DNA of 64,000 nucleotides from Amphiscolops sp. MND2022 (Eukaryota). Numbering within the stretch: position 1 is the first letter of the stretch; each line of letters begins with the position of its first letter. The stretch spans positions 24,864,001 through 24,928,000 of the forward strand of contig OZ076409.1 of assembly GCA_964187785.1 (NCBI GenBank). Direction: 5' to 3'. The notes beneath the pieces were generated by a model, which made no database searches, had not been told where the DNA came from, and saw only the letters and a program-made list of their open reading frames with translations. The position numbers were made by a program, and so were the translations under genes. This document shows positions 1 to 64,000 of the stretch, in pieces.

Positions 1-581
1 TTTTACTAAAAAGTAGAAACGAAAAATTTTGCCAGCATAGAGGAATCGTTAGGGTTTTCGGCACTATGCATTTCATCGAAGACATTTTCTCAAAAAAAAT
101 CAGTTGTTTCATCTCAATTTTTGTTTTTTTTTAGGGGTTTTTGGTCAAGAAAACCGTTTTTCCAATTTTCTGGTAACCTCTGATTACTTTTTCAGTCCAC
201 TGGGACAGATCAGTGTTTTCTATCTATTTCTGCAGAAGACCTAGGGCATTTTTTAACAATCTTAGACTTTTTGAAGCAGTTTTTTGGTTTAAAAAAGGTA
301 TCCCTTCACTTTGTAAAAGCGTTTTGCGAAGTTAATGGATTTCTTTGGATTTTTGGCACTTTGATACTTTTATCGAAAAGCCCGAATTGCAAAATGACGT
401 TTTTGTTGTTTGCCATTAGGGGAAAAGTTGTTTTCGAATCTCATGCTTATGCCTTCCGTTTTCGTTTTCTAGGTCTTGTAAAATTGAATAAAAAATCAAC
501 AACGTCGTCCTTTCGCATCTTCAAAAAGTTACCTCTTTAGAACTTTGAGCGAGCGTCGACTTGGGGCATTCCCGGCTTGTT
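1..581 (+). mobile_element. 3' part of a non-autonomous Helentron/DINE-1-like interspersed repeat
   Basis: Ends ...GCGTCGACTTGGGGCATTCCCGGCTTGTT at 581. This is the reverse complement of the AACAAGCCGGGAA(C/T)GGCCCAAGTCGGCGCC terminus at 26668, 32033 and, diverged, 53131 and 61311. The left boundary is not resolved. Confidence 0.6.
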
Positions 582-2167
582 CTTCTTTACACTAGTCTGT
601 TGTTGTATGAATATTTTGTGTTCCAAAAAGATATTTTTTGCTGGAATACTCACAACAATATCTAAATTCATGTAACTGCAACTGCCCGCAACGAAATTTT
701 CAATGCAAAAATTCGTTCAAGGTCTGACGTGGCACCCAAACATGTTAAAGGTTAAAGACCTGTCAGAAATTAAACGGCAAAAAGCAGAAGACGCCGCCCG
801 CGAAGAACGAGCACAAGAGACCGCTGTATAGACGTCTATTCCATCTGCAGAACACGGTATTGTGCCCATCCCTGGGAGATTAACGTTGCTTTCGTAGCAG
901 AAACCAGTGTTCCCTATGCTTGCCTAAGAATTCCCACGGTGTCCTGTGTGGTGACTAGCGCTAGCGCTGGGAAGCCGAGGTCAATTTCCATCGAGTGACT
1001 CAAACTCTTGATTTTATAACGTTTTCCTTGCAGTAGATTGATATGCTCGAGAGCTGCCCTTAACATCTGTATTTGTTTACCTAATTTGGCGATTTTATCA
1101 GATTCTCCAAGACTATGGTTCAACCTTCTCTAGTTTTCAGCACCCTTTTTAGAGGCTAGTTGAGCAGTGGTCTTGAGTCATGCAAGATGCCTGTTACTTT
1201 TAGCAGTTACAGACTAGGACCAGGCCAGAGAGTTTCTTACAAGACGGTTCCCCCACCCTGGGACTGGCTCCTTCGGAGGGAAAATGAGCCAGGGCCGCGG
1301 AGATCTAGGTCCCGGATCCTATTCGCTGCTTTGGTTCCTCCATTCTAAGTTGCGGTTCAAGCGCCAGCGCCTATCGTTACATCACGTGTGGTATAAGTTG
1401 TGCCTTTCTTAATTCTGATCGTTTGTGGTCATGTTTTGGTCCATAACAACTTTAGTTGTAGCTTTCCTTGATGTTTCACAATGGCACGTCGCCGTCCAAC
1501 TACCAAAACGGTCTCTAGGGATTATTAACAAAATTCGGTGTCTCAAATCGTTTTGATCCGATCAAAGTCAATTGGAGTACTTGTTTCGGGTTTCTACAGG
1601 TAGTGAATAGTTTTTTTCTGTCATTAGTAATTGCGGTTTATTGCTCTCATTTTTTACAAGGTATGCAGTCTTCACACTTATGTTGTATATCTTTGTCTCA
1701 CTACGACCACGAAAGTGTCGTATAATTGTGTTTCCAGCATCTTTGATATTATATTACGGTCGTCATGGAATGCCACCTCAAATCGTGTGGAAGATTTCTT
1801 TATATGATGTCGGTATTTGCATGCATTTGTTTGGTGGTTTGGCGTTCTAGGACGACTAAAGTATTCAGTAGTTCAGCTTTGTTGGTCGCTCCGTGGCGAT
1901 CATTTTCAAGTCCGTTGAGAGTTGCTGCTAAGTTTGACCGACTGTTTCTTCCGAGTCCCACTTCGTATCGGACTGACAATGGTTCACCTTTCTCATTCAG
2001 ACTTGATATTAACCAGGTGCTCCTAGTAACATTTTGAAGTTTACTGTACATCTGTTGAGTCGTTGCAACTGGTAGATATCGTTTTGATTCGTTTCTTCTG
2101 CGGTTTTGGCTGGTCTCGGTGTCGTTGTATAATTTCTGTTTTTGGGTTGATCTTTGCTTGCTTTGTG

Positions 2168-2367
2168 NNNNNNNNNNNNNNNNNNNNNNNNNNNNNNNNN
2201 NNNNNNNNNNNNNNNNNNNNNNNNNNNNNNNNNNNNNNNNNNNNNNNNNNNNNNNNNNNNNNNNNNNNNNNNNNNNNNNNNNNNNNNNNNNNNNNNNNNN
2301 NNNNNNNNNNNNNNNNNNNNNNNNNNNNNNNNNNNNNNNNNNNNNNNNNNNNNNNNNNNNNNNNNNN
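2168..2367. other. Assembly gap (200 N)
   Basis: Run of N. Confidence 1.
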
Positions 2368-3179
2368 AAAAATCATTCAATTATATCTTTATATGATGTA
2401 ATAGTGACATAGTCTATTTATAGTAACTATGATGTAATATGTATGTGTTTTTGGAATCATGTCACTTTGTTTTAGCCAGGTTACGGTGAATATACACCGT
2501 TTCCACGTTAAATGAAGCACATCAGATGTTAAATGAACAACCAATAGAAATTGATTAGCTTGCTACAGCAAATCTCAAATAATGTGAACGAAATCGCAGC
2601 TTGAATGAAAGTGTAAGCGAATGCCGCATACGATTTTGTGTACATGTACAGCACTCTTTGGTCAGCGTTTGTTAAATTTGAAAGCGTCGTTGGTGATTCT
2701 TATTCGCTAACTCACTTGGAAGCTGATATAGTTCACTTGAATTCTGATTGTAAAGCACTTTTAGTTTGGTGGCCGGTGATTGGCTGAAAATTTGGAACGA
2801 AAGCCGAGACGATTCACTTAAAATCTGATATGCTTCACTCAACGCGGAAACGGTGTATTATATATAGTTGAACGCATTTCCTTTAATACAGTAGCACAGT
2901 TATTTCAATTTGCTATGAAAGCTTCAAAATTGATTTACAACTGAGGATATTACAATTATGCGCATCCGAGTAATATATTAGTTCATGATTAATATCAATG
3001 TATTAATCTAATTGAAATAAAATACTCATAAAAGTACAATAAGTATTCAGTAATTGGTTGCGGTCGAAAGGAGCTAGGTACTGTTCGTTTAAATAGCAAG
3101 GACACCAGGCGGGGAACAGAGTTATCATCCTGGGGACTGACCTGATACCAGTTGCCGTCACAAGCGGCAGCTTGCGATA
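2368..3179 (-). mobile_element. LTR remnant related to the 33.7-49.3 kb Gypsy element (U3 end), cut by the gap
   Basis: The minus strand starts TATCGCAAGCTGCCGCTTGTGACGGC, matching the LTR start TGTCGCAAGCTGCCGCTTGTGACGGC at 35265/49271. It translates to VSQAAACDGNWYQVSPQ, versus VSQAAACDGILYQMMPQ in the main element. Confidence 0.7.
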
Positions 3180-4590
3180 CATACGGATTTAATGTCTTGT
3201 TGGGTTCTTTCCTTGCAACGTAATTAGTTTGAGTCAACTAATTGTCTGAACTCATTTTTATTTTTGGATCCGAATCAACAGAGTTCCATCAGTCAAGCGT
3301 TGTTCATCTCAATTTCTTTCTTTCATTTTGTTTGTTTTTACTTTCAGGGGCTATGATCCCAAGTGTGGCTATCTGCTTTGTACTCATATCGTCTAATTTT
3401 CGGAGCTGGAAGCTCATCCACTCAGCGATTGATTTTTGACAAATCGTGATTTTTCGATGGGCAGCTAAGGTTTGAAAAGATCAATAGTAGTTGGTTGTTT
3501 AGGTTCATCGATCAACTTCTGAATTTTGTTGCCTTTTCCAATATAAACTAACAGTGTTTGTCTTTTTAATTGGGCGTGTTTGCTTTTGGGATGATATTTA
3601 TGATATTATTTTGCATCTTTGTAATAAGTTTCGCATCTTGGGTATTGTTTTTCTTTCACCTGTTTTTTAAGCATATAAGCAGTCGAAAAAAACAATTACC
3701 AAGACGCGAAACTTCATTGACTTGTGCGATTGATCTGAGTTGAGCGACTGCTTTTGACTGATTTGTGTTGGATTGATGAAAATTAAAAACATGACCTAAA
3801 ATAAATAAATATCAGTCCAATCGTTGTTCGAATCGTGGCACGATCGTATAGCGAGCGACTTAATTGAAGGATTACATGTATAAAATTACAACATATTTGT
3901 AGTGCCCTGAATGCAGCGAGGCGAGGAGCCTATTTTTGACCAGCAACAGGTTTTGACGAAGTCTGACCTGGAAGGGCGCGATGCTTTCCGGAAGGAGGCA
4001 GGCCGAATCATGTTGTTTCTCAAGTTTATTTCAAAGTCACAATTTTTTATCGCCAGTAATGTAATCCTTTGAAATTTGACTTTTATTCAAAGGAAATGCC
4101 ATATTCAGATTTTCGATTGTGATCTAGTCTAGTAGCAATATTGGTGTTATACGGTGAAATATACCGAACCGATTAATTCGGATGAGACTGTCAATCAAAC
4201 TTAGTTCTTCTTTTAGACTTTATGTTTATACATATTTGTAAACATAGCGCTACATCTTTTGTAACAAAGAGATATCATTCAGATAGCTATTGTGTTAAAG
4301 AGAAGACTACTAAACTTTGCTTTTCGTTTAGACAAAACTTTTAACAAAACCTTTCTTGTTTTCTTACTTAACCAAGAAATAGAACAATTGGAAATTGTTG
4401 TTTTAACTCCAAAACATTGTTTCAAAGTAAAGCCACCCTTTACCCTCTAGTCCCGAATTGGTAGCAATTGACTAATATTCATAAATCAATTCGTCATTTC
4501 GACTGGTTATACACGCAACGAACGAAAGTTGCTGTATCAAGCGTTAGGTATGCCAAAAAATGACGTCATTTAGGCTAGGTGTCTCCTCAC

Positions 4591-4799
4591 CTGAAGGAAT
4601 AGAATGAGGGGCACCCATTGGTAGTATTGCAGTTCGAATTGTTTGTACTTGTTGATGGCTGCGTCGTATTTATCCAGGGTAATGTCATGGTGGGTGTTCA
4701 GGGGAGCGTAGAACGTGTTACTCACCCAACAGTAGGCGTCGCTGTAGGCCACCCACTGCGAGTTGAAATTGTTGGGCGACCAGCAGATGATGGAGTCTC
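4591..4799 (-). CDS. Innexin (gap-junction/pannexin family), coding exon 2
   Basis: Encodes (G)DSIICWSPNNFNSQWVAYSDAYCWVSNTFY...QYYQWVPLILFLQ, with two extracellular-loop Cys and the innexin YYQWVP signature. Acceptor ttttctctgcAG at 4801-4800; donor GTGAGG at 4590 (phase 0). Later exons were not found in the window. Confidence 0.93.
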
Positions 4800-4939
4800 C
4801 TGCAGAGAAAAACAAGGTGTTAGGTGACGTCATCAGTCGATACGACAAGTTGCTGTCAACTTCAAAACTTGATGCCCTTGGTTACGAACAGAAGACTTCG
4901 GATTTGTCCAAAATTAAAGAACTTCTATATAAATACAAT

Positions 4940-5548
4940 CAACAGTAAAAATCCGATTTAAATCAAGATTTAAATCAAAGCCTTTTTGGTTGATTTTTTT
5001 TCTAGTGTATATTTGTATGTAGTGAAAGAAATTGAAATTTTGTATTTTTCGTTTTCATATTAAGCAGAAGCATCAATCCAACGATCCTTCTAGCGGTTTG
5101 AATAGGAATACACGTTAAATTACAATTTAATACATTGTTCAGCGTGCTCTTTCAATGATTCCGGCAGACTGGTGGAAGTTACTGGACGTCGAAAAGGATG
5201 TACTGGATACTATTCAGTGTATCCTGAGCTGTTCACCCTCAACGGCGGACCTAGAGAGAATTTTTTCAACTACAGTTGGGTACATTCCAAGGAGCGCAAT
5301 CGCCTAGGAGTGGAAAAATCAGCAAAGCTGGTTTTCGTTCTGAAAACCCTGAACATGTCCCGATGATTGTGGAGTATTATATTATGCTTTCTATGAGTAT
5401 CTATTTGTATGAAGGGTTGCGCAGTAAAAATGTTTTCAAACTAACACTGTAGGTGACTTTGATTTAAATTTAAAAAAATCCGATTTAAATAAAAAAACCG
5501 AATTTTTGATTTTTTTAAAAATAAAAATCCGATTTTTTTCCAACACTG
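4940..5548 (+). mobile_element. Non-autonomous hAT deletion derivative retaining the C-terminal dimerisation-domain remnant
   Basis: 8-bp TSD AATACAAT at 4932-4939 and 5549-5556. The right end is TTTTCCAACACTG, with subterminal AAAATCCGATTT repeats. Internal frameshifted peptide IPADWWK...SPSTADLERIF/YSWVHSKERNRLGVEKSAKLVFVLKTLN is typical of the hAT dimerisation domain. Confidence 0.8.
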
Positions 5549-5818
5549 AATACAATGCAGACCAACGAGGGCATAATGCCTATTGAGAACTTGTTGTCAG
5601 AAGTTTCGACTGCCTTTTAGCTTTGTTCAGCAAAAAAAAGAAAGGAAATCTTGAACTTTTTTGTAAACATTTCAAAACAAACTGATGATTACAAACGAAA
5701 CTACGAAAAAAAATCAAAAATGAAAATAGTATGGGCGTCGGTGCCATTCCGCGATTCTGAAACTACATGTATGCTATGAAGTTGCTCGACTTATATTAGA
5801 AATATTTTGAAGTTTAAC

Positions 5819-5969
5819 TGAATCGAGTTGTGCTTATGACTCAAGTATCGGGTTTCCACAGTAAGAGAAAGATTTGAATAAAAGCCAACCCAAATGAATC
5901 GAGTTGTGCTTATGACTCAAGTATCGGGTTTCCACAGTAAAAGAAATATTTGAATAAAAGCCAACCCAA
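5819..5969. repeat. Two-copy tandem duplication, ~76-bp unit
   Basis: TGAATCGAGTTGTGCTTATGACTCAAG...AAAAGCCAACCCAA occurs at 5819 and 5895. Confidence 0.9.
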
Positions 5970-8900
5970 TGGCAAGAAAATTAAATCGTAAAATTTGCAT
6001 ACGACACTTCGATAGGAAACTTACTTGAAAGCAAAACATGAATGTGTCTGTATATTAGGAACTTCCGAAGTGAACAAACTCTATGCAATTGCTTGAAAAA
6101 GTTTGAGTCAATCTGTGTTGACGCCTCCGGTCGGTCAATAATTACATTTGATCTCAATAAAAATGGATCTTTTGATAGGTACTGAAGGTACACAAAAAGT
6201 CATTGTAGAAATTGAGGCCCACTACAATTCATTATCAAGAAACCAAGACTTATTAGTGTGAAATGGTCCTACTCGAAGTAATTAGGGAAGCCCTCAAACA
6301 ATTATCATGCAAGTCACCTAGGTCACACATTGGCTCTACTTTGATTCGTAATATCTTTACGACACTAAGACTCTACCATCCACTGTCAACAGACTTCCGG
6401 CGAGACAACGAAACTTGGCAGATGGTCTCGGAAAAGCATACAAATGGTTGGGTAAACTTACTTTCATTTATTTTCACACTTTGTGGGGGTTACAATAATT
6501 AACTGCGGAACACGTCAACGAAGTCATAAAAACAAAATTGAAGTTTATCTGAAGGTTCGATTCTTGGACTGGACTTGATCTTTTTCGCGACAATAGGTCG
6601 CGTTTCAATTCATTTTATATGTTAGTTTTTTTTCAATCACACTCCGAACATTTTTCAAAAAAGTCGTTCTACCAAGCATAGCTAGTCTACATACGTACAC
6701 ACTTACTACTAGTAGTAGTCGTTCACGAGATCCATCAACAGCAGAAAATATTCCGGTGCTTGGCGTCTAACTGCTGATAGGAATAGAAAGAGACTAAGCG
6801 TTTGTTTGTTCACAAACTTTGACATGCTCTAATTTTTTTACACCGAAAATAGAGTTTCACAGAATGCAGCAAACGAATCAGGTTCGTACCTCGTGTATTC
6901 ATGCAGTTATGGTGTCTTTGAAAGAAATTGCATGGAGTCTTGTGTGAGAAAAAATAATTTTGCCTTCTGTAGTACAAGTCAATGTAGAGCGACTTCATTA
7001 TTTCAAACTTAATACTTTTGTTACTAACTGTTCAACACAAAAGCATGACGATAAACATGTTATGTACCCCGTACTTCGATTTTCCCTTGTAAATATCTTA
7101 GCACCCCATTTTTGTGTGAACGAAGAACTTTTGTTTGTCAATTTTGTCTAAAAAGGAATCAGGAAGGGAAGTGTGCACTTTGCCATTGCTAATTTACTTT
7201 ACACAAAAAAACTGTTCAAAAGAACTGCAGAATATTACGCAACGAAATGTTCCGTAGTCGGGTGTTTGGACAAGAATTTCGTTTTTTGTAATTGCAGGTG
7301 GAGTCCAACAAGGATTGCGACAAAAATGCAATAATTGCGTCCACAAAAATTCCTGTTAATTGGGTATTTCGCAAGTCAGAATTTCTTCCAATTAGTCATT
7401 TTTGTTCCTCTTTTCAGCAATTGCGAAAGGTTTCGAATGATGAGGAGAAATGACGGAAATTTCTCGGCTGATTATTTTATCACAAATTTTGTTTTCCCAA
7501 ATAGTAAAGCGGTTTTACAGTAAACTATAAAAAAATGTACTAGCACCAAATTGAGTTACACCGACATGATTTTCCTGAAATTAACTTTTGAAATGTGTGT
7601 GAATGCTTTGAAGTGTTTGATTGCTAAATGCAGTACATGGTAAATAACCGGAACGGTTCGATTAGGCGCCACGCATAAAAGTTGATAGCATCTAAAGGAA
7701 ACCTTTGATGTTATGCTAATGTTGTTTCCTATGTTTGAAGTCTCTAATTTGAGTAAATGTTGACTGCGCAATTTTAACACAATTTCTAAGAACACCCCCG
7801 AACCACTCAGTAAAATTTTTTAACGAAATACCTTCTTTCCAATTCATTCACCCAACCAAAAGATAATCCAATGATATGCAAACAGTTTCCAATTCACGTT
7901 CGTTGAAATTGAAAAGAAATTGATGATTTTTTGACAAATTTGATTTCTCAACTAAGTCCAAAAGCTGACTCTCAGATTTACCTGTCATGGAATTCCAACC
8001 ATGATTCATCATGCATAATTGGTGGGTTTGCATGCTGATAATCATTTCAAGATCATGGAATGATGTCGATGGTTCATGAATGATCATGAATCAAGATTTC
8101 AAGATTACTAGGCCCATGGCTATGAGGAAATATGCTTCCCATTGTATCAAAAAAGGGCCGGATTTGTTTTAAACTAGCTCGCATTGTTTCGACGTTTTCC
8201 AGACGTGAAAGAACAGTTCACTGAGGAAATTTTAGCTCACATTTTGCCAAACAAATGTGTTTTGAATTCCAGAAGATTAGCCCGTTACGCAAAAACAAAA
8301 AATTCACCGAAAAAAATCAACCAGCCAACTAACGTTTAACGATGACTAAAATCTCATACTGACTTAGCATGTCTTCGGTTTGATTATCTGGTTTTCAAAA
8401 ACATTTCATCATGGTCTGATTAGATAGACGATTATTATTTTTGAAGATAAATTGTCTTAATCTAAATTAACTGGCGAATTGGGCACAATTTTACAGTGAC
8501 ACTGCAATGCCAAATTAATAAAATTTTCATCTGTCCTTCCGGATTTCGCAACAAAAGTTCACTTTTCTGAAAGGTTCAAGTCAAAATTCTCCCGCAATTT
8601 CTACCATTAGCTCTTCCAACGTGTCAACTCCCTTGACAGGGGGTAATCATCCTGAGAATAATTAATGAGGTTTTTTGGTGTTGCCTGAAGTGTCAGTCAA
8701 GCAGGAAATCGCCCATTTTCTTTGGAGTTTGACCACTGATGTAATATAAGAATATAAAAAGTGATAACAAAAACAAAAAGCTATTGTTTGTTTTGTGATG
8801 AGATTTGTTGCGATGTTTTTAGTGAAAGCTGAAACTTTGCAGCTCAAAAGTTCACAAAGGTCAAGTTTTGAACAGCTAGTAGCACATTCATTAAACGAAT

Positions 8901-9949
8901 GTTCACAGATTAAATTTTATAGATTAAAATTCAGAGTTGTTTTCGGGGGAGGTGAATGATTGGATGGAAACACAAAAAATGTGTTTAGCAACACAAACAA
9001 AAGCAGAAAACGACACTATTGAGCTTCACTGGAGCAAAAATATTGTGGAAAATTCCAGTAATAAGGCAGAAAATCTCGAACTTTTCTCATGCAGAAACAA
9101 AAACAGTCAAAGGAGTTTCTTGACTTTGCTTTTAAAATTATCAGTGAAAGAACTGTTCACTGAAAAAAAATTAGCTCACGTTGTCAAGTATGCGGAAACA
9201 ACGCGTCAAAAATAAAGGGCGGAAAACAGGTCAAAACAGGACGGAAAACAGGACGGAAAATTAACTCGTCCAATCATAAGTGAGTGCAAACTCTCGATCA
9301 ATTAGATTACCATCAGGAACTACCTAGTGACAATTATGGATTAATTTTCTTTAATTGATGCGTGAAATGTTCAGTTTTATGCATAATGAAGATTTTCACT
9401 GAAATAATTGCTTGAAATGTTTCACTTCTAGAGTTTATTGTGTAAGGTTGGGCGACAATTCGTCCCAAGCGACAGTTCGTTCCAAATTCCAAAAACCGAC
9501 AATTCGTCCCAAGCGACAAATCGTCGTATTTTGAAGTATGCGCCCTGCCAAAGGCTAAAAAGCGCAAAGAACTACTTTCTAAAAGGCTTTTCGGCTACTG
9601 TAGGTTTTTTAAACTGAAAACAAAAATATAAACGGGGACACTTTAGTCAGAAAAAATCATGAAATGTTGCACAGTTTCATAAAATCATGAATGAGGAACG
9701 CTTAGCTAGCGTCTGGCCTCGAAAACTGCGTGCTAGATGTTGTTAAATGTTGTTCCAGGACGCTACGAAGCCATTAAGAAAGAACTTGAACAAACACAAG
9801 AATAAAAATAGCCATAATAGTGACAGTTGGAGAAAAAAGTTATATAATTTCATCGAAAACGCGCTGACTAAAAACACCATGCCCTTCTTCTGCTACAAGA
9901 GCTGTCTTTCACTTTCCGGGAACTATTGAGTTTGTTAAACGAATCGTGG

Positions 9950-10330
9950 TATTACGGCTACTTATCGGAGTGCTTTTGGAAGTAGTCGCTTTTGATTTTA
10001 TAGGAGTTGAAGTTGATGCAGGATGTGTATTTTCCTTTTCAGAATCGGAGTCTTCTAAGTTTTGGGGATTTGTTGATTTTTTAACAGTAAGAGCTATGAG
10101 TCTCAAGCATTCCTTTTGGTTTTCAGCTAAGATTTTTGTTAGATCGGACATTATCTCCTTTCTCAGTGACGTTTTGATTTCGTCTAGTTTCTCAGCTTAA
10201 GTTTTTTAGGAGATTTAAGAGTGCCGTCCACTAGGTTTTCAGTTTGACTATTTTCAGCTACCGAAGCTTCAAAATTTCCTGATACTAGTTCAGTTACAGA
10301 TTTTTTCTTTTGACTTCTAGTTGTCAGTTT
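9950..10330 (-). pseudogene. Decayed gag-like N-terminus / LTR-end remnant of another LTR-retrotransposon family
   Basis: The minus strand reads (L)TTRSQKKKSVTELVSGNFEAS...RKEIMSDLTKILAENQKECLRLIA...STPISSRN with disruptions. It has the same basic N-terminus plus coiled-coil layout as the LTR-borne ORFs at 34364 and 54456. Confidence 0.5.
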
Positions 10331-13300
10331 TTTCAATTAGAAAAGAGGAGGATCTTTGGAATCAATGAAATCTTCAAAGAAAAGTATTTCTTGTTTTATA
10401 AACGTTGAATGCAACAAACAAAAACAATGAACAGTTGACTAACTGATTATTCTACAAAAACCAACATATTCATACTGACCAGCATCATTTGTTCCTCACT
10501 TGAAAATTCCTAGTTATCGTAAAAATTGGTTTTGTTCACCAAAAAACCCTGATGATTCAAATCATTTCAGTCCTGCGTCGTAAAATCAGGTATCAAATTC
10601 CTAGTTAAGTCGTTTATTTGTCACTTTTGTTGAAATCATTTTAGTTCAAGTTTGTGCTATTCCTGTTTGGAGTTTAGAATGGCGGCAAAATGAAACCTTG
10701 TTAAATATTTTATTCGACAAAAGCACGCCGGTGCTATGAAGTAGCCATTTTCCAAGTTGGGAACTCTAGAAAGACAAAAATATGACAAGCAAAAAAACGA
10801 CGCAGCTAAAACGTAGCACAAAATTATGAATATGAAAAAATTTCAAAACTGGTCAAAGGGGAACAAACGATGCTGAGCAATTTTACAGAAATTGTATGAT
10901 CTAGATAGATGTACCTCAAAGGCTACGTTCCCCCAACGAAGACGAGCCAATCAACATAAAATACAAAACTCAGTATTACAAATACTGCGCTCCCTTAACG
11001 GAACCAACTCGAACAACATAAAATACAAAATTCATGAGTACCATTACTATCATCGCTTTCCATAGTTCAAAAGTAACTGTAAAATTCAATCACGACAACT
11101 GTAAATGTTAACTAAGACAATACTACAAGGTCAGCACTGGATTAGAATAATTAACATCATTGTATTGTGGATCTATACGGAGTACAAGCGAAAAATCACA
11201 GGCATATCTTCACATTATTATCACATTTTATTTGAGTAACAAATTTGCCACTCCTTCACTGACAACGAAGACGTTAACGTTGCATCTTGGATCATTTACT
11301 TTGTTGTGTCTTATAACCATAATAAAACATTCGATCTAAGGATATACGTTATATCGTGGTCAACATCGTAATATGAAAACCAGACAATTTCGAGATGATG
11401 CTTACGGCTTCATGATTCTTCCTTTCAGTACAGCTTTTGTCAGAACTATTCTCAAGACCCTTATAATCTGTTATTTTCTTGAAAAAACCCTTTTAAAACC
11501 TGCCGAAAATTTCATAAGCTTCATATTCGTGGTCACAAGTTTACAATCGCTCCGTAGCGTCTCCGTACGTATTAAGATTAGTATAGCTGAGCAGCGGTTA
11601 AGGGAGAAAACGCGGAGTGCGTAGGGGTGCAAATTCATTCTCTGAGCTCGTGACTTCTCAACAAAGCATTCTTATTGAGCTGAGGGCAAACAATTTAGTT
11701 AAGAGACGACTCTATTGGTCCATAGAAAAAAAACACCGGTTACTAGCTCTGTTGAGTGACGTTGTCATAACGTTGTAACTACTTGCTTAAAATGCTTGAC
11801 TGTAATTTAAGCGGATTCTAACAACTTCTTCAGTACTGGAAAACAACCCACTATACTATTTTGTATGTTTGTTTCATTTTAGATCGTATGAGTTTCGTGG
11901 GAATCACGGTATTAAGTATTGTTTTTGATGTTTCAATTCAGGGTGAAAAAAACTAATTTCTTTCTGAATTTTATTCTCTGTTTTGATATTTAGATTAGTA
12001 TGGAAATCCTAATAGACGAAACGGGAAGCAAAAATGATCACGCGTAAAAATTGTTAGACCGGAAGTTTTTGTTGGATCGAAATTCATTCTCTAAAATGTT
12101 CCGTTAGCCTCACGTTAATTTTTGTGATCCAGGAAATTTCTTTCAACTCAATTAGCTGTACTGTAAGTAGAATTTAATAGACTAACACTTTAGTAGTTTC
12201 TTCCGTGCCGGACTCCTCTAGCAAATTTATGTATGCCTTCATGGCATTGCAGGTGAAACACCGACCGGGAGCGGGCGGTGACACGTGGAACCGACATATT
12301 GGATCCTGGCACATCGCTTGGAGCATTTAGTCGTTGTTTAGGGCTACTTCAATTATCTCAAACACTTTTTTGGGCTTTAGCAAGATGAATCTTGCTTGAA
12401 CTTTTGGATGCAAACATGATACTGAAGCTCAAGATGAAAAAAGTGTTCGAAGGGATAGTGATATAAACAAAATAACCATGCAACGCGAGGAATTGAGGAA
12501 ACAAACGAGCTTCTTCGTTTCAAACTGTCTTATTTCAAAAGGTTGTTCACAACGAAAACTACCGGTAACGGCAGATGCGAAGCGAAAGGTTTAAAAAGCG
12601 AACCTGCAGAATAATAATTGATGAATCAATATTCAGCTGTATGTAACACAGAACTAATTGGCTTCGAAAGGTGAATACGAAATAGTGAAACCGTTTCAAA
12701 ATACTCGAAACATTTCAAAAGATTTCAAAAATCCTTTTCTTCATAGTAAAGTACTAATGAATGGTTTCCTTGTCGTTTTCTAAATTCTTGATTATCTTGT
12801 TTTTCGGATGAAATTTTCCCATTCATTAAAAAACCCACTGGAAAGTTATTGTTCAAAAATTTAACGGGAAATATTCATCATACTCAAAAATACGAGACCG
12901 TCAAAAGTCGACGCTACAGTCAATGCTCAAAACGCTCGAGCAGTCCATTGAATATGCCCAAGGGTGGCTATCAAAAGTAACTAGAAAAACTTCACAGTGC
13001 GGAAATACTCAGAAAGGAGCCCTTCCAAATTGATAAATGCATAAAGAAAAAGATGTTCAGAAGTCTAAAGCGTAAAGATTCGAAACCACGAACTATTGTT
13101 CCAGTGCCACTCGTGTTAATTGCCAAGTGGCAAGGCAAACAGACGGCGTGAGCAAAGCTAGTTCAAAAAGTGGACCATGCAGATAGATTCGGCCATCTGA
13201 CAAAAAAACAGCCACTGTAATAGTGGGGCACAATTCTCACCAAATGCACCGCCTAAGAAATGATGATTGAAACAGTCGTAGAAATAACTTTTTTGTCCCA

Positions 13301-14082
13301 ATTCGAGATTCTCATTGCAGCATTGAGGTTTTGAATAGGTATGATAAGTTTATAAAAGAACAAACAGGTTTTTAGATCCTGAGCTTTGATATTCCACTTA
13401 ACGTTTTCCTTTATTACTGAAAACTTTGATGTATTTCTGAAGTGGGATCGTATCTCAATTTTGGACGTCACTGTTAATATTAAAAGTGATTCGACTCGAA
13501 ATTTCAGGACACAGTACTCAGTCGAACAAGAAACAAGTTTGGTAAGAAATTATTAAACCTTTAGAGAGTGTTGATCGTTTCCATTTCATCTCCGGTTACT
13601 CTAGGAAAGCTTGAAGAAACTCTGGTTTTATTGTTTACTGGGTATTCAAATATAAAATGTCGGCAGTTTAATGGACCTTTTCTTCAAGCTTTTTGGTGTA
13701 AAAATAAAGTGGGTTCCATCGAAATGACAATGTCCTTGGCTGTTGTTGGACATCATAAGTGTTTTGGAATTGGATTACATTCGAATAGATAGACACCATA
13801 GAAAGTTCACATTCTTGAAACTGGGCGTTCTTATTGTTAAAAATTTTCGGATTTTTTCTCAGAAAAAATTCACTTCAATAAGTTGCATTTTAGTGTGGTT
13901 CGAAAGTGCCGAAAAAACTAAAAGTGACCATCTATGCTCGCAAAACGCTTTGTTTCTGCTGGAAATCCGGGGAGTTTAGGTTTGAAAAAATTGTGCAAAA
14001 AGTCGCAAAGTGCTGATATAACTAAAGGATGACCATTTGGTCTCACCCTACTTTTGCAAACATAAAAGTTTTTTGCTTTATT

Positions 14083-17000
14083 GCAGCGAGATATTTTCCG
14101 CCCCAAACTGTTCAACTAAAAAAATGAGGCTCAAGAATAGCCAATGCACCATAAAAACGCAAAAAAGTTCGAAGAAAGGCAAGCTTTAATTTATCTCAGC
14201 CCATTTTAAAGGAAACCCACATTTTATAATTTCTGCAATAGCTGGCCACTTTTCGTTTTTTCGATACTATGCGACTTACCGAGAAAAAAAATTCAATAAT
14301 TTTTTTGAAAAAAATTTTCGAAAAACATTTTTCGCAATTTTTACTTTTTGAGGTTTTCTGTATAGGAAATAGATTTCCCCGAGTTTTGAGAGTGACTTCT
14401 TTGTTACTTTTGATAATATGGAACTGACGAGGATTCTTCTTCATCGTGGAAACTACCTCATTTCAGTTTTTTTACTCTGAGCGACTTTCCGAAACCTTTA
14501 TTTGGTCAAAGAGTACCCCCTTGCTTTCATAGCTGATTTCGACTTGAGAAAAGTAGTCTTACGAGCTGAAAATTTTTTCACAATCACAGAATTTTACCGG
14601 AAACAATCAAAAAAACGGATCTTGGTGATTCTTGTTGGGCAAAAGTGGTTTCCTAGTCTCAGGAGTATTTTTTGAGGTAAATTTTGGCGCTGAGAAAATG
14701 GTAAAAGCTTGAAACTAGGTCCTTTGCAAATTTAGGAGCGTTGAGCAATCCCGGATTTGTATTTTTTTGCACCTAGTTTCACCGGACATGTCAAAAGATG
14801 GAAATACTTTTGACAACTTAAGGGTCAATTTGAGGAACTTTTCTAATATGAATTTACAAATGTCTCTTCAAAATTAAGCCTACTGGACACCGCGTTTAGC
14901 TGTTGTCGAATGTTTATACCATTGTAACCCACCAAATAGCTCGAAACATCTTCCTTTGGAATGTGTATTCCATATATAGTGGTTTTGTTCGAAGGTTTTT
15001 GAATATTAAATCTTGGATAAATGAGGTCGAAATTTACGTTTTCAAGTAAAGTTTTTGAAAGTTGGGCAAATAAACTTGTCTGATATCTTTTCGAAACACT
15101 ACCGGTAGCTTCACGATTCAATTCTGAGCCTGTGGTTTTTCTGATTGAAGTAAATTTTTGGAAAGCGTCCAAATTTGGGACTATGTTGTCGAAAACAAAG
15201 AAAGTTCGTGAACTTTGACACCTTTGTTGTAAACTCGATGAACTTCATTCCACTTTTTTCTCCAATTGCGTTTTGAATTGTTTAACGTTTATTGCTCAAT
15301 TGCTCAGGTCATTGGAAATTCTCATCTTCAAAAACTTTCGTCGTATGAACAAAAATTGGGATTAGTTTGTCAAATAACGTGCTTTTTTGATGTTTCATGG
15401 ATTTTTGGGTGTTTTTGAGCCAATTCCAATAAAAAATGCAGTTCAAAATCTCTTCACAATTGTCTACAGGACATACCCAAATTAGTCAGTGTTGAGTTCT
15501 TTTACACCATTTTATGCATGGAAGTAGCTTGAAAATTGTACAAGGAACTGCCTAAATTTGTGAAAAAAAAGAAAGTTCTCAGTTTTTCCAATATTTGGGT
15601 CATTCTGAGGCAAATTTCGACAACGAATTAGGCATTTTTTTGGAAAACGTGCTTCGGACCTAGTTTTATCATCTGTAGTTTTTCGAAGCTTTGTTCTACC
15701 AAAAGTTTCCAATCTCAAGTAAAAATTCATTGAAAATGTCGGAAATCGACAAACATTTTGACAGTTTCGACTTTTTGCGGTCAATTTTGAGCCATTTTCC
15801 AACCGAGTCTGCAAATATTCCTTTAAAAGCCTACTGGGTTATGAGTTCAGTCTTTGTTGAACGTTCGCCAACATTCTTATTCCAAAACGATTCAAAAAGT
15901 ACAAAAATTGCACAAAAACGAAGATGTCGAAATTTTTGACTCCTTCCGAGTCATTCTGAAGTGTTTTTGAAGCAAAACGCTTCCTGCAACGTTCTTTTCA
16001 AAAAATGTAATGCAAATCTCGTTCTTCCGTGTTTGAGTCGATTATGTTGGAACGTAAAATAAAATCTCTCGAAAAATGTACAGAAATTGCATCAAAAACG
16101 ACAAAACTACAAATTTTTTGATGGTTCAGGGTCAATTTGAGGCGTTTTTTTTTACAAATTGATCTCATCTAGTGACAAAAGAACACTGAAACAACAAGTG
16201 TGCCCATGTTTCAGGCGTTCTAGCATTCTAGTCCATGAAGTCTGTAGATATTTTGACAAAAATTGAATAAAAATAGTGAAAATCGGAAAAAAATTTCAAA
16301 TTTTTGTTTTTTTTTCAATGTCAATTCAGAAGTTTTTGTATGAAAAAATGCATTTATCCCTTTTCTAAGCATACTGGACAACACATTTTTTTCTTGTTGA
16401 CACTTTTCTTTGTTCCAATTCAAAAACACTTTCGAAAATTCGGAAAAAACGCATAAATTTTTTGAAAATTGTAAACTTTTGAGAATTTTGACACTTCAGT
16501 GTCAAAGTGAGACATTTTCATTCAGAACATTGCAATTATCTCGTCCTGAAAGCCTACTGGACAACCGACCCTTTCTTCGTTGACCCCTTAAAACATTCCA
16601 ATCTTCGAAGACTGTCGAAACTTAAACAGAAAATGCATAAAAACTTTGAAAGTTGGAATTTTTTTTGTAATTTTCGGAATGACTTTGAGACATTTTCATT
16701 CAGAAAAATGCAAATAACTCTTTCGTAAAAGCCTATTGAGCAACACACTCTTGCCTTGTTGACCCTTTTCAACGTTCCGGCGAAACAAAAAACGGCGAAA
16801 CTCTAACAAAAAATGCAAAAAAACTTTGAATGATAGAAAAATTTATGATTTTTGTCATTTTCGGTGTCAAGTTGAGATATTTGTCATTCGGAAAAAAACC
16901 AACTATCTCTTCGAAAAAGACAACTGGACAACAAATCAGTGCCATGTTGAACGTGTTCAAGATTTTAATCCAAAAAGTCTATCAAAACTTTGACAAAAAT

Positions 17001-17434
17001 TGCATTAAAACGTAAGACATTGGGAAATTTTTAGTTTTTTGTCATTTTCGGGTCTTTTTTTCCAAAACAACCGCACTTATCTCTTCATAAACGACTACTG
17101 GACAACGAATTTTTGTCTTGTTGAACCTTTTCAACAATATAATCCACGACATCTATCGAAAAATTGACAAAAATTGCAATAAAACGGAAAAAGTTGAAAT
17201 TTTCTAAAATTTTCTGTTTTGGTGCCATTTTCGGGTCATTCTGGGGTCCTTGGGGTCAACTAAAAATGTCCAGAAATCTTCACAATTACATATCGCACAA
17301 AGCTAATCTTACGTGAGTTGAATTCTATGGGTAACACCCTTAAAGTTAAATATAAATTTGGTGCTTGGCAAACTTTGTAAAAAAACCGCTTTATTTGAAT
17401 CTTTTGCTTTCCCATACGAAATATGGGCAGAAAA
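14083..17434 (-). mobile_element. ~3.3-kb Helentron/DINE-1-like non-autonomous element, copy 1 (3' hairpin truncated)
   Basis: Diverged inverted copy of 19234-21940. It has sub-terminal IRs TTTTCCGCCC / GGGC(A/G)GAAAA and internal ~180-bp subrepeats carrying CTACTGGACAAC at about 16371, 16555, 16733, 16921 and 17095. Confidence 0.75.
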
Positions 17435-17632
17435 CTACAAAGCAGTGTACTACGCTAAATGAAATTCAGTTATGTATTAAAGTATTAAAATTTATGTGAT
17501 TCAGCATTGGTAACAAAGCAGGGCTTTAATGAAATTTAAACTCTATCCAACACTTTTTGTTTTATTCGGGAAGGTTTATTTCGTTTTTTGAATTTTTCTA
17601 GAAAAAACGTTTTTCATTTTCGCTATTATTGT

Positions 17633-18075
17633 TTAATATGAATGTCGTTCCGTTTTCAAATTTTTTGGTAGGGTATTCCATATTGGGACCACTTGGCTGA
17701 AGAAGCTATTTTCAATAAAGATACTGTCATTTTTGACAATGAGATAGATTTGATCGGTTCGTTTATGTTCTCTAATAAATGCAGTAGTTGGTCTATTATC
17801 GTTCGTTGAAGAAGGAACCATGTTGTGAGAGAACTTCTAAAGAATGGAGCCAATTTCAATTTCAAGAAGTATTGTATAGGTAAAATATCATGCAAAAAAT
17901 TCAAATCCGCTGAGTGATCACATTTTGGTAGAACTATTTTGTCTAGTTCAGGTGTATCGATAAAAAACTGACGAAAAGCCATTACAGTCACTCTTTTCTG
18001 AAGAAAGGCGCCGACTAATAAACGACCTGTTTTTGGAAAACGTCTATACATTTTTTTAGCCTGACCTTTGAACAA
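17633..18075 (-). pseudogene. LINE ORF2 C-terminal remnant
   Basis: ENSFFSQVVPIWNTLPKNL resembles the SFF.R....WN.LP end motif of CR1/L2-like ORF2 proteins. The frame is broken. Confidence 0.45.
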
Positions 18076-18820
18076 AGTGATTAGCTAGTTTCAAACATAA
18101 TACAGCTACAACCAATGTTGCCGAAGTGTTAGGTAGCAAAGTTCTTCAGTTTCAATGTCTTAGATGCCAATCCCGGCTCTTTGGGAATTTTAAAATAGTT
18201 TAACAGGGTTGACTTCGAAGGTTGTGCACTTGAATTCTCTTGGAAGATTGTTGCGGTTATGTCTGGAAGAAGTGTCTCAATAAGAGACACGGTTACTCTT
18301 GGGATCTTAATGAAGACGTTTTCTAAGCGTGATTGGTGGATATTGTTCACAGTGACACAAATAACACTTGGAAAAAGATCGAGAGTGCTTACCATTACAA
18401 TGCAAAATTGACATCATAGCTGTGAAATTTACCAACAATTGACGCTCGATTAATTTGAAACGCTCTCAAAACTTGACTTCGTGTCGTCATTTCTTTTCGT
18501 GTGTGATTTGGTTTTCATTTTTGAGACCTTTCAAATTTTGACACAATAATGCATGAAAGTCAAGAAGTTTTTTTGAAATCTAAACTTTGTTTGATTATAT
18601 TGAGTTGTCTTCTGAAACTGAAATTTATTTCAGTTAGTAGTTTCATAGATGCTTCTGCTTAGGAAAAGTCCCCTACACTACGGTGGATCGTTGTTTCTTT
18701 GTCGCCAGCTAACGAAGTCACCGATAGTCATCATATCAAAAGTCATGTTTTCGACACTCTGAAACTTTGTAACGATTCTTTTGCATTGAGAGTCTCTATC
18801 TCGTGGTTTTCGAAAAATTG

Positions 18821-18978
18821 AAAATTGGATGCGTCCAAAATAGTTTTTAGTGCTGTTAGACTTCATAAACTATCATTCATGTTTGTGCGTATTTCCCTTA
18901 AGGGAAATACGCACAAACATGAATGATAGTTTATGAAGTCTAACAGCACTAAAAACTATTTTGGACGCATCCAATTTT
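18821..18978. repeat. Perfect spacer-less 158-bp palindrome (79-bp arms)
   Basis: AAAATTGGATGCGTCC...ATTTCCCTT|AAGGGAAAT...GGACGCATCCAATTTT, centred between 18899 and 18900. Confidence 0.97.
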
Positions 18979-19233
18979 GAGGACGCATCCATCATCAATT
19001 GAGCAATGAAGAACTTTCAGATGGATTTTATTACGACTTGCAACAATTCCAAACTAGTGCGGAAGTCAGTTGACTTCTTTCGTCCATTCGTTGACTCCTT
19101 TCCTCCATCTTAGGAACAATCTTTCGTAATTATCTCCCAAGTTGACCATCATGGCTCATTCTCGGCCTTTCATCATGATTATGGCTTTTTCATGAAATTA
19201 CATTCGAATGATCATTCATGGTGATTTTTATTA

Positions 19234-21940
19234 TTTTCCGCCCATATTTCATATGGGAAAGGAAAATATTTAAATCGAACGGGTTTTTTTTTACAAAATT
19301 TGCCAAGAATTTATTTATATCAAAGCTAAAGGGTTTCACCCATAGAATTCAGCTCACATAATATTAGCTTCGTGCGAATTGTATTTGTGGAGATTTCCGG
19401 ACTTTTTTAGTTGACCCCAAGGACACCAGAATGACCCCAAAACAACTTTAAAATGACACCAAAAAAAGAAAATTTGCATTTTTTTACGTTTTAATGCAAT
19501 TTTTGTCGAGTTTCCGATAAAAGTCGTGGATTAGAATGTTGAAAAGACTCACAAAGACAAAAACTCGTTGTCCAGTAGTCGTTTATGAAGCGATAAATGC
19601 GGTTTTTTGGAAAGAAAAAGACCCAAAAATGACAAAGAAAACCAAAAATTTCCAGATTTTTAACGTTTTTAAGCAGTTTTTGTCAAATTTTCGATAGAAT
19701 TCGTGAACTAGAATGTTGAAAACGATCAACATGGTACAAGGTTTGTTGTCCAGTAGGCGTTTCCGAAGAGATAATGGCTGTTTTTTTACTGAAAAAAGTC
19801 TCAAATTGAGACCGAAAATGACAAAAGTCCCTAAATTTTCCATTTTTCAAAGTTTCTACGCATTTCTCGTCAAATTTTGGAGACTTCGTGGATTGGAATG
19901 TTTTAAGGGGTCAACAAGGAAAACGTTGGTTGTCCAGTGATCATTTTTAAGAGTTTATTGCATTTTTCGAAATGAAAATGTCTCAAATTGACACCGAAAT
20001 TGACAAAAAACAAAATTTTCCAACTTTCAAAGTAAAGTTTTATGCCTTTTTTGTTAAAGTTTCACAGACTTCGTGGATTGGAATGTTTTGAAGGGTCAAC
20101 AATGAAAAAAATGGTACGTCCCGTAGTCTCTAATGAAGACATAATTGCAATATTCTGATTGAAAATGTCTCAAATTGACACCGAAAATGACAAAAAACAC
20201 AAAATTTTCCAATTTTCAAAGATTTCATGAATTTTTTCCAAATTTTTGACAGACTTCGCCAATTGGAACGTTGAAAAGGGTCAAAAAGGAAAATAAGTGT
20301 TGTCCAGTATGCTTAGAAAAGAGATAAATACAGTTTTTCAATAGGAAATTGTCCGGAATCGAGATCGAAAAAGACAAAAATTCGAAAAATTAACAAATTC
20401 TTTTTTTTCCACTTTTTGTCAAAATATCGATAGACTTCGTGGACTAGAGTGTTTAAACGCTTAAGGCGTGGGCAAACTTGTTGTTTCGATGAGCCTTGGA
20501 AAACAAAATATTTTGGAAAAACTGAAAATTTTCAAGTTTTTTTTTACATTTTCAGGCAGTTTTTGTTGTTTTTTTGACATACTTCCTTGCATAAAATGGT
20601 TTTAAACACTCAACACTAACTAATCCGGGTATCTCCAGTAGGTAATTTTCAAGAGATAACTGCATTTTTTGTTGGAATTGGTCTCAAAAACATCCAAAAA
20701 TCCATGAAACAACAAAAAAGCACAATGTTTGACAAACTAATCCCATTTTTGTTCAAGCCATGAAAATTTTTAAGGAAGAGAAAATTCAATGACCTCAGCG
20801 TTTGAACAATAAGGTATTCAAAACGCAATTGTGGGAAAAATGGGCGTGAAGTTCACCGAGTTTAAAGCAAAGATGTCAAAGTTTCCGAACATTCTTTATT
20901 TTCGACAATATAGTCCCAATTTTGGACACTTTCCTAAAACTTACTTCAATCAGAGATATCATAGGCTCAGGATTGAAACGTCTAGCTACCGGTAGTGTTC
21001 CGAAAAGATATCAGACAAGTTTATTTGCACAATTTTCAAATACATTACTTGAAAACGTAAATTTCAACCTCATTTGTCCAATATTTGTCATTCAAAAACC
21101 TCCAAGCAAATTCACTAGATGCGGAGTACATCTTGCTAAGAAAGATGTTTCGAGCTACTCGTGGGTTAGAATGGTGTAACCATTCAAAAACAGCTAAACT
21201 CGGTGTCCAGTAGGCTTATTTTTGAAGAGACATCTGTAGATTCATTTTCGAAAAGTTCCTCAAATTGACCATAAAGTTGTCAAAACTATTTGCAATTTTT
21301 GACACTTCTGGTGAAACAATTTAGAATAATATAACAAACCGGGATCGCTCAATTTTCCTGAATTTGAAACAGACCTAATTTCAAGCTTTTACCATTTTCC
21401 CTTTTACCATTTATGGCGAAACGAGTTTCAGCTCGCGAAACTGCTTTTCTCAAGCCGAAATGTGCTATGAAAGCAAGGGGTACACTTTGACCAAATGAAA
21501 GTTTCGGAAAGAGGTACAGAGTCGAAAAAAACTTAAATGAGGTATTTCCCACAATCAAGAAGAAAACTCATCAGTTCCACGTGATCAAAAGTAACAAAGA
21601 GGTCACCCTCAAGACTCGGGAAACTTGTTTCCTTTACAGAAAAACTCGAAAATTAAAAATTTTGAAAATTGTTTTTAAAAAATTATTTTCAAAAAATTTA
21701 TTGAAAACTTTCTTTTTTCTCGGTAAGTCGCATAGTGCCGAAAAAACGAAAAGTGGCCAGCTCTCTGAAATGATAAATTAGGGGTTTCCTTTAAAATGGG
21801 GTACGATGAATCAAAGTTTTCTTTTCTTCGAACTTATTGGCATTTTTATAGTGCATTGGCTTGTTCTTGAGCCTCAAACTTAAGTAGTTGTAGAACAGTT
21901 CGGGGCGGAAAATATCCCGCTGCTCAGCGGGCGTCTTGTT
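19234..21940 (+). mobile_element. ~2.7-kb Helentron/DINE-1-like non-autonomous element, copy 2 (both ends intact)
   Basis: The 5' end is TTTTCCGCCCATATTTCATATGGG (sub-TIR plus hairpin). The 3' end is GGGCGGAAAA, then hairpin CCCGCTG-CT-CAGCGGG, then CTTGTT. It has ~180-bp internal subrepeats and no TSD is seen. Confidence 0.8.
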
Positions 21941-22568
21941 ATATTTGAATCATCAATGGTGATTTTCATTACAAGGCTAATCATCCATGATCATGGCTAT
22001 GATAAGATCCCGTGGTTCATCCATGAAGATCCATGACAGAAAACTACACGCTTTGTTAAGCATGGAAGCTTTTAGCAAGTCTGTGATAGTTTATGTATTG
22101 TAGCAAAAACTCAAGAGCGTTCGAATAAAACGAACTTTGTTTACAAGAATCCTTCTTGCAAAAATATGGGAAAGAACAAAAATAAAATGGAAAAAAGTTC
22201 AAAAAGTGAATCATGAATGTGCTATGTTTACCATTGGTTCATAATCACTCACATGTGAGCCCAGAGGTTTCAAAAAAGACCCAGAATCAAGAATGAAACA
22301 AAAATTGAGCTTATGAAGGTTTCACCACATTTTCTTGGAAAAAAGAACTACTGGTTATATTAATCTTAGAATGAGCCACAAAATATATGTTCCTCTTTTT
22401 AACAACATAGCTGAACAGCCTCGGTCAATTGGCGTTAGATTTTTCAAAAATCTTTGTGTAAAATTACTCAGGATTCAATGAGAAAAAATGAAAAACAAGC
22501 ACTTGAACGGCATTTTCTAGCAAAGAAAAACATCAAATGTAAGTTCGAAAGAATTTGAAATGACCAAC

Positions 22569-22707
22569 CCACGAATTGGCGAGTAGTTACGAGGATGCCG
22601 AGAGACACGAGGCCTAAGCTCGTGTATCGGAAGTTGAGTCTGTCTGCGTAGTCGCTGTCCAATCCGGTTCCGATTGTACCTAATTTGGTAAGCAGGTCGG
22701 AAATCAT
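22569..22707 (-). CDS. Innexin, coding exon 1
   Basis: ATG at 22707; encodes MISDLLTKLGTIGTGLDSDYADRLNFRYTSLGLVSLGILVTTRQFV(G), the innexin D..DRL plus TM1 region. The donor GTTGGT at 22568 is phase 1 and joins exon 2 in frame to give RQFVGDSIICW. Confidence 0.9.
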
Positions 22708-22761
22708 GATGACAGATGTTTGCTATTACCATCAAGCCAGAAATGCACTAAATTCTACCCT

Positions 22762-22797
22762 TTCTTCTTCTTCTTCTTCTTCTTCTTCTTCTTCTTC
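22762..22797. repeat. (TTC)12 microsatellite just upstream of the innexin start codon
   Basis: Perfect trinucleotide run about 55 bp 5' of the ATG; (GAA)12 on the sense strand. Confidence 0.95.
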
Positions 22798-23980
22798 AGC
22801 AGGAGTGAGGAGGAAATGGCAATTGCAGAGGATCAAGAAGGATGTCTGGAGAAATAGCTGTGCAAACTTTATTAGGCAATAATCCCTTGTGATTTAAACT
22901 GTATTCTACAAAATATTTGGCGTCGCATAACCGCATAAATTTCTGGCATCGTAACAATATACTTCCGGCTCAGTGGAATCTGCTAATGGTCTGGAACTTC
23001 ATTAGGTATTCGAGACCCTTCATGGAATTATTGCACCTCGTCGTTCACGTGAATGGTCTTCGGGGGCCTTTGTATCTACATTTGTAATCCTCTCATCTGC
23101 GCGTCCTATTCAGCTACCCGCCAACACCTCCAAAAAGCGCGGGGAAAAAGTGCGGCAAAGAATCTTTGTTTGAAGAAGGCACTGTAGACAAGAGCAGATT
23201 TTCACGTGTCGCGCAATCAATGCACCTCTTTGTTGCTATTCACAACGACACCCAGGCACATGTAAAAACGGGCAATTTTTTGTAGGAACGTTATTAAAAT
23301 TGTAACTCTTCAAACCACACTTAACAATGTCTTGTGGATACCGCTGAGACTTAACCAAATGTTGGTTTGAACAAAGGCCTCTGTTAGAATTGGTATCACT
23401 GACTGGTAGATAGTTGGTATTTTGCGCAATTGGTAACTGGTGTTTGGATGAAATCAATTTTATTACTCAGGCACCTGTGAAGCTGCAATTAAATTAATTG
23501 AAAAATGCAGAAGATCTCTCAAGTCGGGAGACTGGATTTGTGTTCACGTTGTTGCCTTGCCTGGGGGTAGATATTTCAAACTGATAAATAATCTGCGGGA
23601 ATTTTTGGTGGCGGGAATCAAATGGATTCTGTTGCTACTCCATTAGCTGGGAGAGGGAATTGGAATCTGGAAAGAGAAGCGACCAACCGAGCTCTCTTTC
23701 TTTCTGGAAGTATGAAATGTTTAGAAGAGCAAGGGCAACAGAATTGGGAATGATTCGCTTGCTGCTGCTATATCCTGTGAGGATCTTCAATATCCGGTAT
23801 CTAGGGCAAAGATGATTAAGGTTTATGGCAAAGGCACCCTCGGCACAGCTTTCTCAAGAATGGGAAATATTATACAATTGTAGCTTCAAATAAACACCAG
23901 TGTAAGTGTTGTAGTTGGATCCAAGTTAATATTCCTCGTATATTTTGATGAATTTCTGCTTGTCTGAGGACGATCAAGCA

Positions 23981-24125
23981 AAACAAGCAAGAAGCGGGAA
24001 TAAAATGGCGGTAAACATTATATTTCACATGGAAAAGCCGCGCGGTTAACGTATACCGTAAATTCAGTTATACTACTCCACTTTATTCCACTGTTGTGTA
24101 TTCCCTCTTTCTTTCCCTCACTCTC
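23981..24125. repeat. Dispersed repeat terminus; second diverged copy at ~28616-28769
   Basis: AAACAAG..GAATAAAATGGCGGTAA...CCGCGC.GTTAACGTATACCGT...TTTATTCCACTGT.GTGT is shared by both loci. It starts AACAAG like the other Helentron-like families. Confidence 0.6.
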
Positions 24126-26828
24126 GGTCGTGCTTCCTCATACCATGGTGGCCTTAGTCGCTGCTTCCTAAGCTCCAAACAGTAAGCGAGGCATAAGCAT
24201 TCCTGTACCATTCTTACAATTACTTCTATCGAACACGACGTCTTGCCATTCCCATGTTCATTCCACGTCTCCGTCTCAGTGGCAATAAGCTCTAGCTACC
24301 TGACAATAAGCGAAAAGGAATGAATTTAGGAAGGAAAAGAAACACAAGAATCGAATCATTACCCAATCTTCCCAACAGAACCACTGAAAATATACCCCCA
24401 AATACCCCTTTCTAAAATCACCCCCTTCCTATTTGAATCCCCGCCAAGACTACCAACATGCTCTGTTTTCCATCAGTTTCGGTTTGTTCTTTCCTCCTTC
24501 TCTATTATTTAAATTCCCGTCGTGCTACCATCTTAACCTATCCCACAGCACAATGCTAGCCAATCAGAGAAGCCGCACAATCGATTGCAATTCATTCAAT
24601 TACTCAAAGAGCAGTCCCCATGCTTTTAGCAAGACTGTCGCTTCAGTGACGTCACAATAGAGAGGGAAAAGGTAGGAAAAGAAGTAACATTACTTATGAC
24701 TCGGTCTGATTCATTCAACCTGTCTTACAAGTCTCTATCTACCAGTCAGCAACGACCAGTCAGACAATCAACCGGTCGTGTAAAAGAATGAAGAATCGAA
24801 TCGCTCAAGGGAATTTAAGCTCTTTACTTTGTTTCACCCGGGACTTGAGAAGAAGAAATGAAATCACACACAGAGCTGAGGATCTAAGCGAAAACTAACC
24901 AAACAAAAAATATGTGCAAACCTAATTTACTTATGACTAGACACCACCATTTACAAGAGTTATAACTACACCAAGTAGGTATAAATATCATCCATCCCGA
25001 CCGGAGAGCCCAAGGACCCAAAATAACACTTGAAAACTCCCACCCCTGTAAAATCCAGGCTCTTTTTCAATTTTTATGTAAAACAAGCCCACGGGAAAAC
25101 CCAGGTAGGGTGAGAGAAGAATTTTAAATTGGTAAGAAGGCCTTTGGTAAGAACCAATTACACGCGTGGTAAGGAGTTTATGTTTCCTAACTTAAGGGAG
25201 GAGCAAAGTGTGCATGTTTTTACTTCCAAAGAAAATAAAAATAAATTCCAATTTTTGCAGAAATTATGGAAGTGAAGCGAAATTGATTAGTTTAAGAAAT
25301 GACATTCAAATTGTTTTATGAGGAAAATTAGTCGCAAAAAAGCGTCTAGCGTGTATTTCACGCTCGGACTAGAATGAAGCAATTATAATAGAAACAAGAA
25401 CGACAGCATAGTTGATTTTGTAGCAAAGTTATATAAAAAAGTAAACATGTTTCAAATTTGGTATGTGTAATTTAATGGCTTGTAAAATTTTAAGTGGGAC
25501 ACAAATTTTGATTAGTTTTGACAAGCTGGGGATCGGTTCTCATTGTGCGAATGACAACGTTTTCGACAGGAAGTTTTCCCTGAAAATGTTAAACAAACAA
25601 AAATTTTCGAACATGATATGGTGTTCCGAATTACTTGGGGGAATTGTGAAGTTCAATAATTCATAAAGATACATTTTTAATTACTTCAAGACAAAAAAGT
25701 ACAAAGAGTCCTTCCAGGTAAACTGATGCACGATTTCTGTTTGAATTTTGGAAGTTGATCAAAAGTGTAATCTACATATTTTGCAACCCCTGTTTCTTCA
25801 ACTCCAGGGAAATGAACAACAACAGAAACAGAAGTTGACAATTCATCCCGCCCGAATGTTGCAGTCAATCGCGGATTTTTGATAACCATTGTAATAAGAT
25901 TTATACCGGATTGACTTCTCCCGAGTTTCGGACACAGATCAAACTTCAAAAGAAACAGGCCAAAATTGAAACAAAAGAATCTTTTGCTAGACAAAAAAGA
26001 AGCGTATGTAGCTTCCGTGTAAGTATTATATAGTTGACTTGAGATCAAGACTTGATTTTTACAAGCAATATTGAATTTTATACCTGGAGGATAAGATTGG
26101 AACATGGCACAGTAGCCATTTTTTTTATCAATACAAAACTACTTAAGAAATACCAAATCACCATTACAACCAACTGAAGGCAGCAGAAAAGCTAGCCGTT
26201 TTGGATCTGGTATCAAAGTATCAGATGGAAAGCCAATTTCTACACCGGAACGGTGAAAAAGAAAGATTCCAGCAGTTCACAAAGAGAGAATACACGATGG
26301 ATTTGTCAAAAGATCAGAGTTAGCGGATACTGACTGGACCAGAAAAGAAAAAGTATTACAAGAAAACTTCATATGGGGCATCGGCCAAAAACTAAACCAA
26401 ATAACATGAGCGGAATAAAATACAGTACTGGAAATGTGTATTCGAAAAACAAATCAAATTATTGAACAAATCATACATACGGATACAGAACCCATACCAC
26501 AACAGAAGAGATTTTTTGGCAAAAGAAACAGAAACCAAAGCACCAGAGGATTCTGAAGAAAACAGCCGATACCAAGAGGAATGCATCTTCGATATCGTTT
26601 CAGCGAAAATGCCAATGTTTAAATGCATGGGACCAATAGACAACAAAAATATTCGGGACAAATGATGAACAAGCCGGGAACGGCCCAAGTCGGCGCCATA
26701 TCTAAGGCTCAAAAATAGCAAAAGGACTTCAAAGTGTCAAGTATTCTCTTCTACAGTACCTCCGTGAGGAAAAAATTGAAAAAAATCCGATTTTTTTGAA
26801 TTTTTTTTTGAATTTTTCTGGTCTCCGG

Positions 26829-27233
26829 TAGAGGTGCACCGGAGAGGAAATTTTCCGTCCGGCCGGGTAACCGGACAGGACTGATTGAAGCCGGATTCCG
26901 GCCGGACCGGACATTATCCTCAATTGTAAGCGATGAAGGGCTGTTTTCAGAATTGGGCAATGAGGATTACGAAAAACGAACCAGGCCTTTACCAGAGCGG
27001 TGAAAAACTATTTTCCCTCTACCATAATTTAATGAATTTTGATTCACAGTCACAAATTCAAGTTTTCGATGCACATACACTTTTTCTGACTTAGATATTC
27101 CGATTATTTAAGAATATGTTTTTAAGATGATATCCGGCCGGACATGGTATAAAGTCCGGCCGGATACCGGACAGAACATTTTCCTGAAATCCGGCCGGAT
27201 ACCGGACCGGACTTCTTTTCCGGTACACCTCTA
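26829..27233. mobile_element. 405-bp hAT-type MITE
   Basis: TIRs TAGAGGTGCACCGG / CCGGTACACCTCTA. Perfect 8-bp TSD GTCTCCGG at 26821-26828 and 27234-27241. Subterminal CCGGCCGG/ACCGGAC repeats. Confidence 0.9.
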
Positions 27234-27403
27234 GTCTCCGGTAAATCGCATAGTGCCGAAAAACGTAAAAGAGGGCCCTTTGGGAGTTTTTGAACATCCA
27301 TGCTTTTGTAAAATAGAAAAAAAAGAAGGGGGACCCTTTGGAGACATTTAAAATATTTGCAAAAAAGTATCACAAAGCCGAAAAAATCCAGCAAAAAAAT
27401 TTT

Positions 27404-27450
27404 TGGTCAAGGGCCGGACTCGAACCCACGTCCTTCTGCTTGGCAGACCT
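27404..27450 (-). pseudogene. tRNA-derived 3' half (GCC anticodon-like loop, T-arm, CCA) embedded in the repeat; second copy at ~32350-32396
   Basis: The minus strand reads AGGTCTGCCAAGCAGAAGGACGTGGGTTCGAGTCCGGCCCTTGACCA, with B-box GGTTCGAGTCC and a terminal CCA. There is no intact 5' half. Confidence 0.55.
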
Positions 27451-29233
27451 CAAAAAAGCCGTAACCTATATGCCAAGTGCCAGTAGAAGTAGTGTGGCAC
27501 AGTTTAGTGTTAGTGCAAGTCAGCTTATAAAGCTTATAAAATCTGTCAGTTCGTTGGTCTTAAAAAAAGTCACTACTATAGTCTACGTTTTTCTACGAAA
27601 AAGCGCCGACTAAAAATAGCAAAAAGGCTTCAAAGTGTCAAGTATTCTCTTCTACAGTACCCGCATGAGGAAAAAATTGAAGAAAAATTCCGATTTTTTC
27701 ATTTTTTTGTTTGGTCCCGGTAAGTCGCATAGTGCCGAAAAATGTAAAAAGGGACCTCAAAAAAACCTAATTAACCTCTATTTCAAGTGCCAGTAGAAGT
27801 AGTGTGGCAGTTAGTGTTAATGCAAGTCAGCTTTTAAAGCTGATAAAATCTGTCACTTCGTTGGTCTTGAAAAAAAAAAAAAAGTCACTGCTATAGTCTG
27901 CGTTTTCTACGAAAGGCGCCGACTAAAAAAAACACTTCGAATGAAAAAAACAATCGGAGTCACAGAACAAAAGAATTAAGACGATAAACAAAAAGCTTAA
28001 CCGGATGCATTAGTTTTAGCAAGAAAGAGACAAGTTAAAGAAGAAGCAATAGAGAGAAAGACAAAGTTCTGAACAAAAAGGAGTACTTTAGAAGCAAAAG
28101 CCTTGAAAACTAGTGAATAGGCGATAAACGAAACCAAAAACCGTAGAAACAGATGCGGGGAGAATGCTAAACTGAAATAATTGCGGGCTCGCAGTTTCGG
28201 AACGAGAAGAAAAGCCGAAAAAAGGCGGAACAAGCAGTTGGAAAAGAAATTAGGGCAAAAGACAAACACTACTTGTGAGACCTAGACCATAAAAATGGAA
28301 AGCGAGATAGAATACTGAAAGATATGATTCTTGATTGGAAAACTCAAGTCGAGGAGGAAATTCGACGACGAAGATGAAATCCCGGAAAAAAACAGAGAAA
28401 CAAAAGCGGAGAACCAAAGAAATTAGGTGCATCTCAAGGAAAATCATATACGCACAAATTCCAATAGATCCGGAAAGTGACACATTTAAAATCGCCCCCC
28501 AGTTGGCGATACGATTTCTGAACCACTTCTAAGGGGTTCAAACAGAAACATTTTACCAACTGAATTGATTTGGAAGCATACCATTCACAGTCCACTCTAA
28601 AAGAACGATCAGGCGAAACAAGAAAGAAACAGAAATAAAATAGCGGTAATATTTCATTTCACATAGAAAAACCGCGCTGTTAACGTATACCGTTCACTCC
28701 AATATAATTCAGTTATTCACTTCAATTTATTCCACTGTGGTGTTTCCATTCTTTCTTTCCTCACTCTCAATTGCGTTTCCTTTTTCTTCTAATATTTGCG
28801 CCTGAGAATCAACCATATTCCCAAAAAATGAGTTTCAATGCATGTACTGTTCAATTCCAAGTCGATTAAATTATGTTGAAGGTATTGAATAATATTCTAC
28901 TGAAAACTAGTATGCTGTGTTTTGATGGCGACACAATCTTTTGGTATGAACGCGAATTTCGTGATTTTGGCCGTTCTCGTGATGGAGATGCGAGGAGATT
29001 ATGTGTCCAAATTTGGCAACTGACTGCGTCACAGGTAAGTTGAAGTCACAACGAGCTTGAAGTTGTTATTATTGGATCTATTACACTATCGTATCGAACA
29101 GATTAAAATACAGGGTCTCTCATTCCTTAACGTACTTGTTTCAACCATTTAAGTGTTTGTTCAGTTCAATGACGTATTTGTTTACTTCATTTCTGTAGCC
29201 AGGAAGTACCTCCCACTTTCTTCGTTATGAAGC

Positions 29234-31370
29234 ATGGGTGCTTGAGCAAAGTACTCCAATGAACAAAGAGAACTCGTAGTTCAGAATTACAATGCCGGAA
29301 AAGTTCCCACAGAAATCGCCCAATTACTTGCAATGCCAGTTCCATCAGTGGAAACAAAAATAAATGTTACCTGAAGGAAAAGAGGGTTCATCAAAAGCAA
29401 CGAGGAGGAAATCAGAACGGAACCGTGACAGTCTAAATTCGCGAATACATTCGGGGCCTTGTTGACGAAAAATGTGGCATTTCGCTGCGATTTATGCGCC
29501 TAAAAATGTTGAACATTTTGGCGTCTCTTTGTCTATTACTACAATTAACAGATGCTTCAAGAATTTTCACTATACTTTCAAAATAACAAATGTGGTTACT
29601 GAAAGAAGCCCGAGTGACGCCATTCAAAATGAACGACAAGAAAATTCAGAATATATCCAGGACCCTGTACTGACAAAACCGGCAAAAACAAACTTTTCCT
29701 ATACGATGTGAGATTCAGTGTGTGCATGAGATCCAGACATGGATGGGCATTAGCGGATACGTATACTGTTAGTTTTTGACAATGTTGACAAACTTTGAAT
29801 TCCGTTTTCTCTAGACCAGCCGTGAAAATGGACATTACAGTGCATAGGCAAACTATTTTGCTGCTTGTCGTGGAATCCGGGACACGAAAACTGAGAAAAG
29901 TCGTGGAATCCAGGACAAAATTTCCCTTTGATGTTAAGCGTGTCTTGGATTCCACGACAGTGCTTGTCCTGGATTCCACGCCAATACTGCTGCTATAATG
30001 ACGCTTTTGCCGCTGCTCTCTGATTGGTCCGCTGAATCTGATATATTAAAATTTCAATATTGACGTACTACCCCCTTTGGTAGCTGGTTTCCTACAATTC
30101 AACATATGTATGCGGTTTCCACGACACATGTATAAAAATATGGTCTTACTTTCCATAATATCTTTTCAGACGATTTTCGTTGCTATTAAAAGTCAGAGAT
30201 GCAAAATTAGTCCGTAATATCTTTCGTGCGAACAAAAATCTGGCCTATTAGCATAATAATATGAAAAAAGATTTTGTGTTATTTTGGTCCCAATCGTGAG
30301 TTAAAAAAGTACTCACGATTGGGACCAAAATTGTTCATGATTAATTTCACATTTGAATTACTTTTCTAGCCAAATTTCGTTGCTATTACAAATCAGCGAG
30401 ATAAATTATGCAACATGTCATCAAATAATGGCAGATTATGATGATGTGGCAGTTTGTTCAAAACTGGTACTAAACTTTGAAAATACGAAAATTTGTGTAA
30501 TATTGGCGTTTCAGTTTGAATCATTTTGAATAAAAATACGAAAAGTAGTGCATATTATTATGTTTGTTCAGTCTTCCACTTGAATTTAATTCAAGAAGAG
30601 ATGCCGCGTATCGCGTCAAGCATAAAGTCGTGGAATCCAGGAATTTTATTATTTCTGCAACCTGATTGGTTCGTTATGCAAAATTTACGTTTTTGTGGAA
30701 TCCGGGACAAAGCGGCATGCCGACAGTGCGTACAGGTGAGCATTTGTTACTGGAATCCACGACAAAATCCGTGGAATCTGGGACTTATGACGTAATTTGT
30801 CAATTTTGCACGGTTAGAGGTATGATCGTGGACTCCGAGGTATTGAAATCACGAAAGTGTGCTTTGAGCAAATTTAGCTTGCCTATGCACTCTAATGGAA
30901 AATCGGGAATATCAAAACCTGGCCACATAAGTCCTTGGCTCATCCAGGAAAAAATTTTGCTGAGAGAGACAAGTGGTAGTGATTTTTCCATTTATTCATA
31001 AAGTTTGAATACACAAGACCAAAATGCGAACACTGAAGACAGTCAAAAAGAGAGGGTTCCTCTTTCAATAACAAATTGTATATTGCATAATAACCTGTAT
31101 ATTTTAAGGCGAAATACTGCTGAAATCGGTTCCTGCAATTCGGTCGCGAAGTGTCAGTGTTTGTGCTGCAATCATTAGGTTTGGTGACAAATTGCACAAA
31201 AAGCAAGATTTCGCTTTCAACATCAATACGTTTCTGGCATTTCTGAAATGCCTCATAACTTTTTTGGAGGAGAGCAATCTAGAAAACTGTACAATTTTCA
31301 TGGACAAAAGTGTTTTTCATAAACAAGCCCAAGTTAAACTGTACTTTGAAAAGGCCGGACAAAATGGAAG
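29234..31370 (+). pseudogene. Fragmented IS630/Tc1-like DDE transposase, split by a ~1.3-kb insertion
   Basis: HTH-like QRELVVQNYNAGKVPTEIAQLLAMP; FLYDVRFSVCMRSRHGWALADT (first catalytic-D region). After the insertion it resumes VPAIRSRSVSVCAAI...AFNINTFLAFLKCL...TIFMDKSVFHK (MDNA.FHK-like). Confidence 0.75.
29838..30892. mobile_element. Tc1/mariner-type MITE nested in the transposase
   Basis: TA|CAGTGCATAGGCAAACTATTTTGCT ... AGCAAATTTAGCTTGCCTATGCACTC|TA. About 8 subterminal GTGGAATCC(A/G)GGACA-type repeats occur in both orientations. An internal hairpin with 21-bp arms lies at 30281-30331. Confidence 0.8.
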
Positions 31371-32032
31371 TACTACGTTCGCCGGGAAGAACCCAACAAC
31401 CACGAGCACTCACTGGACTTGATTAGAACGAGTGTTGAACGAATCAACTTCCAAAACTGTAACGGATCCTACCGGAATATGCTTCGAAATATGAGAAACC
31501 TCTAATCTGTTCTGATGTATTACCATCACATTCTCTTCTGTCAATATTTGTATATCCATATTTTGTGATTTAGTGATAACTGTAGCTATTGAATACGTCT
31601 TACTAAAAGTATATGTTATTGCAGTGCACCAATATGTAATCGAACTGAACAAACACGTAAGTGAATTTGACATCCACTTATTCGAACGATACATATACGT
31701 AACTGGTTGAAACGAGTACAGTAATGAATGAGAAACCCTGTATTGGAGACATTTTATTCGATTTTAAGCTCTATGATTTTCCTGGTTGGCAGTGTTGAAA
31801 AACCTAATTTCAACGAGAAAACTAGCTCAGTTACCCAATTCACACCAACTCCCGTTTTTGTAAATTTTACGAACGAAAATGTCCACCCTCGAAATTTGAA
31901 GATTCTACACTAATCAAGCGCTTTTTTTGAGAAAGTTGTGTTGTCGAAAACGAAGTTTCGAAATTTTGGTGGAATGTGTTGATTTGACCGGAAGTGTCCA
32001 AACTGAAGTGCTTCGTGGAAACTACTATTTGG

Positions 32033-32585
32033 AACAAGCCGGGAATGGCCCAAGTCGGCGCCATATCAAAGGCTGAAAAATACCAAAAGGACTTCAGAGT
32101 GTCAAGTACTTTCTTCTACAGAACCCGGATGAGGAAAAACATTTTCCTAATTTTGTTTTGAATTTTTTTTGAGGTCTCTGTTAAGTCGCATAGTGCCAAA
32201 AAATGTAAAAAGGGGCCCTTTGGGATGTTTTTAATATCCATTCCGTAGCAAAAAAGAAAAAAAATCGAAGGGGGACCCTTGGGAGACATTAAAAAAAATT
32301 TGCGAAAAAAGTCTCACAAAGCCGAAGTAACATGATGCACAAAAAATTTTGGTCAAGGGCGAGACTCGAACCCACGTCTTTCTGCTTGGCAGACCTCAAA
32401 AAATCCTATTTAACCTCTATGTCAAGTGCCAGTTGAAGTAGCAGTTTTGTGTGGCAGTTAGTGTTAGTGGGAGTCAGCTTATAAAGCTTTTAAAATCTGT
32501 CACTTCGTTGATTCTTAAAAAAAAAAAGAAAACAGAAAAGTCACTGCTATAGTGTGCGTTTTCTACGAAAAGCGTCGACTAAAAA
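32033..32585 (-). mobile_element. Short Helentron/DINE-1-like element (same family as 26668)
   Basis: AACAAGCCGGGAATGGCCCAAGTCGGCGCC ... GCGTTTTCTACGAAAAGCGTCGACTAAAAA. It is collinear with the 26668 copy but lacks the MITE. Confidence 0.8.
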
Positions 32586-33686
32586 TTTTAAATTTTGGAC
32601 ATCAATTGGTGATCTTTATAGTATCAGTGTAACTCTAGTTGAACTGAATACCAAAGTTTACCACCTTTTTAAATCCCAATCGTGGATAATTCATTTTCGA
32701 AATTATATCTCGTTTTTGGTTCCCAAGATTCTGGTTCTGACGCAATACTAGCCACAAATATTTCACTAACCACAAAAATTTTCAGTAATTTAGAATGAAG
32801 TATGACCAAGCTGAGAACAGCTAGAATTCGGCGCCCGCAACTGACTCAGACAGCGCAAGTTTTTTCAAATGAATTTGAAGACTGTATTCAAGTAAAACTT
32901 GAAAAGCGTGTGTCGAAATATTTTAGAATGGTTACCCTTCGTGCTCACAAAAAGTTTAAACGTAGGTGAAAACATCTCTAAGAAAAACAACGGAAACATA
33001 GTCCTAAAAAGGTTTAAAAACCTTTTGGAGAAAGGAAAAAGAGTTTGAAGAAAGTCAAACAGTGGAGGAAAAAATTAAAAGAGGCCTTTGATGTCATACA
33101 TGAATTAAAATGTTTTTACAAACTTAATGATAGCTGGAATTGAACGCCGTCCTGCTGCTTAAGAAGCCAACGCAGGTACTACTAGGCCAACTGCCAAATC
33201 CTATATCGGCCACCCTGACAGTTTCCTTCGCAATCTTGTCTGTCTTAATTAAAAGAAGGACTGTAATAGACCGGCGATTTTAGTCTTAATTAAAAGTGCC
33301 CAATAAAAATGATGTAATAGATTTCAATGAAAAATTTGAATCGTTGTTGAACGTCCTTTTTCTCTCCCAACACGTTAAAAGTTTCAACATGATGAATTGT
33401 GCCATAAATACATTTTAAAATTTTTTAAACACTTCAATTTACATCATTCCGATGACTTCCCATAGATTCATACAATCATATACTAATTAATAACATTTTC
33501 ACGCGAGTAGGGGAATGGTAATAATTCAGTTCAAAATAAGCTCAAAAACCGACTATGTGCTCTTTCTGATATCTCTACCGATTTCAATAAAAAACTATTT
33601 GACAAAGAAGCAACTAATATTTCTGAAGCCGCTGAACGTAAGTCATCAAAAAAGTAATATTATGAAGTGATTTATGAGAAGTTCTT

Positions 33687-34364
33687 TCAAAGAAGACCGA
33701 TTCGTAAAATGTATTTGTCATAACCTTCTTCATTTTCACTCTGTTCAGAATCTCCTGAACATTCTATTTGATGATTTGGAAGGTTATTTGTTGTCTTATT
33801 TAGTCTATGAAAATTCTCTCTTGAGTCTTGGACCTGCTGGCCAATTCTAATTTTATGCCGTCCATATGACCCTAGGTCCAAAGTCTGGTCCATTGGGACG
33901 TTTCTACTCGGATGCCGTCCATCTGACCGAAGGTCCAATTTTGCGTTTTTACAGTCCCTGTGATTTACTATGACAATTTCGATGCTCGGTAGTATTTTTT
34001 CATCGATGGCAGAGTTTATTACATCCATGATGTGGGAATTTAGGTCAGATTTCATTTCCTCTAATTTCCTTGACATCTGCGAAGAAATTTCTGAACTAAT
34101 TGCTCTGCTAGTTTCTACTGTAATTTCACTATTCTCACTCAAGTTTGTATTCAAAAGAGACCTATAGTTACTTTCTCCATGACTGAAATCTTGTTGCCGT
34201 CCATTTGACTCAGGGTCTATTTCTACTTGATCTACCGTGTTTTGATCCCTAATTTCGCTATTTGAGTAATTTCCGAGCATCACATCTAGATTTTCAATAT
34301 CAGACATTATGTCAGATTGTCTTGAACGTTTCTCTCTTGCTTTCTGCTTTCTAGTTGAAGGCAT
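33687..34364 (-). CDS. LTR-encoded gag-like N-terminus (MPSTRKQKAREKRSRQSDIMSDIENLDVMLG...EEGYD), running out of the LTR into flank
   Basis: ATG lies about 116 bp downstream of the TATA. About 216 codons are open up to the LTR end (TATGACA). Homologous to the ORF at 54456. Gag identity is inferred from position. Confidence 0.6.
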   Translation of the reverse strand: MPSTRKQKAREKRSRQSDIMSDIENLDVMLGNYSNSEIRDQNTVDQVEIDPESNGRQQDFSHGESNYRSLLNTNLSENSEITVETSRAISSEISSQMSRKLEEMKSDLNSHIMDVINSAIDEKILPSIEIVIVNHRDCKNAKLDLRSDGRHPSRNVPMDQTLDLGSYGRHKIRIGQQVQDSRENFHRLNKTTNNLPNHQIECSGDSEQSENEEGYDKYILRIGLL

Positions 34365-35265
34365 TTTCAAGGAATGGATTTGATTTCAACAGTGAATTGA
34401 TCAACAGTAACAAACCAAACAGTTTTGTATCGTAACGCTTTCAATGAATGAATGAATCCCTCTTTTTACAAATTCCGCGTATATATAGATTATACAGCAT
34501 GACACGCAATATTTTGCGTGTCAGGAACTAAATTTAGGGTGATATCATTCTAAATATAGCCCCGATTTCATTGTTAAGTCACTAGTTCTAAAAATAGACA
34601 GAGGGTTTTGACATTACGTCACACAAATGAAGAGATATAAATAGCATCAAACAAATAGTGGGTATCTTTACATGCATTCAAATTCAGGTTAAAATCAACC
34701 TTTCATGTATTGGCAATATCAATATTCAATGAAATTCTAAGTTTGACCATGCGTCAGCATGACTGCAATAATAGACTGGTACTTTACTCTGATTGGTCAA
34801 CAAGTACTTGTGACCACACGTCAATTTGACTGCAGTAGAGTACTAGTTAATTAGCTAAGAAAAGTGTTCTAAAGTACTCTTTAAACACCGTTTAACAGCA
34901 CTTGAGTTACTTGCTAAGTATTGCGGCGTTAACTAAGTGTTGTACTTTAGGTACAAATTAATTGCGAGTAATTTCATCAATGAGAAATTCTAAATAGTAA
35001 CAAATCAATAATAGCAATTGAATAAATACACAGATTGAATGCTGTCAGTTTGACCTTTGGTCTGAATAGCAATATCGAAATTGCATGTTTAGCGTTAATA
35101 ATTCGGTCATTACATGCATGAAACAAATGTTAAACAATCAGAATAGATGCTAAAGTTCGTTTCAAAGTTTGTCCTAGATAGGTAGTACCCCGGGGGCTGG
35201 TGGTGTCTCATTACCTTGTGGCATCATTTGGTATAGGATGCCGTCACAAGCGGCAGCTTGCGACA
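33716..35265 (-). repeat. 3' LTR (1550 bp)
   Basis: TG...CA ends, directly preceded by the PPT. No differences seen versus 47722-49271 (offset 14006). TATATATA at 34480-34487. Confidence 0.95.
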
Positions 35266-35998
35266 CTCCCCCCGGTACAAGTATGAACGTCCCTGCTTTC
35301 ATACCTGCCTGGAATGCATCACGTCTAGCAATCCGCTGCTCATAAGTTTCTCCTGGAATGTGTGTCTGTTCAAGGTACCCCAATGTTATTTCTTCTTTAA
35401 TATCCGCAGATGATTTCCCACAGATCACGCAACCAGTTTGGGTCGTCTCATTGGGTTGGCCACAGCTTCCCCCGACACTAATTCCGAGGCCCGTGATGTG
35501 TGAGTTGCCATACCATGAGTCTGTCAAACCTTGAGGTTGTGTAGGCTGGTAAGTATCAATTGAGGGTCCTTGGTCTTCTGGCGGAGGTGACCATGGGGAG
35601 TCCCGTATTGGGTTTAGCTGGCCACAATACGTTATTGGGTGGTCATCCGCATTTGAGCCATAAGAGGTTCTTGGGGGGCCCCCAACACACCAATCGAGCA
35701 AGTCTTGTGACGGGTCTGTAAAAGTGCTCACTGATCCGATTAGATCGTTATCTGGTATGTTCAGGTCGTTCAAGCAATGAGCTAATTCTGTAGTCATCGC
35801 CCGACCCGCGGTGAGTTGTGGAGGGAAAGGTATATTTTCACGATAACAAGCAAGAACGTGTATGTCGTCGTCCGAATCTTGTCCGTCAGGTCCGTCTGCA
35901 ATAGACACTGAGTCCACTTCCATTTCTTCATCAGATGACTGGTACGAAAGGCTTACTAGAGGTCTATCGTGTTCCTCCAAAGAAAATTGTAGAGACAT
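35174..35998 (-). CDS. Accessory 3' ORF (274 aa from MSLQFSLEE), function unknown, overlapping the PPT and U3
   Basis: Uninterrupted ORF, acidic and Pro-rich, with GCVICGK (CxxC). It is preceded by a branch-point/acceptor-like TGCTAA...TTCTACAAG|GAAATG. The last 30 codons lie inside the LTR, and a homologous tail is at ~3100-3179. Confidence 0.7.
   Translation of the reverse strand: MSLQFSLEEHDRPLVSLSYQSSDEEMEVDSVSIADGPDGQDSDDDIHVLACYRENIPFPPQLTAGRAMTTELAHCLNDLNIPDNDLIGSVSTFTDPSQDLLDWCVGGPPRTSYGSNADDHPITYCGQLNPIRDSPWSPPPEDQGPSIDTYQPTQPQGLTDSWYGNSHITGLGISVGGSCGQPNETTQTGCVICGKSSADIKEEITLGYLEQTHIPGETYEQRIARRDAFQAGMKAGTFILVPGGVSQAAACDGILYQMMPQGNETPPAPGVLPI
35266..35273 (-). other. Polypurine tract
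   Basis: GGGGGGAG immediately 5' of the 3' LTR TG on the minus strand. Confidence 0.85.
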
Positions 35999-36653
35999 TT
36001 CCTTGTAGAAACGTTGAATGAGAAGTTTTTTAGCAATTGTGGCAAACAAGGTTTGTAGCGACTGAGTTTTACAAAGTTTGGGAGGTAAATAATTTCCTGC
36101 TGTCTTCTTGACTTCAGGTCCAACCCCAATTTTGGCGGGGGTTGGGCGCGGGGTTTTCCCCGAATCATAGTTTTCACATTTCCTATTTAGGTTTCGGTTA
36201 AGAGTGGAGTCTCGAGTAATTTTCAAGTAATTTATCTGCGAAGCTTGTTAATTGCCTCTACAAGTTGTTTTACTTTATTCTTCAAAGGCGTCACTTGACA
36301 ATCTAAGTGTTGTCTCTCTTAATTCTTCGTCAACAATTAACTTGAAAGACCGTCGGTCCTTTCGACGGCAGCAATGATGATAACCAATCAAATAATACTG
36401 GATTGGTTGGTAAAATATGACGAATAATTTTAAGAATGTGAAATGAAGTAAATAATTTGATGCATTTTTTAGGTTTAGAGAGTGAAATAAAGTGAAACAA
36501 GTAAAGAAGCCCATGAATATTTCACTGGCAGATTCCATACCATGAACCATGAATAGTAGAATTTGATTAACATAAAGGAAGAGATGGTAACATAAGCGTA
36601 AATCTTACATGTGGCCACGACATCCAAATGATAGTCAAGGTAAGAGCAATAGA

Positions 36654-36728
36654 GATAATAATATTGATAATAATAATTGTACTGTTATTAGTAATAATAA
36701 TAGTAATAATAATAGTAATAATAATAAT
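36654..36728. repeat. Degenerate (ATA/GTA)n low-complexity tract inside the element
   Basis: GATAATAATATTGATAATAATAATT...GTAATAATAATAGTAATAATAATAGTAATAATAATAAT. Confidence 0.8.
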
Positions 36729-37507
36729 GAGGATTTTGGACTGTAAGTTAATGGTGAGAATCAGCAATTAGTAGGAGTAGTAGTTGGAGAGTGAAGTTAG
36801 TGAGAGGAGAAGTGTACTAGATATCAATTAAAGTTGTGCCGTCGAGATGACTCATAGTCCAACATATTGGTAGTGGTTAATAATACTCAATCGCGAACTA
36901 GTAACACACTGCCGTCAAGTTGACGTTACGTCCACAGCTCTGTGCTTTGCGTTAAAGACTATTGCCTTCATCAATTGTTTCCTCTTGTAGTATCACTTGA
37001 GCTAGACTGTATTACCTAGTAATCAGGATAGTCTCTCTGACCTTGAGCAACAAATTGATTCAGTCTTAATTTCGCCTTTTCCTAACCTTTCCCCAACATA
37101 AATTCACAAATTTTGCTTGCTTTAATTTGAATTGATATCCTCAAATTCCACTTTTCTTCTTTATTTTTCATCCAGGTGATCTTACTTCACTACAAGGCTC
37201 TCCAGACACAAATTCCGTGTGAAAGAATTTGGCAAATTCCTGTTCGTCTATTTTACTAACAAACGTCTGGGATTACATTGCGAAGTCAAACAAAATTCAT
37301 CTTCAACAGCGTACAACAATTGGTCACATCAATTCTGTTGATCGAATATGGATTCAACATCAGGTTGGTTCTTTTGAAAGTGTTAAAATTAGGCTTGATC
37401 AGGGCTCATAATTCTAACTAAGTTACTTCCTCCATCGTGAAATGTTTGCTGTCAGCATGAACATTGTGTCAAAAGTATTTCCGGAAATATTTATTGAGCG
37501 CGGCTAG

Positions 37508-40500
37508 ATGGATTCATATTCAGGAAGTGAACCGCGTTTATTCATCTCATTCCGTTTAGGTGATGAATCTAATGGCCAACCTCCCCAATTGGTCACTGAA
37601 GAAGAAAAAATGGATACAACTGATTCCTTTGTAACTGCCTCCTCCACTGTCAATAATTTCCCCACCGTAAAGTCTATGGCTCACGGCCAGAATAACAATG
37701 ACGACAAGTTAGATGATCCTGAGAGAGTAGTGGAAGACGACCGCAGTCCGGTGAGTGAAGGAGCAACTACAAGTTTGGGGAATATCACTGTGACACCTCA
37801 AGATTCCCCCATCACTATTTCCAACACAGAGGCCACTCCTCCTGCTATTACAGCAACTGGGAACGTTGAGAGTAGTAGCACTGATGAGAGTTGTGGGGCT
37901 TACATCGCTCGAAAATGGGAACAATTGGGCTGTTCGCAAGAAACTGGTACATCGAGTCAGAACGACTGGAGCGGCAAGAAGTTTAGCGAGAGTACCATGA
38001 TGGAGCTGATGCCTGGTCAGTATTCCCCTACCCGGGACGAATTGGAGTTGGACGAAGCGCCAGAGGTTGCGTTCCTGGACTCTCCCAAAGTACTATTGAA
38101 AAGCAGTCTCAAGTCTCGATATGGGCCTTCCGAAGCAAAAGTTCAAAGACTGAGTGTGAAGTTGAGTGCTCCAAGGACTGATTTGTCTGGTGCCGCTGCC
38201 GGGACGGGAGGTCTCTCAAGTTCTGAAGCTGGATCTGAGTTCGCTGGGGAATTTGAAGCCCCCAGATTTGCAGAACCAACAACGAACAGGGAATCCGATA
38301 AAGCAACCAGTGACGCCGGGTTAGAGTCTGAAGGATTAGTCGGGTCCACAGTGGCTGATGTCCTGTTCGCACCTGCCCAAGCTAACGTATTTAGAGTGAG
38401 TGATGTAGCCAGCAACACGTCAGTAGATTTCCCTGAATCAGCACCTCGAGTCCCTCAACTGTCAGCTAGTGGCCGCGCTTTGATAAAGGAGTATTTTGAC
38501 GAGGCCAACCCCATCAGATTGTCTCCTGGGCATCCTACCCTTGCATTGAATGAGGGCCAGGTGAGTAGCTTGTTAAAAGTTGTAGCAGATGAAGCAGTTA
38601 AATCGTCGCTGAAGGCTATGGAAAACTTGGTACAACAAGCAAGCAGATTGAGTCTTGTAGCCCAGCGGTCACCGACAGCCGTCATTCCGAGGTCGAAGAA
38701 AACAAGTTCCCAGACCAGTTATGCTGGGTCACAATCTGGTTTGTCATCAGGGCATACAAGCGATACCAGTGGGGGAATCAGAAGTGACGATGATTTCGCC
38801 AGTATTGGATATGTTTACGAGCATTCCGACCTGGAGAGTCAGCATTTTACTCCTCCCCCAACCGGTCCCTCAGGAAGCCGTCAAATTGACCTTGTGTCAC
38901 CTGTAGTTTCAACCCAGCCTGATAGCCCCGGAGGACAAACCTTGGCTGCTCTCAAAGCGGAGGCGGTATCGGAAAAGACTAAGTCAGGAACACGCCGAAG
39001 ACAAAGCAAGAAGCCTACTCGTCCCAAAGGAGAGAGCAGACATCGGGTGCCTCGTGCCTGTAAAATCATGAAAGAGGCGTATTTTAAAGGAATGGAGTGG
39101 ACGAAGACGTTTGTAAGCGGACCAGTTGATCCTCGCTGGAATCCGTACAAATTTTATTGCCAAATCTGTAAAGGCAATATATCAATTTATGGACGCGGCG
39201 CTCGAGAGATCCTTCGTCACCACTCCACTGAACGTCATCTTCGTAAGGATCAAAGGTGGCGATACGAGCATCTTGCCATAGAAGACCCCGTGAGTGGAAG
39301 GGTAAAACACCATGTCAGAGGAAAGGACGGACGACTTCTCACCCCCTATGAGCTTCAATTAGAATTGCCCAAGTTCATTGGGGTGGAACTCGTGGACATC
39401 GGAGAGAAACTTCCTTTCTACGACGAATACGCTCAAGGAGTTGACTACATGGCTTCTTCATCCGACAACCGTGTTCGAGTCCAGATGTCAGTTCTGGGTA
39501 ACTACTTGCGAAGCTACGGCGATATCAGCACCCTGAGGAACCTCTGGCGGGATGTTGGGGTCGTTGTGAACCATCAGTCGCTCTTCACTGACTTTGACTG
39601 GAGTAAAGAACGGCTATCAGTAAGTATTTTCCTGCCGTTAAATCGACTTAAGGTCTTCCCCAGCCCAGTAATCGTTACCTTTGACCTTCATTAAATATGA
39701 TGTTTTCATTCTAGGCTCTCTTCCACCACCTGTTCTTACAAACTATTCATGACATTGGAGACCATGTAGTTGCAGCGGGCGAGTATTCTCTGGAATTTAT
39801 CAAGCAAGGAGTCTTCCTGTTAGTGTTCATTCGTTTCTGGAGAAAGGACGAACTCTGCCGAGTTTTCCTGAAGCGAACCGGCCGTGTCCTGGGACAGTCG
39901 GCAGCCGAATTAAGCCTCATAAGTGACGTTTTGGCAGTTTTCTCACCCGGCCCCAACATTGTCAGTTGCTCCGGTTGCAGCCTGGAAACGATTCAGAAGG
40001 TAGATAGTTCTCCTTACAGTAAGCATGGACTCCAACACCCTCTCAGATTTGAGGACTTTTCAATCGCGCGGCTAATGCATAAAGAAAGCTATAGCGTCTT
40101 TGGACGTATCGACTTCCACTCCGTTCTCAAGTATCTTATCATCTTCTTGGGGGGAAGCCTCGACTGCGATTGGACCTTGATGACGCCAGTGTTGGCAAAG
40201 GTTAGACTCTCTCATTTTAGGCTTTTAGTCCACGGCTATTTCGAAGGTACTAATAAACTTGTTGTGCTCAGGCTGTTCGTACTTGCCAAATTGAACTCGC
40301 CACTCTCCCAACACTGTGTCAGGAGCTGCTTGCTAACTGGACAGATGTGACCAAATTCCTGAATGAACATGCACCTCCGCATGAAATGATGGGAGTGAGA
40401 AAACAAGTAAGTCTCTGCCGTCCCGTTGACCTTCAGTCTAATTTCAGTTGTTTCAATTTTCCTTTTGTTGTTCTAGCCTCAGAACCTAGAGCGAGCCATG

Positions 40501-41760
40501 ATCCATGATGAGTTGTTTCTGTGCCGACTTGAGCTCTTCTATCGCTTGGTCAGGGATTGTAAGTATAGTCCACCCGTGGTACGTATCATTTCTTGAGCTT
40601 TCGACAATCATAGCGAACGCAAATGTTTAGATACCACGAGCTTTGTGCCACATCTGACTGAACGACGGGATCATGGATTCCATATCTACAGGCAGTTATG
40701 CCAGTACCTCTTCAAGCTAGGAAGGCGCTGCATCAAGCCGAAAAGTCTGCCACAGGAAACAGATCTGTCAGGGATTTTGGGTATTGCTATGTCGGATGCC
40801 AAAGCCTTAGCCATTCCCGATTTCATCGCCCGATCGAAGCTCGACCAACGACTGAACGTGGCTTGCAAGGTCAAGGCAGAAAAGGAATTGAGCGACAAGA
40901 AGGGCAATCGGGCTAATCTTCCGAAACTCGTGAAGGAGAACAAAGAAGAGTTTGGGCGACTTGGGAGGAGCTACGTTGCCTACCTTTTCCATGCTGCCCA
41001 AAACAACTTACAACTGACCTCCACCATTGTGAAAGGATTGGGCTCCTTTGATCTGGACATTATGTATCGTTCTCCCCTTAGCCAGGCGCTGAATTGTTTC
41101 AAGCATCTTTTCTGCAGCTTTCATCTTCGCGGTTACTTTCAAGCCGACGCGGAGTCCATCTATACAGAGGAATATTTATCATTCCTTGACGAGATCCGCA
41201 AAGAGATGCCTGATTTGAGCCAACCAAGGGTCATAATCCAGGATGCAGTGACTCACATTTCCAATCATGTTGCCTTAGAGTCACGACCCCATCTTGCTCG
41301 GATCTTTAAGCTGAGCTGTTTATGTTTGGATGAGAGTTATGTTAGTATGCCTACCGTGAAGTTTGGTCCAGTGCGGACAGATGACCCCAAAAGTAAACTT
41401 ATTGACACCATTCTGCCTGTTCAATCCTTCTTTATTAACGTGGGGAGGAGTATAGATGCCTTCACTTCAACTTCTTCAATAGCTAAGTTCCTTTCCTTCG
41501 AACCTACGTTCGGGAATACTGCCTTCTCTGATATGTATAGCCCCTGGGACAGCCTCAATCGCTTCGATCGCTCTGAAATTCTTGCTGCTTTACGTCCGGG
41601 CTCGATGAAGAGGAAGACTGAAGGTCGAAAACTGAGGTTTAAGGATTTGAAAAGCAACAGCAGTTCCAAGAGTCTTCCGCCAGCCAGTGCCAAAGGATCG
41701 CCTGTGAGGCGTCAATCAGACAGCGAGTTGCCCTCTAGTTCATCTATTAAAGACACTTAA
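37508..41760 (+). CDS. Antisense spliced gene inside the retrotransposon: ~1314-aa zinc-finger protein, probably hAT-transposase-derived. Exons 37508-39619, 39715-40200, 40272-40406, 40477-40558, 40631-41760
   Basis: Four GT-AG introns (39620-39714, 40201-40271, 40407-40476, 40559-40630; phases 0,0,0,1) join three long ORFs and two short exons into one stop-free frame. It contains a BED/TTF-like finger, FYCQICKGNISIYGRGAREILRHHSTERH, and YSLEFIKQGVFLLVFIRFW resembles hAT core strands lacking the first Asp. A possible alternative first mini-exon 37348-37363 (MDSTSG) splices in frame to 37560. Confidence 0.85.
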
Positions 41761-41978
41761 TTGTACTATATGTACATTTGTTTTTAGTTGTATTTATGTA
41801 TCTTTCATTTGTTGGCAGTTTTGGGTTTGTTTATTTTAGGTCTTTGTTTGTACAGTTGTGTCATTATGATGCCTGTGTTTGATCTGTTATTGTGGACTAC
41901 AAGTCAGTCGAGGCCCATAAAAAGATAATTGTAGAGTCAAAAGGTGTTGAGTCGGGCCAGTGAATTTACATGTTCTAA

Positions 41979-44900
41979 CTAGTATCTGTATTCGTCAGTA
42001 AAGTTGGGGGTAGGATTGGGGCGTAAGTTATATTTCCCTCCCCTAGGACTTTCATTTTCTACAACACAATCATCAGTTTCTTCAATTAATACATCGGGCA
42101 CGATTGTATCGTTCCCCCCAGAAGTTGAAAATTCTGAATTTTCATCCCTAGGTAGGTCCCGATTTGTCAATTCATCGTTTTCGAATTCGGTATTTTGTTG
42201 CCGTCTATCGGACTGACGGTCTTCATTGTGTGCATTTCTTGAGTACTGCTCCGTATTATCAGCCTCAGTATTTGATTGCCGTCGGGCGGACCGAAGGTCC
42301 GCTTCGTTTATTTCGTTTGAGCGTGAGTCACTATCAGTATCATCAGCGCGAGCGGCATCAGTATTTGTTTGCCGTCGCGTGGACCGTAGGTCCAAATCGG
42401 TTATTATAGCATCTTGTTCATCAGAATTGGTAGGGAGTTCATTAGTAACAGTCCGATTTTCAGAGTTAGGAGGGAAATCGTCAAAATTGGTGTCCCATGA
42501 AATGATGTACAGATCATCTTGTGGAATAATAATTTCATCGTCAGCTTGTAAATTTCCTTCGGGACGAATGTCTTGTGGGGTAGTATTTGGAGTGTATTTT
42601 CTAAGGCGTATGCGGTGTAATATCTGCGTTTTGTTAGTACTAAGTTTGCGAACAATATAGTTGTCATTAGGTAAAACTTTTTCTATGACGTACGGTCCGA
42701 TCCAACGAAATTCACGAAAAGGAATTTTAGAGCCTTGATGGTCAGCTAGAGGTTGTAAAATGAAGCAAAAATCTCCTTGTTGTAGAGGAGCTGCTTTAGC
42801 CTTTCGGTCATAATATTCCTTGTACTTTAAATATGATTGCATGATGTTTTTCTTTGTTTGATCAATTAATATTTGCGTGCGTCTTTGAAATTCTTCAGCA
42901 AAATCAGTCGTTGGAGTGATCTTTGGGTTAGGGTTTAATCCTAACCGATGGTCTAAGATATTATAGGGTACTCTTCCGTGAAAAATTCGGGTGGGTTCGC
43001 ATCCAAGACTTGAATGATAGGTCGTGTTATAATTAAGGACGGCCAATGGGAGATATTTGTGCCATTGACGCCTGTATTCGCCTGATGCCATTTTAAGGTT
43101 GCCCTTAAGGCTGGCATGAGTGCGTTCTAGTTTGCCTATCGTCTGAGGATGCTTTGTAGTCGCACACCGAAGGTGAATCCCCAAGATTTTGGTAATTTCT
43201 TCTAGTAGTTTGGACGTAAAGGCAGTGCCTTTGTCGGTGATTAGCGTAGTCGGCAAATAGGAATGTTTTGTCATGATATCAATAATGACCTTTGCCGTAT
43301 TGACGGCCGAAGCGTCCGTTACTGGGTAGGCAAAAAGATATCTCGAAAACACGTCCAGAGCCGTTATGACATTTTCGTATCCTCCACTTGGGGGTAAGTT
43401 GGGCAAAATGTCAATTTGTAAGGCATCTTCTGGGCCAAGATCCCATTCAGGTAAATTGAGTAATTCAGGTGTTATGGATGCATTGTTGATTCTTTTGTCT
43501 TTTATACAAATTTCACATCCTTGGACCCACTTTTTGACAATTTTTGCGATTCCAGGATAGTAATATTTTTGTCGAATTTCGTGCAGCATTTTTGAGATTC
43601 CCGGGTGTTTGTTCGCGGAACCATGTAGTGATTGAAGTAATTCTGTGACTAGATGTTTCGGTAGTAATGCTTGGCGGAATTGGACACTGCCTGTTTCATC
43701 GTAGTAGTCTCTGAAAATGATGTCATCATGTACGGACAGACGGTCAATTTGACGGCAGTAATGTCGGTAGCGCGAATCTTGCTGTAAGATGGTTTCAGAG
43801 TATTCTTCTTTTTGCAGTTTGAGTCGTAATTGATGCAAGATAAGGTCGTTCTGTTGTTCTATAGCCATGGTGGTTGGTTTTGCCAGTTTTTGTATATTTT
43901 GATTTTGGAATTGTGTATTATCATGAGTGCTAAGATGATCTAACAAAATATCAGGAGGTTGATTCGTTGGGTTTGACCTGGCGTCTTGTTTGCGTTTCCA
44001 GATTTGTTCTTCTGTTTCTTCATCATCGTCCGTATAGAAGATCTGTTCCTCTTCAGTAACTCCCGCTGATTGGACGTTGAGTTCGATTGGTGTGGTGGAA
44101 ATATCTTCTCGTATCCGGAGTATAAGTTTTTCTTTGGGACAGATTTCTAGACGTGACAAGTAGTCAGCAGCAGTATTGTTTTTGCCAGGTATATGGGCTA
44201 TTGTGAAACTGAATTGCATAACGTAGTCACACGCGTTCCACAATGTGGGTGGAATGATTTTTGTTTGAAAAAAGCGAGTGACTGACTTGTTGTCTGTTAG
44301 TATTATCACCGGTTTCGGGGTCCCCCAGAAGATATGGCCAAATTCTTTAAATGCAAAGAATATTGCTAAGAATTCTTTGGCATAAATGGACATCTTCAGT
44401 TGGGCTGGACTAAAGGTCTTGGATCCATATGCTACAGGTGCGAAGGCTTTTCGCGTCGAAGTATATTTTTCCATCGGATCGTCCTCGATGAGAACTGCAT
44501 AACCTGCTGCCGAAAAACTAGCGTCTGTCATCAGGGCTATCTGTTTGTCGGGTAGAGGTTGTTTGAGCGCCAGTTCACAACATCGGTCAAGAGCTTTGTT
44601 GATCTCGGTGAATTTTTCTAACAGATCGGGTGTCACCATGACTTTGGCATCACTTTTCAAGAGCTTGAAGAACGGTGTGAGTTTTTCTGAGAGTCTAGGA
44701 ATGTAGTTGCGGTAGTAGTTCAGGAATCCCAAGTATCTTTGAAGAGCTTTCTTGGATTTAGGGAATTTGGTCTTTTCCAAGAAATTCTGGACCCTGGGTC
44801 GTTGTGGCCGCACCCCTTCAGGAGTGATGGTACGTCCCAGGAAGTCGATTTCCTTGGCGCCAAAATGGCATTTGTGCATCGTTAGTTTGAGGCCAGCAGC
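41979..44900 (-). CDS. pol: Pol C-terminal part: RT end, RNase H, integrase (H2C2, DDE core, GPY/F), low-complexity tail
   Basis: KCHFGAKEIDFLG; TDASFSAAG...ELA-like KEFLA...LTDNKS...ADYLSR (RNase H); HGSANKHPG...CEIC; LQIDILP, ITDKGTAF, PQTIGKLERTH; WIGPYVIEK. Confidence 0.95.
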   Translation of the reverse strand, partial: AAGLKLTMHKCHFGAKEIDFLGRTITPEGVRPQRPRVQNFLEKTKFPKSKKALQRYLGFLNYYRNYIPRLSEKLTPFFKLLKSDAKVMVTPDLLEKFTEINKALDRCCELALKQPLPDKQIALMTDASFSAAGYAVLIEDDPMEKYTSTRKAFAPVAYGSKTFSPAQLKMSIYAKEFLAIFFAFKEFGHIFWGTPKPVIILTDNKSVTRFFQTKIIPPTLWNACDYVMQFSFTIAHIPGKNNTAADYLSRLEICPKEKLILRIREDISTTPIELNVQSAGVTEEEQIFYTDDDEETEEQIWKRKQDARSNPTNQPPDILLDHLSTHDNTQFQNQNIQKLAKPTTMAIEQQNDLILHQLRLKLQKEEYSETILQQDSRYRHYCRQIDRLSVHDDIIFRDYYDETGSVQFRQALLPKHLVTELLQSLHGSANKHPGISKMLHEIRQKYYYPGIAKIVKKWVQGCEICIKDKRINNASITPELLNLPEWDLGPEDALQIDILPNLPPSGGYENVITALDVFSRYLFAYPVTDASAVNTAKVIIDIMTKHSYLPTTLITDKGTAFTSKLLEEITKILGIHLRCATTKHPQTIGKLERTHASLKGNLKMASGEYRRQWHKYLPLAVLNYNTTYHSSLGCEPTRIFHGRVPYNILDHRLGLNPNPKITPTTDFAEEFQRRTQILIDQTKKNIMQSYLKYKEYYDRKAKAAPLQQGDFCFILQPLADHQGSKIPFREFRWIGPYVIEKVLPNDNYIVRKLSTNKTQILHRIRLRKYTPNTTPQDIRPEGNLQADDEIIIPQDDLYIISWDTNFDDFPPNSENRTVTNELPTNSDEQDAIITDLDLRSTRRQTNTDAARADDTDSDSRSNEINEADLRSARRQSNTEADNTEQYSRNAHNEDRQSDRRQQNTEFENDELTNRDLPRDENSEFSTSGGNDTIVPDVLIEETDDCVVENESPRGGKYNLRPNPTPNFTDEYRY

Positions 44901-47018
44901 CTGATGCACTGGAACGTTGCTCGAAGGTTGTTGATGAGCTGGGTAGCGTCATTTGCAGCTATCCCAATATCATCTACGTACTGAGCACATTGGTCAGCTT
45001 TTATCACTTTATCCAGGTATTCGCGCATAAAGCTCGAAAATGCGGACAGCGCTCTGCTTAGACCTTGGGCAAGTCGGCGATAGGCAAATGTTCTGCTGGC
45101 AAAATTGAATGCCAGCATCTCGATTGACCTCTGGTCAGCCATCTGAAGGCAGTGGTATGCTTGGGAACAATCAAGTTTGCAAAATAATCGTTTACCTGCC
45201 ATGTGCTGCGCAGCATCCGTTAGTGTGCTGACAGGATGGTTGTTGTTGATGTAATCGTCAGAAATCAGGTTGTTGATCTTTCGGAGGTCAACCAGGAGTC
45301 GAAGTTTGCCGTTAGGTTTTTTCTGGGCAAAGATGGGACTGGCATATTTGGAAAATGGGAGAGTTGTTATAATCCCATATCGATGTAGTAGTGCTAGTTC
45401 TACAAGGATATCTTCTTTGAGGTTGATGGGAGTAGGTAAGCTTTGACTATAGGCAGGGGAATCATCTTTAGGGGTCAAAGTGACCTTGAAGTCTTCGTTC
45501 ATACCTATATCGAAGCGGTGTCGTGCAAAAATATCGTGAAATTCAACAAGTAATTCTTCAATTTGGGCAATTTCGGCTGGATTTAGCGTAGAGTCTGTCC
45601 AGTCAAAGTTAGCAAGAAATTGTTTCCGCGATTCAGGGTCATCCTGAGGGTTGAGTTTCTCTAAATCTTGGAGATTTCGTAGTTCCCTAAGGATTCTTTG
45701 TTGTATGGGTGTGTGAGTTTGAGGATCTCCTGGTTCTTCTGGAGTAGGGAACCAGTAGTTCTCACTATCATCGTTAGTTTTCGGGGATTTGATCAGGCTA
45801 CTGGCATAATAGGCAGCATTTTCCGGGTTATCCTTCGGAAGGTGCCAAGTTGTCACGGGATCAATGGGTTTGACGTATTTCATCTGCTCTGGTGTGAGGA
45901 CAGAGAAATTGGCAATGTGCGAACCTCTTTTGAGGGTGTACGGTTGGTCAGTGAAATTGTTGACATGAATTGATACCTGACCTTGGGTCAGTGTGACTAG
46001 AGCGGCGCAGAAGGTTATATCACCATCATCTGCAAGGTCGTTGCTCGGTTGAAGGATTCCAGTGACGTTTGTGTCGTCATATAGTTGTGAGAACATGGAA
46101 ACCATATGTCTGTCGTTGGGGGGAATAGTTATATCCTCCCGTGCACAGATAGGTTCCATGACATTAGTGTACTTGTGGTCCGCTGTTTTCAATTGCATGG
46201 AGAAGAAAGGGAAGTTTAAAACTCCTTGACGCATGTCCAGTATGGTATTGTTCCGTTGCAGGAACGGGAGACCAATTAACGGACTTGTGAGTTTTTCCAT
46301 GACGATGAAGATCTCATGGAAATCGATGTCCCCGACTTCGAATTTGAGTTCAACAGTGCTCTTTGGAGTCTCCAGCTGTCCATTGGCTACCATAATCTGG
46401 AAGTTGGGTGCCGGGCCCTCTTTAACTATTGACTGAGGGGCTAACAATCGGATTTTACGTAGATCAGCTTCTGGGATAGCGCTAGATAGGGCTCCCGTGT
46501 CTACAAGGCCATCTAAAGTTAGTTCGCCAAAATCCATGGGGAAGTAGAGCATCCGTCGTTTGTATTTGAGTCCCAAGTTGGTCGTCAACGGGACGTAGTC
46601 AGGTTCACCGTTTCGTGAGATCAGCGTATTCACAAAGCGCTCTTCCACTGTTGCCGTCAATGTGACCAAAGGTCCATTGTGTGGAAGTTGTTCGGGTATG
46701 GCCTCCTGGGTTGGTGAATTAGTGTTAATCCACACTTTTTGCCAGGGGTCAACAGAGGCCGTGGATAGTTTTGTGTTCAGAAGCTGATCAATGTGAGGTT
46801 GATCATGTTCGATATCGGCAATTTGTTTGGTGAAATTTTTGTAGAAGTGTAGCTGATGTTGGTTGTAGATTTGAATGTCCCAATAGGGGTCGAATCCGAA
46901 GTCCGGGTCAGGATAATATGGGTTATAGTTATCGATTAGGGGAAGGGGGCGAATGGTCGTAGTATTAGAGTGCTGTCTGTCGGACTGAAGGTCCGGTTTG
47001 TGTAAGTGAGTAGGGCAA
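44882..47018 (-). CDS. pol: Pol N-terminal part: aspartic protease and reverse transcriptase; 1-nt frameshift near 44900
   Basis: LVDTGA protease motif; SPIFAQKKPNGKLRLLVDLRKIN, KLDCSQAYHCL and QYVDD RT motifs. The frame stays open upstream of the tracked ORF start (46735) right to the junction at 47018. Confidence 0.93.
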
Positions 47019-47721
47019 TTTAAAAACCTTTTGGAGAAAGGAAAAAGAGTTTGAAGAAAGTCAAACAGTGGAGGAAAAAATTAAAAGAGGCCTTTGATGT
47101 CATACATGAATTAAAATGTTTTTACAAACTTAATGATAGCTGGAATTGAACGCCGTCCTGCTGCTTAAGAAGCCAACGCAGGTACTACTAGGCCAACTGC
47201 CAAATCCTATATCGGCCACCCTGACAGTTTCCTTCGCAATCTTGTCTGTCTTAATTAAAAGAAGGACTGTAATAGACCGGCGATTTTAGTCTTAATTAAA
47301 AGTGCCCAATAAAAATGATGTAATAGATTTCAATGAAAAATTTGAATCGTTGTTGAACGTCCTTTTTCTCTCCCAACACGTTAAAAGTTTCAACATGATG
47401 AATTGTGCCATAAATACATTTTAAAATTTTTTAAACACTTCAATTTACATCATTCCGATGACTTCCCATAGATTCATACAATCATATACTAATTAATAAC
47501 ATTTTCACGCGAGTAGGGGAATGGTAATAATTCAGTTCAAAATAAGCTCAAAAACCGACTATGTGCTCTTTCTGATATCTCTACCGATTTCAATAAAAAA
47601 CTATTTGACAAAGAAGCAACTAATATTTCTGAAGCCGCTGAACGTAAGTCATCAAAAAAGTAATATTATGAAGTGATTTATGAGAAGTTCTTTCAAAGAA
47701 GACCGATTCGTAAAATGTATT
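47019..47721. repeat. Copy of the element's outer flank 33013-33715, sitting where PBS/gag should be
   Basis: 33013-35265 recurs at 47019-49271 (offset 14006), including the GTATT TSD. Confidence 0.95.
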
Positions 47722-48370
47722 TGTCATAACCTTCTTCATTTTCACTCTGTTCAGAATCTCCTGAACATTCTATTTGATGATTTGGAAGGTTATTTGTTGT
47801 CTTATTTAGTCTATGAAAATTCTCTCTTGAGTCTTGGACCTGCTGGCCAATTCTAATTTTATGCCGTCCATATGACCCTAGGTCCAAAGTCTGGTCCATT
47901 GGGACGTTTCTACTCGGATGCCGTCCATCTGACCGAAGGTCCAATTTTGCGTTTTTACAGTCCCTGTGATTTACTATGACAATTTCGATGCTCGGTAGTA
48001 TTTTTTCATCGATGGCAGAGTTTATTACATCCATGATGTGGGAATTTAGGTCAGATTTCATTTCCTCTAATTTCCTTGACATCTGCGAAGAAATTTCTGA
48101 ACTAATTGCTCTGCTAGTTTCTACTGTAATTTCACTATTCTCACTCAAGTTTGTATTCAAAAGAGACCTATAGTTACTTTCTCCATGACTGAAATCTTGT
48201 TGCCGTCCATTTGACTCAGGGTCTATTTCTACTTGATCTACCGTGTTTTGATCCCTAATTTCGCTATTTGAGTAATTTCCGAGCATCACATCTAGATTTT
48301 CAATATCAGACATTATGTCAGATTGTCTTGAACGTTTCTCTCTTGCTTTCTGCTTTCTAGTTGAAGGCAT
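47693..48370 (-). CDS. Second copy of the LTR-encoded gag-like N-terminus
   Basis: Translation identical to 33687-34364. Confidence 0.6.
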   Translation of the reverse strand: MPSTRKQKAREKRSRQSDIMSDIENLDVMLGNYSNSEIRDQNTVDQVEIDPESNGRQQDFSHGESNYRSLLNTNLSENSEITVETSRAISSEISSQMSRKLEEMKSDLNSHIMDVINSAIDEKILPSIEIVIVNHRDCKNAKLDLRSDGRHPSRNVPMDQTLDLGSYGRHKIRIGQQVQDSRENFHRLNKTTNNLPNHQIECSGDSEQSENEEGYDKYILRIGLL

Positions 48371-49271
48371 TTTCAAGGAATGGATTTGATTTCAACAGTG
48401 AATTGATCAACAGTAACAAACCAAACAGTTTTGTATCGTAACGCTTTCAATGAATGAATGAATCCCTCTTTTTACAAATTCCGCGTATATATAGATTATA
48501 CAGCATGACACGCAATATTTTGCGTGTCAGGAACTAAATTTAGGGTGATATCATTCTAAATATAGCCCCGATTTCATTGTTAAGTCACTAGTTCTAAAAA
48601 TAGACAGAGGGTTTTGACATTACGTCACACAAATGAAGAGATATAAATAGCATCAAACAAATAGTGGGTATCTTTACATGCATTCAAATTCAGGTTAAAA
48701 TCAACCTTTCATGTATTGGCAATATCAATATTCAATGAAATTCTAAGTTTGACCATGCGTCAGCATGACTGCAATAATAGACTGGTACTTTACTCTGATT
48801 GGTCAACAAGTACTTGTGACCACACGTCAATTTGACTGCAGTAGAGTACTAGTTAATTAGCTAAGAAAAGTGTTCTAAAGTACTCTTTAAACACCGTTTA
48901 ACAGCACTTGAGTTACTTGCTAAGTATTGCGGCGTTAACTAAGTGTTGTACTTTAGGTACAAATTAATTGCGAGTAATTTCATCAATGAGAAATTCTAAA
49001 TAGTAACAAATCAATAATAGCAATTGAATAAATACACAGATTGAATGCTGTCAGTTTGACCTTTGGTCTGAATAGCAATATCGAAATTGCATGTTTAGCG
49101 TTAATAATTCGGTCATTACATGCATGAAACAAATGTTAAACAATCAGAATAGATGCTAAAGTTCGTTTCAAAGTTTGTCCTAGATAGGTAGTACCCCGGG
49201 GGCTGGTGGTGTCTCATTACCTTGTGGCATCATTTGGTATAGGATGCCGTCACAAGCGGCAGCTTGCGACA
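47722..49271 (-). repeat. 5' (or solo) LTR, 1550 bp, with GTATT on both sides
   Basis: GTATT|TGTCAT...GCGACA|GTATT. No PBS follows it. Confidence 0.95.
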
Positions 49272-50899
49272 GTATTCAAAAGCTAGTGACTATTTAATGA
49301 ATAGATTGGCATGGAGGTACCGTTGGGAGTTGGGGAATTAGGGCTTCTTTTCCTTAGTCCATACAATTCATCCTGACTGTTCAACTGTTCAAACGGCTTT
49401 CAAGTGCAGTGACCAATACGCAGAATGTGCAGAGTAGAAAATCAATCTTTGTAGACAACGGATTTATTGACGTTTTCCACATTCAAGTGCTTCTGATGAT
49501 TGCAAGTAAACACAGGTGAGCCGGTTGAACGACTGGAGACCAAAGTACTGAAGCTTCAAAGCTTGCAATGAACCAGCAATCTTCAAAGAAGCTCAAGAAA
49601 AAGATGCAATGAGTTTGAAATATGATCTTTCAGCCCAAAATGAGGGGGGATAAACTGTTGGTTGGTATAAACTTTGATAACCGGAGCTGAACAGACAATT
49701 TCTCGCTTTTTTGGAAAGATGCATGCTAGACAAAATTATTGCTACAATAATTGTATAGAGAAGAAACTATCTAGTCAGAATATACGGATTTAAACGATCT
49801 ATTCTGTATCTATACTTTTCGAACTTCCCAATTAAGTTCAAACATGAACATCTTCAAAGTCGGCAAGTACTTCACTGTGAGTGTCTCCAGACGATCATCT
49901 AGACCGGTAATCTGTCAATCTTCTTCACTGACCCGTCTACAATCAGTTGAGTAGCAGTCAGGAAAAATTAAAATTCAGACTGATCTTTTTAAGATGTAGA
50001 GTGAGACGGGTATCCGTCCACGGTCGTTGATTCTTTCCCGGTATCGTCTGTGTCGTGATTTTCTAGATCCGGTTTTTATGTCGGTGATGGCCCTTTTTTG
50101 GCTGCGTTGGTTTTCTATCCTGTTTTGGTTTATGTATTAATGGGTCATTCAACCTGATAATTAGATTTGTTTTCATTTGTCGTTTAAGCATTCAGAGTTC
50201 CGACACTTGACTTGTTTTCTACGATTTCTTTTTCTGATTTAGTGGTAGGGCTCAAGTTGCTTAGTGAACAGTTGTTCCTAAATTTTTCATCTTCCCTTTT
50301 AAAATATCTAAATGATCAGAGGTCTCACAGAGGGAAAGTGCTATTGCTGAAAGTGTTCAAATGAACTGCAAGTGGTTTTCGCATAAGGCAAAAAATGAAG
50401 AAAGGGCCTTTAGTGTCATTTGTATGCCTGTTACCTAATTTTCTAATCGAACACAAATGTTTTTTTTTTGTGTAGTGACAGAAAACAAGTTGTGAACAGA
50501 CGAAGTATGAATCATTCAGTACAAAAGCCATGTTGTGAAAAAGGAAAAGATCCTTTTTATCAGCCACAAGTTTCCACAGAATAATTAAGTATGAATAATG
50601 AATATTCAAATTCGCATTCGTTGCCCTGCTCAGGCAAACAAATTTCAGAGTTGCATTTAACAGCGAAGGAAATTAGTCACTTGTTTCCAATACATTGATA
50701 AAATATGCAGTTTGAAGGTGCAACTCAAGCAAATCAAGGAAGATTTGGGTACTTATGAAACTCTTCCGCAAAATATGTTTCTCTTTCTGACTTTAGGCTC
50801 TTACAAACTAGAAGTGAATGATATTCGTCCGCCAGCCCTTCCTCATTGCAAAGTAAACAATGCGTTTCAGTTGTTCCTGAAACTTTTTTTGTGCTAGCT

Positions 50900-51790
50900 C
50901 ATTCACAAAAGAAACACACAGGAACCTACTCAATTCGCGTCGGTAAAATTGCCTCAAGTTGATAGTGTAATTTTCAATGCAGTCGTTGGATTTGTATAAA
51001 AAAGATTCTACAAAGAGTGTGCTTGTTCAAATTGGAATACTTAGTTGGTGACGAACTCAGTCTTTTCCAGAAACCAATCATCCTGGAACCAGACTCGATA
51101 CCGAAGTTCCAATCTTTCCAGTTCCCCATATACCATCGGGTTGGGTATTCCTTTTCGAACCTGTAGTCATTTTTGAGAAAGATTTTTGAGTGTTCGAGAT
51201 TTTTAATTCCCAGACTTCGCATCCATATATGAGCATATTTATAATCAGCGAGTCTAACAAATGCAGTTTAGATACAACGAATAGGTTATGGCCTATTGTT
51301 TCATATATTATTTTTACCTCGGCCACATTTTTTGTCTTTTTGGCATTTGAGAAGTGTTATTATCCTTGGAAACAACACCCAAGTAACAGAAACTATCTAC
51401 GCGTTCAAAAACACAATCGTTCATTACATTCACTTGGCATTGAAGACTAGCTCGAGAAAACGTCATGTGTTTTGTTTAGGCCCAATTGATTTTCAGATTC
51501 GAAGCTCAACAGTACAGTAATTAGATAGTCTCCAGTGCTTTTTGCATATCTTCTACACTCTCAGTTAGTATTATAGTATCGTCAGCATATAGAATGACAC
51601 GGAGGTTCAAAACAATATGAGTTTTTTCTTCGCTAAACTTTCTCAGTGAAGACAGACCGTTACAGTTGTTTCCAACGAAATGTCCAGAATCATTGATCAA
51701 ACTAGTGAAAAGTCAATGTGTTAAAATATCTCCTAGTCTGACACCCACATGGCAACTAAAAAGTCTGTAGATTACACTATTTTAGATAGC
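50900..51790 (-). pseudogene. Decayed LINE (non-LTR) reverse transcriptase fragment
   Basis: The minus strand gives GVRLGD (GVRQG-like), VILYADDTIILTESVEDMQKAL and MLIYGCEVW, with stops and frameshifts. Boundaries are approximate. Confidence 0.8.
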
Positions 51791-53217
51791 AAAAACATAA
51801 GGTCCTTGTAAAAAAAGCCTCTTCTGAAGCCTGCTTGCTTATGCTGCGGGTAGCTTCGCAACACATTTGTACTCTGGCGGTAATGATGGAAGCGAAAAAC
51901 TTCCCAATTCAGTTTATCAGAGAAACTCCCCTATAGATGTTCGAGTCTGATTAAGGTCGTTTCTTAGAAATGCAAGGGTATACTGTATTGAGAAAACATC
52001 TTCAGCAGACGAGTCAATCGAGATCAACAAAATCCAGAAAATAAACAGTGAAAACCTAACGAAGGAGTTACAACGCGACGCTACTGAGCAGTACCGTATC
52101 AATCAAGTCATTATTGACAGCGGATCAGATTCAAAACTGATTCAAAAAACGAAATACCCAAAGTAGAACCTTGAAATCCCTTTACAGGGAAAAAACAATA
52201 ACAAAATCGAAATCGCCACATCGACAAAAGCAACAGGTAAACTACATGAGGAAACACTCGATTTACCACTACTGATAACAAAAGCAGAGCCTTGACCGTT
52301 TGGGCATTGATGACTAACTGCAACGGCTAAGAACAGACGTAAACACGGAGAACTAAGGCCACGAATAGTATGGAATAAACCTGAGGGCTCGGATGGCAAA
52401 AATTTGACAAAAATACTGAACTTCCACCGCGCCCAGAGCCAGAAACGAGAACTACAATTTCAGTTAAAGCAGGGGCAGTCCTTGTATTTTACTGTTTTTG
52501 AAGCACTTTAGCGGGCTGGCGGACAAACCAACTATTTGTCAAGAACGGATAGTCGCAACACATATGCAGTAAACCAACTGGAAAATTTTTGAGTACTGGA
52601 GAGATCAGAAACGTTCGCCTCCACATTTACGGAAGAACGGGCGAATAATTATTCAACCATCAAGCTTTTTACCTTTTGTTAAAGAAATTTAGATGAAACA
52701 AAAAACAATCAATGAAGCGCAAAGTACCGAGATGGCTGAATAGATAAGCGCATTTTGACATAAAGGGAAATCACTTTGCAAGAAAAACAACAAAATTTGA
52801 GTGGCAACTCAGTGTCAGAGCCAGAGGCAATCGAAACCTATGATAAAGAAAGTGTATTCAATGCGTGAACGATACATTTCACTATACAGTTCACTATAAA
52901 TTACAGCAGCAATGCCGAGTCATAGAAAAATGAGGTGCAAAATGGAACGAAACAAGATGCGTGAATCGAAAACCAACCAATCAGATGAAAGAGACACGAG
53001 TAAACGGAACTAAAAAAACATACAAAACAATCGCAGTGCTTTGGTAAAGAATGAAAAATCAGCCTACCACGTCAATATTAGAGATACACAAACCAACCGT
53101 AGAAGGAAAAATGATCTTAGGAAGAAAAAAAACAAGCCGGGAACGGCCAAAGTCAGCACCCGGCTAAGGTTCAAAGATAAATGTTGTTTTTTGATAAAAT
53201 TTCATCAATTTTACATT

Positions 53218-53417
53218 NNNNNNNNNNNNNNNNNNNNNNNNNNNNNNNNNNNNNNNNNNNNNNNNNNNNNNNNNNNNNNNNNNNNNNNNNNNNNNNNNNN
53301 NNNNNNNNNNNNNNNNNNNNNNNNNNNNNNNNNNNNNNNNNNNNNNNNNNNNNNNNNNNNNNNNNNNNNNNNNNNNNNNNNNNNNNNNNNNNNNNNNNNN
53401 NNNNNNNNNNNNNNNNN
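53218..53417. other. Assembly gap (200 N)
   Basis: Run of N. Confidence 1.
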
Positions 53418-55041
53418 CAAAGATTGAAAGGCGCTTTGTAATTGTAAACGTAATCAGAATACGTGGCAATGTAGCTGTATAGCGTGAAGGAACCGAGTTT
53501 AAGTGGACGAGACTCCTATTCCGGAGACGTCACTTGAGCTCAGCATTTTAGCCAATCACGTCGCTTCTCTTTGCTATATTAGTACTGTTTTGATTATGTA
53601 GTGGCCGAGTATGGCCAATTGACTCAATATATATACTCCACTACACGCTTTAGTCGAATGGCCGGTTCCGGCCACCTAGATGAAGTGAATTGTATACTCG
53701 TGTAATTAACCATAACAATCGGAAATTGCTGTAAATGTATCCCTAATGATGAATGAAAGCCTCCACCCCGATCAATGAACCTAGTAGACCTAGTGCTAAT
53801 ATAAAGGCCGAAGTCTTTTGCCCTCCCTTATTATAATGCTGGATTAAAAAACCGGATTTGTCCATTTTCGGCCTTGATAAAAAGTGTGATATTTTGATAG
53901 TGTAGTACTATTTTAAACAAGCTGATCATGTAATATTTGATTTTGTTTCAACCTGTGTTAAATAATAAACACGTGGCAACGCGTGTCGCAATGACATTCC
54001 AAAAGGGATGCCTCTTACATTCCTTCAGTGAGTATTGGTATTTGTTGACAAGATAATGGTGTTGATGTTTTCATAAAACAATACTTAGAGGTGCGGTTTG
54101 TGTACCTACCGAAGTGCTATTTATTTGATGTTGGATTCTCAGAAATTACCTGAATGTCGGGAATTTACCCGATTGGGGTTTCACTCAAATATGTGCTTTG
54201 AAGTGTTGATTACTTCACTAGTAATAATGATGATGTTTACCTCGTGACCTGTTAAGGCCGCGATCATGTAATATTCTCTTAATCAAAGAGTCCGTGGAAT
54301 GTGGCTGTCACCTTTTGAGAGTATATATACCTATGTTTCGAGAGGAGAAGTCATATTTTTCACATCTCTGCTTTGATAAAGAGTGAATTGATATAACGAT
54401 TCTCAACTAGTTTTCCGGTTTAAATAATTGAACTATTTGACCCGGTTCTGTCTTGATGCCTGTGACTAGGAAACAAAAGAAAGCGAGGAAATCGAGATGA
54501 ATAGAGATGCTCTCGGATATAGAAAACTTAGACATCATGCTTGGTGAAAACCATTATAGCAGGAATGAAAGAGATGAGAGCGTCAACAGTAATCAGGCTA
54601 GGGGACCAAGAAGCGTCCTAAGAGATGAATTTGAAAACAATGGTGAAAATAATTACCTGGAAACAGGTAGTCTCGACCCCGGTACTAGTGCCAATCATGG
54701 CCAAAATTCAACAGGAGACAATTCAAGTGCCGAGATCAACAGGTTGTCAAGCGAGTTGAATTCGAGATTGTCTATGGAACTTGATGATATGATGAGTAGT
54801 GTTAATACCCAGATTCAGAGGGCAATCAATGATGCGATCAGTGGTCAAATCTTACCGCAAATCCAATCTGTCCTAAATGCCGGATCGGGACAATCAACAC
54901 TAAATAAATGGAACGTTCCGTCCGAGAGACCGGAAGTGAACTCCGAAGAGACCTTTGGTGAGAAAGCCAAGAAAAGCAATAGAAGTGAGCAGCGCTTTGA
55001 TTACCAAAATGGTAGTCAGCCTAACTTACGTGCTTACGACA
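53418..55041 (+). mobile_element. LTR of a related Gypsy family (start lost in the gap); partial second copy at 57302-58451
   Basis: GTATATATAC at ~54321, then a gag-like ORF ending at ...TACGACA (RAYD, cf. GYD/TATGACA in the main element). No PBS follows. Confidence 0.7.
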
Positions 55042-58000
55042 ACTGCATAGCTAGTTTTATCGTCTTCTTACGTTTTAAATCCTATAACACATAAAACTTC
55101 TCGGAAAATGTACACGATTTGAAAATATTAAAAAACGATAAAAACAGGATTTTTGTGGACAATTCGACATTTTCCTCTTCAATTTTTGTGAAATAAATGC
55201 ATTAATCTCTTCACAAAAGCCTACTGGACAACGATTTTTTTTGCTTTTCGAACGTTTTCAACATTTTAATTCACGACATTTAAGTTATTATTTATTTATT
55301 TAATTTATTAAATTTGACCATAGTTGGATAAAAACATAAAAATTAAAACTTTTTGGAGTTTTTGTCAATTTCGGGGTCAAGGAGACATTTTCCATGAAAA
55401 GTTGCATTTAGTTTTTAGACAAGCCTCCTGGACAACGAATTCTTTCCTTGTTGAACGTTTGTTCCTATTTGATCTTATCACACATTTATTCCGTGGTACG
55501 ATTTTCAGTAAGATTTGTAGCATTTTTGTAAAATCGTTCCACATCGTAACTAGAATAAGCCTGATAGTGCTGAGCGTCAGCCGGGAATCGCCAAAAAAGC
55601 AATTTCCTCGTTATTAGTTACTCGGGTTACCACTCCTTACATTCATACTTTGACCAAAAAAAACCCTGTGACAAGATGTTGGTACGAAATCTACGAACTT
55701 GACTTGGGCTGGACTCGTTGTTATATTCATCAAATTATCAATGATCAGTCATGATAAAAGATATCGGAGTGTATGTAAAGTTAATTTATAAAATTTCTTT
55801 CGAGGGTGATTTCAGGGGTAATAGACGTTGGTAAAAATACTTTCAGACAGAAATAAATTGACTAAAATTCTCGATTACCGCTCGACTGAAATGCGGCCTT
55901 TTTTGAGATCTCAATGGAACAAATTTAGCACGTTGCTTTAGTTAATGGGCCGGCCTTTGTTGGTTACTGTCAGAAGAAAAATTACTCCAATGGGCGTAAT
56001 GGGGAACATGGGCAATAAATTTGGCGAGATTTTTTTCCACAAAGGAAGCAACGAGGCATAAAACTGGGATAGGACTAACAAAAATGCGGGGCTCTAAAAA
56101 GCATGTCGAATATATTAAAAAGTCTTTGTTGAAGGTCTTGGGTATCTGTACATTTCATGAATTTCAAACATTTTCCTGGCTTGGGAAATTCTGTTTAATC
56201 CTAATATTGTAAAACAACAAATCATTTATGTAGCTTCAACTTTTAGAGAAGTAGGAAACTGAATTTTTGGAAGTATCAGTAATTTCCTGTCACGTTAGGG
56301 AGTTTGCCCACCTATTATATTAACAATTCAAATTTCGTAACTGAATTAGAGTAATTGACTGTCATCAAAGAGTTTCCATGCTAGCGGCTTCTTTCTAAGA
56401 TTGTTGTAATTTTTCATTTCCTCCGACGTTTCCTTCGAGTTCACACAGAACACTTTTATCAAACCGGCTGTTCTGTTTCGTGTTTTTATCAAACCGGATC
56501 TCTGTTTGGCTAACGACTTCGACTATTTTTAACTTCCTTTATGATATTCAATGATTCAGCCTTTTTCAATCAACAGTGGTATCTTTGTATGTGTGCTTTA
56601 CAAGATATTTATAATACATTTACCAAAGTATACTGTAAAGAGGGAAATTGTAGTATCTTTTGATAAGATGCATAATGAATGCTTTTTTCCTGGGAGCGAT
56701 AAGCAGGGAAAAACAAATTGATGGGATAGAAAATAATGAGATACATCACTCCGCTAAATTGGCTCCCAATTGTATAACAACCCTTCGAATTCTTGATAAT
56801 GTCTAGGAACAAATTTCAGCTACCGTATCTAATTTAACATGCTTTCTACTGTAAAATGTTCATATAGCTTACATTTCCTCTAGTTTTGTAGTATGACTAC
56901 GAGCTGAACAAAATATCATCAACAATTCAAATTGAAAAAATCTGTGGAAAATGTAAATACAATAAAAACAGCTAATTTACTGGAAATAGTTCCTACCAAT
57001 ACACCGGTTGCTCCTAATAATTCCTTGAGAGGTGTGTGTATACTTTATAAGAAATGACTCAATTTGCAACTCTGGTTCCAATTTAGAGAACATTTAATAT
57101 TTGCTGTTTTATAAACATTCGAGTTTAGAAAATGGTTCCAGCACAAGTATTAAAGCTCTCAGTTTTCATGACAAATAGTTCAAAAACCATTCCATTTCAA
57201 GTATAGCATTTCAAAGGCGGAATTATTCAAATTAGGTTATTAAAATAGGGCGTATGAAAACAAAAACAAATTATAATCAACCATTTCCTGATTTGATGCT
57301 GTTTTGATAGTGTAGTACTATTTTAAACAAGCTGATCATGTAAGATTTGATTTTGTTTCAACCTGTGTTAAATAATAAACACGTGGCAACGCGTGTCGCA
57401 ATGACATTCCAAAAGGGATGCCTCTTACTTTCCTTCAGTGAGTATTGGTATTTGTTGACAAGATAATGGTGTTGATGTTTTCATAAAACAATACTTAGAG
57501 GTGCGGTTTGTGTACCTACCGAAGTGCTATTTATTTGATGTTGGATTCTCAGAAATTACCTGAATGTCGGGAATTTACCCGATTGGGGTTTCACTCAAAT
57601 ATGTGCTTTGAAGTGTTGATTACTTCACTAGTAATAATGATGATGTTTACCTCGTGACCTGTTAAGGCCGCGATCATGTAATATTCTCTTAATCAAAGAG
57701 TCCGTGGAATGTGGCTGTCACCTTTTGAGAGTATATATACCCATGTTTCGAGAGGAGAAGTCATATTTTTCACATCTCTGCTTTGATAAAGAGTGAATTG
57801 ATATAACGATTCTCAACTAGTTTTCCGGTTTAAATAATTGAACTATTTGACCCGGTTCTGTCTTGATGCCTGTGACTAGGAAACAAAAGAAAGCGAGGAA
57901 ATCGAGATGAATAGAGATGCTCTCGGATATAGAAAACTTAGACATCATGCTTGGTGAAAACCATTATAGCAGGAATGAAAGAGATGAGAGCGTCAACAGT

Positions 58001-60705
58001 AATCAGGCTAGGGGACCAAGAAGCGTCCTAAGAGATGAATTTGAAAACAATGGTGAAAATAATTACCTGGAAACAGGTAGTCTCGACCCCGGTACTAGTG
58101 CCAATCATGGCCAAAATTCAACAGGAGACAATTCAAGTGCCGAGATCAACAGGTTGTCAAGCGAGTTGAATTCGAGATTGTCTATGGAACTTGATGATAT
58201 GATGAGTAGTGTTAATACCCAGATTCAGAGGGCAATCAATGATGCGATCAGTGGTCAAATCTTACCGCAAATCCAATCTGTCCTAAATGCCGGATCGGGA
58301 CAATCAACACTAAATAAATGGAACGTTCCGTCCGAGAGACCGGAAGTGAACTCCGAAGAGACCTTTGGTGAGAAAGCCAAGAAAAGCAATAGAAGTGAGC
58401 AGCGCTTTGATTACCAAAATGGTAGTCAGCCTAACTTACGTGCTTACGACAACTGCATAGCTAGTTTTATCGTCTTCTTACGTTTTAAATCCTATAACAC
58501 ATAAAACTTCTCGGAAAATGTACACGATTTGAAAATATTAAAAAACGATAAAAACAGGATTTTTGTGGATAATTCGACATTTTCCTCTTCAATTTTTGTG
58601 AAATAAATGCATTAATCTCTTCACAAAAGCCCACTGGACAACGATTTTTTTTGCTTTTCGAACGTTTTCAACATTTTAATTCACGACATTTAAGTTATTA
58701 TTTATTTATTTAATTTATTAAATTTGACCATAGTTGGATAAAAACATAAAAATTAAAACTTTTTGGAGTTTTTGTCAATTTCGGGGTCAAGGAGACATTT
58801 TCCATGAAAAGTTGCATTTAGTTTTTAGACAAGCCTCCTGGACAACGAATTCTTTCCTTGTTGAACGTTTGTTCCTATTTGATCTTATCACACATTTATT
58901 CCGTGGTACGATTTTCAGTAAGATTTGTAGCATTTTTGTAAAATCGTTCCACATCGTAACTAGAATAAGCCTGATAGTGCTGAGCGTCAGCCGGGAATCG
59001 CCAAAAAAGCAATTTCCTCGTTATTAGTTACTCGGGTTACCACTCCTTACATTCATACTTTGACCAAAAAAAACCCTGTGACAAGATGTTGGTACGAAAT
59101 CTACGAACTTGACTTGGGCTGGACTCGTTGTTATATTTATCAAATTATCAATGATCAGTCATGATAAAAGATATCGGAGTGTATGTAAAGTTAATTTATA
59201 AAATTTCTTTCGAGGGTGATTTCAGGGGTAATAGACGTTGGTAAAAATACTTTCAGACAGAAATAAATTGACTAAAATTCTCGATTACCGCTCGACTGAA
59301 ATGCGGCCTTTTTTGAGATCTCAATGGAACAAATTTAGCACGTTGCTTTAGTTAATGGGCCGGCCTTTGTTGGTTACTGTCAGAAGAAAAATTACTCCAA
59401 TGGGCGTAATGGGGAACATGGGCAATAAATTTGGCGAGATTTTTTTCCACAAAGGAAGCAACGAGGCATAAAACTGGGATAGGACTAACAAAAATGCGGG
59501 GCTCTAAAAAGCATGTCGAATATATTAAAAAGTCTTTGTTGAAGGTCTTGGGTATCTGTACATTTCATGAATTTCAAACATTTTCCTGGCTTGGGAAATT
59601 CTGTTTAATCCTAATATTGTAAAACAACAAATCATTTATGTAGCTTCAACTTTTAGAGAAGTAGGAAACTGAATTTTTGGAAGTATCAGTAATTTCCTGT
59701 CACGTTAGGGAGTTTGCCCACCTATTATATTAACAATTCAAATTTCGTAACTGAATTAGAGTAATTGACTGTCATCAAAGAGTTTCCATGCTAGCGGCTT
59801 CTTTCTAACATTGTTGTAATTTTTCATTTCCTCCGACGTTTCCTTCGAGTTCACACAGAACACTTTTATCAAACCGGCTGTTCTGTTTCGTGTGGGATCT
59901 CTGTTTGGCTAACGACTTCGACTATTTTTAACTTCCTTTATGATATTCAATGATTCAGCCTTTTTCAATCAACAGTGGTATCTTTGTATGTGTGCTTTAC
60001 AAGATATTTATAATACATTTACCAAAGTATACTGTAAAGAGGGAAATTGTAGTATCTTTTGATAAGATGCATAATGAATGCTTTTTTCCTGGGAGCGATA
60101 AGCAGGGAAAAACAAATTGATGGGATAGAAAATAATGAGATACATCACTCCGCTAAATTGGCTCCCCATTGTATAACAACCCTTCGAATTCTTGATAATG
60201 TCTAGGAACAAATTTCAGCTACCGTATCTAATTTAACATGCTTTCTACTGTAAAATGTTCATATAGCTTACATTTCCTCTAGTTTTGTAGTATGACTACG
60301 AGCTGAACAAAATATCATCAACAATTCAAATTGAAAAAATCTGTGGAAAATGTAAATACAATAAAAACAGCTAATTTACTGGAAATAGTTCCTACCAATA
60401 CACCGGTTGCTCCTAATAATTCCTTGAGAGGTGTGTGTATACTTTATAAGAAATGACTCAATTTGCAACTCTGGTTCCAATTTAGAGAACATTTAATATT
60501 TGCTGTTTTATAAACATTCGAGTTTAGAAAATGGTTCCAGCACAAGTATTAAAGCTCTCAGTTTTCATGACAAATAGTTCAAAAACCATTCCATTTCAAG
60601 TATAGCATTTCAAAGGCGAAATTATTCAAATTAGGTTATTAAAATAGGGCGTATGAAAACAAAAACAAATTATAATCAACCATTTCCTGATTTGATGCTG
60701 TTTTG
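53892..60705. repeat. 3.4-kb head-to-tail tandem duplication (53892-57301; 57302-60705)
   Basis: Offset is 3410, then 3399 after an 11-bp indel near 56483/59893. I see about 10 differences by eye. There is TTTTG microhomology at the junction. Confidence 0.95.
54456..55094 (+). pseudogene. LTR-borne gag-like N-terminus with a premature stop; duplicated at 57866-58504
   Basis: MPVTRKQKKARKSR*IEMLSDIENLDIMLG aligns with MPSTRKQKAREKRSRQSDIMSDIENLDVMLG. AINDAISGQILPQI aligns with VINSAIDEKILPSI. Confidence 0.75.
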
Positions 60706-62699
60706 GTTATTTCCTTCATTTTCAAATTTTTGAGACGTTATTTTTGAATCATTTTTTTCTGCCATCTCAAGACAGTTGGTGCTGAAAGAGAATTGATACT
60801 TCGATGTTTCAACAATAGAATAAATATCTCACAGGATCAATAAATATATCCCTATTTATTCTATTCAACCATTAGTTTAGGTTGTTCCCTTGCAATACCT
60901 TAAATTTCGTAATAGGATCAACTCGAATATTATTTTTGTCTGCTGAATATTTCCATCATTTGCTCTTCCAACTAGCTTTTCAGCTTTTCAATTACTTTAG
61001 CAGGTGTTTCTGAACGTCAAATTTTCCCTCAAAAGCAAATCAATTGCACATTTATATAAGAAAGCGCAATTATCTCCTGAAAAATTGTGAATTTTGATAC
61101 AATTTGTCTCTGTCGCTTGCATGTCTAAATTTTCACGGCGTCTTTTAGGTATAATAATTGGAAGATAAATTGGGCCCAGGAGAAATGGCACCGATTCAAA
61201 GATGAGAGTAACAAAGTTTCTGTCTCGGAGTATAGCAACATTTTTTATCCCGATTTTTAGCCTAATTTTTTATCCCGAAGCAGTGAACCATAGATAAGAT
61301 TGAACTTTTTGGGAACGGCCCAAGTCAGCACCCCGCTCAAGGTTCGAAAGGATAAAATTTTTTGAATCTGTAAAAGACAATATTATTAAAATTTTATCAA
61401 TTTAACGGTGCCGAAAAATACCCAAAGGGATACGCATAAAACTCAAAAACCTCTTTTTCCCCAACTGAAAACAAGAAAACCCCATTGTTTTGAAAATTAA
61501 TTGGATATATCCTTTCGGCAAAGTCTCAAATTGCCAAAAAACCCAAAAGAAAATTCATGAAATTCGGTAAACGCTTTTTTCAAACGGGTGCCATTTTACA
61601 AAAAAAGAACTGTTTCAAGCAAAAGCCGTAGGTCTCTTGCACAATTATTGAGAAAACATTCATCAGTCCCAGTTGACTACGGAATAACCAGAGGACATCC
61701 GTGAAGTGGGAAATGGTTTTGTTAAAAAAACAGCTCAAAAAGAAACAAAATTGGATGAGAAAATTTTCCGAAAAATTGTCTCGGGTACGAAATAGTGCCA
61801 AAACCCTGAGAAGCTCTCTAGTCCTGCAAAACGTTTCGTTTCTGATAAAAATTGACGTGGAGCTTCGATAAAATGAGCACAGCGAGACGTCGGCCTGGCA
61901 AGCGGCCTCAGCTAGCTATACTTAATTCAATACTCCAATTCAATCCTTAATGCGTTCCTACCGATTACATGTAAATTATTTCATTACGTTCAAACAATTG
62001 TTGAAACAACGTAGAATATGTAACTGTTGCGAATAATACAATTACTCTGTGGAAAGTGCAGTAATCATGTAACTCGGCCCAGGACACCTCCCAGGCCAAA
62101 AGGATATTTAATTCATTGTAGGAATGGATAATGTTGGTGATATGAAAGATTTCCTTTCTTCCTAACAGAAGTAAAGCTTGATATGAGTGTTTGTAAAGGA
62201 CGGCCGTTAATTACATGCAGTTTATAGTACCAATTTTCATATAAACAATGTTTAATTTTTAAAGATCCCAGACCACGGCCTGGGACCGGGATTTCATCAC
62301 TTCTTGATTTTATCATCTAACGCCCTGAAATCCAGTGTTTCGACATATGCATAAAATTGTGCGGTGGTTTGAAGATTTTCTAATTAGATTGAGAGACAGT
62401 TTGTCCTCTGTGAATTTGAGTGTCATTCTTCTGTTTTCAATTTTCCTTTTGTCTGCTGTAACTTTGTGATTCATCTGTATACTGTCCTTGCCAAGTTCAG
62501 CTTCGGCGTCCCGAAAAGGCGGAAATTGGAAGCGAAGGGAAGCGGAGTCGCAACTCAGGCAGAAAGTGGAAACTTGCTTTCCTTGGGAAGCTTGAACAAA
62601 CTGAGAGTCTGATTTCGACAAAGCGGAACTGAACTTCCGGTTTCCCTGCCTTGGAAGGACGCCGGACTGAACGAGGCGTGAAGCTTGTGTGCAATTTCC

Positions 62700-63209
62700 A
62701 TCGCTCTTGCGAGCGGAAAGTATAAATACCCGTGATCTTGGAATTGATTTCAGTTAATAATTTTTGCAAATTTTTCGCCTTTTGATCCGTTTTTGATAAT
62801 CAATAAACCTTTCAAACTTTCAATTTTCTTCACTACCTAGTAGAAATATTCAAGCCGATATTTCCAGTCTAAGTCAATACTGTAAAACTAAAAATACCTG
62901 AAAGATCATCCAAAAGGAAAGCCAGAAGGGATTCCTCAACTAGTTCGCTAGACGAGCCTGAGGCTGCGAGTTTAAGAACCGAAAACGTTGCGAGCATTTC
63001 AGACGAAGATTTCTCCGAGATATCTAAATGGTTGAGAAATCTGTCAGCAGGAGAATAAAAGAAACTGAAATGAATCAAAGAGAGATTCTTAAGATGATAG
63101 AAAACCTATCTTCCGAAATTGACACACTGTCTGGCAAAGCACCTGGGACTACAGTTTCGGAAACGAACGAAAACCAATCCTGAGAACATGGCTTCTACCT
63201 CTAGATCGA
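62700..63209 (+). pseudogene. Probable further LTR remnant with a decayed gag-like N-terminus
   Basis: TATAAATA at ~62721, then PERSSKRKARRDSSTSSLDEPE...SDEDFSEISK/EKSVSRRIKETEMNQREILKMIENLSSEID (basic start plus coiled coil, one frameshift). The LTR start is not defined. Confidence 0.45.
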
Positions 63210-64000
63210 CGGAATTAAATGAATTGACCCAAGTTGGAGGTCACTACAGCTGGATTACATGGAAAAGCTTTTCTTCGAACCTCGACCTCCTTTTTAGTAA
63301 AACGCTATTTACTTCGGATATAACATTGGATGTTCAGATATTTAAAAAAAAAACATTATTCGTGTGTTCTCAATGTTTCGCTTTCAAAATGTTCCCGTTC
63401 GTTTGTTAAATTTAATGTTCTTTTGTCTTCGACTGAAAGCAACATAACTTTCGAAGTTTTGGAATTTCGGTGGAAAATAAATTTGTTTCTATTTTAAACC
63501 CTTTCCAACCCTTTCCTGGTTCAAAAATATAAGCAATCATGTTCCGTGATACATCGAAGTATCACTTTTTTTTCAATATAAACAAAAACAAAAAATATAT
63601 TTTGAAACGAAGAGATCTTTTATTTTGAAAATGATTCAAGACCTTATAAAATATTTAGAGAAATTGAACTAGCGCTTCTCTCTCTACTTCCGGATTTTAG
63701 CTGGCACTTTGGGAAGAAAAGAACCAACTATAGCAAATGTTTCTTTAAGACCAGCTAACTGACACATTTCTATAAGCACGTTTCTATCAGTTTCGAGTGG
63801 ATTCGAGCCTAGCACTAAACCAAAATGTTTTCAATTGAATGCCCCTAACATTTTGAAATACAGTTTTTTGATGTTTTCAGCTGGCGAAAACGTTTTTTTT
63901 TAATCTCACAGGTGTCCCTTCGAGTATTATCTAGCACTGTAAATTTGATAACATCCTCAAATTAGTGTCTCCTTGTGTGAACCTTCAGCGGGGCGCCAAC

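Follow-up and report, generated by a model that had tools for sequence, protein, structure and literature searches.

Antisense accessory genes have been known in LTR retrotransposons for decades, with neither an origin nor a function attached to them. The DNA analyzed here, a stretch of 64,000 nucleotides from Amphiscolops sp. MND2022 (contig OZ076409.1 of GCA_964187785.1, positions 24,864,001 to 24,928,000; hereafter the window), raises the question of where such a gene may come from and what it may do for the element that carries it. A sequence-only reading had placed an intron-containing gene antisense to pol inside a Gypsy element, and had taken it for a hAT transposase that lost its catalytic Asp and was repurposed as an accessory factor. 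The features of the gene, of its carrier and of a short DNA motif dispersed through both, here called the tag, are collected in Table 1.

Table 1. Positions of the element's features in the window
Feature	Position	Strand	Remarks
3' LTR	33715..35265	-	identical to 5' LTR
Tag sites, 3' LTR	33856..35062	.	exact 33856, 33913, 34195; one mismatch 34745, 34812, 35040
Second accessory ORF	35174..35998	-	sense strand, 274 aa, extends into 3' LTR, no Pfam match
Polypurine tract	35266..35273	-	
Tag sites upstream of antisense gene	36098..36932	.	exact 36348, 36837, 36910; one mismatch 36098
Exon 1	37508..39619	+	about 494 aa of low-complexity N-terminus, basic patch, zinc finger; structured region begins
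CxxC...H...H zinc finger	39158..39238	+	matches N-terminal finger of hAT clade (hhalign)
Intron 1	39620..39714	+	95 nt, phase 0; one-mismatch tag site at 39633
Exon 2	39715..40200	+	probable RNase H-like core; Ile at first catalytic Asp position; weak in-register match
Intron 2	40201..40271	+	71 nt
Exon 3	40272..40406	+	45 codons
Intron 3	40407..40476	+	70 nt; exact tag site at 40416
Exon 4	40477..40558	+	
Intron 4	40559..40630	+	72 nt
Exon 5	40631..41760	+	hAT-type helical insertion and C-terminal region; Lys at catalytic Glu position; profile match
pol	41979..47018	-	protease, dUTPase-like, RT, RNase H, integrase (Pfam order); two frames in window copy
Tag sites inside pol	42199..46993	.	exact 42199, 42277, 42370, 43735, 46652; one mismatch 46971
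Duplicate of flank 33013-33714	47019..47720	.	702 nt; occupies place of primer site and gag body
5' LTR	47721..49271	-	1,551 nt; gag frame start inside; AATAC on both sides
Tag sites, 5' LTR	47862-49068	.	repeat of the 3' LTR sites

The antisense gene and its carrier element

The antisense gene is real. Its five exons join through four GT-AG introns (95, 71, 70 and 72 nt) into one frame of 3,945 nt with a single terminal stop, exactly as the sequence-only reading had modelled it, and the GT and AG of all four introns were kept in 10 of 10 near copies, where the introns measured 80-95, 68-76, 68-71 and 70-72 nt. An alternative donor of intron 3 at 40420 also keeps the frame open, and 40407 is the conserved one. 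In seven diverged copies the introns were about 45-70% identical in comparison to about 70-83% for the exons. Among 20 more distant copies, donor 1, acceptor 1 and acceptor 2 were each present in 20 of 20, donor 2 in 19 and donor 3 in 18, and in the 19 of them with exon 5, acceptor 3 was present in 18 and donor 4 and acceptor 4 in all 19. Relatives with as little as 30% protein identity retain the splice sites, with varying intron lengths. Since the gene lies antisense, the genomic RNA retains its introns, which are copied along with the element, and a multi-intron gene in this orientation has thus persisted through reverse transcription down to such identity with intron positions unchanged.

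Relatives in the database numbered 485, of which the best 150, those listed, were inspected; most of these 150 that reach the end of exon 1 terminate shortly beyond it, the unspliced donor being read through. In the relatives P0013, P0098 and P0123 exon 1 continues directly into exon 2, and in P0190, P0201 and P0213 exon 4 continues directly into exon 5; these could be transcripts or intron-less copies. A weak search among longer proteins returned no full-length spliced relative, and the metagenome collection held no relative of the gene. In the protein, the N-terminal 494 aa contain 15% Ser and 14% Asp plus Glu, which agrees with the roughly 500-aa Ser/acidic N-terminus described before, and the anticipated basic NLS-like patch does precede a CxxC...H...H finger that is present and conserved. 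The finger loop differs by clade, being mostly SIYGRG in clade A, SIK[ST]KG in clade B and SI[FY]SKG in clade C.

The carrier is a Gypsy LTR retrotransposon, with protease, RT, RNase H and integrase in that order, LTRs, a polypurine tract and, in sister copies, a primer site. In the window copy the primer binding site and the greater part of gag are gone, with a duplicate of the flank in their place, and the element was therefore judged from sister copies, which showed LTRs of 1.5-1.9 kb, TG..CA ends, 5-bp duplications, a TGG primer site and, in many of them, pol as one frame of 1,726-1,741 aa. A repeat of 2,253 nt was considered as the LTR and rejected, since sister LTRs measure about 1,500-1,555 nt and the remaining 702 nt belong to the flank. 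A sense ORF (35998-35174), absent from the sequence-only reading, sits between the antisense gene and the polypurine tract. The start of gag may resemble those of acoel elements. Searching the 1.07-Gb genome with exon 5 gave 7,723 first-look candidates, of which 109 were scored and were 72-100% identical and mostly stop-free. With near-identical LTRs and many open pol frames as well, the carrier is a large, recently active Gypsy clade; acoel genomes are described as rich in LTR elements (PMC9911081). CpG depletion was slight (0.81 in the element vs 0.91-0.97 in the flanks), so that the silencing mark does not have to be DNA methylation. There was no match to an Rfam family, no tRNA was found, and a bacterial promoter scan, of a type ill-suited here, was at chance level.

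The antisense gene is convergent with pol and 218 nt separate the two stops, the arrangement and gap that had been noted before. For an unbiased sample, 20 of 135 integrase matches were chosen as unmatched to earlier matches of the gene, and all 20 had exon 5 where it was expected and in antisense orientation, as the sequence-only reading had required of sister copies. Among the 20 distant copies, 16 had the gene antisense beside integrase, and in 15 of those 16 paired LTRs enclosed it; one (L121) had it between LTRs in the absence of pol and exon 5; one was a clade-A set (L113-type near copies included); and two sit in a different, giant element. Selection, for which a dN/dS below 1 had been expected, was also evident: dN/dS was 0.07-0.24 against L015, a copy about 95% identical, and 0-0.58 against L013, from which there are few changes, and in five further copies synonymous sites were saturated (0.76-0.96) at a core non-synonymous difference of 0.10-0.16. 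The gene is under purifying selection. The sequence-only reading had named terminal inverted repeats around the gene as the mark of a nested insertion; none were found, the longest inverted match between the flanks being 9 nt and not terminal. Given the presence in 20 of 20 copies, the purifying selection and the lack of such repeats, the gene is a fixed accessory gene of the Gypsy clade and not a nested insertion, in line with the view that it is carried as an accessory factor.

Trees of the antisense gene, pol, gag and the sense ORF gave the same main clades, A, B, C and D, with shuffling inside clades. Between clades RT is 88-98% identical, in comparison to exon 5, which goes down to 29-51%; the sense ORF, at 28-60% between clades, is another fast-diverging part.

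Relation to hAT transposases

The alignment to hAT proteins was reached by way of the genome itself. A motif of one hAT subgroup led to four genome relics, one of which reads as a transposase with both Asp; this relic gave 338 homologs, and 50 long ones were aligned as A7, an uncurated hAT clade. A7 matched canonical hATs with a probability of 90 and an E value of 1.6e-6, the residues D, D, CxxH, RW and E falling in register. In hhalign, exon 5 matched A7 over 226 columns (probability 91.9, E 6.9e-7) at a score of 58, in comparison to 22 or less for reversed and block-shuffled controls, and the zinc finger matched the A7 finger (probability 77.9, E 1.8e-5) at a score of 38, in comparison to 25 or less for such controls. 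Exon 2 aligned to the A7 core in order and register at E 0.014, its score of 25 lying within the shuffled range (up to 29). Finger, exon 2 (weakly) and exon 5 thus align to one hAT clade in the same order. In the ESM Atlas, the finger-plus-exon-2 part of P0013 had clusters of DUF4371, ZBED5 and ZBED1 as neighbours (0.87-0.92), and its ten best family-bearing neighbours belonged to one family or clan, the listed ones being hAT-type, a result of ten in ten that a third of shuffled proteins also reach.

Other searches were negative within their scope. Exon 5 had only unrelated helical families as Atlas neighbours, all below 0.9; no match was obtained to the Pfam hAT families, including the BED finger PF02892, to solved structures by sequence, or, by profile, to six canonical hATs of the host or the ORFs of 47 host hAT loci; and a DUF4371 search returned nothing in the genome and nothing in its controls. 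Exon 5, folded from nine sequences, reached a pLDDT of 38, a model unusable for judging the likeness to the hAT fold that had been expected, and Foldseek with this model gave nothing at E<=0.001; the likeness in profile and Atlas neighbours stands. These comparisons support the descent of the antisense gene from a hAT transposase, as suspected from the sequence, the closest relative being an uncurated hAT clade.

The catalytic positions were read from the same alignments. At the first Asp position, in a low-confidence hhalign register, the window copy has Ile, and of 31 copies none has Asp and 11 have Glu; two residues upstream stands a Glu that does not vary. At the second, Ser stands in the window copy and Asp in 0 of 31, in a manual register where hhalign deleted that strand instead. 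At the Glu position, again in a low-confidence hhalign register, the window copy has Lys and an acidic residue was found in 0 of 30 copies. The catalytic residues were likely lost, and we say likely because the registers are of low confidence. The previously noted lack of the catalytic Asp holds at positions 1 and 2, with the reservation that the registers are weak and that position 1 carries Glu in those 11 copies.

A dispersed tag and its possible reader

A motif kept in the otherwise diverged introns 1 and 3 led to tag A, TGCCGTC-N5-GAC-N5-GTC. Exact matches in the genome numbered 3,919, in comparison to five for a reversed-pattern control, and among the 100 listed of the 3,919 most sites were in clusters. 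In the 64-kb window there were 15 exact and 10 one-mismatch sites, and all 25 fell inside the element. Tag sites lie in the LTRs, in gag and pol and in introns and spacers, on both strands; 13 clade-A copies had 15-21 exact sites each per 20 kb, also on both strands, the site in intron 3 (40416) was kept in 10 of 10 near copies, and sites were gained and lost between subfamilies. The motif is family-specific, with many copies inside the element and few outside, and it had gone unnoticed in the sequence-only reading. In nine elements the 5/5 spacing held in 167 of 168 matches, with the spacer letters free, and one of four spacer pairs co-varied (38 of 80 vs 22 when shuffled) and the other three did not; the fixed spacing and the single co-varying pair are more in keeping with a protein that reads DNA than with an RNA stem.

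Tags differ from clade to clade. Tag A had 12-15 sites in three clade-A elements and none in 15 others, and none in 176 kb of hAT loci or in the giant element. Tag D (TGT.G[CT]C-N5-GAC-N5-GTC) had nine and five sites in two elements and none in 16 others, tag C (GGC-N5-GCC-N6-GGCCT) 5-6 sites in three elements and 0-1 elsewhere, and tag B, a GGCC dyad, 5-10 sites in eight elements and 0-5 elsewhere, being short and matching 10 times in 176 kb of unrelated loci. The elements in which tags B, C and D were counted are also those that yielded these tags, and the independent part of these counts is the absence elsewhere. A motif search found no clear tag in L095, L107, L109 and L129. At one integrase site the same Cys-Arg is written TGC CGT in clade A and TGT CGC in clade D, each fitting its own clade's tag, and in clades B and C the tag site was lost together with amino-acid changes. 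The tag in these elements was shown to be selected and clade-specific, and it offers a candidate target for the accessory factor. The tag and the finger have a common history, and the four or five clades cannot be counted as so many independent tests.

From these observations a sequence of events may be proposed. An ancestral Gypsy element would have acquired, between pol and its 3' LTR, a hAT transposase gene lying in the reverse direction, and the gene would be expressed from a spliced transcript of its own, predicted from the orientation and conserved splice sites observed above. Its protein would have likely lost the cutting residues, retained both the zinc finger and the helical part to which the profiles match, and gained the long disordered Ser/acidic N-terminus, with the basic patch before the finger. 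We infer a nuclear, multimeric DNA-binding protein that would recognize the three-part tag of its own family, several fingers of the multimer reading the tag as Hermes does on its ends, and whose binding may, acting in trans, keep copies of its own family open or transcribed, as VANC does. Since finger residues and tag diverged together between clades, such action would be family-specific. By analogy with VANC we lean, with modest confidence, towards a dead transposase co-opted as a regulator that binds the elements of its own family specifically, with a favourable effect. The wider proposal, that an animal LTR clade would encode a counter-silencing or self-activation system made from a dead transposase, with the tag written even into codon choice, protein and tag co-diversified, and the cassette moved on into a giant non-LTR element, is tentative and in our judgment somewhat more doubtful than probable.

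The alternative that carries most weight, though we think it unlikely, is that the hAT-derived factor serves integration targeting, nuclear import or as a scaffold, and that the tag is read by something else, such as the sense ORF product, Gag, integrase or a host factor. Because the antisense gene, pol, gag and the sense ORF all fall in common clades, the correlation of tag and finger cannot name the binder, and the sense ORF diverges fast too; against this, the antisense product is the sole element protein descended from a sequence-specific DNA binder, and with a host factor as reader the site would not be expected to change from clade to clade. A protein that binds the tag and represses its own family, as a brake on copy number, is rather improbable. 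Truncated transposases do repress DNA transposons, and tag sites are grouped in the LTR and again upstream of where the gene itself starts, which fits feedback of either sign, but the clade is abundant and recently active, and the divergence of the tag between clades would fit a selfish, family-specific benefit.

An origin outside hAT, through chance likeness of finger and helices or a separate capture of a finger, we hold to be very unlikely: the missing Pfam hAT match, the weak exon 2 and the lack of a confident structure speak for it, and against it stand the match of finger, exon 2 and exon 5 to the same clade in the same order and the Atlas neighbours, taken with the shuffled proteins that do likewise. 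As to an independent nested or hitch-hiking DNA transposon, which the two loci with the gene and without gag or pol might suggest, those two copies group with a Gypsy copy in the tree and have flanking DNA in common with it; together with the gene's presence in all integrase-selected copies and the lack of terminal inverted repeats, this largely refutes the reading. A tag acting as an RNA hairpin has its one co-varying spacer pair in its favour, against three pairs that do not co-vary and a tag found on both strands, and to either of these two accounts we give hardly any credence. The self-binding regulator remains our preferred reading.

Comparison with known systems

Antisense additional ORFs are described in plant Retand/Tat Gypsy elements (Grande gene23, RIRE2, TRP28) and in the fungal element Boty, where, according to PMC7264820 and PMC11963269, they too lie between pol and the 3' LTR, occur in most copies and are conserved; nuclear location or DNA binding is proposed for them, and their function and origin are stated to be unknown. 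They differ in having no clear origin and no target sequence in these accounts, and introns go unmentioned in PMC11963269, whereas the gene described here has four conserved introns, a traceable hAT ancestry and a candidate target. The TRP28 domain (PF04195) gave no Pfam match in its protein. Captured third ORFs are carried by bdelloid rotifer LTR elements (PMC5408684), which are likewise of an invertebrate, have a dUTPase and share extra non-envelope genes among several element types; those ORFs are esterases, exonucleases or envelope-like genes, and a transposase goes unmentioned in that paper. No published hAT-derived, intron-bearing antisense gene in an LTR element was found in a search of the main texts of mainly open-access papers. 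The present gene offers an antisense LTR accessory gene with a traceable origin, a class II transposase turned class I accessory gene.

In comparison to hAT transposases such as Hermes and A7, the order of N-terminal finger, probable core and helical region is the same, and in Hermes several BED fingers of the multimer bind repeated sites (PMC10368747). The antisense-gene protein differs in being without the D-D-E triad, in the registers obtained, and without TIRs, in having a long disordered N-terminus and inserts between finger and core, and in travelling by reverse transcription.

The VANC proteins of VANDAL bind motifs particular to their family, which lie in introns and spacers of the elements encoding them (PMC5735166). 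The likeness lies in an element-encoded accessory protein, in a short family-specific motif with many copies in the protein's own element, and in the divergence of motif and protein together (PMC5735166, PMC6719617). VANDAL, in contrast, is a DNA transposon of plants, and VANC has a relative in MAIN (PMC13547354); no VANC/MAIN-related domain was matched in Pfam by the present protein, which is hAT-related instead. The VANC motifs are described as tandem arrays of 8-9 nt in non-coding DNA, whereas the tag is spaced, three-part, dispersed and also coding; and binding and demethylation are demonstrated for VANC, whereas binding of the tag is proposed here from sequence. With no TRP28 domain, no VANC domain and no features of an active transposon, the gene is not a member of the Retand-antisense-ORF, VANC or active-hAT families. 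The candidate target is precise, and the natural clade-matched pairs of protein and tag provide built-in controls. According to a 2019 review, factors encoded by elements to counter silencing by piRNA or KRAB pathways had yet to be described (PMC6719617). If binding and de-silencing are true, the gene might help explain the abundance of the clade, with its thousands of exon 5 candidates, and would constitute a VANC-like system in an animal retrotransposon.

Module exchange within clade A

The copies at loci L025/L026 and L027/L028 of the same genome were 97-98% identical to the window copy in pol, in comparison to 73% in exon 5 of the antisense gene, so the modules have recombined inside clade A, the clade of the window copy. 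The second accessory ORF, which lies on the element's sense strand and ends within the 3' LTR, showed either 91-99% or else about 28% identity among copies with nearly the same pol, and is thus swapped between subfamilies; a Pfam search with its 274-aa product gave no match. In the integrase tail, three sites of the clade-A DNA motif TGCCGTC-N5-GAC-N5-GTC, dispersed over the Gypsy element, were found to code for a repeated DLRSxxR-type peptide; this peptide repeat may have arisen as a side effect of the DNA tag.

Positions of the features (window coordinates unless a locus is named)
Feature	Position	Strand	Remark
Second accessory ORF	35174-35998	-	274 aa
Tag sites, integrase tail	42199-42392
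Helical-looking island	38435-38645		residues ~310-380
Start of gag frame	47721-48370	-
Downstream flank and its copy	33013-33714; 47019-47720
N gaps	2168-2367; 53218-53417
LTR-like fragment	3124-3180
Foldback element	14139-21861
Tandem duplication	53887-60194
Giant element	L131+L093+L094; L132-L134; L135+L091+L092
hAT-clade relic	L156:1027-2325	-	further relics at L153-L155

The gag region and 5' LTR

The beginning of the gag frame lies within the LTR, so that both LTRs hold about 215 gag codons, and in the sister copy L016 a gag frame of 610 aa continues from the LTR through the primer site. In the window copy, about 1.3 kb of gag has been supplanted, together with the primer site, by a copy of the downstream flank; either template switching or an artefact of the assembly could account for this. 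The 5' LTR has AATAC at both sides, and the N gaps lie away from the duplicated flank.

Other repeats were also observed in the window: a fragment of a related element with 72-74% likeness to the LTR start, a long foldback element whose arms are 80-85% alike and which contains internal repeats of about 185 nt, and, next to an N gap, a tandem duplication of about 3.4 kb with a 197-aa ORF per unit.

The antisense gene outside the Gypsy element and its hAT relatives

A copy of the antisense gene was also present in a giant element with neither gag nor pol, which spans at least 28 kb and contained 88-nt tandem arrays and weak SET-like ORFs. Two copies of this element were 99.65% identical across 27 kb and had the right end in common; a third carried the cassette in another version.

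Within the disordered N-terminus of the encoded protein, matches to distant relatives start at the helical-looking island, a possible protein-interaction module. The hAT-clade relics belong to the clade whose profile was matched by the gene, a clade with both catalytic Asp residues intact and no match to curated Pfam families; it is widespread among animals.

Follow-up and report, generated by a model that had tools for sequence, protein, structure and literature searches.

Within a stretch of 64,000 nucleotides from Amphiscolops sp. MND2022 (contig OZ076409.1, positions 24,864,001 to 24,928,000; hereafter the window), two tiny introns of a gene that runs antisense to a retrotransposon each hold one copy of the same three-part motif. 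The locus raises the question of what these copies do and whether the introns are kept on their account. The full motif is TGCCGTC-N5-GAC-N5-GTCY, of which the nine bases GTC-N5-GAC-N5-GTC constitute the core. The copy in intron 1 (39633..39656, plus strand) begins 13 nt into the intron and has one mismatch to the full motif, and the copy in intron 3 (40416..40439, plus strand) begins 9 nt into the intron and matches it exactly; both strings and both offsets were confirmed as given in the original prediction.

Both copies lie in a 15.5-kb element on the minus strand (genome size 1.07 Gb), which the LTRs, the target-site duplication and the domain order PR-RT-RH-IN assign to Ty3/Gypsy. The 3' LTR (33716..35265, minus strand) is 1550 nt long and contains six core sites; the 5' LTR (47722..49271, minus strand) is identical to it, with its six core sites, and also carries the start of gag. 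The target duplication is the 5-bp sequence GTATT. The pol region (41979..47080, minus strand) encodes protease, dUTPase, RT, RNase H and integrase, and in this copy the frame is broken inside RT (44882-44948), at a place where several sister copies are uninterrupted. The gag start is contained within the LTR (47722-48391), and in sister copies gag reads through the LTR end. The adjoining 47019-47721, where sisters have the gag body, is an exact copy of the host flank of the 3' LTR (33013-33715), i.e., either a local rearrangement or an assembly feature. A second accessory frame, orfX (35174..36247, minus strand; 357 aa), includes one motif copy at 36098 and has no Pfam match; this sense-strand ORF is conserved in clades 1 and 2, and a different ORF takes its place in clade 3. 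Gypsy families that have no antisense gene have one or two additional sense ORFs downstream of pol (about 590-810 and 340-370 aa; L175-L178, L185-L188 and L193-L194).

Module exchange between subfamilies was apparent when the element was compared with L037/L038 and L063/L064. In one comparison pol is 98% and orfX 97% identical, yet the antisense exons share only 66-85%, and in the other the antisense exons are 95-99% identical, yet orfX shares 49%. The window also includes a big inverted-repeat element with repeat arrays inside (14083-21923) and a tandemly duplicated LTR fragment (53418-60705) that has a gag start of the clade-2 lineage and contains GGCC-N6-GGCC sites near 53600-53680.

The antisense accessory gene (37508..41760, plus strand) is located between pol and the 3' LTR. 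Its predicted coding exons (37508-39619, 39715-40200, 40272-40406, 40477-40558 and 40631-41760, plus strand) are separated by intron 1 (39620..39714; 95 nt, GT..AG, one motif copy), intron 2 (40201..40271; 71 nt, motif-free in the window's clade), intron 3 (40407..40476; 70 nt, one motif copy) and intron 4 (40559..40630; 72 nt, motif-free in this copy), all on the plus strand. In-silico splicing of the four introns yields one frame of 1314 codons with no stops, while the unspliced frame meets a stop at codon 729, and the GT..AG positions recur in subfamilies of about 70% identity. From the GT..AG ends, the conserved positions and the restored frame we infer that the four introns of the coding region are spliceosomal. 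A fifth tiny intron is probably present in the 5' leader (37364..37455, plus strand; 92 nt, without motif), where donor and acceptor are kept in 9/9 aligned copies; the earlier count of four introns is thus valid for the coding region only. After this candidate, within 37364-37507, comes a short upstream ORF that stops directly before the antisense gene's start codon. Leader blocks upstream of the gene are conserved, and two motif copies (36837 and 36910, spanning 36837..36933, plus strand) are found upstream of a conserved block at 36989, a region that is possibly the start region of the gene. A 48-nt intron considered near 40000 was dropped, since neither its GT nor its AG is conserved and the subfamilies have coding sequence there.

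The proposed DNA-binding part of the antisense protein is a C2H2 (BED-like) zinc finger encoded at 39158..39238 (plus strand). The model of the C2H2 region reaches a pLDDT of 86, and its best fold match is the BED domain of ZBED1, at only E 0.91; a zf-BED Pfam match was returned for 1/67 members (E 0.0099). The C2H2 pattern is conserved, and finger sequences are kept within each motif class but differ from class to class. Exon 2 (39715..40200, plus strand) has a predicted RNase H-like fold, for which the Hermes transposase was the first match in Foldseek (E 2e-3, prob 1.0). A wide fold search, for exon 2 only, returned general RNase H-like folds (Z <=6.9), with Hermes absent from the best 50 matches. 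No Pfam family scored above cut-off in any antisense exon scanned, PDB sequence searches with the alignments A1, A2 and A3 gave nothing meaningful, and the Atlas searches gave low-recognition matches only. The last exon was without Pfam or Atlas support, and the search for longer homologues of it found none, which is weak evidence. On the predicted folds, the antisense protein is likely of hAT descent, and it may have lost the DDE triad, judging by the hAT pattern.

In order to compare the intronic copies across the family, 87 pooled stretches, some of them the same place fetched twice, were clustered at 88% into 19 subfamilies; rows with deletions were left out (L104 for intron 1 and C6_7.54 for intron 4). 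In intron 3, mean pairwise identity over the 19 subfamilies is 0.99 in the core, 0.49 in the spacers and 0.40 in the remaining intron, and the corresponding values for intron 1 in the subfamily alignment are 0.89, 0.51 and 0.39. The expectation that the motif would be more conserved than the rest of the intron was therefore borne out, and motif bases diverging at the rate of their neighbours, the opposite outcome, were not found. The core value was matched by 0/100,000 column permutations, in a test that ignores relatedness and for a motif whose definition came from other copies in the element and not from the columns tested. Identity at codon positions 1, 2 and 3 of exon 2 is 0.82, 0.92 and 0.43, i.e., the core is constrained about as strongly as second codon positions and the remaining intron drifts like third positions. 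The full motif (<=1 mismatch) is present in intron 3 of 19/19 subfamilies. For intron 1 the core (<=1 mismatch) is present in 17/18 subfamilies and the full motif in only 5/18, because the poorly conserved 5' arm (identity 0.56) is often TCTAGTC or TCTGGTC. At the same threshold, and in the window's clade, the core occurs in 0/19 subfamilies for intron 2 and in 1/18 for intron 4; shuffled introns reach it in <=0.6% of trials.

The two intronic copies belong to a much larger set of sites. There are 20 motif matches (<=1 mismatch) in the window, every one inside the element, where shuffles expect 0.01; the intronic copies are 2/20 of these element-wide sites, and 18/20 are on the same strand. 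A stricter pattern has 1026 exact matches genome-wide vs 0 for a reversed control, and among 100 matches listed of the 1026, most recur, by inspection, in element-like clusters. Three copies (42199..42393, plus strand) fall inside the coding region of the integrase C-terminus, and further pol copies are at 43734 (minus strand), 46652 and 46971. The sites are spread evenly over the LTRs, pol and the antisense gene with no single-promoter cluster, and there is no tandem arrangement: the copies are scattered, and neither their spacers nor their flanks are related. Relative to synonymous-codon shuffles, the two pol frames have 10 vs 1.3 and 4 vs 1.2 sites and gag has 4 vs 0.8, and the first and last exons of the antisense gene showed no clear excess (p 0.19 and 0.10). 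Taken together, these comparisons of sequence demonstrate selection on the motif sites in introns and coding regions alike. It had also been suggested that the introns extend motif coverage through a long coding region. This holds to the extent that the two intronic sites break up what would be the longest site-free stretch of the window's copy, which is 1281 nt with them and 2258 nt without them. The coding regions of pol and gag hold many sites as well. Leaving out the intronic sites widened the largest gap in 6/6 elements where they were excluded, a tendency expected on removal of any adjacent sites, and spacing was more even than random in 3/7 elements only.

Related lineages have different motifs. 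In clade 1, GAC-N5-GTC occurs 27-36 times vs about 3.6 expected in 7/7 elements, and it is found 0-3 times in seven clade-2 and 2-4 times in six clade-3 elements. Clade 3, in which the antisense gene is 22-29% identical, instead has ACG-N9-CGT (19-23 vs 2.4-3.0 expected in 6/6 elements; 0-1 elsewhere) along with CGT-N7-ACG at 11-18. Clade 2, with 30-45% identity, has GCC-N6-GGC at 8-12 vs 1.4-1.8 expected. The motif classes are mutually exclusive, and the finger sequences fall into the same groups. In a scan for palindromes, scores were 30-49 for clade 1, 19-30 for 8/9 stretches of clade 3 and 7.5-12.8 for clade 2. The best score in ten gene-free Gypsy control elements, which represent about seven families and include four elements of only about 5 kb, was 3-10, and a host flank reached 11.4. 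The partial stretch T_C8_11 scored 14, and the stretch F_C8_11, which has no antisense gene, was left out. Because the clade-2 scores overlap with those of the controls, clade 2 is only suggestive; the first de novo motif scans of this clade gave no strong motif, and the palindrome scan came after them, so its motif is post hoc. Lineage-specific enrichment is accordingly strong for clades 1 and 3 and weak for clade 2, and the introns of clades 2 and 3 are mostly without a palindrome of their own. A query with the P0192 lineage had no match in the genome at E 1e-60. Since related lineages have different motifs, the element likely encodes its own recognising protein. One and the same lineage order, however, is found for motif class, finger, integrase and orfX, and this confounding means that the pattern indicates an element-encoded binder and does not prove which one.

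A finer series is provided by 11 families in which the antisense protein is about 42-57% identical and GAC-N5-GTC is kept element-wide (18-36 vs 2.6-4.6 expected in ten of them). The third arm differs family-wide, the forms being TGCCGTC, TGTRGCC, TGAGGCC and TGCAGTC, and it is degenerate in three families. If the binder co-evolves with its sites, a third-arm change common to many dispersed, non-tandem sites would be the expected result. In 10/11 families the palindrome occurs in an intron, namely intron 1 in six, intron 3 in six, intron 2 in two (at unrelated offsets) and intron 4 in two, and four more of the 11 have it in intron 3 with one mismatch. Palindrome density is 16/4230 bases in introns vs 56/38,558 in exons (3.8 vs 1.45 per kb), a 2.6-fold difference with p 0.0015, a value computed from GAC-N5-GTC families only, which are not independent and for some of which the intron boundaries are approximate.

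The suggestion that the introns are retained because of the motif is not supported by these comparisons. The same intron positions occur in lineages without this motif, being common to clades 2 and 3, and in clade 1 introns 2 and 4, which lack the core, persist no less regularly than introns 1 and 3. Clade 2 lacks intron 3 in 2/8 elements, and in clade 3 intron 2 is absent in 2/2 translated elements and intron 4 in 1/2. Splicing of the genomic RNA that serves as template for reverse transcription does not remove an antisense intron, and no special reason is needed for the persistence of such an intron. As judged from their distribution, the introns predate the motif and are preferred hosts for its sites, and the intronic sites may in turn add a cost to intron loss. 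By itself the intron observation is a supporting detail, in that it exhibits selection acting on the motif where no protein sequence constrains it.

We propose, with a probability of roughly 0.55, that the intronic copies are binding sites for the element's own antisense-encoded, transposase-derived finger protein, which would keep the lineage transcriptionally open. An oligomer of this protein would set its fingers on the GAC-N5-GTC palindrome and on a third, precisely phased half-site. The putative binding would activate the element or shield it from silencing, including at the promoter of the antisense gene itself. Introns that are antisense to the packaged RNA would persist and would offer cheap places at which to gain and hold a site in a coding stretch of 4 kb. 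The wider proposition is held more tentatively, at somewhat less than even odds. It states that a superfamily of animal LTR retrotransposons took a DNA-transposon enzyme as a lineage-specific self-recognition factor, with a tripartite code that runs the whole length of the element, the introns of the factor's gene included, and is rewritten as the finger changes, and with anti-silencing like that of VANC.

Several other explanations have to be weighed against a self-encoded activator. The copies might be neutral leftovers of descent or of gene conversion, and modules exchanged between subfamilies can indeed homogenise sequence, but only the fixed core bases are conserved and the spacers vary almost like free intron; this contrast largely refutes the neutral reading, which we regard as extremely improbable. 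The motif might also work in RNA, either as a splicing signal next to the 5' splice site or as a packaging or dimerisation hairpin. Clade-1 intronic copies do lie 8-13 nt from the donor, and the strong strand bias of the window matches would suit such a role. The majority of copies, however, are outside introns, and motif sites occur in both orientations; in other families the site is 4 to 158 nt from the donor, with one site reversed. Whichever strand is folded, introns 1 and 3 do not surpass their shuffled versions (z +0.31 to +1.07), and within GAC-N5-GTC the inner pair is C-A in 10/18 and 8/19 subfamilies. The hairpin was rejected on these z-scores and the frequent C-A pair, and a function in RNA is altogether very unlikely.

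If the sites are bound as DNA, the binder could be a host transcription factor, given that LTR elements often collect host factor sites and that parts of the motif resemble what we take to be nuclear-receptor (TGACC..GGTC) or Smad (GTCT) half-sites. The central palindrome is, moreover, common to families whose gene is only 42-57% identical. This explanation is nonetheless improbable: palindrome and spacing differ per major lineage and the third arm changes family-wide, the gene-free Gypsy elements have nothing of the kind, and most of the 100 matches listed of 1026 recur in element-like clusters. Recognition by another protein of the element, i.e., orfX, Gag or integrase, would account for the lineage order that these proteins share with the motif, and orfX is of no known family. 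It too has a low probability, because only the antisense protein has a predicted finger of the type that reads spaced repeats. In addition, integrase is 82-87% identical across most of the families that differ in the third arm, as against 50-57% for the antisense exon, and clade 3 has a motif without a detectable orfX homologue. Finally, the same protein might bind the same sites with another outcome, by repressing or limiting its own family or by coating new cDNA for nuclear entry or integration. The even spread of sites over LTRs, pol and gene, not over one promoter, fits this alternative, and binding along the whole DNA would suit packaging or insulation as well as activation. We consider it unlikely, as a site pair is located upstream of the probable start of the gene and the self-binding transposon proteins known from the reports at hand activate (PMC5735166; bioRxiv 10.64898/2026.08.24.746577, both in the portions accessible).

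The reading that we prefer, an antisense-encoded finger protein that would recognise and open its own lineage, can be set beside several known systems. As far as the accessible text of PMC11963269 goes, what antisense extra genes do in LTR retrotransposons has yet to be settled. The same text describes TRP28 of the plant element Retand, likewise encoded by an antisense ORF between pol and the 3' LTR, for which a regulatory DNA-binding role has been proposed. TRP28 is a different protein, and in that portion of the report no cognate binding motif is described and the function of the family-specific tandem repeats is unassigned. The papers listed by the literature searches include none on a transposase derivative that a retrotransposon carries together with dispersed motif sites of its own. 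The antisense gene described here pairs a candidate DNA-binding protein with a predicted target that differs between lineages, and its function is directly testable with just the finger domain and short oligonucleotides.

The three-part motif fits the arrangement in Hermes, a hAT transposase, where three BED domains are bound by a palindrome together with one further, exactly phased repeat (PMC10368747, available in part), and the best predicted-fold matches of the antisense protein are, weakly, a BED domain and Hermes. Unlike the sites described here, which are spread over a retroelement without such ends, the repeats in Hermes adjoin the terminal inverted repeats and serve cutting, according to the accessible part of PMC10368747. 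Spm TnpA and the AtMu1 transposase, two sequence-specific activators, are a similar case of a transposase-derived protein that has no transposition activity and regulates cognate copies via a short motif, as related in the available portion of bioRxiv 10.64898/2026.08.24.746577; those regulators act on the DNA-transposon superfamily they come from, whereas the antisense protein would serve a retrotransposon.

A close parallel in organisation is offered by VANC of the Arabidopsis VANDAL elements, for which we rely on the accessible parts of PMC5735166 and PMC10398659. In both cases an accessory protein is associated with family-specific short motifs in non-coding parts, including the introns of VANC itself, and protein and motif diverge together; the VANC protein is found at introns and at other non-coding stretches within its own family. 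VANDAL elements, in contrast, are plant Mutator-type DNA transposons with motifs in tandem arrays, while here the host is an LTR retrotransposon whose sites are single, dispersed and tripartite, and occur also in pol and gag. CpG is hardly depleted (o/e 0.75-1.03), leaving a methylation-based mechanism such as that of VANC without support. On account of the non-tandem sites, the retrotransposon host and binding that is only putative, we do not class the arrangement as a VANC system. Should the binding hold, self-targeting regulators like those of plant DNA transposons would exist in the retrotransposons of a non-plant genome as well, and this family would constitute a natural series of finger-site pairs for the evolution of binding specificity.
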